A stretch of 64,000 nucleotides of DNA, from assembly GCF_003918875.1 (NCBI RefSeq), contig NW_025765736.1, forward strand, positions 682,001 through 746,000, given 5' to 3'. Position 1 is the stretch's first letter. Every line of letters starts with the position of its first letter. Below are positions 1 to 64,000 of this stretch, one piece after another. This stretch comes from Haliotis rubra. Lineage: Eukaryota. Both the position numbers and the translations under genes were made by a program. Under the pieces are notes generated by a model. That model was not told where the DNA came from. It worked only from the letters and a program-made list of their open reading frames with translations, and searched no databases.

Positions 1-1760
1 CTGACCATACTACATATGCAGTGATGCCGGTATACTTATTGACTATACTACATATACAGTGATGCCGGTATACTTACTGACTATACTACATATACAGTGA
101 TGCCGGTATACTTACTGACTATACTACATATACAGTGATGCCGGTATACTTACTGACTATACTACATATACAGTGATGCAGGTATACTTACTGACTGTAC
201 TACATATACAGTGATGCTGGTATACTTACTGACTGTACTACATATACAGTGATGCAGATATACTTACTGACTATACTACATATACAGTGATGCTGGTATA
301 CTTACTGACTGTACTACATATACAGTGATGCAGGTATACTTACTGACTATACTATATATATACAGTGATGCAGGTATACTTACTGACTGTACTACATATA
401 CAGTGATGCAGGTATACTTATTGACTATACTACATATACAGTGATGCAGATATACTTACTGACTATACTATATATACAGTGATGCAGGTATACTTACTGA
501 CTATACTATATATACAGTGATGCCGGTATAATTACTGACTATACTACCTATACAGTGATGCAGATATACTTACTGACTATACTACATATACAGTGATGCT
601 GGTATACTTACTGACTGTACTACTACATATACAGTGATGCAGGTATACTTACTGACTATACTGTATATACAGTGATGCAGGTATACTTACTGACTATACT
701 ACATATACAGTGATGCAGGTATACTTACTGACTATACTGTGTATATACAGTGATGCAGGTATACTTACTGACTGTACTACATATACAGTGATGCAGGTAT
801 ACTTACTGACTATACTATATATACAGTGATGCAGATATACTTACTGACTGTACTACCTATACAGTGATGCAGGTATACTTACTGACTGTACTACATATAC
901 AGTGATGCAGGTATACTTACTGACTATACTATATATACAGTGATGCAGGTATACTTACTGACTGATGCAGGTATACTTACTGACTATACTACATATACAG
1001 TGATGCAGGTATACTTACTGACTATACTACATATACAGTGATGCAGATATACTTACTGACTGTACTACATATACAGTGATGCAGATATACTTACTGACTA
1101 TACTACATATACAGTGATGCCGGTATACTTACTGACTATACTACATATACAGTGATGCAGGTATACTTACTGACTGTACTACATATACAGTGATGCAGGT
1201 ATACTTACTGACTATACTACATATACAGTGATGCAGGTATACTTATTGACTATACTACATATACAGTGATGCCGGTATACTTACTGACTGTACTACATAT
1301 ACAGTGATGCAGGTATACTTACTGACTATACTATATATACAGTGATGCAGGTATACTTACTGACTGTACTACATATACAGTGATGCAGGTATACTTATTG
1401 ACTATACTACATATACAGTGATGCCGGTATACTTACTGACTGTACTACATATACAGTGATGCAGGTATACTTACTGACTATACTATATATACAGTGATGC
1501 AGGTATACTTACTGACTGATGCAGGTATACTTACTGACTATACTACATATACAGTGATGCAGGTATACTTATTGACTATACTACATATACAGTGATGCCG
1601 GTATACTTACTGACTATACTATATATACAGTGATGCAGGTATACTTACTGACTATACTACATATACAGTGATGCAGGTATACTTACTGACTATACTACAT
1701 ATACAGTGATGCAGGTATACTTACTGACTATACTACATATACAGTGATGCTGGTATACTT
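1..1760. repeat. 38-bp minisatellite (TATACTACATATACAGTGATGCAGGTATACTTACTGAC)n
   Basis: Directly visible tandem array running off the left edge of the window, upstream of the first coding exon of CABIT gene 1. Confidence 0.95.
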
Positions 1761-1939
1761 ATTTACTGACGCTACTATGCATACAGTTATGTAGGTATAA
1801 TACGTTACTGACTGTATTACATATACTGTAGCGATAATTACTTACTACATATCTGTGTAGGTACTATGTACATCATTGCCGCGTTCTTTACATAAAAGAA
1901 TGAAATCTGTTTAATACGTCGACTGTTTTGCAGGGCCAG

Positions 1940-4900
1940 ATGGAGAGGATTTTACAGTTTGAAACCAATGAAGAAGGCTATCCTATGCCGGAGTTCTTTG
2001 ACCGGTACTCGAAAAGGATGCCAGTGTTTGCTGTAGTCACGCAGGGTTGCCTTGGGGTAACCGATCTAGAGACATTCGCCTCTGAGCAGGTGAGACGTAC
2101 ATACCCTCTGCTAATACGCCTACAACTGACCTTTTAACAGATTAAATATGAACATATGTAGGATGAAAAGCCGACGTTTGGGAGGAAATAAAATGTATTA
2201 GTTTCCCAGTTTCCTAGAATTTGTCATCTTTTCTCAAAACGTCGTGTATTAATTTGTAATACGTGTGTTGTATCTTCAAAGGTTCTGGACATTGTCAAAC
2301 TCGAAAGCAAAGTTGATACGTTCAGCTCTTTAAAATTTGCAGATTATGCATTTAAGCAAGCATAAGGCATAAATTGTGTTCCTTTCACCCCCCCTGTGTC
2401 CCCTTGAGTTCAAGCCCTAAATCTGTCAACTTTTATTTACTCATTTCTATCCCATACAGCCTCTGTTCTGCCACAGCTACGTCAAACAGAGGCGAGTGGT
2501 CGCGCGGGACTCACGTGGCAGGACAATCAGCATCCCCGAGGAGTACCCCATGAAGTTCAAGATCGTCATATCCAGAAGTAAAGGTGTGAAAGTCACTCTT
2601 GAACAATGAAAACAAAAACAGCTCATGCCAATAATTCAAATCAATGATTTATATATGATTCTTAACTTTGTCAGTAGGGTGTGGTCACGTATAGACAGCC
2701 GATATCAATGTCGACTTAACCGATCAATAATCATTCAATTATCGGAGCAATCATTCCACTCCCATCTCCACCCGCCTTTCCAGCTAATTCTTCTTCAGGG
2801 TGCCGATCCACAAAGCGTTCGTAGCACTGCGACATTCGTAACCTTAAGATAAACTATAGAGTTACAACAGGTCGTAACGTTACGAATGCTTTGTGGATCG
2901 TAACCCTGCTCCAGCAAGAAAACCGCAACTGTTTCCGACCTCACATATACGTCCACGGCCGCATCTTGCCTCACGCCCACAAGAAAGCTTTGATCCAAGT
3001 AAAAGATCAAACAGACAGCAGTGTAACTTGCCGGTAGTAATAAATGTTTGTTTCTAAAAATATATAATACTTCATTCTTGAGAGGAGGATATTTTTATCT
3101 CAATACACATATGTCAAGTATACATTTGAAAAGAATGACATGTTTTATGATACCTATAAAACGTGGAGAAGTATGTATCTGTGATTTATGAGGCTTTTGT
3201 TTCTTGCCTATATCAGCTCAACATCTTGGGGAATACTTACAATGATGACAATATTGGAGGAATTTTGATTCTGTGAATTCTTTTCAACGTGATCGGTTCC
3301 TGACATACATGTACATGGAAGTTAGCGACTTATTTCAATGATTACCTGATTCTGTTAAGTAGGTAAGGTCTCTGATTCACTGACTGTCCTGGTTTTTTAA
3401 TGATTCATATGAATTTGAAAGGATTGAAAAACAAAACATTTGCACCAGATCACAAATTGTTATTTTTCCCTGATCAGTAGTTAAGTTTACATAAGCTACA
3501 AGCAATAACTCAATTTCCATGATATGATATCATAGAAAAGGTGGTGAAAAAATAACTAAAGCTATTTCTCAAGCGTAATACAGATTTAAGAAGACTAGAC
3601 AGTTCCTTGTGAAACTCTTGTTGTTTCAGTGGGGCCAGAACAGACAATGAAAGAGATCCTGCGTGAGAACAAACTGCCAGTGCAGGTTAAGTTTGCTGCT
3701 CCCTCCAATGTTGCCTTCTATGTGGGGTCTAATCGACAACAGGCCAAGGACCTCAGTAATCTCGCACTGTCACGTATCTACGAGGAGACGTACATCCTGG
3801 CTAGTGGCGTCTATGGGCGTACGTCTAATTACTGCCTGCTGAAGAAGTATAAAACAGTTCCTCGAATAACGATTTTACTATCTTACGTTGACCATTCACA
3901 ACACAATTATATGTACCGATAAAAAGGATCGCAAAATTCTAGATGTAGCATTTAAAAGTTTGAAAATTTTAACTCTTTACCTGGTTTCTTATTCCCGGAA
4001 TAATAGATGTTTTAGTTAATATATCTAAAGATAATACCATGTCCATACTTACTTCTACACCTGAAGCTGCGGTAGTGTGGGCTAGTGGTTAAAGCGTCGC
4101 TCGTCACGCTGAGGACCCAGGTGTCATTCCCCACATGGACACAATATCTGAAGCCCATTTCTGGTGTCCCCCGCCGTGGAATTGCTAGAATATTTCCAAA
4201 AGCAGCGAAAAACCCAACTCATTCACTCAAAATCTGACTTTTCAAAAGACAGAAGACAGTTTCAAGAGCTTTTATTTCAATTGATCTTAGTTAAATGTTT
4301 TGAATATAGAGCTATAATGCAGCCCTCTCACCTGTCCAGGTACCGTGGATAAGCAGGTGTTGGTGGTGCCCCTATACCTCGGTGACCTGCAGGTGTCCAC
4401 AGTGAAGGGCGTGGTCGGTATGAAGGATGCGGAGTGGAAGACCATGTATGCTGAACTAACACAGTCTCTGAAAGATGTCAAAGTTCCTCCCAACTTGGGA
4501 AATAATGGTAAGATACTATAAGCCTTCACTGTCGGAGCTCCCCAGTTGGATAAAGTGAGTGAGTGGGTGAGTTTAGTTTTACGCCGCACTCAGCAATATT
4601 CCAGCTGTATGGCGGCGGTCTGTAAATAATCGAGTCTGGGCCAGACAATCAAGTGGTCGACAGCATGAGCATCGATCTGCGCAATTGGGAACCGATCACA
4701 TATGTTAATCAAGCCAGCGAGCCTGACCACCCGATCCCGTTAGTCGCCTCTTACGACAAGCATGGGTTGCTGAAGGTTCATTCTAACCCGGACCTTCACG
4801 GGTCAATTGGATAAAGAGTGTTTGAATGTGTTTGTCTGTTTTAAGACGCTTTTAATGCCTATTCTTTGAGAAGTAAAGGAGTTTCACGTTAATATTAACA

Positions 4901-7262
4901 GTATTCTGTTACCTCACTGCGTGTCAGGGGCGGTAGGGTAGCCTAGTGGTAAAAGTGTTCGCTCGTCACGCCCTAGACACGAGTTTGGATTCACCACATG
5001 GGTACAACATCTGCTGACGTCCATTTCCTCTCCGAATATTGCTAAACCAATATTTACCCAACTCACAGTGTGTCATACCCGTGAAGGTCCGGGTTAGAAT
5101 GAACCTTGAGTAACCCATGCTTGTCGTAAGAGGCGACTAACGGGATCGGGTGGTCATTCTCGCTGGCTTGGTTGACACATGTCATCGGTTCCCATGCAAT
5201 TGCACAGATCGATGCTCATGCTGTTGATCACTGGATTGTCTGGCCCGGACTCGATCATTTACAGACCGCCGCCATATAGCTAGAATATCGCTGAGTGCAG
5301 CGTAAAAATAAACTCACTCACTCACAGTGTGTCAGTTTACAGGCAAGGTGAGGCAGGTCGAAGATCGCTTGATGTCCCAGCGATGGGGCAGACCCAGGAG
5401 CGATTCATGGCACAAGTAGGGGGACCAACAGAATAGATTTGCGTCTCTTCATGCCACTCTATGCGTTGCTCTGCACAATTCGTCATCAGGTTGCTAACAT
5501 TGCTAACCTTGTGTCGATTCATCATCATTGTATGTGTAGTAAAGCCTGTTCGGGTGTACCCCTTGGCGGCGTACACTAAAGAGGGTTTGACTGAAAGTCC
5601 AAAACTTGTCCATCGGGGATAAACGGCAAGACATCGTTGCCAAAACATTCTGTTTATTCAGATTAAAATTCTCTGTAACGACTCTGTATCCCAATGTTCT
5701 GCGTGTGATTCACGTGCTTGACCAAGGCGTTTTTATAATGGACATGTGGGGGACATTTCCAAAATTTACGCATTGATCAGTGACACAGATTCCCTATTTT
5801 GACCGTGGTTCAGGAGGAAAATGGAGGTGATTGTTTCTGATAGATTGGGCACTGAACGCTCATCCTTTGGTCTCACACACCTGATATTATCACTATTCGA
5901 TTCATAAACACGTGATAAAGCAAAGCTCTCCTCTTAACAGACATTTTTATTACTATTTTATTGATTGGAGGGGCGGTGGGGTAGACTAATGGTTAAAGCA
6001 TTCGCTTGTAACGCCGAAACCCGGGTTCGATTCCCCACATTGGCACAGTGTGTGAAGCCCTTTTCTGGTCTCCCCGCCGTGATATTGCTGGAATATTGCT
6101 AAAAGCAGGATAAAACTAAACTCACTTGCTCACTTTATTGATTGGATATGAAGAGAATCTCACCCGAGTGTCTTTTGATATCAAATATATCACCACGAGT
6201 TGATAAAGTAACAAATATCCGAGGCTTGCCGAGGATATTTTTACTTTTATCAACGAGTGTTGATATTTGATATCAGAAGGCACGAGGGTGAGATTCTATT
6301 TATCATAAAAACTCACTCTTCATTAGTTTTCAATGAAAAATGTACATCTCTGAGCACAGTACTGCCATTAGATTTGCAGTGCAGCGATGTCATGACATTG
6401 TGACGTCAACAAGTTCATGACGTCATAGCATTGTCAGGGCATTGTACAAAATCTGTCAAAACGATATCTCCTAGGAGATATCGTCTGATCTCACACAAGA
6501 GATATCTACTGTGGAACACAGTTTTGGATGATAAATTCACACATCTGAGTTCATGTTTTTACTTCTTCGTGTGGTCTTGTGTGTGTCGTTTTAAATGTTT
6601 TTTTAAAACCACATTTCAGAGATAGCAGTGTTTTCGGACAGCTCCGTGGTAGATAAAGAGGACCACATCTATTGCTACGTGGAGCCTGCAGAATATATCA
6701 CCTACTCTCTCTCCTGTCACAAGACGGCGCCAGTGATGCTGAAAAGTACGCTACTCCATACTTCCACAAGAGACATCCACTCAAAGGATCCATGATATCC
6801 GAGCTACAGAAGAAATTAATGACCACAAAAACCGAAGAAAATACACATAGATGGAGTGTAACAAAGGCCACAAGGAGTATCAGTTCAAGCAGTCAGGATA
6901 CCAGCTGCAGACCGAAACTTCCCCCACGATCGATCTCAGTACCTGATGCAGGCGATGTTAATATGAGCCGGCCACAAGGGACAGTGAGTGGTAATACCCC
7001 AGTGCCTGAACTACCACGGCGTAAAGGTAGTACCAAACAGGTGCCCAATCACTTGAAAGACCTCACGATAGAGGGGTTTTCTAAGGCTCTCAAGGAACTG
7101 AAACTGGTCAAACATGTTTCAGCTTTTCGAAATCAGCAGGTAGATGGCACACTCGCAAACGAATTTACAAATGATGTATTAAAGACCGATTTCAAACTGA
7201 CAGGGTTTGAATCCGTTAAGCTTATGAAATTTATCAAGACTGGACACATACCACGTGAATGA
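1940..7262 (+). CDS. CABIT-domain / proline-rich / SAM-domain adaptor (GAREM/THEMIS-like), paralog 1; frameshifted in last exon
   Basis: Exons with GT-AG sites and consistent phases: 1940-2089, 2460-2583, 3630-3818, 4340-4507, 6620-7262. Spliced protein has CABIT-like motifs (PVFAVVTQG; GRTISIPEEYPMKFKI; LPVQVKF; VLVVPLY), PKLPPR/PELPRR and a C-terminal SAM-like domain (LKDLTIEGFSKALKELKL...FRNQQVDG). Exon sum is 1274 nt (3n+2) because of an extra TC at about 6706-6713. The frame is open 5' of the ATG, so an upstream coding exon is possible. Confidence 0.8.
2796..2908. mobile_element. Short palindromic MITE (PIF/Harbinger-like)
   Basis: Imperfect TIRs CAGGGTGCCGATCCACAAAGC ... GCTTTGTGGATCGTAACCCTG. 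Confidence 0.55.
4067..4230 (+). mobile_element. tRNA-derived SINE, family A
   Basis: A/B-box-like head GCTAGTGGTTAAAGCG..., tail GCGAAAAACCCAACTCATTCACTC. Other copies at about 4926-5066, 5970-6135, 10628-10789(-), 14391-14540, 24935-25050(-), 25450-25600, 26758-26920, 29223-29365, 34825-34990, 40316-40405(-), 43841-44005(-). Confidence 0.85.
4554..4804 (-). mobile_element. Non-tRNA short retroposon, family B
   Basis: Head ACCCGTGAAGGTCCGGGTTAGAAT...GTCGTAAGAGGCGACTAACGGG, tail GCGGCGTAAAACTAAACTCAC; flanked by a TTGGATAAAG duplication. Confidence 0.85.
5077..5325 (+). mobile_element. Non-tRNA short retroposon, family B
   Basis: Full-length copy with TSD-like CTCACAGTGTGTCA on both sides. 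Other copies at about 15582-15825, 27204-27365, 31170-31470, 37320-37510(-), 56110-56350, 57278-57350(-). Confidence 0.85.
5970..6135 (+). mobile_element. tRNA-derived SINE, family A (full length)
   Basis: GGGGCGGTGGGGTAG...GGGTTCGATTCCCC B box, CTCA tail, TSD-like TTTATTGATTGGA on both flanks. Confidence 0.85.
6149..6303. mobile_element. Long imperfect hairpin element (possibly Crypton-type non-autonomous)
   Basis: Arms of about 75 bp (AGAATCTCACCC...GGGTGAGATTCT) around ATATCCGAGGCTTGCCGAGGATAT. Confidence 0.5.
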
Positions 7263-8099
7263 AACCTCAAACAGGTTAAAATAGTAACAGATGGACAGAC
7301 CAATTGCAAACGTTTGTATTTATGCATTTTTTATATATTTTTTTTCACTTAGATTAACATTGTCAAGATGTTATACATAGAATGTCAGTGCAAAAATACC
7401 AAGTCAGGTAAAGGGAATATAGCTGTGAATAATACATGAATGGATAATGGACACCTGGTGTCAATGATGACACCAGGTGTTCGGGAAAATCCCAGTAATT
7501 ATGACATCAATAGAAGACAATGGGAGCCTCGCCAAATCCAAAGTTGCGTGATCCGCGAGTCCGTCATTCTGTGAAGGTTTTTGTCACACAGTCCTGTCAA
7601 ACAGTCTTTCCGCCTTCACCATCTGTTGCGTATGCCGTTTTATTACCCACGTGGTCAACATATGGGTAGTCGTAAAGACTTGACCTGAGATTCTAACGAC
7701 TTGATTGGATGACCTCTCAGTTAGGTCACGTTGTGACGGAACTACTTGTTCATTCATAACAAACACGTGAATTCATTCATTCCACAACTTACATGCATTG
7801 TGGGAATGTAAACATTGCGAACGTTGCCGTATCGCTGAATAATTGTGAGTCGAACTGAGACATTATATCCGTCGAAAAACATAAACGCAATGTTTCCAAC
7901 CAGTGATGTTAGCCGAGTGAAGCAATTGCAAACCAGGAAAAGGGGTGCTGCGGAGTAGTTTACTGTAGGAGGCTGTACGAGGCGAGGACAACTGACATGC
8001 ATCGTGACGTCCGTTAGCAAGGGGACAGACGAGACTGGCGTAGTGACGTCATTACAGTGTGACGTCATGCAAAAGTGACTACAGTACAAAATTCTTCCG

Positions 8100-9305
8100 C
8101 AACCTCTTTATGAAACCGCACACTCCGGCACAGCGATGACTTAACATAATATCACTGCCACAGGCTTATTTGCATATCACGTGACCGGACTTTTCTCTTG
8201 TTTATAATCAAACGCGCATATTCATAATAAGCACTGTCCTCAAGGTATTGGATGGACATAATAATATTGAGACATATTATTGATTAATTGAAGCGCTTAC
8301 TTCGTACAATGCATTTATGCACATGTCTAAAGATATTTTCATTGATAGTATTTGACAGAGCAGGGTTGCCGTAAAGAATGGTATCAATGTCTAACTGAAC
8401 TTTTGATAGTTCAAAGTCTTTCTTCAGATCAAAACGGCAACTGACAAATTTTGGACATTTTAAGAAGAAATGGTTAGCATCTTCCACCGGAGCACCACAA
8501 TTGCAAGCTCTACTCTCTGATAGATTAACACGAAACAGATCTGCTTGTAATGAACTACACGAATGTCTTAACTTCGTGTGTAGTATATTTGTCTTTCTTT
8601 CACCAAATAGAAAATATTTTGGAACCTTGTCATTATTTCCAGATAACTTTGATTTAAACGATGATAATGAATTTGTACATTGTGTTGTAGAGGAGAGAGC
8701 ATTCCATAAACTTGCAGAATCATAGATAAATGACTTTTGGAGAATTGAGGTGCGAAATTTAGGAACAGCCAAATCTGATTTGTTACGCCAGTTTCAGTAA
8801 AAGGTGGAAGTAAATCTATCAGGTAATCAGGAGCTTGCATGTTAAATTTTTTGAAGAATGTACAGAGTTTCCTTTGTGTTCGTCTAACTTTCAATGGTAA
8901 CCAACCAGTTTCACTGTATAAACTATATCTTGAAGCGAATTTAGGCAATCCGGTTACAATTCGTGCTGCTTCAAGTTGTAACATTTCAAGTTTATCACAA
9001 ATATAGCTAGGGCAATTATCCCAGACCTCAGATGCATATTCTAAAATAGGCCTAATATACATTTCGCACATACTAGTAAGGATATATCTAGGTAATACGT
9101 ACTTTAGCGTCCGTAATGAGGAAACAATTTTTGCGGCCTTTTCTATTACAGCAGATACATGATGAGACCATTTTGTATTATCTGAAAAGATGACACCGAG
9201 GTGTTTATGTTGATGTACACGTTCCAAATGTTCATTATTGAAAATCAAGTCAGGAACTTGTGGACAATTTCCATTTTTAAAAAGCATGAATCTGGTCTTG
9301 TTCGG
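8100..9305 (-). mobile_element. CR1/L2-group LINE, 3' fragment (RT C-terminus, frameshifted)
   Basis: ORFs 8568-9287 and 8284-8772: HKHLGVIFS..KWSHHV, RPILEYASEVWD, CNCGAPVEDANHFFLKC. Confidence 0.9.
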
Positions 9306-9400
9306 AACTCTGAGTAGGAGAGTGATCAGTTTGAAACCATAACAATAACAAAAATACGTTATTTTGTCAATTTAATGCATGTAATACGTGGGTAATAAAT

Positions 9401-9553
9401 AAAATACCACACTCGGTCTCATTACATACGAATTATACATAACTCGTGACCTTCGTATGGTTCCTGACCTCGCTTTCGCCCGGTCAGATACCATAGGAAG
9501 GACACGAGTTTCGTATAATTCGTATGTAATGAGACCTCGTGTAGTATTCTCTA
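9401..9553. mobile_element. Long imperfect hairpin element
   Basis: GGTCTCATTACATACGAATTATAC ... GTATAATTCGTATGTAATGAGACC inverted arms. Confidence 0.55.
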
Positions 9554-11200
9554 TGTAGAATGTATGTGAGTAGCTGGCTAGACCAGTGGTCTGAGGTATA
9601 GAGGTCTTGTGTAATGGGTTGACGCCCTTTGATGGTGCATCCGGAGTTACTGAACTATCGAGAACTAAGGAAAATTTGCCGGTGCGTGCTACAATTATTT
9701 AAGAGCTTTGAGTGATATTGTACCACTCTCTTCCGTTGTCTGTGCTGTTATGATTGTTGAAAGTTATTAATAATGTTGGCCTTTGCACATACAGACGACC
9801 TGCGTGTAGACACGTTATAATGGTCTGTCCCGTAACTCGTACTCCAGTAGTTTGATGGAAGTTTAAATAAATATAATTCGTCTTTCTAGTTCGATTTCGT
9901 CTTGTATCGGATCAATCGATTGTGTCTTCTTGTCGTTGATCATTTTTGTTTCTTAGTCTGCTAATTACAGACAAAAACATTAAACATATTGGTCACCCAG
10001 TCCGACTTCCAGTTTCCAGCGCTGATTTAGCCCCTTGGTTTGTAAAATTTACCGTCCGGGAACGGAAACCGCATATCCGTCATTGACAGTCACTTTTATA
10101 ACGTAAGAGATTGGGGTTTTTTGAAAACTGACCGGAAGGTGAGGTTTCCGGATATTTGGGGTCCGGGTAAACGGGGTCGCACTGTATGTCAACATCCTGT
10201 TGACGTTCTGCATCGCTAGTTTATACACAAACCATGAATGGAATCAAGTAAAACATAACTATATAATAAGAAGAATCAGTACGAGTAACAGAAATAACGA
10301 TAGAAGAGTTTAATCGATATACCTTGAAAGCGTCAAAATCAGAAATTATCACTCTTGTACTCAAATCCAACATTTTCACGCAACCATCTTTGCGTGTTGA
10401 TTGGCTGACAAACAGAAAACTTTGTAACATAAGCAGACGAATTTCTTGAATTCGTCACGATGTGTAAGTCAAAATATTTCGTAAAATGTAAATGCAAAAC
10501 CGTACACGTTTTTTCTTGTCATAAATACCATTTAATGACTTGCGTTCTTTATATTCAATCTGTAAACATTTGGACACCTTGTGCACGCGTGGCGAAACAA
10601 GTTCTTCTTGTAACTTGTTAATATGAATGAGTGAGTTTAGTTTTACGACCCTTTTAGCAATATTCCAGCAATATTACGGCGGGGGGACACCAGAAATGGG
10701 CTTCACACATTGTACCCATGTGGGGAATGGAACTCGGATCTTCGGCGTGACGAGCGAACGCTTTAACCATTAGGCTACCCCACCGCCCCTGTTTGTATAT
10801 GAATCACTATGTGGTTATTCGGTGCAGGCAAGGCCGTCTAGCATGTCGGATCAGGGAGAGATAGTTTTGTTGTCTTCCTTATCAACAGGCCAGGTATACT
10901 CCACCCTCTGTACACACAAACACACTGGCGAGCAACTTCCGCGTTGCACTGTTACGTAATCCTCTTTGGGGCTGAGAAGTGATTTGAACGTGCCCCTATT
11001 GAGTGCATGTATGATAATGAGCCAGTCTCACGCTCTGTTGTGAATATGTCAAATGGGTTTTGAATGCATGCACCCAAGGTGTATATTTGAGCTGTCCTAC
11101 CGGTATATGCAGTAAACAACAACCAGTGAGCCATGTAGGCCCAGCCAGCACACTGGGAGATATGATCTGACAAGGGCAGGGGAGATAAGCATACAGAATA

Positions 11201-12021
11201 AACTGACGTGCAAAAGAAAGTACACAGGTGTAATTGTTGTTGCAATCCCACATATGCGTTCTAACTAATAAAGTTATTGAAAAACATTGATTGTATAGAA
11301 TGCAACCGTCATGTTTCATTTGCCAAAATGCAACCAAAAACATGTGTACGCGTTTTGCACGAATTTTTGCAAAATTGTGATTATTGTCCCATGCACCAGC
11401 ACTTTTCTGACAGAGACTATAAAACCTGTTTGTCGTGAAGACTGAACAATCACTTGACAGAAATCTCACGAGGAAATAAGATCGATGTCGGCGCAACGAG
11501 AACGGGCCAAAGGAATGACACAAATGGGTGCTTTCAACAGCGATATTGCAAGGACATTGGGTTGCACAAGACAAACCATAATTCGGCTGTTTAACCGTTT
11601 CAGTACGACAGGCCAGACATGTGATCGACCCAGAAGTGGACGTTCCAGAATCACAACACCCCAAGAGGATCGCTATCTGCGGGTTATTCACCTACGCAAC
11701 TGGATGTTGACGGTGGCGTCATCAGCAGCCACATCATTGGGTCATCGCGTAAGCCGATTCACAGTGACAAGACGACTTCGTCCTGCTGGCATGTATGGGC
11801 CTATCGACCGCTGCGTGGAATGGCCTTGACCTTCCAGCATCGTAGGAACCGTCTGCAGTGGTCATCACTACATCGCTGTTTATTGTTACAATGTCATTTT
11901 GCTGATAAAACACGTGTATTGCAGTGTGGTTCAACATACATTTTCCATTTCATCAAAATGTTTTGTTATTTTTATCTTATTGGAAGAAACACAACCTGTG
12001 TGCTTTCTTTGCACATCAGTT
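11201..12021 (+). mobile_element. Internally deleted Tc1/mariner transposon
   Basis: TA-flanked TIRs AACTGACGTGCAAAAGAAAG / CTTTCTTTGCACATCAGTT. ORF 11485-11829 encodes the Tc1 HTH region (DIARTLGC...DRPRSGRSRITTPQEDR); the DDE domain is missing. Confidence 0.85.
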
Positions 12022-13169
12022 TATATGGGCTAAGTGTACAGCTGTAGTTGTCGCTTCAATAGCATCCTGTAGTACAAGGTAATACTCCGTAACTGGAAAT
12101 AATGTTGATGAGCATTTTAAAATGTGTTAACAACTGGAAAATTCTAAAACCTTTTAGAATGTATAATTTGATCTACATTACCTGGATAATGACCACATCC
12201 AACCTCAGATGTATCCAGGCCAACAACCATAATACCATGACTTCAGTATATACTGGATTGTGACAAGTTCATTAAAGTCATTCAGTGGTATATAATCACG
12301 TTATATACCCTCTGAGTTTCCAACACAGTACGTTTATCTCCTAATTGTAAGTATAATTGTATGAAGAGGCAGTTTTTATCACATGGAAGAAATTGTAAAG
12401 AGAAACAGTGCAACAGATTGGTCAGCTGACCTAGATTAAATCTTGTTAACTGTAGGCATCAAAACATCCTCCACGATAAACTTTTCTTCATCTCGGAGAT
12501 GATTCAGATTGATAAACTATACACGCAAAGGACGACGCCTTGAAGGCGGGTCACTTTCCCTGAAGGGGAGGTAACTCGTGGAATGCTGTTATTAGGTCAT
12601 CTTCTACCGTGTCAGTTTGAGATCTCAGATAAAGATAATCGATTTACTGAGTTTCTTTTCTCTTGTTTTAGTAATCCTCAAAATAAGCAAAAATGCCAAA
12701 TGACTATCTTCGTTTCATTACTAATCTAATTAATACATTCGTCACAGTATCCACTCTTTCAAGTATTACATGCCCCTTTGTATTTATGTTCCGTGGATTG
12801 ACTTCCCGTGTCTTCTCGGTTATTTCAAAACGGACGGTTGTTTGGGGCACAGGGAGATGGAGTTAGGTACTCGTATACTATGATCGGGGGTAAGAATCTT
12901 AGGTTTAACCCGGCTGTTAGGTTTCAAACTCTCTCACTCATGTAAATGTAAATTAACGCACGACTGCAGAGCTAAATAAATAATGGTACAAGAAAACAGC
13001 CTCTCGGCACTGACCAGTATGTTCCAGGAATGCCAGGTATACGGATAATGATACACGAGAGGAGATGATGGTGAATAACCTAATGGGGGCAAATACGGTG
13101 CAGTCCTCCCATAACGTAGAGGAATGAATATATGAGATGTGCCTGTACGTTTTTGTGTTGACATCTGTC

Positions 13170-13492
13170 GATTTGTGTATGGATGTGTCTCTGGCAGTCT
13201 TTGAATGTGTCTGTGTTTCTGTTGATGTGCACATTGATGTACCTATGGATTTGTGTATGGATGTGTCTCTGGCCGTCTTTGAATGTGTCTGTGTTTCTGC
13301 TAATGTGCACATTGATGTACCTATGGATTTGTGTATGGATGTGTCTCTGGCGGTCTTTGAATGTGTCTGTGTTTCTGTTGATGTGCACATTGATGTACCT
13401 ATGGATTTGTGTATGGATGTGTCTCTGGCGGTCTTTGAATGTGTGTGTGTTTCTGCTAATGTGCACATTGATGTACCTATGGATTTGTGTAT
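13170..13492. repeat. 78-bp tandem repeat (about 4 copies)
   Basis: GATTTGTGTATGGATGTGTCTCTGGC...GATGTACCTATG repeated; explains the overlapping repetitive ORFs. Confidence 0.9.
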
Positions 13493-13992
13493 GTATATAA
13501 TTATTCATAAATGTCTACACTGGTGAGTCTGTGAATGTGTCTGGGATATGGCTACCGATGTGCCTATGAATTGTTTAATGTGGCGGTGGATATATCCCTC
13601 AGTCTTTCTACGAATGTGTCTAAAAGTGTGTCTATAGATGTATCAATGGATGTGTCTAAAGATATTTCTATAAACTGGGACAATATAGACGAAACTGTCT
13701 ACGAACGGATGAAGGGATGTGTCCATGTATCTGTGTCTGTCTATGAATGTGCCTTGAAAGGTATCTAGGGGTGTATTTATGAATGTGTCTGTGGACAAAA
13801 AAAAAAACAAAACAAACTAAAATATAAATAAATGAATGTATGTTCTGAAATGTTACCACGTATGACTAGGTAACAAACACAAAAGCGCATATAAACTGTA
13901 ACATTCAAACCTCTGTTAGAATGTGCTAGTCGAATGAGCAGCGTTCAGTTTGTGATCCGTACTCAGACCCCATTTCACCCCACCCTATCAGG

Positions 13993-14350
13993 TACCACAT
14001 CCGTGGTGTAGTGGTTAGAGCGTCCGCCCGGAGAGCGGAAGGTCGCGGGTTCGATCCCCGACCGCGTCATACCAAAAGACTTTAAAATATGGTACTTGTT
14101 GGTCCCTGCTTGGCGCTCGGCATTAATGGGTACAACAAGGACTGGTCAGCTCGGAGTCAGTATAATGTGTCTGAGTCGGGTATTCATGCTTCACTGCGGC
14201 ATGGTATGTCAGTGGGCTAGCACTATAAAACCAGCTTAAGTCTGTGCTAGTACAAGCAGCCGCACATACACATACACACGCATGCACGTCGTTATATTAG
14301 CGAAATATTCTCAAGCACGACATTAAACCCAATTTCACCTCACTTCACCA
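13993..14350 (+). mobile_element. tRNA-derived SINE with V-SINE-like central domain
   Basis: tRNA head GGTGTAGTGGTTAG...GGTTCGATCCC followed by GTCATACCAAAAGAC...CCCTGCTTGGCGCTCGGCA, resembling the V-domain from memory. Confidence 0.7.
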
Positions 14351-16002
14351 CCTTTTCAGCCCCTCACCCTCAAACCATCTCCACCCTACCGGGCGTCGGG
14401 GTAGCCTAGTGGTTAAAGCGTTCGTTCGTCACGGTGATGGACCGGGTACAATATCTGAAGCCCATTTCTAGTGTCCCGCGCCGTGATATTGCTGGAATAT
14501 TGCTAAAAGCGGCGTAAAAACCAAACTCACTCACTCACTCCACCCTTCCCAGTCTCCATACCCCGACAACAATGGACGTCAAGTTGTTTCGGGTGCAGCC
14601 GAACCATGAAGAGCTGTGGGTGGACCCTTGAATGTGGACGTACGTTGGTGCAGAGCAGTACACACACACCACGTCTCTCCTAAAGAACCTATGTGCAGGA
14701 ATGCATGAATATGAGGGGACTTTTCCCTGCGCTTTGTCCCGTGAATCATGTCACGAGAAGCTATATTTAACTCCTGCACACTACGCGATCCAGACTTCTC
14801 ATATTGATGCGAGTGTCGTTACACGGTGTACCGGGAGGATAGTTACACGGTGTGACGGGGGGAGCCAAGCAACTGTCAAACGATACAGAACACAACCCGC
14901 TTCTTCGGGGAGAGGACGATCAGGTAAGGAATCTAGTCCACGTCACTGGTGGTGTTAGATATAGATCTGTAGAGTGTCTGTCTGTCTCTACCACATTAGC
15001 ATGACAGGTGGATCTACTATCAGTCTGGACAATATTTCTTGGGCATGGACCCATTTGACCCTTTATATGCATTTGTGTCATAAATATACCTATATTGCAA
15101 GGGTCAGTTTATAATTATATTTCGGATAATCTCATAATACGATTGACTGGAAGAATGCGTGCAATACCTCGGCTAAAGGGGAACCCGGAAGTTCTTTCAG
15201 CCATTGGAGATCTCCATATAATCTCTCTTGCTTTTTACGTTTTGTCTGGCGTTGAGGATGTTTATAATAGTCAGATATGGTTCTAGGTAAAATGGTTTAA
15301 CGACAAAACGACATCTAAGACTGCTAAATTGCTGGGTCATATTTCTATCCTTGAATCCGTGTAGATGTACACAAACCATTGAGTTGTACTCCGATAATAA
15401 AACATTGAGCATAGTCAAGTAGTGTACATGATAACCTCGGCAAAATGATATTCAGCAGCTCTACAGGCAAACCTGTTTGTGACATGATTGTGAGGAGAAG
15501 GTCCTGATAGTTTGATCATTACTTGCAGATGTGGTCAGCAGTCTGGTCATGTGTATCATAGAGGGTTACCTAAACCATTGCACCCGTGAAAATCCGGGTT
15601 AGAATTAGTCTTCAGCAGCCCATGCTTGTCGAGAGAGGCGACTAACGGGATCAGGTGATCAGGCTCGCGGACTTGGTTGACACATGTCATCGTATCCCGA
15701 TCGCGTAGAACGATGCTCGTGCTGTTTATCACTGGATCGCTTGGTCCAGACTCGATTATTTACAGACCGCCGTCATATAGCTGGAATATTTCTGAGTGCG
15801 GCGGTATAAACAACAACCAACCAACACAAACCATTGCAAATATCATAGACGGTCATGATACTTGTCCTCTAAAAAGCATCGGATTCTCGAAAGGAACCTT
15901 TAAATTTCCTAAATTGTAGCAAATATTAGTTTTCTAGTAATTGTTGTATGGTAATAATGAACGAATTGGGAACCCATAACACCCGGTGGTATGTTATGAA
16001 TG

Positions 16003-16784
16003 GCGATAAGTGTAAGATGAGAAGGACGGTGGGGGTAAGATGAGAAAGGCGATAAGTGTAAGATGGGAAGGACGATGGGGGTAAGATGAGAAGGACGATG
16101 GGTGTAAGATGGGAAGGACGATGGGAGTAAGATGGGAAGGACGATGGGGGTAAGATGAGAAGGACGATGGGAGTAAGATGAGAAGGGAGATGGGGGATAA
16201 GATGAGAAGGAGAAGGACGATGGGAGTAAGATAAGATGAGTAGGACGATGGGATAAGATGAGTAGGACGATGGGGGTAAAGATGAGAAAGGACGATGGGG
16301 GTAAGATGAGAAGGACGATGGGGTAAGATGAGAAGGACGATGGGGGTAAGATGAGAAGGACGATGGGGGTAAGATGAGAAGGACGATGGGGGTAAGATGA
16401 GAAGGACGATGGGGTAAGATGAGAAGGACGATGGGGGATGGGGACGATAAGTAAGATGAGTAGGACGATGGGAGTAAGATGAGTAGGACGATGGGAGTAA
16501 GATGAGAAGGGACGATGGGGTAGTAAGATGAGTAGGACGATGGGGGTAAGATGAGTAGGACGATGGGTGTAAGATGAGGACGATGGGGTAAGATGAGAAG
16601 GACGATGGGGTAAGATGAGAAGGACGATGGGGGTAAGATGAGAAGGACGATAAGGTAAGATGGAGAAGGACGATGGGGATAAGATGAGTAGGACGATGGG
16701 GGTAAGATGAGAAGGACGATGGGGGTAAGATGGGAAGGACGATAGGGGTAAGATGAGTAGGACGATGGGGGTAAGATGAGTAGG
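16003..16784. repeat. 23-bp purine-rich satellite (GGGGGTAAGATGAGAAGGACGAT)n, left part
   Basis: Direct tandem array that continues in register after the Polinton-like insertion. Confidence 0.95.
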
Positions 16785-16937
16785 TGTTGTACACAGGCTG
16801 GAATGGCCCTAAATCCGCCATTTTGATTTTATGACGTCATCATCGAACACCTGGCTGACCTCATTTCACAAGGGTGTCAATGACCTTGTACTGAGTTGAC
16901 CTTGGATTAAACAACTTTTCCAAGCGGTATTTTTAGA
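16785..16937 (+). repeat. Left terminal inverted repeat of the Polinton-like element
   Basis: Reverse complement of 21304-21456; contains CCGCCATTTT (YY1-like) and TGACGTCA (CRE). Confidence 0.95.
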
Positions 16938-18384
16938 TCAGGAGCATAGCAACCGAAAAAAAAATGACATCAGGGTAGTCATGTAGATTTACATGTGTAA
17001 GAGTGTGCAAACTCACTCCGGTGTGACTCACCCTGACCGAGGGGTCAATAACCGCGCGTCCCGTGGGAAACACATCATAGCATCACACCATGACATCATC
17101 CCATTAATTTAGACCAATCAGCGTAGAACAACTATCGGACTGACTGGACCACTGACCACAAACTAGTTTCATCCGGTTTCAATTTTACCTATTAAAAAAA
17201 CCCTCTGACAGTCAGTTGAAGTTATCATTTTGTCTTCTTACAAAATGTTTATATTTTCTATACTCAATAACCTTTTCTGCGGCCTGTGGAGAAAATCTGT
17301 CATCTCAGAGCGCGCGCCGTTGAGGCATGGTGAATTAACAGTCGCAGCCTCCACACACTTCCCTCGTCTCACTCAGCCGAGGTGTAATATGATACCTCCT
17401 CAAGTTGTACTCAAAATCGTGGGTCTAACATTAGCCTGTCTCACGTGTCTGACCCATATTATTTTGCCTACAGCCTAGCCCTCCCTGCACTGCTAAGGCT
17501 CTAAATGAAGTCTAGATTTCCCCCAGGTCTGCCTTGGGCTCCTTGTCAATTTAAATAGGTTTGTTTGTTACTATCAAGATAATACATTCAGAGACTAAAC
17601 ATTAGTCTAGTCAAACATGTGCACTCATATGTGTAAAAAAGAAATTATACGGGTTTTATAACACATTTGTTCAATGCAATCAGCGTTCATTGCCACATGA
17701 AAATGATTTGAGTTTGTCTTGACCATCACCAGAACAACCCAACTCAATAGAATTTCAAATGTATTTCAAACTTACCGGTATTCACATTCCATATTTGAAT
17801 ATCCAATCCATATTGTCATTGTATCCTGCCTTGTAATGCGATAAATTTAGGAATCAGGGATGATATTGAGATGTTATACCCAAATCCCATATGTTTGTGA
17901 TTGTATTGAATGAATCAACCACCAAAACACATGAGACTAATATTGCACCTTCCATGTAAATAGAACATATGTTATATCTGGGATTGTGTTGTGCAAAATA
18001 CTCTCCCTCTCACAGTGCTAGCAGAGACGCGATCTGGTGACCCACATTTGCGTGTGTGGGACTATGCTGTGGCGGGAGGGGTAGGGGAGGGACGGGGGCA
18101 CTGCTGTGGCAGAGGGAGGGAGGTTTCTGTCGACAGTTATAGCCTGACGACATTTCTCGTGAGTGTAAAACACCCATAAATATAAATGCTCGTTAGAATG
18201 AACGCTAGCTAGGGCGTGTCAGCTTTGAAATGTGCGTTCTGGTCATGGGGTTTTTGTACATCATATTTAGGAATGCAACTTTCAACTTTCTAAAATTCCA
18301 TCAGGAAAGGGGTGTAATTGTATAGTGTTAGCATGAAAGAGTAATCATAAATGACAATTCACAGGTGTATATTATTTTCATATG

Positions 18385-18530
18385 GGTATTTATATAGCAC
18401 TATAGTCCATACCGCATGCATGCTCAAAGGGCTGGTAACTTTTTCCTTGGATGTCAATCACCATTCTCAACTCCCCGGGGAGCATCTTGCTGCCACTAGG
18501 CGCACTAAGTTAATGTGGCTCCCAACGAGG
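18385..18530 (-). mobile_element. SINE 3' fragment (family C) nested in the Polinton-like element
   Basis: Similar to the 3' parts of 42165-42640 and 57830-58010. Confidence 0.65.
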
Positions 18531-18657
18531 TATACATCACAAAAAAACAAGATAAACTGATTTTCATTTTTTTATTAGCTCCGTTTCAAACGAGTACAAC
18601 TACGGGATAGGAGCGCTCCCAGAAGTTTACTTTACATCTGTTGTCTTATCACCGTTC

Positions 18658-20561
18658 CTAATCGTCATGGCCTTCACTCTCTTCATCAGATGTTATGTCT
18701 GCATTATCATCTTCGGTCAAGCCTTCGACCCAAGACTTATATTGGTACAGATTGGAAAACACATCATGATACAGATTATTTGTGTCTCCTACTTGTTTCA
18801 GTATTCCTTGTGTCTTTGGACCATACTGCATATGGAACAGATAAGTAATAAACCAGGCATACGTCTCTTTAAACGTGCTCCACATGTATTTGTTCAGTTT
18901 GGCTTGAATCGTGTCTTCGTTTAAACCTCTTTTCATGTACAGCTGTCGTTTCTCATCCAAAAAGTCTTTATTCAGCTCACGTGTACGTGAATACATTTGT
19001 CTTATACCTTGCTCTTCGAGATCAGCCATCTTTTTTTTCCTGTTGTTTTGTGCGACTTCGTTTAATGATTCATCATCATCATCATCATTTTCCATTTCAG
19101 GACATTGTTTATCGTGTAAATGTCTTTGTAAGTTGTGGTTATTGCTAAACACTTGACCGCAATAGTCACAATCTGACAGTGTACGCGGTGCCTTCACAGG
19201 AGAGAAGTTGTCGTCTTCCTCCCTCTTCCTTTTAACTTGGGGTATTCCCGGTGGACACACTGAAGACTTTACAGGACACTAGTTTCTTCTGTGTTTTTGC
19301 AAATCATGCACGTCTTGAAACATGAGTCCACAGTCATCACAAGATGGCATGGTTGGGAGGTTTTCTTCACACGTCTGCTCACGCCGAAAGTCTAACTCGG
19401 ACTGAATGGTCCTAGCTTGGTTGTCTCCTTTTAAGCTGAATGCATTGGGGCAAAGTCGCAAATGGGGAGGTGTTTGGGGTTTTAGATCAACCAACAAGTA
19501 ACCATATGGTTTCTGGATAGCCCTTTGAAACGGCTCCATGAAACGGTCTGTGTTACCTGGATACATTTGCCTCGCCAAAGTCATGATGGGTTGTTGATCG
19601 ATAGGGTTGTTGAACAGAAGCAGATAATGGCAGTTTCTTCGTTGTGTGGGATCCTTATAGTCTCTCGTACAGACCCTGAAGCAAATATATCCAAGAAAGC
19701 CCACACAAGTCTAGAGAATGTGGCAAGTCTAGATTTCCTCAGCTTCAGGAAGAAAGTCTCAGGGCTCCTTTTCATTATATTTTATTTTTTTTACTATGAA
19801 CTTTTTTCAGTAAAATATGTTCATTTCAGAGACTAGTTGTTAGTCTAGGATCCTTACTGAAATACAAATTCTGGTTCAAGGCTATCACTGAGATTACGAT
19901 GATGACTTCCTTCCGTAAACAGATCTGTAATGCGTGGATCTTTGCCCGCTGTCGACATTAAGTCGTCGAGGATCACCACATTCACCACATGGGGGTCCAG
20001 AAACGCATCCTTTTCGAGATCAGAAGGAATGCCTTGATGAAATTCCACATAGGGATAAACATGGGTTTGAATGGTGTTATACAAGGGCTGCCATCGTTTG
20101 TAGAGCCAAATAATACGTTCAGGATAAGGTTTAATGTTCATGCGTTCTAGAATCTGTTTCACTAAGTACGTTTTCCCACAGGAGGTGGGCCCTGAGACAA
20201 TCATGGTGAAGGGGTGTATCAGTCTACATTCTTCCAAAGCACCCACATGTGGTTGCACTNNNNNNNNNNNNNNNNNNNNNNNNNNNNNNNNNNNNNNNNN
20301 NNNNNNNNNNNNNNNNNNNNNNNNNNNNNNNNNNNNNNNNNNNNNNNNNNNNNNNNNNNNNNNNNNNNNNNNNNNNNNNNNNNNNNNNNNNNNNNNNNNN
20401 NNNNNNNNNNNNNNNNNNNNNNNNNNNNNNNNNNNNNNNNNNNNNNNNNNNNNNNNNNNNNNNNNNNNNNNNNNTCGTCTGTGTTGATTCCTGAGATGTC
20501 TAAGCATGGCATCCCTTCTGGAAAACGTCTGATAGCACACGGGACACGTTGCTGACTGCAT
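18658..20561 (-). pseudogene. C2H2 zinc finger + A32/FtsK-like DNA packaging ATPase + two further zinc fingers (Polinton/adintovirus type), disrupted
   Basis: N-terminal CPVC...HLRNQH; Walker A SGPTSCGKT; Walker B VVILDDLM; LFTEGSHHRNLS; RRNCHYLLLFNNPID; KPYGYLLVDLKP; then CDDC...HRRN*CP and CDYC...HLHDKQC. Lesions: frameshift near 19885, 190-bp insertion 19658-19847, TAG at 19279-19281 (probable W codon). Assembly gap 20260-20474. Confidence 0.85.
19658..19847. mobile_element. 190-bp insertion in the ATPase gene with 9-bp duplication GGATCCTTA
   Basis: GGATCCTTA at 19649-19657 and 19848-19856; internal short IR TAGTCTCT...AGAGACTA; related sequence at about 17425-17612. Confidence 0.7.
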
Positions 20562-20657
20562 GGTGGTCCGAGTCTAAATGGCAAAGAACCTGTCTACTAG
20601 CTGCTTTTATCTAAAAACACGTCTTCCGTTTCTTTGTGCGACTCTGGGAGGAAGTCA

Positions 20658-20915
20658 TTATTTTGGCTTCAGTTTCCCCGTTCTCCTGCATCTGAATACG
20701 TGCTCTGGCCTGTTGAACGACTTGTTGGGTTGGAGACGTGAGAGCAAACTTTTCTGTAGAAGGGTTAGGTCTATCTTTACCCCTTGTTTCTCATAATAGA
20801 TCACATAATCATCCACGTTAGTAAAGGGATTGGGATATCCTTTAGCCTGCAAATAGTAATATTTGGTCCATTTCTTAGGATCGTCCAAATAGGGTCTCCA
20901 GTATCGTCTGTTCAT
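20658..20915 (-). CDS. Small Polinton/adintovirus-like putative virion protein (PYxxDPKKWxxYYxxQA motif), probably truncated
   Basis: ORF between the penton-like remnant and the ATPase, co-oriented; motif resembles small proteins of invertebrate Polintons from memory. Confidence 0.45.
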   Translation of the reverse strand: MNRRYWRPYLDDPKKWTKYYYLQAKGYPNPFTNVDDYVIYYEKQGVKIDLTLLQKSLLSRLQPNKSFNRPEHVFRCRRTGKLKPK

Positions 20916-20923
20916 TATCTTGT

Positions 20924-21055
20924 TCAGAATGAATACTGACTCTCACACAGAGGTTTCAGATGAAGTGTCACTATCACGGGTCCACGGCTAAATGAAGCTA
21001 AATCACCGTTTCTGTCCTTTATATAGATATCTGCTAGCCCTAATTCTAAAAACAT
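20924..21055 (-). pseudogene. C-terminal remnant of a Polinton minor capsid (penton-like) protein
   Basis: DIYIKDRNGDLASFSRGPVIVTLHLKP resembles the terminal beta-strands (I.I.D..G...F..G.V.VTLH) of Polinton minor capsid proteins from memory. Confidence 0.55.
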
Positions 21056-21060
21056 GTTGT

Positions 21061-21132
21061 TAGCAGAGCGTGGTTTCGATCCACGGTCCTCTGGGTTATG
21101 AGCCCAGAGCGCTTCCACTGTGCCACTCTGCT
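21061..21132 (-). tRNA. tRNA-iMet: Initiator tRNA-Met (CAT) variant carried inside the Polinton-like element
   Basis: AGCAGAGTGGCACAGTGGAAGCGCTCTGGGCTCATAACCCAGAGGACCGTGGATCGAAACCACGCTCTGCTA: A1-U72, anticodon stem CTGGG/CCCAG with CAT, T-loop ATCGAAA. TTTTT terminator 8 nt downstream; TATAAAA about 30 nt upstream. Confidence 0.9.
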
Positions 21133-21303
21133 CTCCCTTCACCTACCTTTTGTTAGGACTTTTATACACCACATCAACCAATGACAACCAAAATTGATTT
21201 ATTCTCAAATAGTCACAAATACACACAGTATTGTACAATGAGCATCGCATTGAAGTCTGAATGACATGGGGACTGTTCGGGGGCCTTATATTGCCCACTT
21301 GAG

Positions 21304-21456
21304 TCTAAAAATACCTCTTGGAAAAGTTGTTTAATCCAAGGTCAACTCAGTACAAGGTCATTGACACCCTTGTGAAATGAGGTCAGCCAGGTGTTCGATG
21401 ATGACGTCATAAAATCAAAATGGCGGATTTAGGGCCATTCCAGCCTGTGTACAACA
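21304..21456 (-). repeat. Right terminal inverted repeat of the Polinton-like element
   Basis: Ends ...CAGCCTGTGTACAACA, followed by the TSD AGTAGG. Confidence 0.95.
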
Positions 21457-22401
21457 AGTAGGACGATAGGGGTAAGATGAGAAGGACGATGGGGGTAAGA
21501 TGAGAAGGACGATGGGGGTAAGATGAGAAGGACGATGGGAGTAAGATGAGTAGGACGATGGGAGTAAGATGGGAAGGACGATGGGGGTAAGATGAGTAGG
21601 ACGATGGGGGTAAGATGAGAAGGACGATGGGGTAAGATGAGAAGGACGATGGGGGTAAGATGAGAAGGACGATGGGGGTAAGACAGGAAGGACGATGGGG
21701 TAAGATAAGTGGTAGGACGATGGGGGTAAAATGAGTAGGACGATGGGGGTAAGATGAGAAGGACGATAGGGTAAGATGGGAAGGACGATGGGGTAAGATG
21801 AGTAGGACGATGGGGGTAAAATGAGTAGGACGATGGGGGTAAAATGAGTAGGACGATGGGGGTAAGATGAGAAGGACGATGGGGGTAAGATGGGAAGGAC
21901 GATGGGGTAAGATGGTAGGACGATGGGGGTAAAATGAGGGGACGATGGGGGTAAGATGAGAAGGACGATAGGGGTAAGATGGGAAGGACGATGGGGGTAA
22001 GATGAGTAGGACGATGGGGTAAGATGAGTAGGACGATGGGGGTAAGATGAGAAGGACGATGGGGGTAAGATGGGAAGGACGATGGGGTAAGATGAGTAGG
22101 ACGATGGGGGTAAAATGAGTAGGACGATGGGGGTAAGATGAGAAAGGACGATAGGGGTAAGATGGGAAGGACGATATGGGGTAAGATGAGTAGGACGATG
22201 GGGGTAAAATGAGTAGGACGATGGGGGTAAGATGAGTAGGACGATGGGGGTAAGATGAGAAGGACGATGGGGGTAAGATGAGTAGGACGATGGGGGTAAG
22301 ATGAGAAGGACGATGGGGGTAAGATGGGAAGGACGATGGGGGTAAGATGGGAAGGACGATGGGGGTAAGATGAATAGGACGATGGGGGTTAAGATGAGAA
22401 A
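21457..22401. repeat. 23-bp purine-rich satellite, right part
   Basis: Same unit and orientation as 16003-16784. Confidence 0.95.
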
Positions 22402-22559
22402 TGTTGTCGTTAGGTTGTCGCTTAATATTTCCGTAAAACATTCAGTCATTCACTAGGACCGACATGTATATTCCATATGTCTCCCAAATGACAATTTGAG
22501 GGAATCTGCACCACGTGCACCAAGTTCGGCGAAACGTGCTCGGCGACTTATGACATAGA

Positions 22560-23170
22560 CACACACGCCTCCCTACCATGTCCCATGTGTGGTCTATGGA
22601 GGATAAGTCGATGTTCATTTATGACATGGACACTGAGTACACCATACTGCATGTAGACGATTTCTAATCGTCTGAGCAGTAACTCGTACTCAGTAGAGTG
22701 ATGGAAGGTTGCAACAATTTGATCGACTCGGTATAGTTCAGTTTCGTGGAGCCTCGCTTCGGATCAATGGAATCTATACATCTGTCGTTGCCCTGAACAC
22801 TTGAACATTGTTGACTGGTTAATCACATGCTCAGGAATGGCCGACAGCACGCTGTCACTGTGGTCCTGCCGAAGCGGTGGCCCAACGCCGTTGGTGCTGA
22901 TGAGGCCACGGTGAGCAGCCAGTTAGGCAACAGAAAATGTGCAGATGATGGTTATCTTGTGGGTGTGGTCACTCTCGGTCTTCTGTTTGTGGGACTGTCA
23001 GATGTCTAGTAAATCCGGTTGAAGCGTCGCAGTAGTCAGATGACGGTCTGCCTTGTGCTTCCGAATGTTCTGGCAATGTGTCTGTTCGAAGCCCCCATCT
23101 GCGATATTCCAATGGCTCTTTGTCTGCTGATACACTTGGAATTCTGGTATGTGCAACGAACAATCTCTGT
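22560..23170 (-). mobile_element. Degenerate Tc1/mariner transposase remnant
   Basis: RQRAIGISQMGASNRHIARTFGSTRQTVI is homologous to the 11485 ORF; continues in broken frames. Confidence 0.7.
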
Positions 23171-23550
23171 GTGAACTGTGTGATGAAAGTATGCTAAACG
23201 GTTAGAGAGAATACAATTTATGGACAACAAACTCCTTAATGAAAACCCAACGCGTATCATGAAGCAAGACCATCGGACGAAGGTCATAGGGGAGGAAGCT
23301 GTCATTGGACAGCAAAGAACCTTGTTGTTTGTTTGATCGGCGTTCTTGAAGTTGGGGAGTCAACAGTGTAGCAAACAACTTTATGATGCCAACTTCTTGT
23401 TTACCGATGTAAGAACCTTTGCATTCTACAAGAAGTTGTCATCCATAAAGTTGCATACTTCATTTTTTAGCAACGAACTTCGTTTTACGACCCTGTGACA
23501 CAACGTCAACAGAAATATCCCCGTCCTAACAAACAGAGGATGTGAGGTTT

Positions 23551-23617
23551 GAGTATATATAAACAATAACACTATGCGAATTGCCGCTAACGTTTCAGAA
23601 AAGGCAGTGAAGAGACG
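23551..23617 (+). promoter_or_regulatory. Possible TATA promoter and non-coding first exon of CABIT paralog 2
   Basis: TATATATAAA at about 23554, candidate donor ACG|GTAAAA at 23617/8, and acceptor TTCGCAG at 24043 just before the ATG. Confidence 0.35.
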
Positions 23618-24048
23618 GTAAAATCGGCCACTCTTTTAACTCGGTATTTTTGGTTCGTGGCGAAGAGTAAACATTTAGTCAGTAGAAGAGTAACAGTGGT
23701 ATTGTTTGTTGCTTTGTCAGTCTGCGATTCCGATATTGTACAACTTGTCACCACGCTGTATGTACCACACCGTTTACACTTCACACCATGGATCACGCTG
23801 GGATATACCTGTGTTGTTGTTTGGGGTCAGGCTAAACAAACAGACTCGTGAAGCGTACATACAATCTTGGAACCGTGTTGCTGAGGGGCATTTTATTAAG
23901 AAATTCAGTGATCTTACTTAAATAGCCTTAATGTTTCTCGAAATCAGGAATGATTGCACGACATATGGCAATATTTTAACCCCTTTCATTTAAGACATAC
24001 ACTTTCACGATTCAATCTTAATGCATTTCACCGACATTCGCAGAAAAC

Positions 24049-27000
24049 ATGGCGTCGAAGGAATTCCTGTATAAGATGGTACAGTTTGAAACCAGAGAGG
24101 AGAACTACTCTATGCCGGAGTTCTTTGACCGGTTCTCACAGAAGTTACCAGTATTCGTTATAGTCACACAGGGGTGTTACGGCTTTACAGACCTCGAAAC
24201 CTTCTCCGCTGAACAGGCAAGTTTCTGTTTCTGTAATTCTGTGGTTAACACGTTGGACGTCTATGTATTCTGTGCTGAACACGTAAGGCATTTATATATT
24301 AATGTGATTGTAATATATATGTTTGACAGGTAAATCGATATGTTTATACTACTGAACATGTAAGGTCTCTATACATTCTCATTTGAACAGGTTAATCGTC
24401 TTTACCTTCTCTGTTGAACAGGTAAGGCGTCTATATATTTATACAGCTGAGCATGTAAGGCATTTATACATTCTTACATGGACAGGTAGATCGTCTTTAC
24501 GTTCTCTGTGGAACAGGAAAGGTGTCTGCATATTTATACTGCTGAACATGTAAGGCGTTTATACTCTTACATGGACAGGTAGATCGTCTTAACGTTCTCT
24601 GTGGAACAGGTAAGGTGTCTGAGTTAAGATTTTATCGGCAGTATTACTCGTATCGTGACTCAACGTTTGTTTGATCTCACGGCATTCTAAATGGCGTTTT
24701 GAGATACATTTTTCTATTGACTATTGAAACCTTATCATTTCTCTCCCCATTAGGCTCTGTTCTGCCACAGCTACGTCAAACAGAGGCGGGTGGTCGCGCG
24801 GGACTCACGTGGCAGGACAATCAGCATCCCCGAGGAGTACCCCATGAAGTTCAAGATCGTCATATCCAGACAAAAGAGTATGTGATAGACAGTGAATATG
24901 GATTTAAACCACTGTTAATAATATCATAATATAATACACCAACAATGTCATGGCGGCTGACGCCAGAAACGGGCTTCACGCACTCCAGTACCCACGTGGA
25001 GAATTCAACCCCAATTTTCGATGTACGTTGTAAGTGCTAGGCTACGTCATCGCCAAAGACGTAATGACGGTCACGGTGGGCTGTTTAATTACGAGTTTCC
25101 AGACCTTCGCCAGGTGGGAATCTGTGCGTAATATATATCTATGGACAACCGCGATGGTTTTAAAAGTCCAGTGCACCTAGAATCTAACGAATTCAACGAG
25201 ATCCAGGTTCTGGGATTTAGACTCATGCTTACATGAATTATGTTCCTTCCAGCTATTCTAGTCGTCCATGCGAAAATGAGTATAATCATAATAGATAGTG
25301 AGTGATCTGGGTGTAACGCATTTTTTAACAGTTATATCACGGTTTATCAGCTGAATGTTGGGTAAAGGTATTGTTGGTGTGTTACATGAGCCTTCGATCT
25401 CATACCGGTCATAACCACAATATGATATTCCTGTTCTTCCATCGCACCAAGGGGCGGTGGGGTAGCCTAGTGGTTAGAGCGTTCGCCCGTCACGCTGAAG
25501 TCCCTGAGTTCGATTCCCCACATGGGTACAATGTACGAAGCCAATTTCTGGTGTTCCCCGCCGTGATATTACTGCAATATTGCTAACGGCGTAAAACGTT
25601 CCCGCATGCACTTTTACACAAATTCTAACATCCTCACAAACGATCGCACGCACACAAAAACAAACACACACATTGATACAAACACCAACGTTCAAACAAA
25701 CACAAATCACGCACACAAACACACGTTGATTCAAATGCCAACATCCTCCCTCACGATCTCTAACGCACACACACACATACGCAGAATCGCTGATATACAT
25801 GATAACATCCTGACAACCGTTCCAGCACACAAACACACATCACGCAAACACGTTGATACAAATACGAGCACTCTCTCTCAAACGATCGCAGGCACGCTCA
25901 CGCACAGACACACATACGTGCGCGCGGGCGTGTCCACGTCCACATCCATATCCTATTTCCACGGCCACATCCACGTCCACATCCACGTCTATCAGGCCTT
26001 CTTCATTTTAATATCATGTGATGGTATCAAATGTGACACTATCAAATGATGTGTCCCCCCAAACCCTTGTTTCAGTGGGACCAGAACAGACGATGAAACA
26101 GATCCTCCTTGAGAACAAATTGCCAGTCCAGGTCAGGTTTTCCGCCCCAGCTAACGTCGCCTTTTACATCGGATCTGATGAACAGAAGGCCAAGGACCTC
26201 AGTAATCTCGCCCTGTCACACATCTACGAGGAGACCTTCATCATAGCCAATGGAGTCTACGGGCGTAAGTCTTAATCATTTGTTGAGACAGAAGGCGTCG
26301 GGAGAAGTCAGTAAGGAGGCATAAGACCCTGCAGACCAATACTGGTTGGCATCATCATGGCTTCTGTAGACGAGAGCCTTGATAGCAGCCCTCTGGATCC
26401 AGAACCGCCCCTGACAATGATAGAAAGAGTCAGGATTCCGAACTGTTACGGGACGTTGGCGCAGACGAACAACGTATCCCAGGGAGGTTCTGTTGAATAG
26501 AAGTTAGCTATCCATGGTAGTTTCCGACCATCACTATCATTAAAAACATTCAAATTGTTGACTACACGGAAAACGTACGTACGGGTGATAGTATCATCAT
26601 GATGGTTAATTGTTGGTGAACAATGCTAGCATGGGTGAAGAGAAGATTTCTGCCCTTACCAGGTTTATGTACGTACGAGCATTCTGAATTTTCAAATCGA
26701 GAATAATTGAAATTTTGTTCATATGATCAGTGATTCAATACGGGTATTCCCAAGGCTAGGGGATGGTAGCCTAGTAGTTAAAGCGTTTGTGCATCATGCC
26801 ACAAACCCGGGTTCGATTCCCATCATGGGCACTGTGCACGAAGCGCATTCCTAGTGTCCCCCACCGTGTAATAGTGGGATTATCGCTAAACGCGCCGTAA
26901 AACTCACTTACTCACTCATTCTCCAGGGTCCGTGGACATGAGTCCGGTGGTGGTGCCGCTGTACATTGATGATCTGTGTGTGTCCACGGTGAAGGGCGTC

Positions 27001-28201
27001 GTCGCGATGGGGGAGGAGGAGTGGAAGACCCTGTATTCTCAACTGAAAGCGTCGCTGAAAGACGTCAAGATTCCTCCCAACATGGGGAATAAAGGTAAGA
27101 ACATAATCTGTCACTGATGGTGCCACCAAGAAGCCAAGCTCTGATTTAAACTATGCAGTATATACAATTCAGTCCAACACCACTCGAGAAGTTGTTGAAA
27201 GAGAACCCATACTTGTCGTAAGAGGCGACTAACGGGATCGGGTGGTCAGGCTTGCTGACTTGGATGACCCATGTCATCTAATCCCAACTACATATATCTC
27301 ATGATGGTGATCACTTGATATTGCTGGAGTATTGCTGAGTGCGGCGTTAAACAAGAAACAAACAGAATGTTGTAAGAGGTAAGTGCTTCTTTTAATTAAC
27401 TGAATTCAAGTTAGGACCTGAATAACTAAAATCACTGAGTTGGTTCAAGTTTAACCAAGGCAGATGTCAACCTATAACGAATATGCACGCACTATGTATT
27501 AGATTAAATGAAGTTTGTAGTAAATGTTGGTATACTGTACGGGGTTATTATGTATTTCAGAGATAGCAGTGTTTTCGGACAGCTCCGTGGTAGATAAAGA
27601 GGACCACATCTATTCCTACATAGAGCCTTCAGAATACATCACATTCTCTCTCCTGTCACAAGGCAACGCTACTGATGATGAAAAGTATGCTGCTCCATAC
27701 TTCCACAAGAGATATCCACCCAAAGGATCCATGATATCCGAGCTACAGAAAAAACTAACCAAAACCAAAACCAAAGATGATGCACAAAGATGGAGTGTAA
27801 CAAAAGTCACTAGGAGTGTCAGTACAAGCAGTCAGGATACCAGCAGCAAACCGAAACTTCCCCCACGATCGAGTTCAGTTTCTATGGATGCAGGCGCCAT
27901 CAATGAGAGCAAAGTGCAGGGGACAGAAAGTGACGACGCCTCTACTCCTCAGCTTCCACCGCGCAGTGGTAAAACCAAAGTACTGCCCAGTCATCTAAAA
28001 GACCTGACAATAGAGGGTATGTCAAAAACTCTCAGGTCAATAAAACTGGACAAACATGTTTCAAAATTTCAAAAGAAACAGGTAGATGGGCTAATCGCCA
28101 ACGATTTTACTGCAGAAATGTTGAAAAGTGAATTTAAGTTCACAGATTTTGAAATTGTCAAACTTATGTCATTCATTGATACTGGCCACATTCCACGGTG
28201 A
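24049..28201 (+). CDS. CABIT-domain / proline-rich / SAM-domain adaptor (GAREM/THEMIS-like), paralog 2; intact, 429 aa
   Basis: Exons 24049-24216 (GC donor), 24754-24877, 26076-26264, 26927-27094, 27561-28201 sum to 1290 nt in an open frame. Internal exon sizes match paralog 1 (124/189/168). Contains HIYSYI tyrosine motif, PKLPPR/PQLPPR and a SAM-like C-terminus. Confidence 0.88.
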
Positions 28202-29220
28202 ATTTTGTCTTCTGTCAAGTCATTCTTCAGTTTTCAGATATGAATTTGGTCTTCTGTCAAGTCATTCTTTAGTCTTTTAGATATGAATTTCGTCTTCTGT
28301 CAAGTCATTCTTTAGTCTTTCAGATATGAATTTCGTCTTCTGTCAAGTCATTCTTCAGTCTTTCAGATATGAATCTAAACTTGTGTCAAGTCATTCTTCA
28401 GTCTTTCAGATATGAATTTGGTCTTCTGTCAAGTCATTCTTTAGTCTTTTAGATATGAATTTGGACTTGTGTCAAGGCATTCTTTAGTCTTTCAGATATG
28501 AATTTCGTCTTCTGTGAAGTCATTCTTTAGTCTTTTAGATATGAATTTCGTCTTCTGTCAAGTCATTCTTCAGTCTTTCAGATATGAATCTAAACTTGTG
28601 TCAAGTCATTCTTCAGTCTTTCAGATATGAATTTGGTCTTCTGTCAAGTCATTCTTTAGTCTTTTAGATATGAATTTGGACTTGTGTCAAGGCATTCTTT
28701 AGTCTTTCAGATATGAATTTCGTCTTCTGTCAAGTCATTCTTCAGTCTTTCAGATATGAATCTAAACTTGTGTCAAGTCATTCTTCAGTCTTTCAGATAT
28801 GAATTTGGTCTTCTGTCAAGTCATTCTTTAGTCTTTTAGATATGAATTTGGACTTGTGTCAAGGCATTCTTTAGTCTTTCAGATATGAATTTCGTCTTCT
28901 GTCAAGTCATTCTTCAGTCTTTCAGATATGAATCTAAACTTGTGTCAAGTCATTCTTCAGTCTTTCAGATATGAATTTGGTCTTCTGTCAAGTCATTCTT
29001 TAGTCTTTTAGATATGAATTTGGACTTGTGTCAAGGCATTCTTTAGTCTTTCAGATATGAATTTCGTCTTCTGTGAAGTCATTCTTTAGTCTTTTAGATA
29101 TGAATTTGGACTTGTGTCAAGTCATTCTTTAGTCTTTCAGATATGAATTTGGACTTGTGTCAAGGCATTCTTTAGTCTTTCAGATATGAATTTGGACTTC
29201 TCAAGTCATTCTTTAGTCTT
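28199..29220. repeat. 43-bp minisatellite with 4-unit higher-order pattern, starting at the stop codon of paralog 2
   Basis: TGAATTTCGTCTTCTGTCAAGTCATTCTTTAGTCTTTCAGATA units; variants cycle TTCGTC / TCTAAAC / TTGGTC / TTGGAC. Confidence 0.95.
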
Positions 29221-29998
29221 TCGGGCCGGTTGGGTAGCTTAGTGGTTAAAGCGTTCGCTCGACCCTGGTTCGATTCCCCACATGGGTACATTGTGTGAAA
29301 CCCATTTCCGCCGTGATATTGGAATATCGCTAAAAGCGGCGTAAAAACAAACTCTCTCACTCACATTAGTCTTTCGTATGATTATGCTTTAGTCTGATTA
29401 GCACAAATACAAAAGACTGTAAGGTAATGCCGACTTTTCCCGTGTGTTTTATAGTGTGATTATGTTAAATTATCTAATTAGTACAAACACATGAACATAC
29501 ATCTCATCTGACATTATAGCATCAATAAGCACATACAAGCACAGATCCGTCTTGGTTGTACATGACACGAACGTTTAATTCTAATTGCCTTGACAAGATA
29601 GAATCACAATTAACAAGAAACCAAGGGCGCAGTTTAGTCTTCCCGAGTCATTTCAATCCACATCTTTGTGGTGCGAACACAGTTTCACAATTAAATCTTG
29701 TTGATGTATGTGGTTGTTTTTCAGCAAATGCATCGACCATTAAGCGTTCCGCTCACACGAATTAAAGGTCTGTTTGGTTGAACAAATAGACAAACATTAA
29801 TGGCTTGAGCAGGAGATAAATTGTGTTCATATAATTAAGTAATAAATATAATTATTGTCAACGCTTTTCATTTTTTTATATGTTCTGTAAATAACACATT
29901 ATTATGTTGAACGAGGCAATCAAGGTAAATGGCTGTCTGCTTTGTATTGAGAAACATGACAAATAACACTACTCACACAATGTGCATGCTGAAGAATG

Positions 29999-30420
29999 TA
30001 AACTCTTCAAAAAAAAGAAACGCATAGGCCAAAAATATGGAAATGTATTAAACGTATTTAAGTGACTGTACATAAGTCGATTAAGCTTGAACATAGCTAA
30101 AGGAAATTCGACACACGGCTGAACATATGTATTTTGTCATTGTGAGCATTAATTCAGTTCACTCACTGCACGTGTGAACACATGGGGGCGTTCAGGTCAG
30201 TACATGGTGACGCCACACCTTGCAGCCGTCAATGCTCGACACAGATATTTGCTTGGTCGCCATTCCTCCTGCAAGGCGTTGGCAAGTACTGCAAGTGTCT
30301 GAGGATGATGATGACGTTTACGGACACATCGATCAAGTTCGTTCAATAGATGCTCGATCGAGTTCAGATCAGGGGATTTGGAAGGCCTGGGAAGGACAAT
30401 GACGTTTGCATTGGCGAGAT
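29999..30420 (-). mobile_element. Tc1 3' remnant
   Basis: Minus strand reads PSKSPDLNSIEHLLNELDR (SPDLNPIE motif); TIR-like TAAACTCTTCAAAAAAAAGAAAC. Confidence 0.7.
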
Positions 30421-31760
30421 AGGCACCTGTTACACGAGGTTGAATTTTCTTTATGTTGTAATTTCATTATTTCAGGCCGACGTTTATACGTATACACTCC
30501 GATGAACTTAATCACCGGACATTTTTTCAAAGTAAAGTAAAATATAAAACTTCAGCATGTTAGATCTGCTATCCGAATATGTTGGAGCATCGATGTCACT
30601 CGCGTACTGTTCTAAAGCAGATTCCCAGCGGTAACTCTCCTAGCCATGCCATCTATCTAGTAGTTCATAATAATACTCATGAATATTCTATGACACTAAA
30701 GAATGCTTACTGACTGTGACACGATTTGTATATCTGATCATTGTGATTCACGATGCAGAAAAACAAAAAGTCAATGGTCGCTTTCCCATATATTAAATAA
30801 CTTAATAAAAGGATATCAACATATCAATGAAACGTTTGAGTGGAACACCGATATCAAAATGCCATCTGATTGCCATGTTCGTCTACAGAAGCACTTCCTC
30901 GGCGCTGACTTGGTAGTCCCCAAGCTTCTATCTTGCCTGATTCCTGTACAACGTAAAATCATGGACATTCGTTATAATTTTCTAAATACCTTAGACGTTT
31001 ATATTTACAGCTGTAGATGGGGGCCTTTTCTGTATGGCGTATATTGTCAGCAGTTCTTCCTCAATCTTGTAACCTACGGATGTTTCATTTCTACGTGTAT
31101 GCGAGAAAAGCAGGTTTTGTATAAATCGGCTCAATAGGCTATGAATAGAATACATGTTCTCCATTGGATTGTTTGTATGTTTAACGCAGCACTCAGCAAT
31201 ATGTCAGTTATATGTCTATACATAATCGAGTCTGGACCAGCCAATACAGTGATTGACATGGAATGCATCAACCAAGTCCGCGAGCCTGACCACCCGATCC
31301 CGTCGGTCGCCTGACCAATTGTAACCCGGATCTTCAGTAACCCATGCTTGTCCTAAGAGGCGAGTAATGGGATCGGGTGCTCAGACTCGCTCACTTGGTT
31401 GATGTACAGACTGCCGCCATATAGCTGGAATATTGCTGAGTGCGGCGTTCAACACCACGCCAAACCAAACCATAAGCACGACTCAGTTTGTTAGTTTATA
31501 TTGATCTATATTTGATCGTATAACAGCAGATCTCTTAAAAATGAAAAAGCGTTTTAAGGTCTAAATTAAGTCACGCTCGAACTTACCAACATGATACAGA
31601 AAAATCTTCATAGAGCGCGGTTGAGGAAAATTTTGTACATAGCAATATTTTCGAAAAAATGATAGTTCATTTTTTTTTAAAAACAATTTTCCAGTGATGA
31701 AACAGGCTTAATGTATTACACAACAAGCCTGTGTAACGGATTGTTAAACTGTTAGGCAAA

Positions 31761-31794
<34 letters not shown>

Positions 31795-32861
31795 ACGCAC
31801 ACACACACACACAGACAGAGTTCAGCAACTTCAAATGATACGTTTGTAAATGTTTTGGTCAGATCCACTTTTCAAAGGTGTACTTTCTTCTGGCCTGCAA
31901 TGTATCTACATTGTATGATCTGTCATAGTGTTAGGAACATCTCTCGAAGTCATATATTTCCGGTGTTGTACCTGTACATTTATACTAGAGTATCTATAGC
32001 GTATCTTCTTCTCACATATACATCCACATTTGTATCTATATCTTAAGGTACCTTCGATTTTCTAAAAGCATGACATGCAGAAAATGCATATATCACCTCA
32101 ATCTGTATGGCCTTTGATCTGTAATATACGTGTGACTGAATCAATGGTAGATCCATGATGCTCTTTCTGAATATTATAGCATCTAGATTACAGCAACATA
32201 ATGGAAAACTCGAAAACACCATGGGCAACACAGGGCTGGATGCAACAGAATTTATCTTTCAAGCGCATACATGATGAATGGCATATTAATGACAACATGC
32301 TGTAATAAAGGCAAAACAGCTCAGGAATCAAAACGACTAAGAAGTGAAAACGATCAATCGTCAAAGCCAAAATGACCCAAACGGTATCCCCTTTTAAATT
32401 TTCCAAACCTGTTTGTTATATTATGCGACGGCCTCACACCTGACGTATTTTGCGCTGTGTACAATACTAAATGTAGCAGAGTATGTAGTAATAAATACTT
32501 TGTTCTTTCAGTTCACCTGACAACTATAGCTAGTTCATTAGAGAGAAAATGAAAGATGTAATATAAGTTCATTCTCAAACATTTTACTGCAAAGGATGAG
32601 TTTGACATGTTCGCCTTTTGAACGTGAGTCAGGAACTACGAAAGAGACCTGTTTTCATTTGTCATTACAGTATAAGAAGTAACACTGTAACATACCAACC
32701 AACCAGTTACCCCAATATAGGACAACTAAGGCAGAGAAGCCTGTAGTTCCCTGTAGCCGTTTTTACGACTTCTACTTGCCGTTTTGACTTTTTTCTATTG
32801 GCCGTTTTACCTTTAATTACTTTCAGTGGTCATCTTGACTCTACTCCAAGCAAACACACGA

Positions 32862-35365
32862 CTATGCAACTTTATATATACACGTGCACCGACGCACCCC
32901 ATTGTGCGGTTCTTCTACATAATGCCGGTCTGCCAATTTCCACAGACCACGGGATTCCAGGTCAGCTAGATTTGCTTTCATCACGTCGGTGTCGAAGATG
33001 TAGTCATAGTGGTTGATCAGGATGTAACCACCTGCAGGCATAAAGGAAAACCTTGTTGAGAGTGGATGAGTTCGGATGAACCCGGATATCGGATGATATC
33101 TCAGAAATAAATAGTCAGATTGCTGTTGGACGAACACTAAATCGAGGCGTATGCTTCATAGTTGAGAAAAAGTGTTGGTTTGGTGAAGTTTAACATGGCA
33201 CTATTAGGCCACCTAAAAATAAAAATTCTCATCACTTTTTAAAAAAATATGGGTCGGGCGAGCGGATTATATTTGTATATTTTATTTTATGTCTAAATTT
33301 TTGATTTATGTGTAAATTTAAACCTTTTCTCCAATAGAAAATTTTAAACTTAGAAGTGTGAAAAATTCATGAACATTTTGAGAGTCAAAATTGCATTTTC
33401 TCTATTGTAAAAATTCAAAAATATCTTAGGGTCGGGTCGAATGAGAAACAAGAATATTTTTATATATGGCCTTATCGTGCCATTTTAGAGCATTGGTTTG
33501 TGTAACGTAACTCCTGGCTTTTGAGAAACCCAAAACACCATGGTGTTTTGAAACGTACTGGTTATAGGCCAAAATACCTGATATTATGGGTAGTATGAAA
33601 CGTGATGTTTATGGTTCACAATACCTCCATGAAATTATGAAATGTAAAGGTTTATGAACTGAAATATACGTCATTATGAAACGTAAGACTTTTGGTCGCG
33701 TAAAATATATGATATTATCAAAAGTAATGACTTAAAGCCCCAACAGCTAGTGATTTGTGAAACGTAGTGGCTTATAACGGTTATTACTCTGCGATATATA
33801 GATGTAATGTTTAATACTCTATGATCTGTGGTTGTTATGAGACGTAATGCTCTATACTCTAGGTCCTTGATCTCCATGGCCTATACTCTATGATCTATGG
33901 TTGTTATGAGACGTAATGCTCTATACTCTATAGTTGTTATGAGACGTAATGCTCTATACTCTATAGTTGTTATGAGACGTAATGCTCTATACTCTATAGT
34001 TGTTATGAGACGTAATGCTCTATACTCTATGATCTATGGTTTTTATGAGACGTAATGCTCTATACTCTATGATCTATGGTTGTTATGAGACGTAATGCTC
34101 TATACTCTATAGTTGTTATGAGACGTAATGCTCTATACTCTATGATCTATGGTGTTTATTAAACGTAATGCTCTATACTCTATAGTTGTTATGAGACGTA
34201 ATGCTCTATACTCTATGATCTATAGTTGTTATGAGACGTAATGCTCTATACTCTATGATCTATTGTTTTTATTAAACGTAATGCTCTATACTCTATAGTA
34301 ATAGTTTATGCCCCACAATACCTGATATTATGAAAGGTAATATTTTTTGCCGTTTTGTATATGTCATAAACTGTTATACTGCAACAAGTTAACATAAGGT
34401 ATTAGACCTTTTGGGTCAAAGTGAAAACGCATCGGAACTGTCGATGTCGTTCTACCAACCTGACTTCGTGACTCGCACTAGCTCCTCATAACACTTGACG
34501 GACAGTTTCTTCAAGATCTCGGACGTCAGGCTGACTAATGTGAGCACCGTGTATGTGTCTGAAAGTACCAGAAATAAATGCACATGTTATACACAAACAC
34601 GACTAAAATAAGCCTGTGTTCGTAATAAACACCCTTGGAAACATTATATGTTGATATATAATATACACAACACATATCACGTTCATACAAACAGTTTCAA
34701 CAAACTGACAAAACATGCATAAACCCTAATATAAAATTATCATCGTGAAAAACAGGCAGATAGAGATTAATGCCAGAATATTTGTGGTTCATTTTATCTA
34801 CAGATGACTACTTTCTTAATCAGTTGGGCGGTGGGGTAGCCCGGTGGTTAAAGCGCTCGCTCGTCACGCCTAAGACCCAGGTTGGATTCAACACATGGGT
34901 ACAATGTGTGAAGCTTCCCAGTGTTCCCCGCCATGATCTTGCTGGAATATTGCTCAAAGCGGCGTGACTCTAAAGTCACTCACTCACTCTTCCACACTCA
35001 CATTATAAGCACTGTAGCCATTGTAAACTCCAACAAGTCTTCCCTTACCGTTAGCAATATCCAGTGTGTTGTCGCCTATAACGTCACAGATGTACCTCTG
35101 GTAGAGGTTATTTTTCCTGGCCTCTTCCAACATTCCTTCAGACGGATCCAGGGCGTCGATCTGTACAAACCCACGCTTCCTTGCCTGAAACAGAAAATCA
35201 CAAACTGTTTCAACACGTCACCGGTAAATATTCCATTCGAGGATGCACAAAAGCTGGCCATAGTGAATGTGGGTATAAGATTATATAATTTTGTAATCTC
35301 TACACAGTGTTTGGATACTGGAACAGTCAAACAATATTTCAGCTATATCCCGTAGACTGCAGGGG

Positions 35366-35401
<36 letters not shown>

Positions 35402-38143
35402 AAAGACGAAACGAAATCTACCTTACCATAACTACAATGTTATTTTGGTTTTCAATACTTTTCGTAAATTAAGCCCAACCCAACCCCACCCCACACCCCC
35501 AACCCCACCCCACCCCAACCCCACCCCCACCCCACAGAGAAACCATTAGCCGAATTAGCCAACACTTGACCCTAATATGACTTGGTTCTTGGGAAAACAT
35601 CGGGTACTAGTTATCTGTTATCAAATGCCCTCTACAACGCCACCGGCCCTCTGACAACGCCGTCTAAGATGTACACAGACTCTGCATGTATGACAAAACC
35701 TACCTCTACGGACACCAAACCAGTGCCTGCAGCAGCATCCAATATCCGAACATTTTCTCGGTTGCTGGGATACAGAGCAGACAGGGTGTCCGCAATCGAA
35801 GTTGGTGCCATGTAACGACGAACAATCTGCATCTGGAACAATACGTGGAGTAATTTGAATACATTGCTTTAACTGCTGTTTTAACAGATTACCTAACATC
35901 AAACTTATGAGCAGCTCTGGTTTAACATCACCCCCGTTTGAAGAAAAGATATAGCCATAGTACTGCAGTTATAAAACGGAAAGAAATACTCTGATAATAG
36001 GTACCACGACAACAAAATTAATAACACTTCCGTGTCAATGTCATCACTTCCGGATTGGGAAGTACCTGTTTAATGAAACGAGAAAAGATATAGTATATAG
36101 ATTTCTAAGATACCTAGCGGTTAGAACAATCGAAAAAAAATACATTATCAGACATTCTAAGATGCCTAGCGGTTAGAACAATCGAAAAATATACATCCTC
36201 AGACATTCTAAGATGCCTAGCGGTTAGAACAATCGAAAAAAAATACATTATCAGACATTGTATACCAAAAGTCACTGTGTTCTTTAATCTGATTGGTTGA
36301 TAAACATGACCAAATGGTATTCGATTCCCGGAAATTCGCTGCGTATTAATACATTCAAACATCGCTCACACCATTGTATTGTAACGTCGTCAGCGGAGAT
36401 GACGTCATTCAAATCATATTGTGACATAAAGTCCGAATGACGTCACAAATGAGCAGTTCCAGATGCCGAAACGGCCGGCTGATGACATTGCACTGCTTTA
36501 CCCGTACTCTATGTCAATGAGTGCAGACACAAAAACGTGTGTGGACCTTTTGGTTTACTTTTGTGTTTACAATGTCGATAAACATCATGTGTTGGCCAAT
36601 TTCCGGGTGTTATTGAGTATTTGAAGCACGGGAATACTCAGTAACACCCGGAAATTGGTCAACACATGATGTTTATCTCCTAAATAAAGGTATAGTTTTT
36701 TGATGACGTAACAATTGAATGACGTTATCCCGTCACTGCGCCATTCTAGTGTGCCCCCTCGTAATCGAACCATTTTACATTACGTCACAATGTAAGCGAC
36801 GTCACGATGCATGTCCGTTGTCATCGCCTCGTACGGCCTCCTACACATGTGCAGGAATCATGACCAAAGGCATCTTAGAAAAGAAATACAGTTCGCTCTA
36901 CCACCATGTATAGTGTAATAAAGCACACTGTCCTCGTACTTTAACTATAATAGTTCAGGGCGAAAGTGTGCTTTATTACACTATACATGGTGGTAGAACG
37001 AACTGTATTTCTTAAATAAGGCCTTTAGTTTCTGGTTCAGGGCCACCTACAGATGACAAATCCTTGACCTTCGGTCTGTGTGTTTTATGTGGATGGCTAT
37101 TGAATATAATATATTGTTAGCGATCGTCTATACCTTGTTGTACTCCTCGCTTTTCTCGTCGTACCTCTGGACGAGACTTTCATTATCTAGACCCTTTTCA
37201 ACCAGGAATTCCAGTAGTCTCTTCCCGTCATCCAGGGAGTAGCTAGTCCCATCCTTCTCTGAAGCTTGTCTAATGAGAGAACAAATTGTTTGAAAATATA
37301 ACTACTTGATTTTTGTTTGTTTATCTTTGTTGTTTAACGCCACGTTCAGGCAGTCTGCACCAGACAAACCACTGACTGGTACCATGAACATTGATCTTTG
37401 CATTCAGGAGACAAAACATTATAAACCATTCAGAGAGCCTAACCTTCTCATCCCGTTAGTCGCCTCTTAAGGCAGGCATGAGTTGCTGGAGACCGATCTT
37501 CATGGATCTAAGCTATAGTATTCGATGGGTGCGAGTAATTCAAAGTCACCTCGGCAATATTTCAGCCATATAGTGGCGAAAAAGGTTATGCATAAACAAT
37601 TTTTAAACAACAAGTCATCGAAACATGTGTAAAACGCTTGGTATATATGGATGTCAGTTAAAACAATTGCATCTGAATACTTACGTCACTTTATGTCTGT
37701 TATTTTAACTTACGAATAGTTTTAACGAAATTTAATGTCGGATGCCGTTAACATATCAGTGTGTGTAGTGTACACATGTGTTTGTAAATCAGCATTTGAT
37801 AAACAAATAAATTATTTTCTTCTCTTCTTCTTCATAGAACGGCGCATGTACATGCCGATGTTATTGAGCGCTAGCCCATAAAGATACCATGTCCCAGTTT
37901 TCCATGGATGCCCTAGTCATACACAGTTATTTAGTGACTGAATAGGAGACGAGTAGTCCTATGCATATAAACTAAAACGGGTATCGTCTTTTAACGTCTT
38001 CTGGTTTGATGCGACAAACAATCAAAACTTGACTCCTGAAAAAATCACCAGACGATATTATTTAAGGAAAATCGATGATATTATAGTGAAAAACGCTTCA
38101 TTTTTAAACCTGGTTGCGTCATTTACCTGTTCGTGTCCTCCAT
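32862..38143 (-). CDS. Class I SAM-dependent methyltransferase, METTL27/WBSCR27-like, 228 aa
   Basis: Exons 38143-38127, 37269-37134, 35832-35704, 35184-35049, 34558-34460, 33031-32862; GT-AG sites, phases consistent, 687 nt. Motif I RILDAAAGTGLV, post-I IDALDPSEGML, ELVRVTKSGGYI, N-terminal RYDEKSEEYN. Confidence 0.88.
33205..33474. mobile_element. AT-rich MITE
   Basis: TIR-like TTAGGCCAC...AAAATTCT / AGAATATTTTT...TGGCCTTA. Confidence 0.45.
33810..34300. repeat. Intronic minisatellite (GTTGTTATGAGACGTAATGCTCTATACTCTAT...)n
   Basis: Tandem array with two unit lengths (with or without GATCTAT). Confidence 0.9.
36880..37014. mobile_element. Long hairpin element
   Basis: AAGAAATACAGTTCG...AATAAAGCACACT / AGTGTGCTTTATT...CGAACTGTATTTCTT near-perfect arms. 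Confidence 0.6.
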
Positions 38144-39419
38144 CTTGAAAGCAAATAACCCATGTGCCTATAGACTTGCAAGCTGACCCATATCGTTGAA
38201 TCTTGTTTGCTGAGTATCGGAGGGTGTGACCCAGGAAACATAGACTTCAACAGGCTCTTGCCTCAGCAGAGAAAACATATTTTATCACATTTGTATACTT
38301 GTCACACAAATATTATACTTTGAGCTGATTATTATTTTTCAACATTTAAAAAAGAACCAAACTTCAGTCTACACAGAATGGAGTCTCAGAGCCTTCCTAA
38401 TCTTTTATTCTATATTTCAAAATACCTGTTTATACACGATAAGGTGACTTAATGGTAGTCTAAGTAGCATGTTTGCTTTATCTAGGTTGTTCCTTGGCGT
38501 AATATTATCTAGACACGTGAAGAATCCGATAGCTAATGTCACTGATCTTCGTGCTTTGGGCTCACATTTTATTCACACAGACATCATACTTCCCTACAGT
38601 TGACGGAGATAGCTTACAGAGACCAACACACAGCCACCTGCAACTTCTTGCTGCTTCTTAATGATTCTATGTCTTAAGCAGTCGGATTACTCCAGGTCAG
38701 GAAATAACAAAGCAGAATAAATAACACACGTTCTAAAAATCGCCATGGCATATTGACTACATTTATGCATAAACAATATCCGCAACAATAGACATCGCAT
38801 ATCATAAATATCTTAATATCTCCGACCACACAGTACTTCGACTTGCTAACCTTGCACGCTATTTCTCAATAATATTGTGATGTGTCAATTTCCCAATTGG
38901 AACAACAGTTGATGCCGAAATCTTCATCCCACAAAAATTAGTCTGAATCAAAACTGGAACAAAGAAAGGTTAAACAATTAACAACGGTTTTATAATATTA
39001 ACTGAATTTACAAATCAATACAAATTATTTCAAAGTACACTGACAGTGCACAAGAGACTACAGTACATTTACAGTAGCTGTATTGAACAAGCCAGTGACA
39101 AAAGTATTCACCTTGCAGCAATAGTGGGCAAGCTTCCCAAATAAGCTTTGGCGTGATGTACGGGGTGAAAAAATAATCCTCACACAACTGCTGTCTCTAG
39201 GCGACAATAGAGGCATTACTTGCCTCTTATAAAGTCCATCCTGTGCTGGATTAATCTATGTTGCCCTAGAAGATTCCCTTGAGACCAAAAGCACGTAAAT
39301 AGAGAAGCTTCCATAACACTGCTTACATCAGATAGTTTCACATTCTTGACACAAAACTATTCTTAAAACGTTATGCACTCAACTGAAACAATGTTATACA
39401 AACAATATTGTAAATTCCA

Positions 39420-39670
39420 CTGCCATATACCCCCAACTACCCTTCGGACAGGGGAACGTTTCTGATTATATGTATTAATTACAAAATCTGTCAAGTGCAG
39501 AACAAAGAGTGAACATTACACATGATAGTTGTGAGATATATTTAACAAAATGCAAATCATGCATGGGTCAAACTGACCGTATTCAAGCAACTTGTGGTAA
39601 TGCACTAGCAATAATGTTGTCTTTGCCGTCAATATGCTTGACATCTAAATCAAATTCTGCAATAGCGCAG
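39420..39670 (-). mobile_element. Old Gypsy LTR-retrotransposon remnant (end of RNase H)
   Basis: Minus strand EFDLDVKHIDGKDNIIASAL resembles the Gypsy RNase H end (EFDxxIxHxxGKxNxxADALSR). Confidence 0.45.
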
Positions 39671-40859
39671 TAGGCAATGGTTGCTGTTGTTCATTTTGTG
39701 ATTGTGGGTAGTGCTTGAGTAGCAAACAAAATAGTAGGAAACAAAGTACACTTCAAATTGTTGCAAAGCTACCAACAGAGCAAGAGTTCCTTATCCGTGA
39801 ATGACAAGCGGGCTGTTCAAAGCCTGAAACATGTTCTTACAACAAGAGAGCACCAATGTCGCTTGCAACTGAGATTTTCTTTTAAAAGAACGTACTTGGA
39901 AAACAGGAGAATTAATGAGAAAGACATTAATATTTCTTTAAAGCAACCTGATAATTTCTGTCCCAGACATATTTCACTCTTTGCCCAGCATCGTATTGAG
40001 AGTGGCTACCACGTGTGACAAACTATGGGATAGGAACCAGCAATGCAAAAATTGGTATTTAACTAGAAATGTTACTTAAACCCATTGACCTTCATTTCAC
40101 GAACTCTGTACTGATACGTTCAGAAGTGTAATCAGACCCATTCCGTTGTTTTCAGATAAGCTGAAATTGCTGACATACCAAAGACCTCTGAAACATTAAG
40201 AAACCATGGTTTGATAATGAGAGCAAACGGGCAAGGAATTGAGGAGAACATTTCGCAGACAACCAACTTGAAAAACAACAAATGTATAGGTAAAGAGAAC
40301 ACAATCGAGTGTCCAGTGAGTGAGTGAGTGAGTGAGTATGATTTTACGCCACTTTAAGCAATATTCCAGCAATATCGCGGCGGGGAACACCAGAAATGGG
40401 CTTCTGTTCGTTTGCTTTCAATCGTGGGTGGAAGTTTCCATGTACGTGAAATGAATTCAATTGATTATGTCGTCTAGACGTCGAAAGTGGTCGATTTCTC
40501 GGCTTTTCCGATTCGCGCCGAAAGACGTGTCAAGAAAGGCTTCAAATGTAAACAAAATATAACGTGCTATGACCAAATGATATAGGTGTTATAATCCATG
40601 ACCATTCAGCTTATAAGACAAGTCGATTTCATAAACATTTACTACTTGGAAATATCAAAATCTTACAAAGTTTGGGACTCTCTACCGGAATCGACTGTCT
40701 ATGGAGGGAATGGTAGTTGATGACGACCAACTTCTGGTTGAGCATAGACAGGGCTTACCCCCTATGAACATGGTCCTCATAAACAATGAATGTTTTTAAC
40801 ATCGGAAGCAACTGTTCGACCTCATGATGAAACATGAACTTTTTAAAGTGTTCTTATTC

Positions 40860-41890
40860 TGTCTTTGTGTGCATGGCAGGGTGTCCTGATTCTGACATTG
40901 TGTTCATGAATGCTGCCTTGATTGTGACATTGTGTTCATGAATGGTGTCCTGATTCTGACATTGTGTTCACGAGAGGGTGTTCTGATTCTGACATTGTGT
41001 TCATGAAGGGTGTCCTGATTCTGCCCTTGTGTGCACGAGAGGGTGGTCTCATTCTGACATTACGTGCATGGCAGGGCGTTCTGATTCTGTCATTGTGTGC
41101 ATGGCAGGGTGTCCTGATTCTGACATTGTGTTCATGAATGCTGCCTTGATTCTGACATTGTGTTCATGAATGGTGTCCTGATTCTGACATTGTGTTCACG
41201 AGAGGGTGTTCTGATTCTGACATTGTGTTCATGAAGGGTGTCCTGATTCTGCCCTTGTGTGCACGAGAGGGTGTTCTCATTCTGACATTACGTGCATGGC
41301 AGGGCGTTCTGATTCTGTCATTGTGTGCATGGCAGGGTGTCCTGATTCTGTCATTGTGTGCATGGCAGGGTGTCCTGATTCTGAAATTGTGCGCACGAGA
41401 TGGTGTTCTGATTCTGACATTGTGTTCATGAAGGATGTCTTGTTTCTAACATTGTGTTCATGAAGGGTGTCCTGATTCCGACATTGTGTGCGTGGTAGGC
41501 TGCCTTAATTGTGATATTGTGTTCATGAAGGCTGCCTCGATTCTGACAGGGTTGTCTGATTGTGTTCATGAAGGCTGCCTTGATTCTGACATTGTGTTCA
41601 TGAGGGGTGTCCTGATTCTGACATTGTGTTAATGAGGGGTGTCCTTGATTCTGACGCCGTGTTCATGAAGGGTGTCCTGATTCTGACATTGTGTTCATGA
41701 GGGGTGTCCTGTTTCTGACATTATGTTCATGAGGGGTGTCCTTGGTTCTGACGCTGTGTTCATGAGGGGTGTCCTTGATTCTGACGCTGTGTTCATGAGG
41801 GGTGTCCTGATTCTGACATTGTTTCATGAAGGGTGTCCTTGATTCTGACACTGTGTTCATGAAGGGTGTCCTGATTCTGACATTGTGTTC
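40860..41890. repeat. Minisatellite of about 33 bp (GGGTGTCCTGATTCTGACATTGTGTTCATGAA)n
   Basis: Direct tandem array with variant units. Confidence 0.92.
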
Positions 41891-42164
41891 ATATCTAAAC
41901 ACTCATCTGAATTGTTTCAGAGGTGTGCTTTTTCACAACACACTGGCTAAACTAAAGTATTGCCTTCGCATGCAACTTCTCAATTTAACTGTTATTATGG
42001 AAGCATCATTATTTATATATTTGTATCTATAGAATCTATGTGTTAAGCGGGTTTCTTTTGCCACTAACCATAAATGCATACCTGTGAACATTGTACAGAG
42101 GGGACCCACCCTTGCTGACACTGGTCTAAAACCAAATGGTAGTCAGTACAGTCAGTCAATGTCT

Positions 42165-42640
42165 AGGTGGTGGGCGAGCTGGCTAAGGCGTCAAGCTAAT
42201 GATCCAGCGAGCTTGTGGTGCCGGTATCGAGCCCACCTGTGACCGGGTGTAAAAACCTTGGAGTCAACTTTGTGTGCAGACACTTTCAATGTTGTCACAC
42301 AAAGTTTGTACTTATAAGAACCCACGATTCCGTTGGTAAGTGACCAGATTGTGGCCACATGCAAAACGTCCAAACACCTAGTCGCGGGTACAGCAACGTG
42401 AAGTAAACTTGGACAAAGTACTGCGACTATGTGTACCAGTCCACCCAGCTGTGAATGGGTACCCGTGAAGGATGGGAAAGCCACATTAACTCGGTGCGAC
42501 TAGTGGCTGCAAGAGTTGTATAATCCTCAGGAAGTTGAGAATGATAATACGAACCAATGATCGAAAAAACAAGCCCCTTTGAGCAGCTGAGCTGGATATT
42601 AGCGCTAAGCAAATATTAGCATAATAATAATAATAATGAT
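42165..42640 (+). mobile_element. tRNA-derived SINE, family C (AAT tail)
   Basis: tRNA-like head, CCACCCAGCTGTGAATGGGTACC core, tail TTTGAGC...GGATATTAGCGC...(AAT)n; fragments at 57830-58010, 60805-60865(-) and 18385-18530(-). Confidence 0.75.
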
Positions 42641-42819
42641 ATTTGACTTTACAGCCCTTCATTGGTCATCATTATTTGGTACAGCAGTGCCCGATTGCAC
42701 TAAACAGTGTGCAATCCATGTTTTCGAGGTGTACAAAAACGCCCATGTGTATCTGAGATCATGATAAAAAAGTGTAGGTGTATCGGACAATACAGCTACA
42801 CCGTCTCAGAGAAAGGTGT

Positions 42820-43265
42820 GGGTATATCGTACACCTACAGTTTTACCCTGTGTGTAATGAGAGGATGTTCTGGGGAAGTGAGCGGTATATCGCACACCTA
42901 CAGTTTTACCCTGTGTGTAATGAGAGGATGTTCTGGGGAAGTGAGCGGTATATCGTACACCTACAGTTTTACCATGTGTAATGAGAGGATGTTCTGGGGA
43001 AGTGAGCGGTATATCGTACACCTACAGTTTTACCCTGTGTGTAATGAGAGGATGTTCTGGGGAAGTGAGCGGTATATCGTAAACCTACAGTTTTACCCTA
43101 TGTGTAATGAGAGGATGTTCTGGGGAAGTGAGCGGTATATCGTACACATAAAGTTTTACCCTGTGTGTAATGAGAGGATGTTCTGGGGAAGTGAGCGGTA
43201 TATCGTACACCTACAGTTTTACCCTGTGTGTAATGAGAGGATGTTGTGGGGAAGTGAGCGGTATA
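42820..43265. repeat. 63-bp tandem repeat (about 7 copies)
   Basis: GGTATATCGTACACCTACAGTTTTACCCTGTGTGTAATGAGAGGATGTTCTGGGGAAGTGAGC units. Confidence 0.92.
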
Positions 43266-43524
43266 TGTACAGGCCACATAAAACAAGCCCTGAACATGGG
43301 GGTTTCCGTACTGAGCAATCTAAAGATACTGGTACAAAATACTGACTAAAGTAAATAGATAACCACGCATATTTAATTTGACAGTTTACTCGTCGTTTAC
43401 ATAGTAATTTCGACAAGTTCCTCAACCAAATTAATGACAAAATTCCTAATTACAGGGGGTTATGAAACAATGAGGAATTTGCTAAGGCACTTTACCAAAA
43501 TACTATTGTCAACATATCGGCGAG

Positions 43525-43645
43525 GGATGGATGGATGGGTGGGTGGATGGATCGATGGATGGATGGATGGGTAAGTGGGTGGGTGGATGGATGGATGGAT
43601 GGATAGGACGGCTGAATGGATGGATGGATGGACGGGTAGGTGGAT
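43525..43645. repeat. (GGAT)n microsatellite
   Basis: Directly visible. Confidence 0.9.
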
Positions 43646-44784
43646 GGCAAGGGCGTAGCTATCATTATAGAAAAAAGGACCGGGCTTACACATGATTGTT
43701 GCTAAAAAGGTTGGGCAAACCCTCAATACTATCTGAATATAAAGTTTTGCAATCTATCGGGCTTACGCGAAAAACATGGCTTGCTATGCACCTGGACGAA
43801 TGAACAACGGCAGGGCAAATGGGCTAACAGCACTGATTGGTGAGTGAGTGAGTGAGTTTTGTTTTACGACGCTTTTGGCACTATTCCAGCAATATCACGG
43901 CGGTGGATACCAGAAATGGGATTCACAAATAGTGCCCATGTGAGGAATCGAACCCGGGTCTTCAGCATGACGAGCGAACGCCTTAACCACTAGGCTACCC
44001 CACCACTGATTGGTGATAGTGAAGAAGTGGAAGCCAGCACATAACCATATAACTCTCCCTGTTGTACAGACAAATATATCATACGTCCCGAGCACACCTA
44101 TACAGGTGTGTTCTCTGTGTCACGGTGAAACCTACACCTGGAAACTGGTGGAAAATAACTACAAATGTAGAGTCAAGAGATGCGGTTAGCTCAATTTATT
44201 ATACTAAGATAAACAATCAGGTGAAACCAAAGTGCGCTCAAGGACACCTCAAAACACACTTCTACTTGATGAACTGACTGGGGTACTTAGTCTAAACACT
44301 CAAGGAGAACAACTGCCGTCGTGCATTGAACAAGAGACAGATGGACCACCCGGTCTAAATACTCAGGTGGACAACAATCCAGCCAGTGACGGGTAGAATA
44401 GGGTCAACACACTCAGTATGTTTTTCATATTCTCCCTATCTACAAGCATGGGGCGACCCCGACCCCAAAATTAGGGTTCGTAAAACCAAGATACTGAGTG
44501 ACCGGGGTCAACTCTTCCAGTGACTGCTAGACCACGCGTGGTCGGCATGCTACTGTTTTTTCTCCTGATGACGCAAGTGAAGTCTTGACCTGGAAACTTG
44601 GGTGTAGATTGTGTGAGATGGCTCTGCTGTCTGTACTGCTGGTGTTATTGCTTATGCATGTTTGTCATACATTGTGTGTTTTATAGCAGTTTACCAAGAG
44701 TAACTTCTGGTCATGTGCCTGTGTGTATGTATAGTAGGCTAACGTTGTCTTACTGAGATCATCTACTTACTCAGCCAATGATAT

Positions 44785-45540
44785 TCAGTGTCCCTTAATT
44801 CTGTAAGCAATTATCTGAGTATTAAGTGTATTTGTATTCACCCAAGTGATGATAGTTCTTGTAGCTTCCATCTGGAGCCTTTCCAGTTTTAAACTTAGTT
44901 CTTTTCCACAGGAATCCCACAGTTTGCATGCGTAGTGAGGGCTTATTACAACTGTGTGAATATTTAGAAGCATATTTCTCTTAAGAAGGTGTTTAAGTTT
45001 TCCCATTGAGTAGCTCACTTTCGAGGCTTTGGGGGGACCATTTCCCGTTCGATGAGAGTATTATCCCTAAATATTTATGATTTTTTGCTGTTTTAGGTTA
45101 AACGAGCAAATATCACCTTTAAGTTAGAAAAGTACTGATTCTGTCATATTTGGATTTTAAGATATCAGCCACGTGTTTGCCCAATCATTTACCCTTCTGA
45201 GATTTACGTTTAATGAGGTTTCTATTCTGTTACGATTTTCAGAAGCCTTCCCTAATGATGTGTCATCAGCAATCTAAAAAATTAGCAATATCTTTCACAT
45301 AAACAATGAATAGAAAAGGACCAACACTGAACCCTGTGGGACGCCACAGACAGGGCTCCATTAACAAAGACTTTTTGATAGCGATTACATGTGTAATTAC
45401 ACAACCACTTTAACAACCTACCTTAATACCATACATTTCTAATTTATGCATAAGCCCTCTGTGCCGAATTCGATCAAAGAGCCTTAGAAACATCCAAAAA
45501 GACCATACAATATTCGTCTTTATCATCTGGAGCCAGACAT
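44785..45540 (-). mobile_element. Degenerate CR1/L2-group LINE RT fragment
   Basis: Minus-strand FLDVSKA, GVPQGSV, IADDTSL and LERLQMEATR motifs in broken frames. Confidence 0.8.
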
Positions 45541-45629
45541 TTCAGCAACGAGTGGAGATAAGGATGAACACATAGGCATGCGTGCGTGCTTGCTTGCGTG
45601 TGTAAGTACGTGCGTGCATGTATGCGTTG

Positions 45630-47990
45630 GGTTGAGTTGAGTTGAGTTTTACGTCGATCGGCTTTATTTCAGTCGCAACGGCTTTATTTCAGACATAAAG
45701 CTGCATCTGTATATATTTTAAGTACATAGAGTTTAGTTTAAACGAATCTCTTAAAATAAATTTATTTATATATTTATTACTTTATTTCATTATTATCCAC
45801 AAAGAGACAATGTCATAGCACCGAATTTTAAAACAAGCAATTTGTCTCAAACAAACAGTTACAATTTATAATTCAGATCAAACTCTCTCAAGTCGTTTAC
45901 AATAACATGTCCGTTCGCAGTTGAAAAGTCTACAGTGTCGAGCAGAATATGCTTCATGGTGAACACTTCATCGCGAGAGACACACTTAGGAGGCTCATCT
46001 CCATCCGCTTTGAGCAGACAGTTACGAGTAAACCGACAGTGGCCAATACGACATCGTCATAGTCTTGACTGACAAAACAAATAGGTATAAACGAGTTTGG
46101 GTTTCAGTTCACTTTCTTCCTACCTGGGCGTCCCACCAATTTTGCATTAGGTCCTGAGTATAACTTTTGAGAGTGGGTTTGAAGTCACATACGTGATCTG
46201 CAGTGGAGCTGACTTCACTGCAGCATCGGCTTTTGTGTTACCTGCAATGCCTACGTGACCCGATAACCAGCCGAGGACGTTGTCACATTGGCCAGTAGAA
46301 AGATCGTTGTAAAGTTCTAAAATGTCCTGGGTGATAGGGTGACTCGAAGTGACAATGAAAGTGAAAGGATTATGAAGTTCTTAATGTTTACAAATCATGG
46401 TTTGCGCATGAGCTGGTTTGCAGAGGAATTGGTTTCGTCTCCAATAGCATTTAATAGGTCTGAAAATAGTTCCATGGGATCAGGAACATTCATGGAATTG
46501 TCAGGTTTAGCTTTTTCGGAGCATAGGGTTTGGAATAATCGGCAATTGGCCTTGGTAAAATTCCACCTTGTTCATGGTGGTTCATCAGCGGGATTGATAG
46601 GAGTAAGAGTTGTTAGGAATTTGTCGCTTCCTCAAAGGTCATAGTTCAAACTCGTTCAAAATATTTGAAACCGCGAGTGATAGATCAAGAGCACTTAAGA
46701 GCACATACTGGCAAACAAGGATAAGTTGAGCACCGACCTGACAATTGACCCGTATCAGCATGTATCAGTGCCGCCCACTGGCGCTTGCTATTGTGACAGA
46801 AGGGGCCCCAGGTTGTCCGGGGTCAAGTGTAGTGCTACACCGACCACGTAAGAGTCTTATGAGCAAGGCGTGTGCAGCTACGTGCGGAATCAATTTCATT
46901 GTCATGTACTCCTCCACGTGCACTAGCCTGCGTCTCGTCTGCTCTACCTTTCACAAACCAAATGGGTTTGCTCATTGCCGTGCACCGCCTACTTCTCGTA
47001 AACGCGTTCTCTGCGCCGGTCCAACTTATCTTTGTTTGCCAGTAAGTGTTTGATCCATCGTTGAAGATGCACAAAGCATTATTTAAGAAAAAATCTCCAA
47101 GGACCTTTCCCTTATTGTTTGTATCAGTACTCCCCCAAAGAGGGTTATGGCCGTTTAAGTCGCACATGACTAAGCAGGGAGTTGATGAAACAAGTTCTGA
47201 AGATCTGATAGGCGGACAGTTAGTTGAGGGCGGAGGAAGATAGAGTGAACATAGAGTAAACCCTGTGGTCAGAGTCATACGGACAGCAGCTGCCTGTAGG
47301 TTTGTGTTAATGTTCTTTGGAGGGTGCCCTGCCTCACCAGGATAGAAGTGCCTCCTGTGAGTCAGAAGTTTTAACTATTGGTTTTGAAGGTGTCACAGTT
47401 TTGTTTTGTTTTTTCAGTGAAGCAGTAGCAAATGGTTGAACAGATTTTACCCATGTGAGGTCAGTCTGGGCCGAGTGAATACAGCAGAGTACGAGGTCGT
47501 TGATGGGGTGGTTAAAGTCAGAGTTTTTTCTTAGCCTCTTGAAACGAGATTTTTTGCTGGTGCTTTATCTACAAAATTTGAGATTCTCTTTGCCACATAG
47601 GGCAGGATTTCGAAGAGGCCATATGGTTCCCACCGCCGTTTGCATACTTCACGCCCTTCCCGCAGTCAGTATAGCTCCCCGATATGGACCCGGGGTAGAA
47701 TAGGACCCTTAGCATCCCATTGCTGGTCGTAAGCGGCGACCAAATTGGACAAGATGTTTGCTGTCTGCTGCGTCCAAGTGTCGGCAGAGAAAGATAGTCT
47801 GGTGGTTGATGATGACGAAACCTGCAAGAGTGTTCCAATACCAACTCACCACTTCGACCCTAACTTTGCCAAAACGGGTGGTAGAATACGCCCGATTCTA
47901 CCAGGGATAATCGACATCGTCTTCTATTCTCCCTGATTCTACCAATCGGGTGGTCACGCCATGCCCTGTGCATGTATTGTACTATACAGA
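45630..47990 (-). mobile_element. Degenerate, internally deleted I/Nimb-clade LINE (ORF1 Zn knuckle, APE endonuclease, RNase H) with probable inverted 5' segment
   Basis: ORF1-like HMASSKSCPMWQRE..IK...ISFQEAKK at about 47520-47670; APE SLYLPP, DLNGHNPLWGS at about 47050-47280; RNase H WLSGHVGIAGNTKADAA at about 46210-46275; tail CGACGTAAAACTCAACTCAAC at about 45630-45657. Confidence 0.8.
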
Positions 47991-48231
47991 CATTTGATAT
48001 TTAAAACATCTTTCAGCATGTTCAGAATGTTAATTTCTGTCAAAATACAAATTAGCTTAGAACCCCATTATGTACAGAAGACGGTGGCTAATGGACCAAT
48101 CTGGTGATGCTCACCTCCGATTTCCGTACGTCTCCAAGTGACTGCCATGGGCCGAACTATCCTGACCTTTGATCTGATAGACAGCTACAGCTTTTCGTGT
48201 CAACCATGCTGGAGTATAACACCAGTTTAAC

Positions 48232-49310
48232 TACGGAAGCGTAGTAGGGCCACGGTGAAATTTTTTGGGTCTTACTATCTCCTACGTAGTACTTATATCT
48301 CCTACGTAGGACTTAGTATCTCCTACGTAGGACTTAGATATCTCCTACGTAGGACTTAGTATCTCCTACGTAGGACTTAGTATCTCCTACGTAGGACTTA
48401 GTATCTCCTACGTAGGACTTAGGACTCCTACGTAGGACTTATCTCCTACGTAGGACTTAGTATCTCCTACGTAGGACTTAGTATCTCCTACGTAGGACTT
48501 AGTATCTCCTACGTAGGACTTAGTATCTCCTACGTAGGACTTAGTATCTCCTACGTAGGACATAGTATCTCCTACGTAGTACTTAATATTTCCTGTAGGA
48601 GATGATCGATATACGTTTATATGGATTAATCTGAAACGGTCGACTTAAAGCCCCAGACACGCACACAATCTCCTGTTTCACTGTTTCAGTCACTGTAAGA
48701 GTCTACAGTCATTCGTTTCATTCACTATTAGAGTCTACAGTTATGTGTTTCATTTACTGTTAGAGTCTACTATCATGTGTTTCAATTTACTATTAGAGTC
48801 TACTGTTTCCTTCACTATTAGAGTCATGTGTTCAACTAATTGTTGCACATTAGTACTGTGTTGGACCGACTGTTATACTTTACTGCCTTGCGTTCAGTTT
48901 GCTCTACTATTACGCGTTGCAGTTAGTTCACTGTTATATGTTGCACTTTGTTACACTTTACTATTATGCATTGGATATTTCAGAGGTCGTTGCACATGAA
49001 TCATAATCTGCGTGTACAGACGTGTCTTAGACTATAGGTGGCAATCTATGTGTACGTATCCCCTTATATTTATACAAATAACTATAATGACAATTCTTTG
49101 CCTTTTTGAATTTCGTATTGTTTTACGCCGCACTCAACACTTGTCCACCCCAGTCAAGTCAACCTGTAAACAATTACGAATAAAACCGCAAACGAGCGTT
49201 GCATCCGATCCAACCTAGCCCCATCAAGACAAACAACAACTTGCGGAGGTCGTGTTATAACCCGAGTTTCATATCACAACCTCACCCCAATCACATCCCA
49301 CCCAACCATC

Positions 49311-49361
<51 letters not shown>

Positions 49362-49816
49362 TAGATGTATGTATGATAGATTAAACATAACCATACCCAA
49401 ACCTCCATAACTGCAATTAGAACAGGGTCCACGTCACCCTAACGTAATACACACACAATAACACTGTACAGTAACACTGCGTTAGTGTCATGAATATTCA
49501 CTGACTCACATTTCGACTATCTAACGTCCTGCATAGCCAAACATTTCTCAACTTAATAACCATCCTTAAAAGGATATATTAAGTCCTACGTAGGAGATAC
49601 TAAGTCCTACGTAGGAGATACGTCCTACGTAGGAGATACTAAGTCCTACGTAGGAGATACTAAGTCCTACGTAGGAGATAGTATGTCCTACGTAGGGAGA
49701 TATTATGTCCTACGTCCTACGTAGGAGATATACTAAGTCCTACGTAGGAGATATTAAGTCCTACGTAGGAGATATTAAGTCCTACGTAGGAGATATTAAG
49801 TCCTACGTAGGAGATA
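48232..49816. mobile_element. Non-autonomous DNA element with inverted subterminal arrays of a 21-bp unit containing the palindrome CCTACGTAGG
   Basis: Left array TAGTATCTCCTACGTAGGACT at about 48275-48600 and right array AGTCCTACGTAGGAGATACTA at about 49575-49816 are reverse complements. Putative left end TACGGAAGCG; right end not found. Confidence 0.65.
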
Positions 49817-49823
49817 ACAACAA

Positions 49824-50430
49824 TGTAACAATGAGGATGAAAAATAAAAGGTTATAGAATATATTTTGAAATCGACAAAACCTGAGGACAATTATAATGA
49901 TTCTAACACTGGTCTGAAGACAAAACAGTGGAACAGATCGGTAAACGCACCATGCTTTGCGGCAAACCGAGGAGCATGACTTTTCACGTGCGGTCAGACC
50001 ACGTGGTAAACGATCGAATCTGTCAGTTGTGTTGAGGTTATGCTTGGGTTAAGGTCTGACTTGAGTTGAGACTTTAGTTGAGTTCAGGTTTCCCTTGAGT
50101 TCGGTTGTTTCTTGAGTTGGGTGACAGCTCGTCAAAATAGGATTTAGATAGACTGATATAAAGACTGTATAAGTGCATCCAAATAGAAGTTCCATATAGC
50201 TAGCTGCTATAGAGCTTGATATTGTAGATAGTAGACTTACGCTGCAATAGAGCTAGATAGTGTAGATAATAAAATTTAAGGTATCACATTAAGTTTCTTG
50301 CCTCATTAGCATTTGTTATAAGAGTTCCCCATTTGTATTGTTTGAATTATTTCATCAGTTTAATCAAGAGAGTCACGTTTAGTTCCCCAAATAGCATATT
50401 TCGATACTTTAAGGTTTAGTCAGTTTAAGA
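49824..50430 (+). mobile_element. Probable LTR (TGTAACA start)
   Basis: TGTAACA begins immediately after the truncated CCTACGTAGG array and is followed by env-like and pol remnants; the 3' boundary is uncertain. Confidence 0.35.
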
Positions 50431-50629
50431 ACAAAGAAAGACACATCACGAAATACTAAGACCAAAGTATCACCCATGCATATATATTTCCAAACCCCAT
50501 GAATTACTTATCCAATAAATCTCTCAAAACCAATGACAGTATCATTAATTAAATTGAGATCGTCTGCTTACAACAGTAACAGCAAATCCTCAGTTCTGAA
50601 ACTACAATATACACCTAAGATCCGAGTTC

Positions 50630-53600
50630 TGCAACCTTCACCCTGTCAATCTTGCTCTCCTGCAGTACTTCTTTGCTGACTCTACCCTCTCCTGTATTGC
50701 TGCTTCACGCCACCAGATCAGACACCTTCACCCTGTCAATCTTGCTCTACTGCAGTACTTCTTTGCTGACTCTACCCTCTCTAGTATTGCTGCTTCACCC
50801 CACCAGATCAGACACCTTCACCCTGTCAATCTTGCTCTACTGCAGCACTTCTTTGCTGACTCTACCCTCTCCTGTATTGCTGCTTCACGCCACCAGATCA
50901 GACACCTTCACCCTGTCAATCTTGCTCTACTGCAGCACTTCTTTGCTGACTCTACCCTCTCCTGTATTGCTGCTTCACCCAACCAGATCAGACACCTTCA
51001 CCCTGTCAATCTTGCTCTACTGCAGTACTTCTTTGCTGACTCTACCCTCTCCTGTATTGCTGCTTCACCCAACCAGATCAAGCACCTTCACCCTGTCAAT
51101 CTTCCTCTCCTGCAGTACCTCTTTGTTGACTCTACCCTCTCCTGTATTGCTGCTTCACCCATCCAGATCAAGCACCTTCACCCTGTCAATCTTGCTCTAC
51201 TGCAGTACTTCTTTGCTGACTCTACCCTCTCCTGTATTGCTTCTTCACGCCACCAGATCAGACACCTTCACCCTGTCAATCTTGCTCTACTGCAGCACTT
51301 CTTTGCTGACTCTACCCTCTCCTGTATTGCTGCTTCACGCCACCAGATCAGACACCTTCACCCTGTCAATCTTGCTCTACTGCAGTACTTCTTTGCTGAC
51401 TCTACCCTCTCTAGTATTGCTGCTTCACCCCACCAGATCAGACACCTTCACCACCCTGTCAATCTTGCTCTACTGCAGCACTTCTTTGCTGACTCTACCC
51501 TCTCCTGTATTGCTGCTTCACGCCACCAGATCGACACACCTTCACCCTGTCAATCTTGCTCTACTGCAGCACTTCTTTGCTGACTCTACCCTCTCCTGTA
51601 TTGCTGCTTCACCCAACCAGATCAGACACCTTCACCCTGTCAATCTTGCTCTACTGCAGTACTTCTTTGCTGACTCTACCCTCTCCTGTATTGCTGCTTC
51701 ACCCAACCAGATCAAGCACCTTCACCCTGTCAATCTTCCTCTCCTGCAGTACCTCTTTGTTGACTCTACCCTCTCCTGTATTGCTGCTTCACCCATCCAG
51801 ATCAAGCACCTTCACCCTGTCAATCTTGCTCTACTGCAGTACTTCTTTGCTGACTCTGACTCTACCCTCTCCTGTATTGCTTCTTCACGCCACCAGATCA
51901 GACACCTTCACCCTGTCAATCTTGCTCTACTGCAGCACTTCTTTGCTGACTCTACCCTCTCCTGTATTGCTGCTTCACGCCACCAGATCAGACACCTTCA
52001 CCCTGTCAATCTTGCTCTACTGCAGTACTTCTTTGCTGACTCTACCCTCTCCTGTATTGCTGCTTCACGCCACCAGATCAGACACCTTCACCCTGTCAAT
52101 CTTGCTCTACTGCAGTACTTCTTTGCTGACTCTACCTTCTCCTGTATTGCTGCTTCACCCAACCAGATCAAGCACCTTCACCCTGTCAATCTTGCTCTCC
52201 TGCAGTACTTCTTTGATGACTCTACCCTCTCCTGTATTGCTGCTTCACGCCACCAGATCAGACACCTTCACCCTGTCAATCTTGCTCTACTGCAGCACTT
52301 CTTTGCTGACTCTACCCTCTCCTGTATTGCTGCTTCACCCCATCAGATCAGACACCTTCACCCTGTCAAGCTTGTTCTCCTGCAGCACTTCTTTGATGAC
52401 CCTACCCTCTCTAGTATTGCTGCTTCACGCCACCAGATCAGACACCTTCACCCTGTCAATCTTGCTCTACTGCAGCACTTCTTTGCTGACTCTACCCTCT
52501 CCTGTATTTCTGCTTCACGCCACCAGATCAGACACTTTCACCCTGTCAATCTTGCTCTACTGCAGTACTTCTTTGCTGACTCTACCCTCTCCTGTATTGC
52601 TGCTTCACCCCACCAGATCAAGCACCTTCACCCTGTCAAGCTTGTTCTCCTGCAGCACTTCTTTGCTGACCCTACCCTCTCTAGTATTGCTGCTTCACCC
52701 CACCAAATCAGGAACCCTCACCCCGTCGATTGTGTTCTCCTGCAGCACTTCTTTGCCGACTCTACCCCCTCTAGCATTGCTGCTTCACCCCACCAGATCA
52801 GGCACCTTCACCCTGTCAAGTTTGTTCTCCTGCAGTACTTCTTTGCCGACTCTACACTCTCTAGTATTGCTGCTTCACCCCACCAAATCAAGCACCTTCA
52901 CCCTGTCAATCTTGCTCTCCAGCAGCACTTCTTTGATGACCCTACCCTCTCTAGTATTTATTGCTGCTTCACCCCATCAGATCAAGCACCTCCACCCTGT
53001 CAATCTTGCTCTCCTGCAGCACTTCACTCATGTCTCTACCCTCTCTAGTACTGCAGCTTCACCCCGCCAAATCAGGCACCTTCACTCTGTCAATCTTGCT
53101 CTCCTGCAGCACTTCTTTGATGACCCTACCCTCTCTAGTATTGCTGCTTCACCCCACCAGATCAGGCACCTTCACCCTGTCAAGCTTGTTCTCCTGCAGC
53201 ACTTCTTTGATGACTCTACCCTCTCTAGTATTGCTGCTTCACCCCACCAGATCAGACACCTTCACCCTGTCAATCTTCCTCTACTGCAGTACTTCTTTGC
53301 TGACTCTTCACTCTCTAGTATTGCTGCTTCACCCCACCAGATCAGACACCTTCACCCTGTCAATCTTGCTCTACTACAGCACTTCTTTGCTGACTCTACC
53401 CTCTCTAGTATTGCTGCTGCACCCCACCAGATCAAGCACCTTCACCCTGTCAAGTTTGTTCTCCTGCAGCACTTCTTTGATGACCCTACCCTCTCCTGTA
53501 TTGCTGCTTCACCCCACCAGATCAAGCACCTTCACCCCGTCGATTTTGTTCTCCTGCAGTACTTCTTTGCTGACTTTACCCTCTCCTGTATTGCTGCTTC

Positions 53601-55855
53601 ACCCCACCAGATCAGACACCTTCACCCTGTCAATCTTGCTCTACTGCAGCACTTCTTTGCTGACTCTACCCTCTCCTGTATTGCTGCTTCACGTCACCAG
53701 ATCAGACACCTTCACCCTGTCAATCTTGCTCTACTGCAGTACTTCTTTGATGACTCTACCCTCTCCTGTATTGCTGCTTCACGCCACCAGATCAGACACC
53801 TTCACCCTGTCAATCTTGCTCTACTGCAGTACTTCTTTGTTGACTCTACCCTCTCCTGTATTGCTGCTTCACCCCACCAGATCAAGCACCTTCACCCTGT
53901 CAATCTTGCTCTCCTGCAGTACTTCTTTGCTGACTCTACCCTCTCTAGTATTGCTGCTTCACCCAACCAAATCAGGCACCTTCACCCTGTCAATCTTGCT
54001 CTCCTGCAGTACTTTTTTGCTGACTCTACACTCTCTAGTATTGCTGCTTCACCCCACCAGATCAGACACCTTCACCCTGTCAATCTTGCTCTACTGCAGC
54101 ACTTCTTTGCTGACTCTACCCTCTCCTGTATTGCTGCTTCACCCAACCAAATCAAGCACCTTCACCCTGTCAATCTTGCTCTCCTGCAGCACTTCTTTGC
54201 TGACTCTACCCTCTCCTGTATTGCTGCTTCACCCCACCAGATCAAGCACCTTCACCCTGTCAATCTTGCTCTCCTGCAGTACTTCTTTGCTGACTCTACC
54301 CTCTCCTGTATTGCTGCTTCACCCAACCAGATCAAGCACCTTCACCCTGTCAATCTTGCTCTCCTGCAGTACTTCTTTGATGAATCTACCCTCTCCTGTA
54401 TTGCTGCTTCACGCCTACAGATCAGACACCTTCACCCTGTCAATCTTGCTCTACTGCAGCACTTCTTTGATGACTCTACCCTCTCCTGTATTGCTGCTTC
54501 ACCCAACCAGATCAGACACCTTCACCCTGTCAATCTTGCTCTCCTGCAGTACTTCTTTGCTGACTCTACCCTCTCCTGTATTGCTGCTTCACGCCACCAG
54601 ATCAAGCACCTTCACCCTGTCAATCTTGCTCTCCTGCAGTACTTCTTTGATGACTCTACCCTCTCTAGTATTGCTGCTTCACGCCACCAGATCAGACACC
54701 TTCACCCTGTCAATCTTGCTCTACTGCAGTACTTCTTTGCTGACTCTACCCTCTCTAGTATTGCTGCTTCACCCCACCAGATCAAGCACCTTCACCCTGT
54801 CAATCTTGCTCTCCTGCAGTACTTCTTTGATGACTCTACCCTCTCCTGTATTGCTGCTTCACCCCACCAGATCAGACACCTTCACCCTGTCAATCTTGCT
54901 CTACTGCAGCACTTCTTTGCTGACTCTACTCTCTCCTGTATTGCTGCTTCACCCAACCAGATCAGACACCTTCACCCTGTCAATCTTGCTCTCCTGCAGT
55001 ACTTCTTTGCTGACTTTACCTTCTCCTGTATTGCTGCTTCACCCAACCAGATCAAGCACCTTCACCCTGTCAATCTTGCTCTCCTGCAGTACTTCTTTGA
55101 TGACTCTACCCTCTCTAGTATGTATTGCTGCTTCACCCCATCAGATCAAGCACCTTCACCCTGTCAATCTTGCTCTCCTGCAGTACTTCATTGCTGACTC
55201 TACCCTCTCTAGTATTGCACCTTCACCCAACCAGATCAAGCACCTTCACCCTGTCAAGCTTGTTCTCCTGCAGCACTTCTTTGATGACCCTACCCTCTCT
55301 AGTATTTATTGCTGCTTCACCCCATCAGATCAAGCACCTTCACCCTGTCAATCTTGCTCTCCTGCAGCACTTCACTGATGTCTCTACCCTCTCTAGTATT
55401 GCTGCTTCACCCCGCCAAATCAGGCACCTTCACTCTGTCAATCTTGCTCTACTGCAGCACCTCTTTGCTGACTCTACCCTCTCTAGTATTGCTGCTTCAC
55501 CCCACCAGATCAGGCACCTTCACCCTGTCAAGTTTGTTCTCCTGCAGCACTTCTTTGATGACTCTACCCTCTCTAGTATTGCTGCTGCACCCCACCAGAT
55601 CAAGCACCTTCACCCTGTCAAGTTTGTTCTCCTGCAGCACTTCTTTGATGACCCTACCCTCTCTAGTATTGCTGCTTCACCCCACCAGATCAAGCACCTT
55701 CACCCTGTCAATCTTGCTCTACTGCAGCACCTCTTTGCTGACTCTACCCTCTCTAGTATTGCTGCTTCACCCCACCAGATCAGGCACCTTCACCCTGTCA
55801 ATCTTGCTCTCCTGCAGCACTTCTTTGATGACTCTACCCTCTCCTGTATTGCTGG
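50630..55855 (+). repeat. 90-bp satellite (about 58 units) derived from an LTR-retrotransposon env-like coding segment
   Basis: Unit translates as HLHPVNLALLQ(Y/H)FF(A/D)DSTLS(C/S)IAASPHQI(R/K) and runs in frame into unique IAGDTTFRK... sequence. Confidence 0.9.
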
Positions 55856-56100
55856 CGATACGACTTTTAGGAAAGCTTTTAACTTTGCCATTCAAATGTT
55901 CATGACAGTTGGAATGTTTTAGCAAATGATAAGTCTGATCTCAGTCTTGATGTGTTGCTGCAGTTCAAGTGGAAAAAAATATATTTCTGAACCAGTGCTA
56001 GACGGTCAAATCAAAGGAAATGAACACGAACTGTAACATTTCGGAAGCATTTATGATCAGCTGTTAGCTAACTTTCTCTTACTCTGGCTATACAACCTTA
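55856..56100 (+). pseudogene. Envelope/fusion-protein-like C-terminal remnant
   Basis: Broken-frame GDTTF...NVLANDKSDLSLD...SEPVLDGQI follows the HPVNLALLQxFF motif, matching from memory the pre-transmembrane region of env-like proteins of molluscan Gypsy elements. Confidence 0.5.
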
Positions 56101-56956
56101 TCAAACTTGCCCCGAGAAGATCCGGTTTAGAACTGATACATTTTTGTATTCAGTAACCCATGCTTGTCCTAAGAAGCGACTAACGGGATTGGGTGGTCAG
56201 ACTTGCTGACTTGGTTGACACATGTCATCGGATCCGATATGCGTAGATTGATGCTCATGCCGTAGATCATTGGATTCTCTGGTCCAGACTCTATTATTTA
56301 CAGACCGTGGCAATATAGCCGGGGTAAAACTGAACTCACTCACTCACTTATCAAACTTGTATAATATGACCAGCATGTTATATTGCCATCGACTTCCTTT
56401 CAAATTCAGACATGAGGTCTCGGGTTACTAGTAAATACAGGGGCAGCTCGCCACCTGTTATTCCTGCTTTGGCTGAGATCCTGTTAAAATGTTTTTGAAC
56501 GTAAGTAACTTTTATTGTTACTTTGTCATTTGGTTAAAATTGCTTGAAAACCTTCTAACCGTGATGATGAAATCATCTTACTTAAATGTAAAATGCTGTT
56601 CTAATTTACCCTGCGGTTACTGTATGTTAATTTCGTATAGTGAGTGAGTAAGTATGTTTATATGCTGCTCAGAAAGTAGCGATTTCAGACATACTCATGT
56701 GAACTGTTCGAAATATATTGAGAGTGAGTGAGTAAATATTGCTTATTATTACTCGCCCATGGAAGAAAATGCAGTGTAATATTTTTATGGCAATATTACA
56801 TGAGTGTAATACCGCTAGACATATGACGTCATAATGGTTACAGTTATAATGTCACAATGCTAATGCCTCTGTCGCAATGGTTATTAGACCTTGCTTGACT
56901 CTCAGAAAATGAATCCTCACACTGTAGGCAGTTTCTATGTTTTTATGTTGGAAAGT

Positions 56957-57080
56957 AATAAACAGAATACTAAACTCGCTTCCGTGAAATACCATTTTAT
57001 TAAACGCTCGTTTGATATTAGATCCTTAACTAGTTTAATAAAATTGGTATTACATGGAAGATCGTTTAGTATCCTCTATA
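56957..57080. mobile_element. Imperfect hairpin element
   Basis: AGAATACTAAAC...AATACCATTTTATTAAAC / GTTTAATAAAATTGGTATT...GTTTAGTATCCT. Confidence 0.5.
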
Positions 57081-59139
57081 TGCCACATTAGCAATGCTGC
57101 ACATATTCACAGGGAGAAATAAAATGAGAAACCCCTGGCCCATAGAAAAGCTGTATTATCACCTGACATTCTGTTAAACATATATTAATGAACTACTTTT
57201 ACTACTTTGTAAATGACAAATATTTCCAAATGGCTATAAAATCCCAATACGAGGTACCTGTGATACCTGTACTCCCTTGATCCCGTTAGTCGCCTCTTCC
57301 GACAAACATGGGTTACTGAAGACCAATTCTAACCCAGATCTTCACGGGTCTCTGATTTAATGAACATTTTAATATACTATACTATATAAGTTAGCTAAAG
57401 GTTTGGAAATATGCCTAAATAACAACAAAACATGGGGCCAACTGAATTATCAGTATCTAACAGAAGTGATGTTTAGGAAAGAATGTTAGTAATCTGAACA
57501 ATGGAAAAAAACAATACTTAAACAAAATATGTATACAGATATCACATTTTAAGCATCATTATGAAACTTCATCAACGTTAGTGCAAAATGAGTTTAGCAC
57601 ACATAAGTAAGACAAAGGGCATTTTTAGCAGTCATTGGAAAACAGGAATGTCTGATACCAAATAGAAAGTACTCATTTTCACATGCATGAAGCAGAAAGT
57701 ACACAATTTCACATGAAGGCAGTAGAAAGTACACATTTTCACATGAATGCAGAAGAAAGTACATATTTTAACACAAAGGTAGTAGAAAGTACATATTTTA
57801 ACACGAAGGTAGTACAAAGTACACATTTAGTGCAGCCTAGTGGCTGCAAGAATTGTATGATCCCCAGGGAGTTGAGATTGACAAAAAGATGTGCTGTTGA
57901 GAGTGACATCCAATGATCGAGGGGGAAAATACCAGCGCCTTGAGCATGCACTAGTGTATGGATATGTGCACTAAATAAATATCCAATAATAATAATAATA
58001 ATAATAATAACCTCAGATAGGCAACATATATCAATTTCATTGCCATTCCAGATCAAGAAATTTGTGGATTAGCAAAAACAATGTATCAGATTTATATCCC
58101 CCCTCAGAGTGAAAATCATTTCAATGAAAGACTGCCTGTAGCAAAAGATGATTTCCTCATTCTTATTGAACCAATTGCCTCCCTCACTGCTCATTCTGAA
58201 GTAGCAGGTGGTAGGACCCTTTCAAAAGCAGATAAGAAAACTGCTTATGAATCCTTCCAGGAAGAAAAGGTTTTAGACAAGGGTACATGTACAGTTGTAG
58301 GCAAATTTAGTTACACTGACAGCCACTCTATCTTTGAAATTGAGTGTGACCAACCTTTCATAACTTCGGTTAACACTGACATTAGTAAAACAGACAACAA
58401 CACTAGGGATTATGTCAAAATTGCTCTAGATTTAGGATTTGACTTGACCAAGACACAACTGACACCAGACCAACTACAAAGACTTCTTAGATTTTTAGGA
58501 CAAAATAGAGAAATGTTTTTAACATGCCTTGCAGGTGTAGGAAAAACTGACATGCACAAACATGTTACTGACTCTGGTAGCCATCCCCATGTTAAGTGTA
58601 GGTCTTATCGTCAATCTCCTCTTCTCCAAAAAGTCACTGAAGAACTTGTAGGAGATTTTATCAGGTATGATTTAATTGAGGAGACCACTTCAGACCCCAT
58701 CATCTTAGAAGAACTGGAGCATTACAGAAAAAGAAGGCTTAGCTCTTGTTGAAGCCATCAGATCCTTTGTCCATATCTGGCAAACTCTAAATTCACTGTC
58801 TACACGGACCACATAGCATTGAAATGGTTCAAATCCATCAAGGATGCCACAGGTCGGTTAGGGTGATGGTCTTTAGCACTGTCTACCTATTCTTTTGATA
58901 TTGTTCATCGCAGGGAATATGAGCAAAATATTAACCGACAGAAACAAATAGAAAAAGATGCTGTCTTTTCAGTAACTTCACTTGGGCAAAGAAACTTAAC
59001 AAGCAATATCAAACTTTCAGCAAGCCCACATTTATCCTCACAGGTCACCCAATCAACTCAGGCTGAAGATGGTTGCAGACCTATTGTTAGTCACATAGAT
59101 TCAGAATCACAAACAACTTATTGGTCTGACACGTACACG

Positions 59140-59930
59140 TGGTCTGTGAAACGTATGTACAGACAATTAACAAAATGATGTGAAATGGTATTGCGACTTA
59201 CAAATAATAGACTTAAAAATCATCAAAAGCATGTACCCGTGAAACATTCGTGCAAAAGGTGCTGCATCGATGGAGCAAAGTGTTAAGATTAAAGATTAAG
59301 TCAGTTTTGGACAGTGAAGCCATGTTTAGTAATGCGTATGACCACCATGAGCACAAATGCAAGCTTCTACTCGACATTGACAAAATGAGCCTGTGAAGTT
59401 GCTGTTGTGGAATGTTCTGCCATTCTCTCTGTAATGCCTGCTCAAGTTATTCCAGAGTGCGGGGGCGAACATGGAGACCATATACACGACTCCCAATAAT
59501 GTGCCAAGCATGTTCAACTGGATTAAGTTCAGGTGACCTTGCAGACCAGTCCATATGTGTGACGGTGTTGACCTAAACAACATCATTAACATCTCTTTCT
59601 CGATGTGGACGGGCATTATCATCCATAAAAATGAAGTTAGGCCCTGCTTGTTGTGCCAGAGGAATGACTACAGGTAGGTGTTAACTGATCAGAGTGCATG
59701 TGTGAAGTATGGGGCATGTCATGCCCTACATTTTGCATGTTGTTTCTGAGGGTGCTTGTGTTCGGGTGATGTTATCAATGTTATCAGATAAATCAATCTG
59801 ACAGTCCCTAAAGGTTATGTATTCGTTGAATCTTTACCTTTCAGTAACATGCCGGCAAAATCGCTATAGAGACTGATAAAGACATTACACTGAAAATACT
59901 TGTTGCTTAATTTTTTGTGAGGAGTATATT
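59140..59930 (-). mobile_element. Tc1 remnant nested in the Gypsy pol
   Basis: DDNARPH, WSARSPELNPVEHAW and EACICAHGGHTHY motifs. Confidence 0.8.
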
Positions 59931-60889
59931 AATGCACACTCCAACTTACGTCACCTACAAAGGATTTGTCCAGATTTTACACAGATTTTCGACTACAAAG
60001 AAGATGATGTCCTTCCAGAAAGATTCTATTTGAAGCCACTACATTTGAAATTGATGAAGGAATTTTATACAGATTTGTCCCACACTGAGATGGAAGGGTC
60101 AAGCTGACAAATTCATTAAACAGCTGGCAGTTCCAAGAACTCTCACGAATCAAGTCTTGAGATGCTACCATGATTCCAAGTTTCGCGGTTGCCACCATGG
60201 AAAGGTTAGGATGCACAACACTGTGAGACCAAAATACTACTGGTCAAATATCTACAGCTATATTGCAACTTATGTCGAGACATGTGAGGGGGTATGTCAA
60301 CAGACGAAGAGGCATTACCTCAGCAAAAAGGCACCCCTATGTCCCTACCTGTGGAATAGGTCTTCACCCAGTAGCATGTTGACATTCTTGGTCCCTTGCC
60401 AACACCAGATAAGTACAAGCACACATTTTGGTCATCACCGATGCATCATCTAGATGGTGTGAAGCCTTTCCCCTGAGAACCCAAGAAGCCACAGAGGTAG
60501 CAGATGTTCTTGTGAGAGAAATATTTTGTCGGTATGGCGCTCCAAGGACCTTAATTTCAGACAGAGGTCAGAACTTCATGTCAAAATGAATGAAGGCTAT
60601 TTGTGAACTTTTGGCTATCAAATTCACTCATACTAACCCATACCATCCCTAAACAAATAGCTGTGTGGAAAGGCTCAATTCCTACATCAATTAATCACTA
60701 AAAGCCTATTGTAACAAAACTCAAAATGATTGGCCCCGGTTTCTTCCACGCATCATGATGGCCTATCAGATGGCCTCAAATTCATCAACTCAAAAGTCCC
60801 CTTTATAATTATTATTATTATTAATATTATAGGATATTTATATAGCGCACATATCCACACACTAGAGGTTTATTCAGAACAATACAATT

Positions 60890-61100
60890 GCATGGCCGGA
60901 TCCAGGAATTTTGAAAGGAGGGGGTTCAGGGGGTTCAAACCCGCTGAACCCCCACATGAATCCGCCAATGCATAAAACGAATCTTCAATGTGATCTTAAG
61001 TCTTTTTTTGTCTTTTTTGGGGGTGGGGGGTGGGGAAGAAGAGAATGTGTGTGTGTGTGTTGTGGGGTTTTTATAACCCACCCTCTGGATCCGCCAATGA
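60890..61100. mobile_element. MITE with GGATCC-containing termini nested in the integrase
   Basis: CATGGCCGGATCCAG ... CTGGATCCGCCAATG inverted ends. Confidence 0.5.
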
Positions 61101-61679
61101 GTTGTACAGCTAGCGAGCCAGATATTTCCCCAGGTCAAAGATATTGGCGATACTGTAAAAGAGTGGAAAAAGGCCTTTGCAACGAATTAACTAAAAAGTG
61201 GTATGGCGGTTACTACATCATTCATTCAGGTCCGAATTTCACCTACAGACTATGCCGAAGTTCTGACAATAAATTACACAAACCCCTGGTCCATGCCAAC
61301 CGCCTGAAGCCATATTTTGGTTCAGCTGATCGTCCACAGCATCCAACAGAACCATACCTCAACAACAACAACAACAACAACATGGATTCAGGGGTCATAG
61401 ATGACAATTAGGAACAAGTCAACGACCCACACCTTGACAGCAACAATGCTCAGGCAACAAGTTCAACCAATGACCAATCACCAGTCCAACAAAAAGGTAG
61501 GAAAGTCAATTAAAAAACTAAGGCATGCAATCCAAGGCCTCCAACCAAAAAGAAGTGCAGTGCAGCAGGACTTAGTACAACAGTTACAAACCAGAAACAG
61601 AACACCCCAGGTCCAAGTAATCCCACCAAGGAGAAAAGAAATACAAACAGGGGAAAAAGAGGATTAAACAGTAAGCATC

Positions 61680-62782
61680 ATCAGATTCAGATTAAGTTTA
61701 TTCGGTAATTCTGGACTTAAGGCCTACATTACAATTGTTGATGTTACAAAATACTATGCAAGTCATGTGAATATATGGTCACATTCATGGTTACATTTAT
61801 GGCTACGCACAGTGAAAACATGTTTGAGATACATTGCAACAGACTTAAAGGTCATAATATTCTTAGAATTTAACAACTTTGACAGTGAATGTTTGTCTAA
61901 TACAGTGTTTGAAAGAAATGGCATATACTTTTTTCGCAAATTTAGATACTTGGTGCATACAAACATGACATGGAACTCATCCTCTATATCGCCTGTAGTA
62001 CAATTAGAACAGATGAAAACATTTTTACATTCTGTAGAAATACCATGTTTACGTGCCCTATTTAAACAGAAATCATGAAAACCAATCCTTAATTTACATA
62101 AAGCTCTTATCAAAGATTTATCATGAAAATTTAAGATATACGATTCTGGTTCTAGCAATGACTTATGAGAGGCATAATATTCTAAATATCTAGAACTTAA
62201 TGGATATAGACCACTCTTGAATGAAAATTTCACATAGGTGCTGTTTGAAAAGAGATATAAATCAGTCTTCATTGCCAACCCCTTGGGCAAGCCATACATA
62301 GGAAAATCCAGTAGAAAAGAGTAATAGTCTAACATTAGACACCCAGTTAACTTTACCAATATCATCTTGTGATTTCCCCCAAAAATGACACTGTTTAGGG
62401 TACCTTTAAGTAATGCATTTTTAACAACTTTAAGCAACTGTTCTTATTCTGCTGAAAACAAACATATTACATCTACCAGTTTCTCCAAATATAGCCTTAT
62501 TAGGGGCAAATTTACCTAGATTTAGAAACTGTTTAAAAAATGTAGTTTGTACCTTTTCTGTACAATGAAAATAAGTCATACCCCAAATTTATGATCCATA
62601 TAAAAGAATAGGCATTATTTTACAATCAAAGATGGTACAAGCATTTTGGAAAGTAATAAAAGAGTTAGTTTTGAATAAATTATAAACAGAGTAGGTGCTT
62701 AGATGCTTGTGTTGCCAAACTTTTACACGCTGTTGACCAATTTAACCTTGAGGAAAATATCAAGCCCAGGTATTTATAATAT
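61680..62782 (-). mobile_element. CR1/L2-group LINE 3' fragment
   Basis: YKYLGLIFSSRLNW, LCKLRIG, CSNCTTGDIEDEFHVMFVC; short (AATCTG) tail. Confidence 0.85.
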
Positions 62783-64000
62783 GAAGCACAGAGCCAATAC
62801 AAGCTAGATTCCACATACAGACACCCTGATGACAGCAGAAAGAACCTGTGCCCCTATTCTAGAGAGACAATTATATATTTAATTATCATTTACCATTCTA
62901 CCAGTTCAATATGATTGTTGATTAACTAAAAGTTTGTACATTGTCCATCCAAGAAATTATTTTCCAAGCTTGGGGACCAAACTTTTTCAGACAGAGGGGA
63001 AGTTTTCATGGAAAAAATTTCATACGAAAGTTAATTATTAATTATTACCACTACAAGCGATATATATTAGGATTCAGATATTAGGAAAATATAAATATAG
63101 ATTATTAGTGTCATCATGATCAGTAATAGCTTAGAGAAAGACTCCCGTCAAAAGTAATAAAACTCATCTCACAGACATACTATTGAAAAAGGTATAAGTT
63201 ATGACTGCACAATTTCACAGATGTTTCTAGTTAAATCCTAGACTAAGGTAATAAGGGCTCAACCCCTAGACACATCAATTTAGGCTTGTTAAGATCTAGC
63301 CCAGAGTACGTATCCAAGCATCCAGTAAATGTGTCAACAAGATTAGTGCCAGTTGAATTAGAATTGCTGGGATGCTTACTCCCCACTGTCTGGTCATTTC
63401 ATTGGTTATTATAGGGCACACCCATTTTGTATAATCAACAACCCATAATCCTTGATTCTGGTATAAATTACTGCATACATTGCTTGTGCAAGCATTGGTG
63501 CAGAAACACAACTTTCCAAGGGAAACCTAGAGCAAGGTATACTGAATATGTTTGATTGTACTTTCTTTAGCATTAAATGCTGAAACTTTATTACATGAAC
63601 ATCCTTTTAAGTGTGTGAATGTAACACATGTTCTGCTGAATAACAAATAAAGATCCAGTCATTTTATCTATCATATATGTCCTATTTTTAGGATTGTAAA
63701 GTATCGGGATAAGTATCGTATCGCCATCACTGTATGATAATCGTCTCGCAGGTTCCTTGCCAATACTTTCATGATATATCGTCTCGCCTCATTAAACTAG
63801 TATCGGGATATGTCGTCTCGCCCCTTAGGCCACGATACACAGCTTTAATATGTGTCTAGGTGCACCAAAGGCCAATAACACACAATCACACCTAAACAAC
63901 AACAAAATATGTTCTACATATCTGACAATGTATTGACATAATGAAGATTCTGAAGCTGTGACCTTCACCTGACCTGGTCAGCCTGCACAACTAGTAAGTC

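Follow-up and report, generated by a model that had tools for sequence, protein, structure and literature searches.

The window, a stretch of 64,000 nucleotides of Haliotis rubra DNA, holds at positions 16,785 to 21,456 a compact element inserted in a host satellite of 23-bp units (features in Table 1). As claimed in the initial annotation, its terminal inverted repeats (TIRs) are 153 nt each with a sole mismatch at arm position 141, the ends read TGTTGT...ACAACA with AGTAGG on both flanks, and deletion of the element together with one target-site duplication (TSD) restores the satellite register, with 23-bp spacing at 6/6 unit starts. Since AGTAGG occurs 23 times in the surrounding satellite, the TSD of this copy is by itself weak evidence. 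A chance TSD within the satellite is possible for the window copy alone and was rejected for its family, in which exact 6-bp TSDs, varied in sequence, were found in 28 of the 31 siblings with both ends found (55 loci scanned). The stretch of Ns is no sign of misassembly, because sibling copies cross the same interval contiguously with the same ends.

Table 1. Features of the mini-Polinton copy in the window.
Feature	Positions	Strand	Remark
Left TSD AGTAGG, 6-bp	16779..16784	+	inside 23-bp host satellite
Left TIR, (TGT)2 terminus	16785..16937	+	end type A of ~16-kb helper Polintons
Terminal and subterminal segment	16785..17204	.	96% identity to pPolB-side end of full-length element on C69
Non-coding arm	17205..18657	.	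common to 4.3-kb subfamily
Main family gene, broken ZnF-ATPase copy	18658..20561	-	
Nonsense codon TGA in ATPase	19279..19281	-	among copies translated, common to C2562 copy only
Insertion: 181-bp TAG...CTA plus one copy of 9-bp duplication GGATCCTTA	19658..19847	.	also in C2562 copy
2-bp deletion in ATPase, near 19892	19890..19894	-	private to window copy
Small basic ORF, ~100 aa	20611..20915	-	helper counterpart flanked by penton and MCP
3' remnant (36 aa) of helper penton-position ORF	20924..21034	-	86% aa identity
tRNA-iMet, then T run	21061..21132	-	private change at 21108
Right TIR	21304..21456	-	21249-21456: 94% identity to integrase-side end of helper C69
Right TSD AGTAGG, 6-bp	21457..21462	+	

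The interior is wrecked, as had been annotated: the insertion, the nonsense codon and the 2-bp deletion in the ATPase gene were all confirmed, as was a private 1-bp deletion near 20765 in the basic ORF. The inserted 181-bp TAG...CTA repeat, which may be AcademH (a search gave no confirmation), is also found free elsewhere (L025, L033). An older nested repeat lies within the non-coding arm at about 17431-17610, and arm blocks at ~17882-17924, 18034-18088 and 18183-18253 are 85-89% identical to the interval between pPolB and TIR in two full-length Polintons (C198, C108). The basic ORF is composite, its 5' part showing 92% DNA identity to the type A full-length elements and its 3' part belonging to the ATPase cassette; an Atlas search with it returned low scores only. 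Together with the 36-aa piece it matches a full-length Polinton of the same genome, in keeping with the penton-like and small virion-like remnants first proposed, where "penton" denotes position and similarity, Pfam having given no match. No frame for pPolB, integrase or major capsid protein (MCP) was found in the window element, again as annotated; double jelly-roll MCP and protease are missing, and the penton is present as the 36-aa remnant only. An NCBIfam search with nine proteins gave no useful name for any.

Eukaryotic initiator tRNAs are recognized by a CAT anticodon, A1:U72, three G:C anticodon-stem pairs and A54/A60. The annotated tRNA was called tRNA-Met(CAT) by ARAGORN and matched Rfam RF00005 at 56.9 bits, and its sequence carries A1:U72, the three G:C pairs and A54/A60. 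The further claim that it is the element's own was not borne out: five positions, including one that disrupts a D-stem pair, set the family form apart from the host-array gene; its type is that found in a distant, different full-length Polinton family, from which it derives. One subfamily keeps the tRNA-iMet as conserved cargo, probably as a Pol III unit (insulator or translation aid), and the family as a whole would not need it. Transfer RNA genes are described in PLVs, virophages and MELD viruses in the text available of PMC12220804 and PMC8502044.

The window copy is a member of a non-autonomous Polinton family of 3.2-7.1 kb, referred to below as minis. At least 150 ATPase matches were listed in genome searches, which score the best candidates, and ~50 of these loci were read. 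Many siblings retain an unbroken main ORF of ~550 aa (549 aa in L016), and most lesions are copy-specific. One sibling (C2562/L011) has the insertion and the nonsense codon of the window copy with a different TSD and different flanks, which is the kind of copy that the annotation had proposed to look for. The presence of both lesions in two copies that differ in TSD means that a dead copy has moved once in trans. Thus, the proposal of an in-trans mobilized non-autonomous Polinton held, while the accompanying idea of a family moving after the death of its genes and keeping only TIRs and tRNA failed, as lesions are mostly copy-specific, many ORFs are unbroken and purifying selection on the ATPase is strong. 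Of 46 loci whose ATPase showed at least 85% identity, none had pPolB inside the element and two had an integrase. The terminal 28 nt differ on average by 0.75 within a copy versus 5.2 between copies. Larger minis carry CARD, BIR, NADAR and PC4 cargo, and some members hold more Polinton genes, including (i) C2367, a longer intermediate read from its near end, in which the cassette is preceded by CARD-PC4, NADAR, a frameshifted though otherwise whole integrase and a penton; (ii) L044, with a partial integrase; and (iii) L036, with an MCP fragment and a protease. Comparison by eye of the 150 listed ATPase matches with the pPolB and integrase match lists gave no close full-length parent of the ATPase. 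Four near pairs of ATPase and polymerase or integrase were fetched: besides C2367, these were C248, where a truncated mini abuts the end of an alpha Polinton, and the mini-type loci C2791 and C2822, each with a distinct Polinton at a distance of 10-16 kb (for C2822 the mini side only was read).

Beyond the genome, a search of IMG/VR gave no loci and one of GTDB gave three MAG contigs, which are probably host DNA in bins. A metagenome locus (L101) is 4.2 kb long and TGT-ended, and carries, together with CARD-RING, an ATPase of this kind that belongs to a different sub-branch; its likeness to the minis rests on order and position, because its ORFs match the mini basic and PZ-like ORFs at E-values of only 0.007 and 0.02. 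In runs guessed to be RNA, coding and non-coding parts were covered alike at a depth of ~3-4, and these may be DNA; among runs recorded as RNA, none holding the stretch was listed (contigs only).

As anticipated in the annotation, the genome also holds full-length elements bounded by these TIRs. These ~16-kb Polintons, designated helpers, share their ends with the minis and encode pPolB (PF03175), an rve integrase and a double jelly-roll MCP, whose fold gave VIA Z scores of 23.7 to PBCV-1 and 18.3 to mavirus. About 35 pPolB matches of at least 57% identity were found for the helper family among the matches listed, and the genome holds many further Polinton groups, including very abundant alpha-pPolB elements. 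The ATPase cassette of the minis occupies the position where the helper carries its MCP gene and was found under three helper end types; neither the ZnF-ATPase nor the tRNA was present in any of 12 full-length elements inspected. Within this one genome, Polintons whose integrases are 90-92% identical end in TGT or AGT, and the switch between these ends accompanies pPolBs only 61-62% identical. The window element (TGT...ACA) does not have AG...CT termini, which are present as AGT...ACT in its sister minis and in sister helpers. With one cassette under both TGT and AGT ends, TG...CA delimits no separate lineage, contrary to what had been suggested. Since the integrase varies little while the ends switch along with pPolB, the comparison points to the polymerase rather than the integrase as the likely determinant of Polinton termini.

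The gene that all of these minis are built around encodes, in order, a C2H2 finger, a proline-rich linker (in siblings), an A32/IVa2-like ATPase, two C2H2 fingers and a helical acidic C-terminal domain. The annotation as a zinc-finger-fused A32/FtsK-type ATPase was supported by the C2H2 fingers and by weak Pfam matches to IVa2 and A32, with scores below cut-off. The best viral match by Foldseek was an A32-like ATPase (E-value 4e-5), VIA Z scores were 6.0-6.5 versus STIV2 B204 and VirB4, and a Foldseek search of the PDB with the whole protein returned nothing at E <= 0.001; the C-terminal helical domain gave generic helical matches only and no Atlas match. Homologs of the ATPase adjoin pPolB, integrase or MCP, and in phylogeny it groups with Polinton ATPases, the outcome on which the annotation had staked its reading. 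The mini ATPase is 36-38% identical to those of the helpers versus 52-73% to a ZnF-ATPase clade, and a common ATPase clade of minis and helpers was rejected (p-AU 0.0004); both ATPase trees were made by a quick method, with SH-aLRT as the sole branch support, and the 140 aa minimum excluded no rows. On these trees, the minis have an ATPase that descends from a different Polinton clade and not from the helper. Full-length donor-clade Polintons also possess the zinc fingers and C-terminal domain; these are no satellite inventions. In this genome the ZnF-ATPase clade was seen only as rearranged remnants of 65-70% identity, and the nearest full-length-type relative among the best candidates is 65-70% identical. 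That the ATPase is both foreign and constrained rules out a simple deletion derivative of the helper.

Selection on the ATPase was gauged against a neutral expectation of 22% synonymous changes. Changes common to several copies gave synonymous to nonsynonymous counts of 16:3 (p 1e-8) and 29:11. Private changes were neutral-looking at 7:15 and leaned synonymous too in the DNA-retrieved set (18:26, p 0.003). Wherever dS to L016 exceeded 0.1, dN/dS was 0.03-0.16, and the Walker A, Walker B and downstream motifs were kept in 24-25 of 25 unbroken cores. The C-terminal half was moderately constrained (dN/dS about 0.4-0.5), its counts in the TIR-retrieved set (8:21, p 0.17) being not significant. These counts show an ATPase that, as judged from substitutions, has been purged of amino-acid changes along lineages that keep copying, and its decay after insertion looks neutral.

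Short non-autonomous Polintons were reportedly noted by Kapitonov and Jurka in 2006. Like such derivatives and polB-less forms, the minis move in trans through their TIRs; those derivatives are deletion or cargo-insertion forms of one parent, whereas the one constant gene of the minis is foreign to the helper, under purifying selection and associated with three end types. Among polB-less forms, butterfly polinton groups are described as having stayed mobile in the text available of 10.1101/2025.02.07.637071. With Polinton/Maverick elements (adintoviruses, Polintoviricetes), as characterized in parts of PMC8097293 and PMC8502044, the minis share TIRs, the 6-bp TSD, a doubled end trinucleotide, an FtsK/HerA-type packaging ATPase, penton-position and basic ORFs and IAP-type cargo; they differ in being 3-7 kb rather than 13-25 kb, in having neither pPolB nor MCP and, in most copies, in missing protease and integrase, and their end motif (TGT)2//(ACA)2 lies outside the three motifs given for vertebrate Mavericks in the text available. 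The TGT...ACA termini recall Ginger1/Ginger2 (as reported in part of PMC2836005). Ginger elements have a gypsy-like transposase and a CCGG/CCGT or RTATAY target preference, which is not seen in the 6-bp TSD of the minis. A Ginger or other cut-and-paste origin was rejected: there is no transposase frame, the 6-bp TSDs are varied and the ends belong to pPolB-encoding Polintons. The phage satellites P4, PICIs and PLEs redirect helper packaging. By gene content, the minis would resemble them in having their own cis ends, no capsid gene, a packaging-related protein and helper dependence, but they are eukaryotic, have a double jelly-roll helper, borrow protein-primed replication and rve integration, and carry no integrase, replicase or repressor of their own; no homology is claimed. 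Transpovirons, Tlr1, virophages and PLVs are likewise small linear TIR-bounded DNAs that need a larger DNA virus. Transpovirons are carried by giant viruses and code for a replicase of the helicase type, whereas the helper of the minis is a Polinton and the kept gene a packaging ATPase; virophages have their own capsid, and the minis have no capsid gene. We found no description of ATPase-only mini-Polintons in the literature, although Repbase, subscription papers or supplements may hold one.

On balance, we favor the interpretation that the window element is a decayed insertion of a helper-dependent Polinton satellite that keeps a packaging ATPase for its own spread. The protein-primed pPolB of the helper would replicate the satellite in linear form, starting at its TIRs, as inferred from the two ends of one copy matching far better than ends between copies, and the helper integrase would then insert the copy. 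The satellite's own ATPase would confer an advantage at a step after replication, likeliest the loading of satellite DNA into helper-made capsids, for which an enzyme only ~36% identical to that of the helper would need to dock on the helper capsid. Most new lineages would be founded by satellites with a working ATPase, and dead-ATPase copies, the window copy included, would occasionally still be copied in trans. Against this interpretation, (i) a trans-acting gene should need a cis preference or a transmission bottleneck to stay selected; and (ii) the window/C2562 pair moved without an ATPase of its own, showing that such movement is possible. More tentatively, the minis may form a class of PICI/P4-like satellites of animal Polintons, capsid-less, with a heterologous ATPase for helper-virion loading, termini tracking the active helper polymerase and more than one origin.

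A different explanation, which we consider unlikely, is that constraint on the ATPase dates from an autonomous parent virus that the assembly does not contain, the minis being repeated products of deletion or recombination that spread like ordinary non-autonomous transposons, with the ORF as a passenger. The intermediates with more Polinton genes (C2367, L044, L036), the presence of this ATPase in full-length elements of the donor clade, the movement of one dead copy and the scoring of best candidates in the genome searches are consistent with it; opposed to it are the distance of that nearest full-length-type relative, the resolution of the four near pairs into neighboring or abutting alpha Polintons or mini-type elements, and a synonymous excess even among close members of the 4.3-kb subfamily (L016 and L024, both integrase-free, differ by 15 synonymous and 2 nonsynonymous changes). 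Somewhat less probable again is interference, with the satellite ATPase or fingers poisoning or diverting helper packaging or expression and so freeing pPolB and integrase, or limiting the virus for the host. The ATPase is heterologous to the helper, its listed matches outnumber those of the helper pPolB, and the CARD, BIR, NADAR and PC4 cargo would fit, but a simple dominant-negative protein has no need of the catalytic motifs that are strictly kept, and neutral decay of inserted copies is contrary to host-level selection. Least probable, and in our view doubtful, is a satellite of two helpers, replicated and integrated by the TG/AG-ended family and encapsidated by other Polintons, e.g., of the ZnF-ATPase clade or the alpha-pPolB type: the genome holds many other groups and the tRNA from a third family indicates that Polinton families meet and recombine, yet the ZnF-ATPase clade is here seen in remnants and the virion-type genes kept by the minis (basic ORF, penton end) belong to the end-donor family.

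According to PMC8097293, Polinton virions have yet to be seen; the argument for their existence draws on the conservation of capsid genes. A capsid-less, polymerase-less element with a selected packaging ATPase offers an independent and testable handle on such virions, and surveys that demand an MCP and at least 10 kb, e.g., the coral survey, would miss mini elements entirely. This genome furthermore provides a natural comparison for what determines Polinton termini. If the minis are indeed of the PICI/P4-like class, selection on their packaging motor would be indirect evidence that animal Polintons form particles, and if mini DNA were found in particles, animal Polintons would have a virion phase and satellites of their own.

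The element at 16785-21456 was found to be bounded by 153-bp TIRs with one mismatch and TGTTGT...ACAACA termini, and to be flanked on each side by AGTAGG. Its host site is a 23-bp satellite, and excision of the element with one TSD copy restored the spacing at six of six unit starts, which bears out the ends, TSD and regained satellite register reported in the initial annotation. The feature is real and, judged from its sequence, almost certainly a non-autonomous Polinton. A second copy on contig C2562 of the same animal's assembly (locus L011) is >99% identical to the window copy, yet has a different TSD and different flanks. As the two share an insertion and a stop codon but not TSD or flanks, a copy with a dead ATPase moved at least once; that the common lesions stem from gene conversion is less likely. 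The earlier suggestion that the element was mobilised after its genes died therefore holds for this pair and fails for the family, in which the pair is the exception. The C2562 copy also has an unrelated 4.7-kb insertion (L011 1955-6674) in place of about 590 bp of the C-terminal/non-coding part. Elsewhere in the window, tandem arrays occupy 50634-55854 (90-bp unit, x58), 1-1826 (38-bp, x48), 40848-41892 (32-33-bp) and 28199-29222 (43-bp, x24); since three divides the length of the 90-bp unit, that array may encode protein.

Features and lesions of the window element, in window coordinates
Feature	Position	Strand
tRNA-Met	21061-21132	minus
Broken ZnF-ATPase gene, small basic ORF, short penton-position remnant	within 16785-21456	minus
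2-bp deletion, private to window copy	near 19892	
1-bp deletion in basic ORF, private to window copy	near 20765	
181-bp TAG...CTA insertion (candidate AcademH) with 9-bp duplication, common to window and C2562 copies	19658-19847	
TGA nonsense codon, common to window and C2562 copies	19279-19281	

Related short elements (hereafter minis) were sought in the 1.38-Gb assembly. The TIR search gave 40 scored matches among 250 candidates, and the ATPase search, which scored the best 150 of 1241 candidates, at least 151 matches. Stop-free matches lying in open frames of 500 aa or more made up 28 of the 150 ATPase entries listed. Both ends were present in 31 of 55 loci scanned, which span 3.2-7.1 kb except for a copy brought to 8.8 kb by another insertion; 28 of the 31 have an exact 6-bp TSD, and two pairs (L020/L021 and L023/L025) look like single insertions assembled twice. 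Sibling copies with different 6-bp TSDs thus exist, and the window element is not a one-off; a sibling that also shares its lesions, as the initial annotation had proposed to look for, is the C2562 copy. The ATPase gene was unbroken from start motif to stop in 11 of the 30 motif-bearing loci that TIR or DNA searches, as opposed to protein searches, had brought up. Forty of the 45 frameshifting indels were 1-bp and 16 of these 40 lay at homopolymers of at least 4, a setting that makes up 7% of positions in general; because of this enrichment, the apparent decay may in part be assembly error. The unbroken protein of the sibling mini L016 (549 aa) consists of a C2H2 finger, a proline-rich linker, the ATPase, two C2H2 fingers and a helical acidic tail. 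In larger minis the tRNA is absent, and its place is taken by CARD-PC4, BIR, NADAR or a PZ-like ORF. Among 20 type-A minis, the first 28 nt differed at 0.75 positions between the two ends of one copy and at 5.2 between copies, as would be expected if a linear molecule were copied by way of its paired ends, the mode proposed for self-synthesising elements. Some minis have very long TIRs of about 1.4 kb (L180 1260-7557, L042 2362-8411), one arm seemingly copied onto the opposite end, and others have head-to-head or tail-to-tail inverted cassettes (L050 4296-6171, L167 4255-6374, also C2187 and C2372), possibly products of fold-back replication.

Long elements with the same TIRs, which the initial annotation had proposed to look for, were identified on contigs C69 (an element of 16.2 kb) and C502; they have the TIR of the window element and 6-bp TSDs. 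These helpers encode CARD-PC4, NADAR, an rve integrase with chromodomain, a penton-position ORF, a basic ORF, MCP, two unknown ORFs, ATPase and pPolB. The structure predicted for the MCP resembles capsid proteins of the double jelly-roll type, with Z 23.7 to that of PBCV-1 (rmsd 3.3, 338 aligned) and Z 18.3 to that of mavirus. Ten further elements retrieved by pPolB have this layout, whole or partial, and ZnF-ATPase and tRNA were absent from all 12. Helper ends fall into type A (TGTTGT, n = 6), type B (TGTTGT with another subterminal sequence, n = 3) and type C (AGTAGT, n = 2), and no end was found for the C2106 helper. Across the types the integrases are 90-92% identical, while the C-terminal part of pPolB is 85% (B) or 61-62% (C) identical to that of A, the latter value being that of the AGT-ended L061/L062 (C1480) and L065/L066 (C366) compared with the TGT-ended L012/L013 (C69). 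The TG...CA ends are therefore a within-family variant that tracks the polymerase, rather than the mark of a distinct lineage as first suggested, which suggests that polymerase replacement may set the Polinton terminal nucleotide. The end motifs listed for vertebrate Mavericks in the available part of PMC8097293 are (AGT)2, (AG)3 and (AC)3A, with (TGT)2 not among them. No protease match followed the MCP in C69-type elements (L012 4310-6669); in elements of types B and C and in C198 (L053, L056, L057, L062, L065, L070) a protease is present and the MCP is a different one (45-50% identical), so the virion module is exchanged inside one Polinton family. A non-coding block of about 400 bp, 95-97% identical between type B/C minis and helpers (L049 7652-8057, L041 2070-2479, L054 6029-6437, L061 3616-4023), could act as a cis signal in packaging or transcription. 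Genome-wide, alpha-type pPolB Polintons are very many, many of the best 150 scored of 3067 candidates having long open frames.

The minis were found to be three-way mosaics. Both ends, a 3′ piece of the penton and the start of the basic ORF come from helpers, at 89-97% DNA identity; all three end types occur, some matching a given helper's first 28 nt exactly. A ZnF-ATPase cassette, whose start is marked by a conserved basic-ORF motif, occupies the MCP position of the helper. Mini types share 95-100% identity in the ATPase, as against 36-38% with helper ATPases and 52-73% with a ZnF-ATPase clade. Homologs with organism names are from molluscs, so the host may be a mollusc. Because genes of this clade adjoin pPolB and integrase, or MCP and protease, in contigs of other animals, it is a true Polinton ATPase rather than a cellular one, in agreement with the initial annotation. 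In the present assembly, the donor clade was seen only as rearranged remnants, 65-70% identical. In quick trees the minis formed a single group (SH-aLRT 97 and 100) nested in the ZnF-ATPase clade, and a single ATPase clade of minis and helpers was rejected (AU test, p 0.0004). On C2367 an entire helper left arm, including the integrase, precedes the cassette, an arrangement from which one can read a route to such a mosaic. In a metagenome contig (L105 595-3773), a ZnF-ATPase and a basic ORF are followed in tandem by a second ATPase, of the helper type.

The ATPase motifs are intact in nearly all unbroken cores. Compared with L016 over a 194-codon core, dN/dS was 0.03-0.16 in every copy with dS >0.1, some of these copies having been chosen for their likeness in protein sequence. 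Among 13 copies for which the TIR was the sole basis of retrieval, substitutions found in at least two copies were 16 synonymous to 3 nonsynonymous (expected synonymous fraction 22%; p 1e-8), and private ones 7:15 (p 0.18); in 16 DNA-retrieved copies the ratios were 29:11 and 18:26. This contrast is the pattern that would mark a gene needed by the replicating lineage and decaying after insertion. Constraint was weaker in the C-terminal half (dN/dS about 0.4-0.5; shared 8:21 in the TIR set and 33:57 in the DNA set).

The tRNA was assigned as tRNA-iMet by general initiator tRNA criteria. Described initially as the element's own, it differs from the tRNA-iMet of host tandem arrays (C1 368755-398903; C1950 391-14465, unit about 334 bp) and has U33 and the upstream flank in common with the tRNA of a distant Polinton family, where it lies just downstream of pPolB in 4/6 such elements read. 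Within the 4.3-kb subfamily it showed the highest conservation of any segment (0.007 substitutions/site versus 0.024-0.035 in flanks/non-coding; 23 non-independent copies). Distant full-length Polintons with this U33 tRNA include L071 9464-9535, L074 491-562, L076 463-536 and L077 9511-9584 (C799, C140, C1087 and C2252); in them the tRNA separates pPolB from a CARD-NADAR cassette that shares 74-81% identity with its helper counterpart, and many further genome sites have a tRNA of this type.

The family thus has borrowed ends, integrase-type TSDs, a foreign, constrained ATPase and end swapping, and is without replicase and capsid. Helper pPolB would replicate the mini, helper integrase would insert it, and the ATPase would give it an advantage at packaging. 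Purifying selection on morphogenesis genes has been used in PMC8097293 as an argument for Maverick particles and reinfection, and reading the mini ATPase in this way follows the same logic. We lean, on sequence grounds, toward the ATPase serving the mini's own packaging in helper capsids. Against this, the fingers and tail come from the donor clade and are not mini inventions, a 36%-identical motor would putatively need to dock on the helper capsid, and a dead-ATPase copy did move. Rival explanations are that a second helper supplies the capsid, or that the mini ATPase interferes with the helper. Selection could also be a relic of constraint in an unseen parent; counter to this, pPolB was found inside none of the 46 loci whose ATPase reaches 85% identity or more (about one third of matches).

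Phage satellites provide a comparison for the minis. A 4242-bp metagenome locus (L101) begins with TGTTGCA, closes with a 340-bp inverted copy and holds a PZ-like ORF, a basic ORF, ZnF-ATPase and CARD-RING, with pol, integrase and MCP all absent within the 4242 bp of this single contig without left flank. Its positions 1-4221 appear to be a complete 4.2-kb TGT-ended mini from another organism, and its ATPase branches apart from the minis described here, a hint that it arose independently. In the main texts of the articles searched, no mini-Polinton was described whose only gene is an ATPase that is foreign and under selection. Mobile polB-less polintons (10.1101/2025.02.07.637071) and tRNA genes in PLVs and MELD viruses (PMC12220804, PMC8502044) are already known. 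The fuller case, a class of Polinton satellites with heterologous packaging ATPase, end swapping and more than one origin, would be a tentative extension from these sequences; the family of the window element is a non-autonomous Polinton with satellite-like properties.

What the first reader, a model, noticed from the sequence alone, without database searches (positions are those of the whole stretch)
21040..21185. Element-borne variant initiator tRNA-Met with a compensated T-stem, TATA box and Pol III terminator
Seen: a 72-nt cloverleaf keeping the eukaryotic initiator determinants (A1-U72, three consecutive G-C pairs in the anticodon stem, CAT, ATCG T-loop). Its T-stem reads CGTGG/CCACG where the usual metazoan tRNAi has GATGG/CCATC, i.e. 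paired compensatory changes. There is one D-stem mismatch (A12-C23). Upstream TATAAAA and downstream TTTTT are intact. It sits about 170 bp inside the right TIR, co-oriented with the virion genes. Inference: compensation implies long-term selection in the element lineage rather than recent passive capture. It could boost translation initiation, act as a decoy against eIF2-based or tRNA-cleaving antiviral shut-off (loosely analogous to adenovirus VA RNA), or work as a Pol III insulator/promoter.
Basis: partly seen in the sequence, partly recalled or inferred. Interest (0 to 1): 0.85.

Follow-up and report, generated by a model that had tools for sequence, protein, structure and literature searches.

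The report
Initiator tRNA gene inside transposon remnant
A real, nearly intact initiator methionine tRNA gene rides inside a short, decayed virus-like transposon, but its "special" stem also occurs in ordinary tRNA genes elsewhere, so it looks like a carried-along cellular gene, not a viral adaptation.

Summary
A 72-nt tRNA-Met(CAT) gene lies at 21061-21132 on the minus strand (ARAGORN; Rfam 56.9 bits). It has A1:U72, three G:C pairs in the anticodon stem, A54 and A60, a CGUGG/CCACG T-stem and one D-stem non-pair (A12-C23). TATAAAA sits at -34 and T5 starts 9 nt downstream. The gene is 171 bp inside the right arm of a 153-nt, 99% identical inverted repeat. The element is only 4,672 bp (16785-21456), has a perfect 6-bp duplication (AGTAGG) and split a 23-bp minisatellite. 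Its only virus-type gene is a broken packaging-ATPase gene with zinc fingers. I found no polymerase, integrase, protease or capsid gene.

The inference does not hold. Chance ORFs that read through initiator tRNA genes in public assemblies show the same 49:65 and 50:64 pairs in about 130 of 147 cases, in 118 different flanks. Two unrelated contigs carry the identical T-arm. The window's tRNA differs from those by five bases, one of which breaks the D-stem at a CpG.

Best reading: a passenger tRNAi gene of cellular type on a non-autonomous Polinton/Maverick derivative. Interest is low to moderate.

The parts
21061..21132 (-). Initiator-type tRNA-Met (anticodon CAT) gene, 72 nt including the discriminator A
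   Evidence: ARAGORN; Rfam tRNA 56.9 bits; pair list; internal A-box region TGGCACAGTGG and B-box region GGATCGAAACC read.
21160..21166 (-). TATAAAA at -34 to -28 of the tRNA gene (upstream Pol III TATA-like element)
   Evidence: chance of a TATAWAW in that 15-nt zone is about 0.012.
21048..21052 (-). T5 run, likely Pol III terminator, starting 9 nt after the tRNA 3' end
   Evidence: chance is about 0.04.
21017..21026 (-). Second TATA-like box (TATATAAAGG) about 35 nt downstream of the tRNA; possible Pol II promoter for the downstream minus-strand ORFs (inference only)
   Evidence: Read.
16785..21456 (.). Whole element, 4,672 bp: a non-autonomous TIR element with termini TG...CA, inserted into a minisatellite
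16785..16937 (+). Left terminal inverted repeat, 153 nt
   Evidence: 99% complementary to the right arm.
21304..21456 (-). Right terminal inverted repeat, 153 nt
16779..16784 (+). Left copy of the 6-bp target-site duplication AGTAGG
21457..21462 (+). Right copy of the 6-bp target-site duplication AGTAGG
19279..20561 (-). Packaging-ATPase-like gene (A32/IVa2 type) with an N-terminal and a C-terminal C2H2 finger. BROKEN: the pieces that match full-length relatives lie in three reading frames (at least two frame changes), there is one short nested insertion, and there is a 215-nt run of N
   Evidence: Pfam Adeno_IVa2 21.9 bits (cut-off 21) and Pox_A32; N-terminal zf-C2H2 27.3/25.6 bits; 333 relatives, mostly bivalve or unnamed; frame count and outer bounds; relatives are C2H2-Pox_A32-C2H2.
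18658..19260 (-). 200-aa ORF with one C2H2 finger and an acidic tail. It may be the tail of the same gene in some relatives
   Evidence: Pfam zf-C2H2 24.4 bits, just under the cut-off; a single homologue at 51% identity; some ATPase relatives align into this stretch.
20658..20915 (-). 85-aa ORF between the tRNA and the ATPase gene; no relatives found, possibly not a gene
16012..16784 (+). Left half of the 23-bp minisatellite that the element split (host target)
21457..22400 (+). Right half of the same 23-bp minisatellite, same orientation

Best explanation
This is an ordinary-type nuclear initiator tRNA-Met gene carried as a passenger in the subterminal non-coding region of a short, non-autonomous, partly decayed derivative of a Polinton/Maverick-like element. 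The element transposed recently into a 23-bp minisatellite.

How it works (inferred from established Pol III and tRNA biology, not shown here):
- The internal A and B boxes recruit TFIIIC.
- The TATA-like box at -30 helps place TFIIIB/TBP.
- Pol III transcribes the gene and stops at the T5 run.
- The transcript is end-processed, receives CCA, and is charged by MetRS through the CAU anticodon.
- A1:U72, the three G:C pairs and A54/A60 direct it to eIF2 and the P site.

The gene most likely came from a cellular tRNAi gene picked up by the element lineage. It now spreads, and decays, with the element. Its T-stem is a naturally occurring tRNAi allele, not an element-specific invention. This copy is slightly weakened: an A12-C23 non-pair at a former CpG makes the cloverleaf about 3.6 kcal/mol less stable than clean genes with the same T-arm.
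For: - The tRNA and its signals are real.
- The gene lies inside the TIRs and the TSD. Removing one AGTAGG copy restores the minisatellite register, so the whole 4.67-kb unit including the tRNA arrived by transposition.
- The element is a remnant: only a broken A32/IVa2-type ATPase gene, and no other Polinton hallmark in any ORF of the element or among the ten long ORFs elsewhere in the window that were scanned.
- The T-stem is not special. Arg/Arg codons (C49,G50 / C64,G65) occur in 129-130 of 147 tRNAi genes read through by chance ORFs, in 118 flank contexts.
- The exact T-arm is on L006 and L007, with unrelated flanks. Other tRNAi genes, with other T-stems, lie in tandem tRNA clusters, a cellular arrangement.
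- The Rfam score is only 2-3 bits below clean tRNAi genes: 56.9 against 58.7-59.7.
- The cloverleaf is -23.3 kcal/mol against -26.1 to -27.1 for clean genes.
- Human, yeast and all fetched tRNAi have G12 in a CpG; the window has A12.
- tRNA genes as cargo of Polinton-like viruses and virophages are documented: 558 tRNAs in 8,300 genomes (PMC12220804), and flagged tRNA genes in MELD viruses (PMC8502044).
Against: - The host's own tRNAi genes could not be obtained, so 'cellular type' is shown only for unidentified eukaryotic contigs, not for this host.
- Five positions (12, 25, 26, 33, 47) are essentially private to the window's copy: 1, 2 and 3 of 147 instances at the three codons that report them. 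That fits either long residence in an element lineage or a host-specific allele.
- All initiator identity elements survive those changes.
- Whether sister copies of the element carry the tRNA is untested.
- Expression is untested.
Confidence: 0.6

Rival explanations
1. Selected cargo. A lineage of Polinton-derived elements keeps its own initiator tRNA because it helps the element. It could add tRNAi during replication, or the TFIIIC/Pol III-bound tDNA next to the terminal repeat could act as a chromatin barrier protecting the nearby TATA-driven gene.
For: - The position is tidy: 171 bp inside the TIR, co-oriented, and about 35 nt upstream of a second TATA box.
- All initiator determinants and both Pol III flanking signals are intact despite five private substitutions.
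- Only one of the five breaks a pair, and one turns G-U into G-C.
- tRNA cargo is recurrent in related virus-like elements.
- tDNAs are cited as organisers of genome structure (PMC9679248).
Against: - The T-stem argument collapses.
- With only five substitutions, one broken pair is what neutral change would often give. My rough estimate is P about 0.26 for one or fewer breaks; this is my own arithmetic, not a tool result.
- This copy sits in a gene-poor remnant with a broken ATPase gene.
- No called ORF in the 15-billion-protein collection shares the tRNA plus the window's flank.
- No paper in the searchable library links Polintons with initiator tRNA.
Confidence: 0.15
2. Dead relic. The tRNA gene is a decaying pseudogene that is no longer transcribed, or that gives a misfolding, rapidly degraded tRNA.
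For: - The A12-C23 non-pair in a 4-bp D-stem arose by a CpG-type transition.
- The cloverleaf is 3.6-3.8 kcal/mol weaker than the closest genes (L004-L007) and sits 5.5 kcal/mol above the predicted MFE fold.
- The surrounding element is decaying.
Against: - Only one non-pair in 21.
- The Rfam score is close to clean genes.
- The A and B box regions, the TATA and the terminator are intact.
- Predicted MFE folds miss the cloverleaf for the clean tRNAi genes too.
- The TIRs are 99% identical, so there has been little time for decay since insertion.
Confidence: 0.2
3. Head of a tRNA-derived SINE, or a host tRNA gene that merely lies next to an insertion.
For: The window does hold tRNA-derived SINE-like heads elsewhere (14002-14064, 14391-14437, 25452-25521).
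Against: - There is a single copy in 64 kb, even allowing 3 mismatches.
- It is a complete 72-nt cloverleaf followed by T5 after 9 nt, with no SINE body or tail.
- It lies inside both the TIRs and the TSD, so it is part of the inserted unit.
Confidence: 0.03

Closest known systems
Cellular eukaryotic initiator tRNA-Met genes (multi-copy; 30-42 predicted per bivalve genome, PMC9679248)
   Same: Shares A1:U72, three G:C pairs, A54, A60, the CAU anticodon, U51:A63, 72 nt, internal promoter and T-run terminator. It is 93% identical to the tRNAi genes on L006/L007, including the whole T-arm, and 86% identical to the human tRNAi printed in PMC8216282.
   Different: It sits inside a transposon rather than in a tRNA cluster. 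It has G50:C64 instead of the vertebrate A50:U64. Five bases are private to this copy, one of which breaks the D-stem.
tRNA genes carried by Polinton-like viruses, virophages and other mid-size eukaryotic dsDNA viruses (PMC12220804; PMC8502044 Fig. 6)
   Same: A tRNA gene as small cargo on an element of the Polinton-related assemblage.
   Different: The reported cases are mostly elongator tRNAs (His, Leu, Arg) in protist elements with full gene sets. Here it is an initiator tRNA on a 4.7-kb animal remnant without replication or capsid genes.
Polinton/Maverick transposons (PMC4405056)
   Same: TIRs, a 6-bp target-site duplication (my own knowledge of the family), and an A32/IVa2-type packaging-ATPase gene.
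   Different: 4.7 kb instead of 15-20 kb. No pPolB, RVE integrase, protease or capsid genes were found. The ATPase carries C2H2 fingers. The termini are TG...CA.
Virus-encoded Pol III RNAs: adenovirus VA RNA and the tRNA-like genes of murine gammaherpesvirus 68 (named from my own knowledge; no sequences fetched or used)
   Same: A Pol III unit near a genome end of a virus-like element.
   Different: Rfam reports only tRNA here and no VA or other viral RNA family. The sequence is a canonical tRNAi that should be chargeable, not a decoy fold.
tRNA-derived SINEs
   Same: A tRNA-related Pol III promoter on a mobile sequence.
   Different: Complete tRNA with its own terminator, no body or tail, one copy in the window.

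Membership tests
Eukaryotic initiator tRNA-Met | Cloverleaf tRNA with CAU anticodon | tested here: met
   ARAGORN; Rfam 56.9 bits; 20 of 21 stem pairs are standard.
Eukaryotic initiator tRNA-Met | A1:U72 pair (PMC4425011) | tested here: met
   Pair list.
Eukaryotic initiator tRNA-Met | Three consecutive G:C pairs in the anticodon stem | tested here: met
   G29-C41, G30-C40, G31-C39.
Eukaryotic initiator tRNA-Met | A54 and A60 in the T-loop | tested here: met
   T-loop AUCGAAA.
Eukaryotic initiator tRNA-Met | A50:U64 and U51:A63 pairs (listed for eukaryotic initiators in PMC4425011) | tested here: inconclusive
   U51:A63 is present, but 50:64 is G:C. The feature is not universal: yeast has U:A and C:G, and the tRNAi genes on L004-L007 have G50:C64.
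Eukaryotic initiator tRNA-Met | Expressed, CCA-tailed, charged with Met, used by eIF2 | not testable with these tools
   No expression data are available.
Pol III type-2 (tRNA) gene | Internal A and B box regions, T-run terminator close to the 3' end | tested here: met
   TGGCACAGTGG and GGATCGAAACC are in place; T5 starts 9 nt downstream. The box consensus is from my own knowledge.
Polinton/Maverick | Terminal inverted repeats and 6-bp target-site duplication | tested here: met
   153-nt TIRs at 99%, AGTAGG on both sides.
Polinton/Maverick | FtsK/A32-type DNA-packaging ATPase | tested here: met
   Adeno_IVa2 21.9 bits against a cut-off of 21 for the window's piece. Full-length relatives pass the Pox_A32 cut-off. 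The gene is broken.
Polinton/Maverick | Protein-primed B-family DNA polymerase | tested here: not met
   No such Pfam hit in any ORF of the element that was scanned (the longer ones and all >=35-aa ORFs of the left arm) or in the ten long ORFs scanned elsewhere in the window.
Polinton/Maverick | RVE-family integrase | tested here: not met
Polinton/Maverick | Adenovirus-type protease and double/single jelly-roll capsid proteins | tested here: not met
   Only ORF-level Pfam scans were run, so heavily decayed traces could be missed.
Polinton/Maverick | Length 15-20 kb (PMC4405056) | tested here: not met
   4,672 bp. It is therefore filed as a non-autonomous derivative, not as a Polinton.
tRNA-derived SINE | tRNA-related head followed by a body and tail; many dispersed copies (criteria as in PMC10294476) | tested here: not met
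   The terminator follows directly after the tRNA. There is one copy in the window. Genome-wide copy number was not testable.
Viral Pol III decoy RNA (VA-type) | Match to a described viral small-RNA family | tested here: not met
   Rfam, all 4,227 families: only tRNA at the gathering threshold over the whole window. At E<=1 over 13000-26000 there was only one more weak tRNA match, outside the element.

The most novel reading that the evidence does not exclude
A family of Polinton-derived elements in bivalve-like hosts keeps its own, slightly divergent initiator tRNA gene at a fixed subterminal position as selected cargo. The cargo would either supply tRNAi or act as a Pol III/TFIIIC chromatin boundary for the element's first promoter. 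This would be the first initiator tRNA known on an animal Polinton-type element.
Probability: 0.12. Interest if true: 0.6.

Novelty: new member of a known kind. Interest (0 to 1): 0.3.

Why it matters
If the tRNA is only a passenger, the locus is a clean example of a DNA transposon moving a Pol III gene. That could help explain the large and variable tRNA gene counts in bivalve genomes. It is also a caution for tRNA gene annotation, because element-borne copies inflate the counts. If the tRNA proved to be conserved cargo of an element family, it would extend the known habit of viruses carrying tRNAs to the initiator tRNA and to animal Polinton-type elements.

Tried and rejected
- Literature search for the tRNA's own strings (T-arm, 5' half, anticodon arm): no paper holds them. 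A shorter T-loop string did give published human and yeast tRNAi sequences, which I used as comparators.
- Searches for 'Polinton + initiator tRNA' and 'Mavericks + tRNA + cargo': nothing relevant. The supplements of PMC12220804 did not list tRNA-Met.
- Homologues of the 85-aa ORF: none. Homologues of the 200-aa ORF: one.
- Identifying the host by exact look-up of two ORFs outside the element: not on record.
- Naming the taxon of the tRNAi contigs through cluster names: all are unnamed ENA entries.
- Bacterial promoter/terminator scan: irrelevant here.
- PDB sequence search with a full-length ATPase relative: only zinc-finger hits.
- MFE folding: the cloverleaf is not the predicted MFE for this or for any clean tRNAi gene, so that criterion was dropped in favour of cloverleaf energies.
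- Rejected readings: host tRNA gene adjacent to an insertion (it lies inside the TSD), SINE head, and chance match.

Full report
**1. Is it there?**

Yes. ARAGORN finds one tRNA in the 64-kb window: tRNA-Met(CAT) at 21061-21132 on the minus strand. Rfam's tRNA model scores it 56.9 bits against a gathering score of 29, E 1.3e-9, with one non-standard pair flagged in the D-stem.

Read on the minus strand, the 72-nt sequence has:
- A1-U72;
- G29-C41, G30-C40 and G31-C39;
- the T-loop AUCGAAA (A54, A60);
- the T-stem CGUGG/CCACG;
- 20 standard pairs out of 21. The exception is A12-C23.

TATAAAA lies at -34 to -28 (21166->21160). A T5 run starts 9 nt after the 3' end (21052->21048). From the window's own motif frequencies these two have chance probabilities of about 0.012 and 0.04. 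No second copy exists in the window, even with three mismatches allowed.

**2. What surrounds it?**

A 153-nt inverted repeat, 99% complementary, has arms at 16785-16937 and 21304-21456. Aligning the two ends shows termini TG...CA and a perfect 6-bp direct duplication, AGTAGG, immediately outside both arms.

The flanks are the two halves of one 23-bp minisatellite in the same orientation (16012-16784 and 21457-22400). With one AGTAGG copy removed, the repeat register runs on unbroken. So a 4,672-bp unit, tRNA included, arrived here by transposition, and recently, given the 99% arm identity. The tRNA starts 171 bp inside the right arm.

**3. What is the element?**

On the tRNA's strand lies a gene whose pieces match the adenovirus IVa2 / poxvirus A32 packaging-ATPase families: PF02456 at 21.9 bits against a cut-off of 21. 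It has a C2H2 finger at the N terminus (27.3 and 25.6 bits, both above cut-off) and another after the ATPase part.

A protein search finds 333 relatives. The best are 72-75% identical, and the named ones come from Mytilus, Mercenaria and Ruditapes. Full-length relatives are C2H2-Pox_A32-C2H2. The host is therefore probably a bivalve. However, nothing above 75% identity was found, and two ORFs outside the element are not on record, so the host genome itself seems absent from the protein collections.

The ATPase gene is broken. Against full-length relatives its matching pieces lie in three reading frames, so there are at least two frame changes. It holds one short nested insertion. It also contains a 215-nt run of N (20260-20474), which I left as it is.

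No Pfam trace of a protein-primed polymerase, RVE integrase, protease or capsid protein was found in the element's ORFs or in the ten long ORFs scanned elsewhere in the window. A 200-aa C2H2 ORF has a single homologue, and an 85-aa ORF has none.

Measured against the Polinton definition in PMC4405056, the element has the TIRs, the 6-bp duplication and the ATPase. It lacks everything else and is a quarter of the usual length. I therefore call it a non-autonomous, decaying derivative. 'Virion genes' overstates what is there.

**4. Is the T-stem special?**

I took comparators only from tools.
- The human initiator tRNA printed in PMC8216282 differs from the window's at 10 of 72 positions: standard numbering 12, 16, 25, 26, 33, 47, 49, 50, 64, 65.
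- Yeast tRNAi (PMC7957392) already has C49:G65, and U:A at 50:64. These pairs therefore vary naturally among eukaryotes.

To sample more tRNAi genes without fetching any relative of the element, I used a 72-aa chance ORF that reads straight through the tRNA gene as a protein query. Gene callers on assemblies often call such ORFs. In this frame the codons report positions 49-51 and 64-66. The search gave 179 hits, all through the tRNA-coded part, and their flanks are unlike the window's.

In 147 complete instances from 123 proteins:
- the two diagnostic codons are Arg (C49,G50 / C64,G65, the window's state) in 129 and 130 cases;
- the human-type Asp/Ser occurs in 8 and 7;
- other compensated combinations also occur;
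- the Arg/Arg class has 118 different flank contexts.

I then fetched the DNA, with 1 kb on each side, of seven such places by looking up the chance ORFs. The results were:
- L006:249-320 and L007:295-366 carry exactly CGTGG-ATCGAAA-CCACG;
- L001, L004 and L005 carry CGAGG/CCTCG;
- L002/L003 carry GATGG/CCATC.

Outside the 72 nt nothing in these loci resembles the window. Several lie in tandem tRNA clusters, which is a cellular arrangement. The compensated T-stem is therefore a common natural tRNAi allele, and it says nothing about selection inside an element lineage.

Caveat: the taxa of these ENA contigs are unknown, and the library is not a balanced census.

**5. What is private to this copy?**

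Against L006/L007 the window differs at five positions: 12, 25, 26, 33 and 47. The codons that report them are nearly unique among the 147 instances (1, 2 and 3 cases).
- A12 replaces a G that is part of a CpG in human, yeast and every fetched gene. It breaks the 12-23 pair, which is the signature of methyl-CpG decay.
- C25 turns G10-U25 into G10-C25.
- The other three are unpaired positions.

The Rfam score is 2-3 bits under clean genes (56.9 against 58.7-59.7). The cloverleaf is 3.6-3.8 kcal/mol weaker than in L004-L007 (-23.3 against -26.9 to -27.1 kcal/mol; L002 is -26.1). The predicted MFE is not the cloverleaf for any tRNAi tested, so that fact alone means little. With five changes, one broken pair is compatible with neutral drift. 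My rough arithmetic gives about 0.26 for one or fewer breaks.

**6. Explanation**

Most likely (0.6): a cellular-type tRNAi gene carried as a passenger on a non-autonomous Polinton/Maverick derivative. It is still equipped to be transcribed by Pol III and to enter initiation, and it is slightly weakened.

The mechanism is inferred from established knowledge: TFIIIC on the A and B boxes, TBP/TFIIIB at the -30 TATA, termination at T5, charging through CAU, and eIF2 recognition of A1:U72 (PMC4425011, PMC11231383).

Rivals:
- selected cargo (0.15);
- dead relic (0.2);
- SINE head or neighbouring host gene (0.03).

tRNA genes on Polinton-like viruses and virophages are already documented. No paper in the library links Polintons with an initiator tRNA. 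Bivalve genomes are reported to hold 30-42 tRNAi genes, so one element-borne copy adds little to the pool.

**7. What I did not do, and slips**

I did not search public collections with the tRNA, TIR or ATPase as a DNA pattern. I did not look up the contigs of ATPase homologues. I did not fetch any Polinton, adintovirus or adenovirus record.

I made no splice model and joined no pieces. Each piece was searched apart, by reference.

None of the fetched contigs was taken for human. L002/L003 have the vertebrate-type T-stem but differ from the printed human sequence at two positions. P0153, and the Asp/Ser class in general, look vertebrate-type. I printed one short alignment of P0153 before noticing this, and did not look it up afterwards.

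Slips:
- In my private reasoning I twice recalled tRNAi strings of a vertebrate and of an insect from memory.
- While first reading the ATPase region I worked out, in reasoning only, where a frame change and the nested insertion lie. Those places are not given in my notes, scripts' output or this report.

**8. Verdict**

It is a new member of a known kind: tRNA cargo on a Polinton-related element, here an initiator tRNA on an animal remnant. Interest is 0.3.

Noticed in passing
window 16012-16784 and 21457-22400: A 23-bp minisatellite (unit GTAAGATGAGAAGGACGATGGGG, about 33 + 41 copies) that the element split in two. It produces the long spurious ORFs 15994-16821 and 21407-22449.
   Followed up: yes
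window 50634-55854: A 90-bp satellite with 57.8 copies at 91% identity and strong strand composition skew. It explains the overlapping 800-1200-aa ORFs there.
   Followed up: partly
window 48271-48594 and 49571-49816: Two arrays of a 21-bp unit in inverted orientation, about 1 kb apart: a foldback-like structure.
   Followed up: no
window 14002-14064, 14391-14437, 25452-25521: tRNA-related sequences below the Rfam cut-off (25.5 bits) that recur about 11 kb apart. They are probably heads of a tRNA-derived SINE family and are unrelated to the initiator tRNA.
   Followed up: partly
   Followed up: no
window 16785-21456 (inside the element); also near 42.5 kb and 57.9 kb: A short repeat of about 0.1 kb occurs twice inside the element. 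A 0.15-kb stretch of its left half recurs twice elsewhere in the window. These are small dispersed repeats nested in or shared with the element.
   Followed up: partly
window 8284-8772: An ORF with a weak zf-RVT (reverse-transcriptase zinc-binding) match: retroelement debris.
   Followed up: no
L001:251-1202; L002:986-1608; L005:294-2415; protein P0122: Tandem arrays of initiator tRNA genes on unidentified ENA contigs: 3 and 4 genes in a row, a Leu-Gly-iMet unit repeated every 1237 bp, and one ORF running through 18 iMet genes spaced 192 bp apart.
   Followed up: partly
window 19279-20561 and relatives P0009, P0040, P0045: The packaging-ATPase family here is flanked by C2H2 zinc fingers at both ends. 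This architecture is abundant in bivalve proteomes (333 hits) and, to my knowledge, is not usual for Polinton ATPases.
   Followed up: partly
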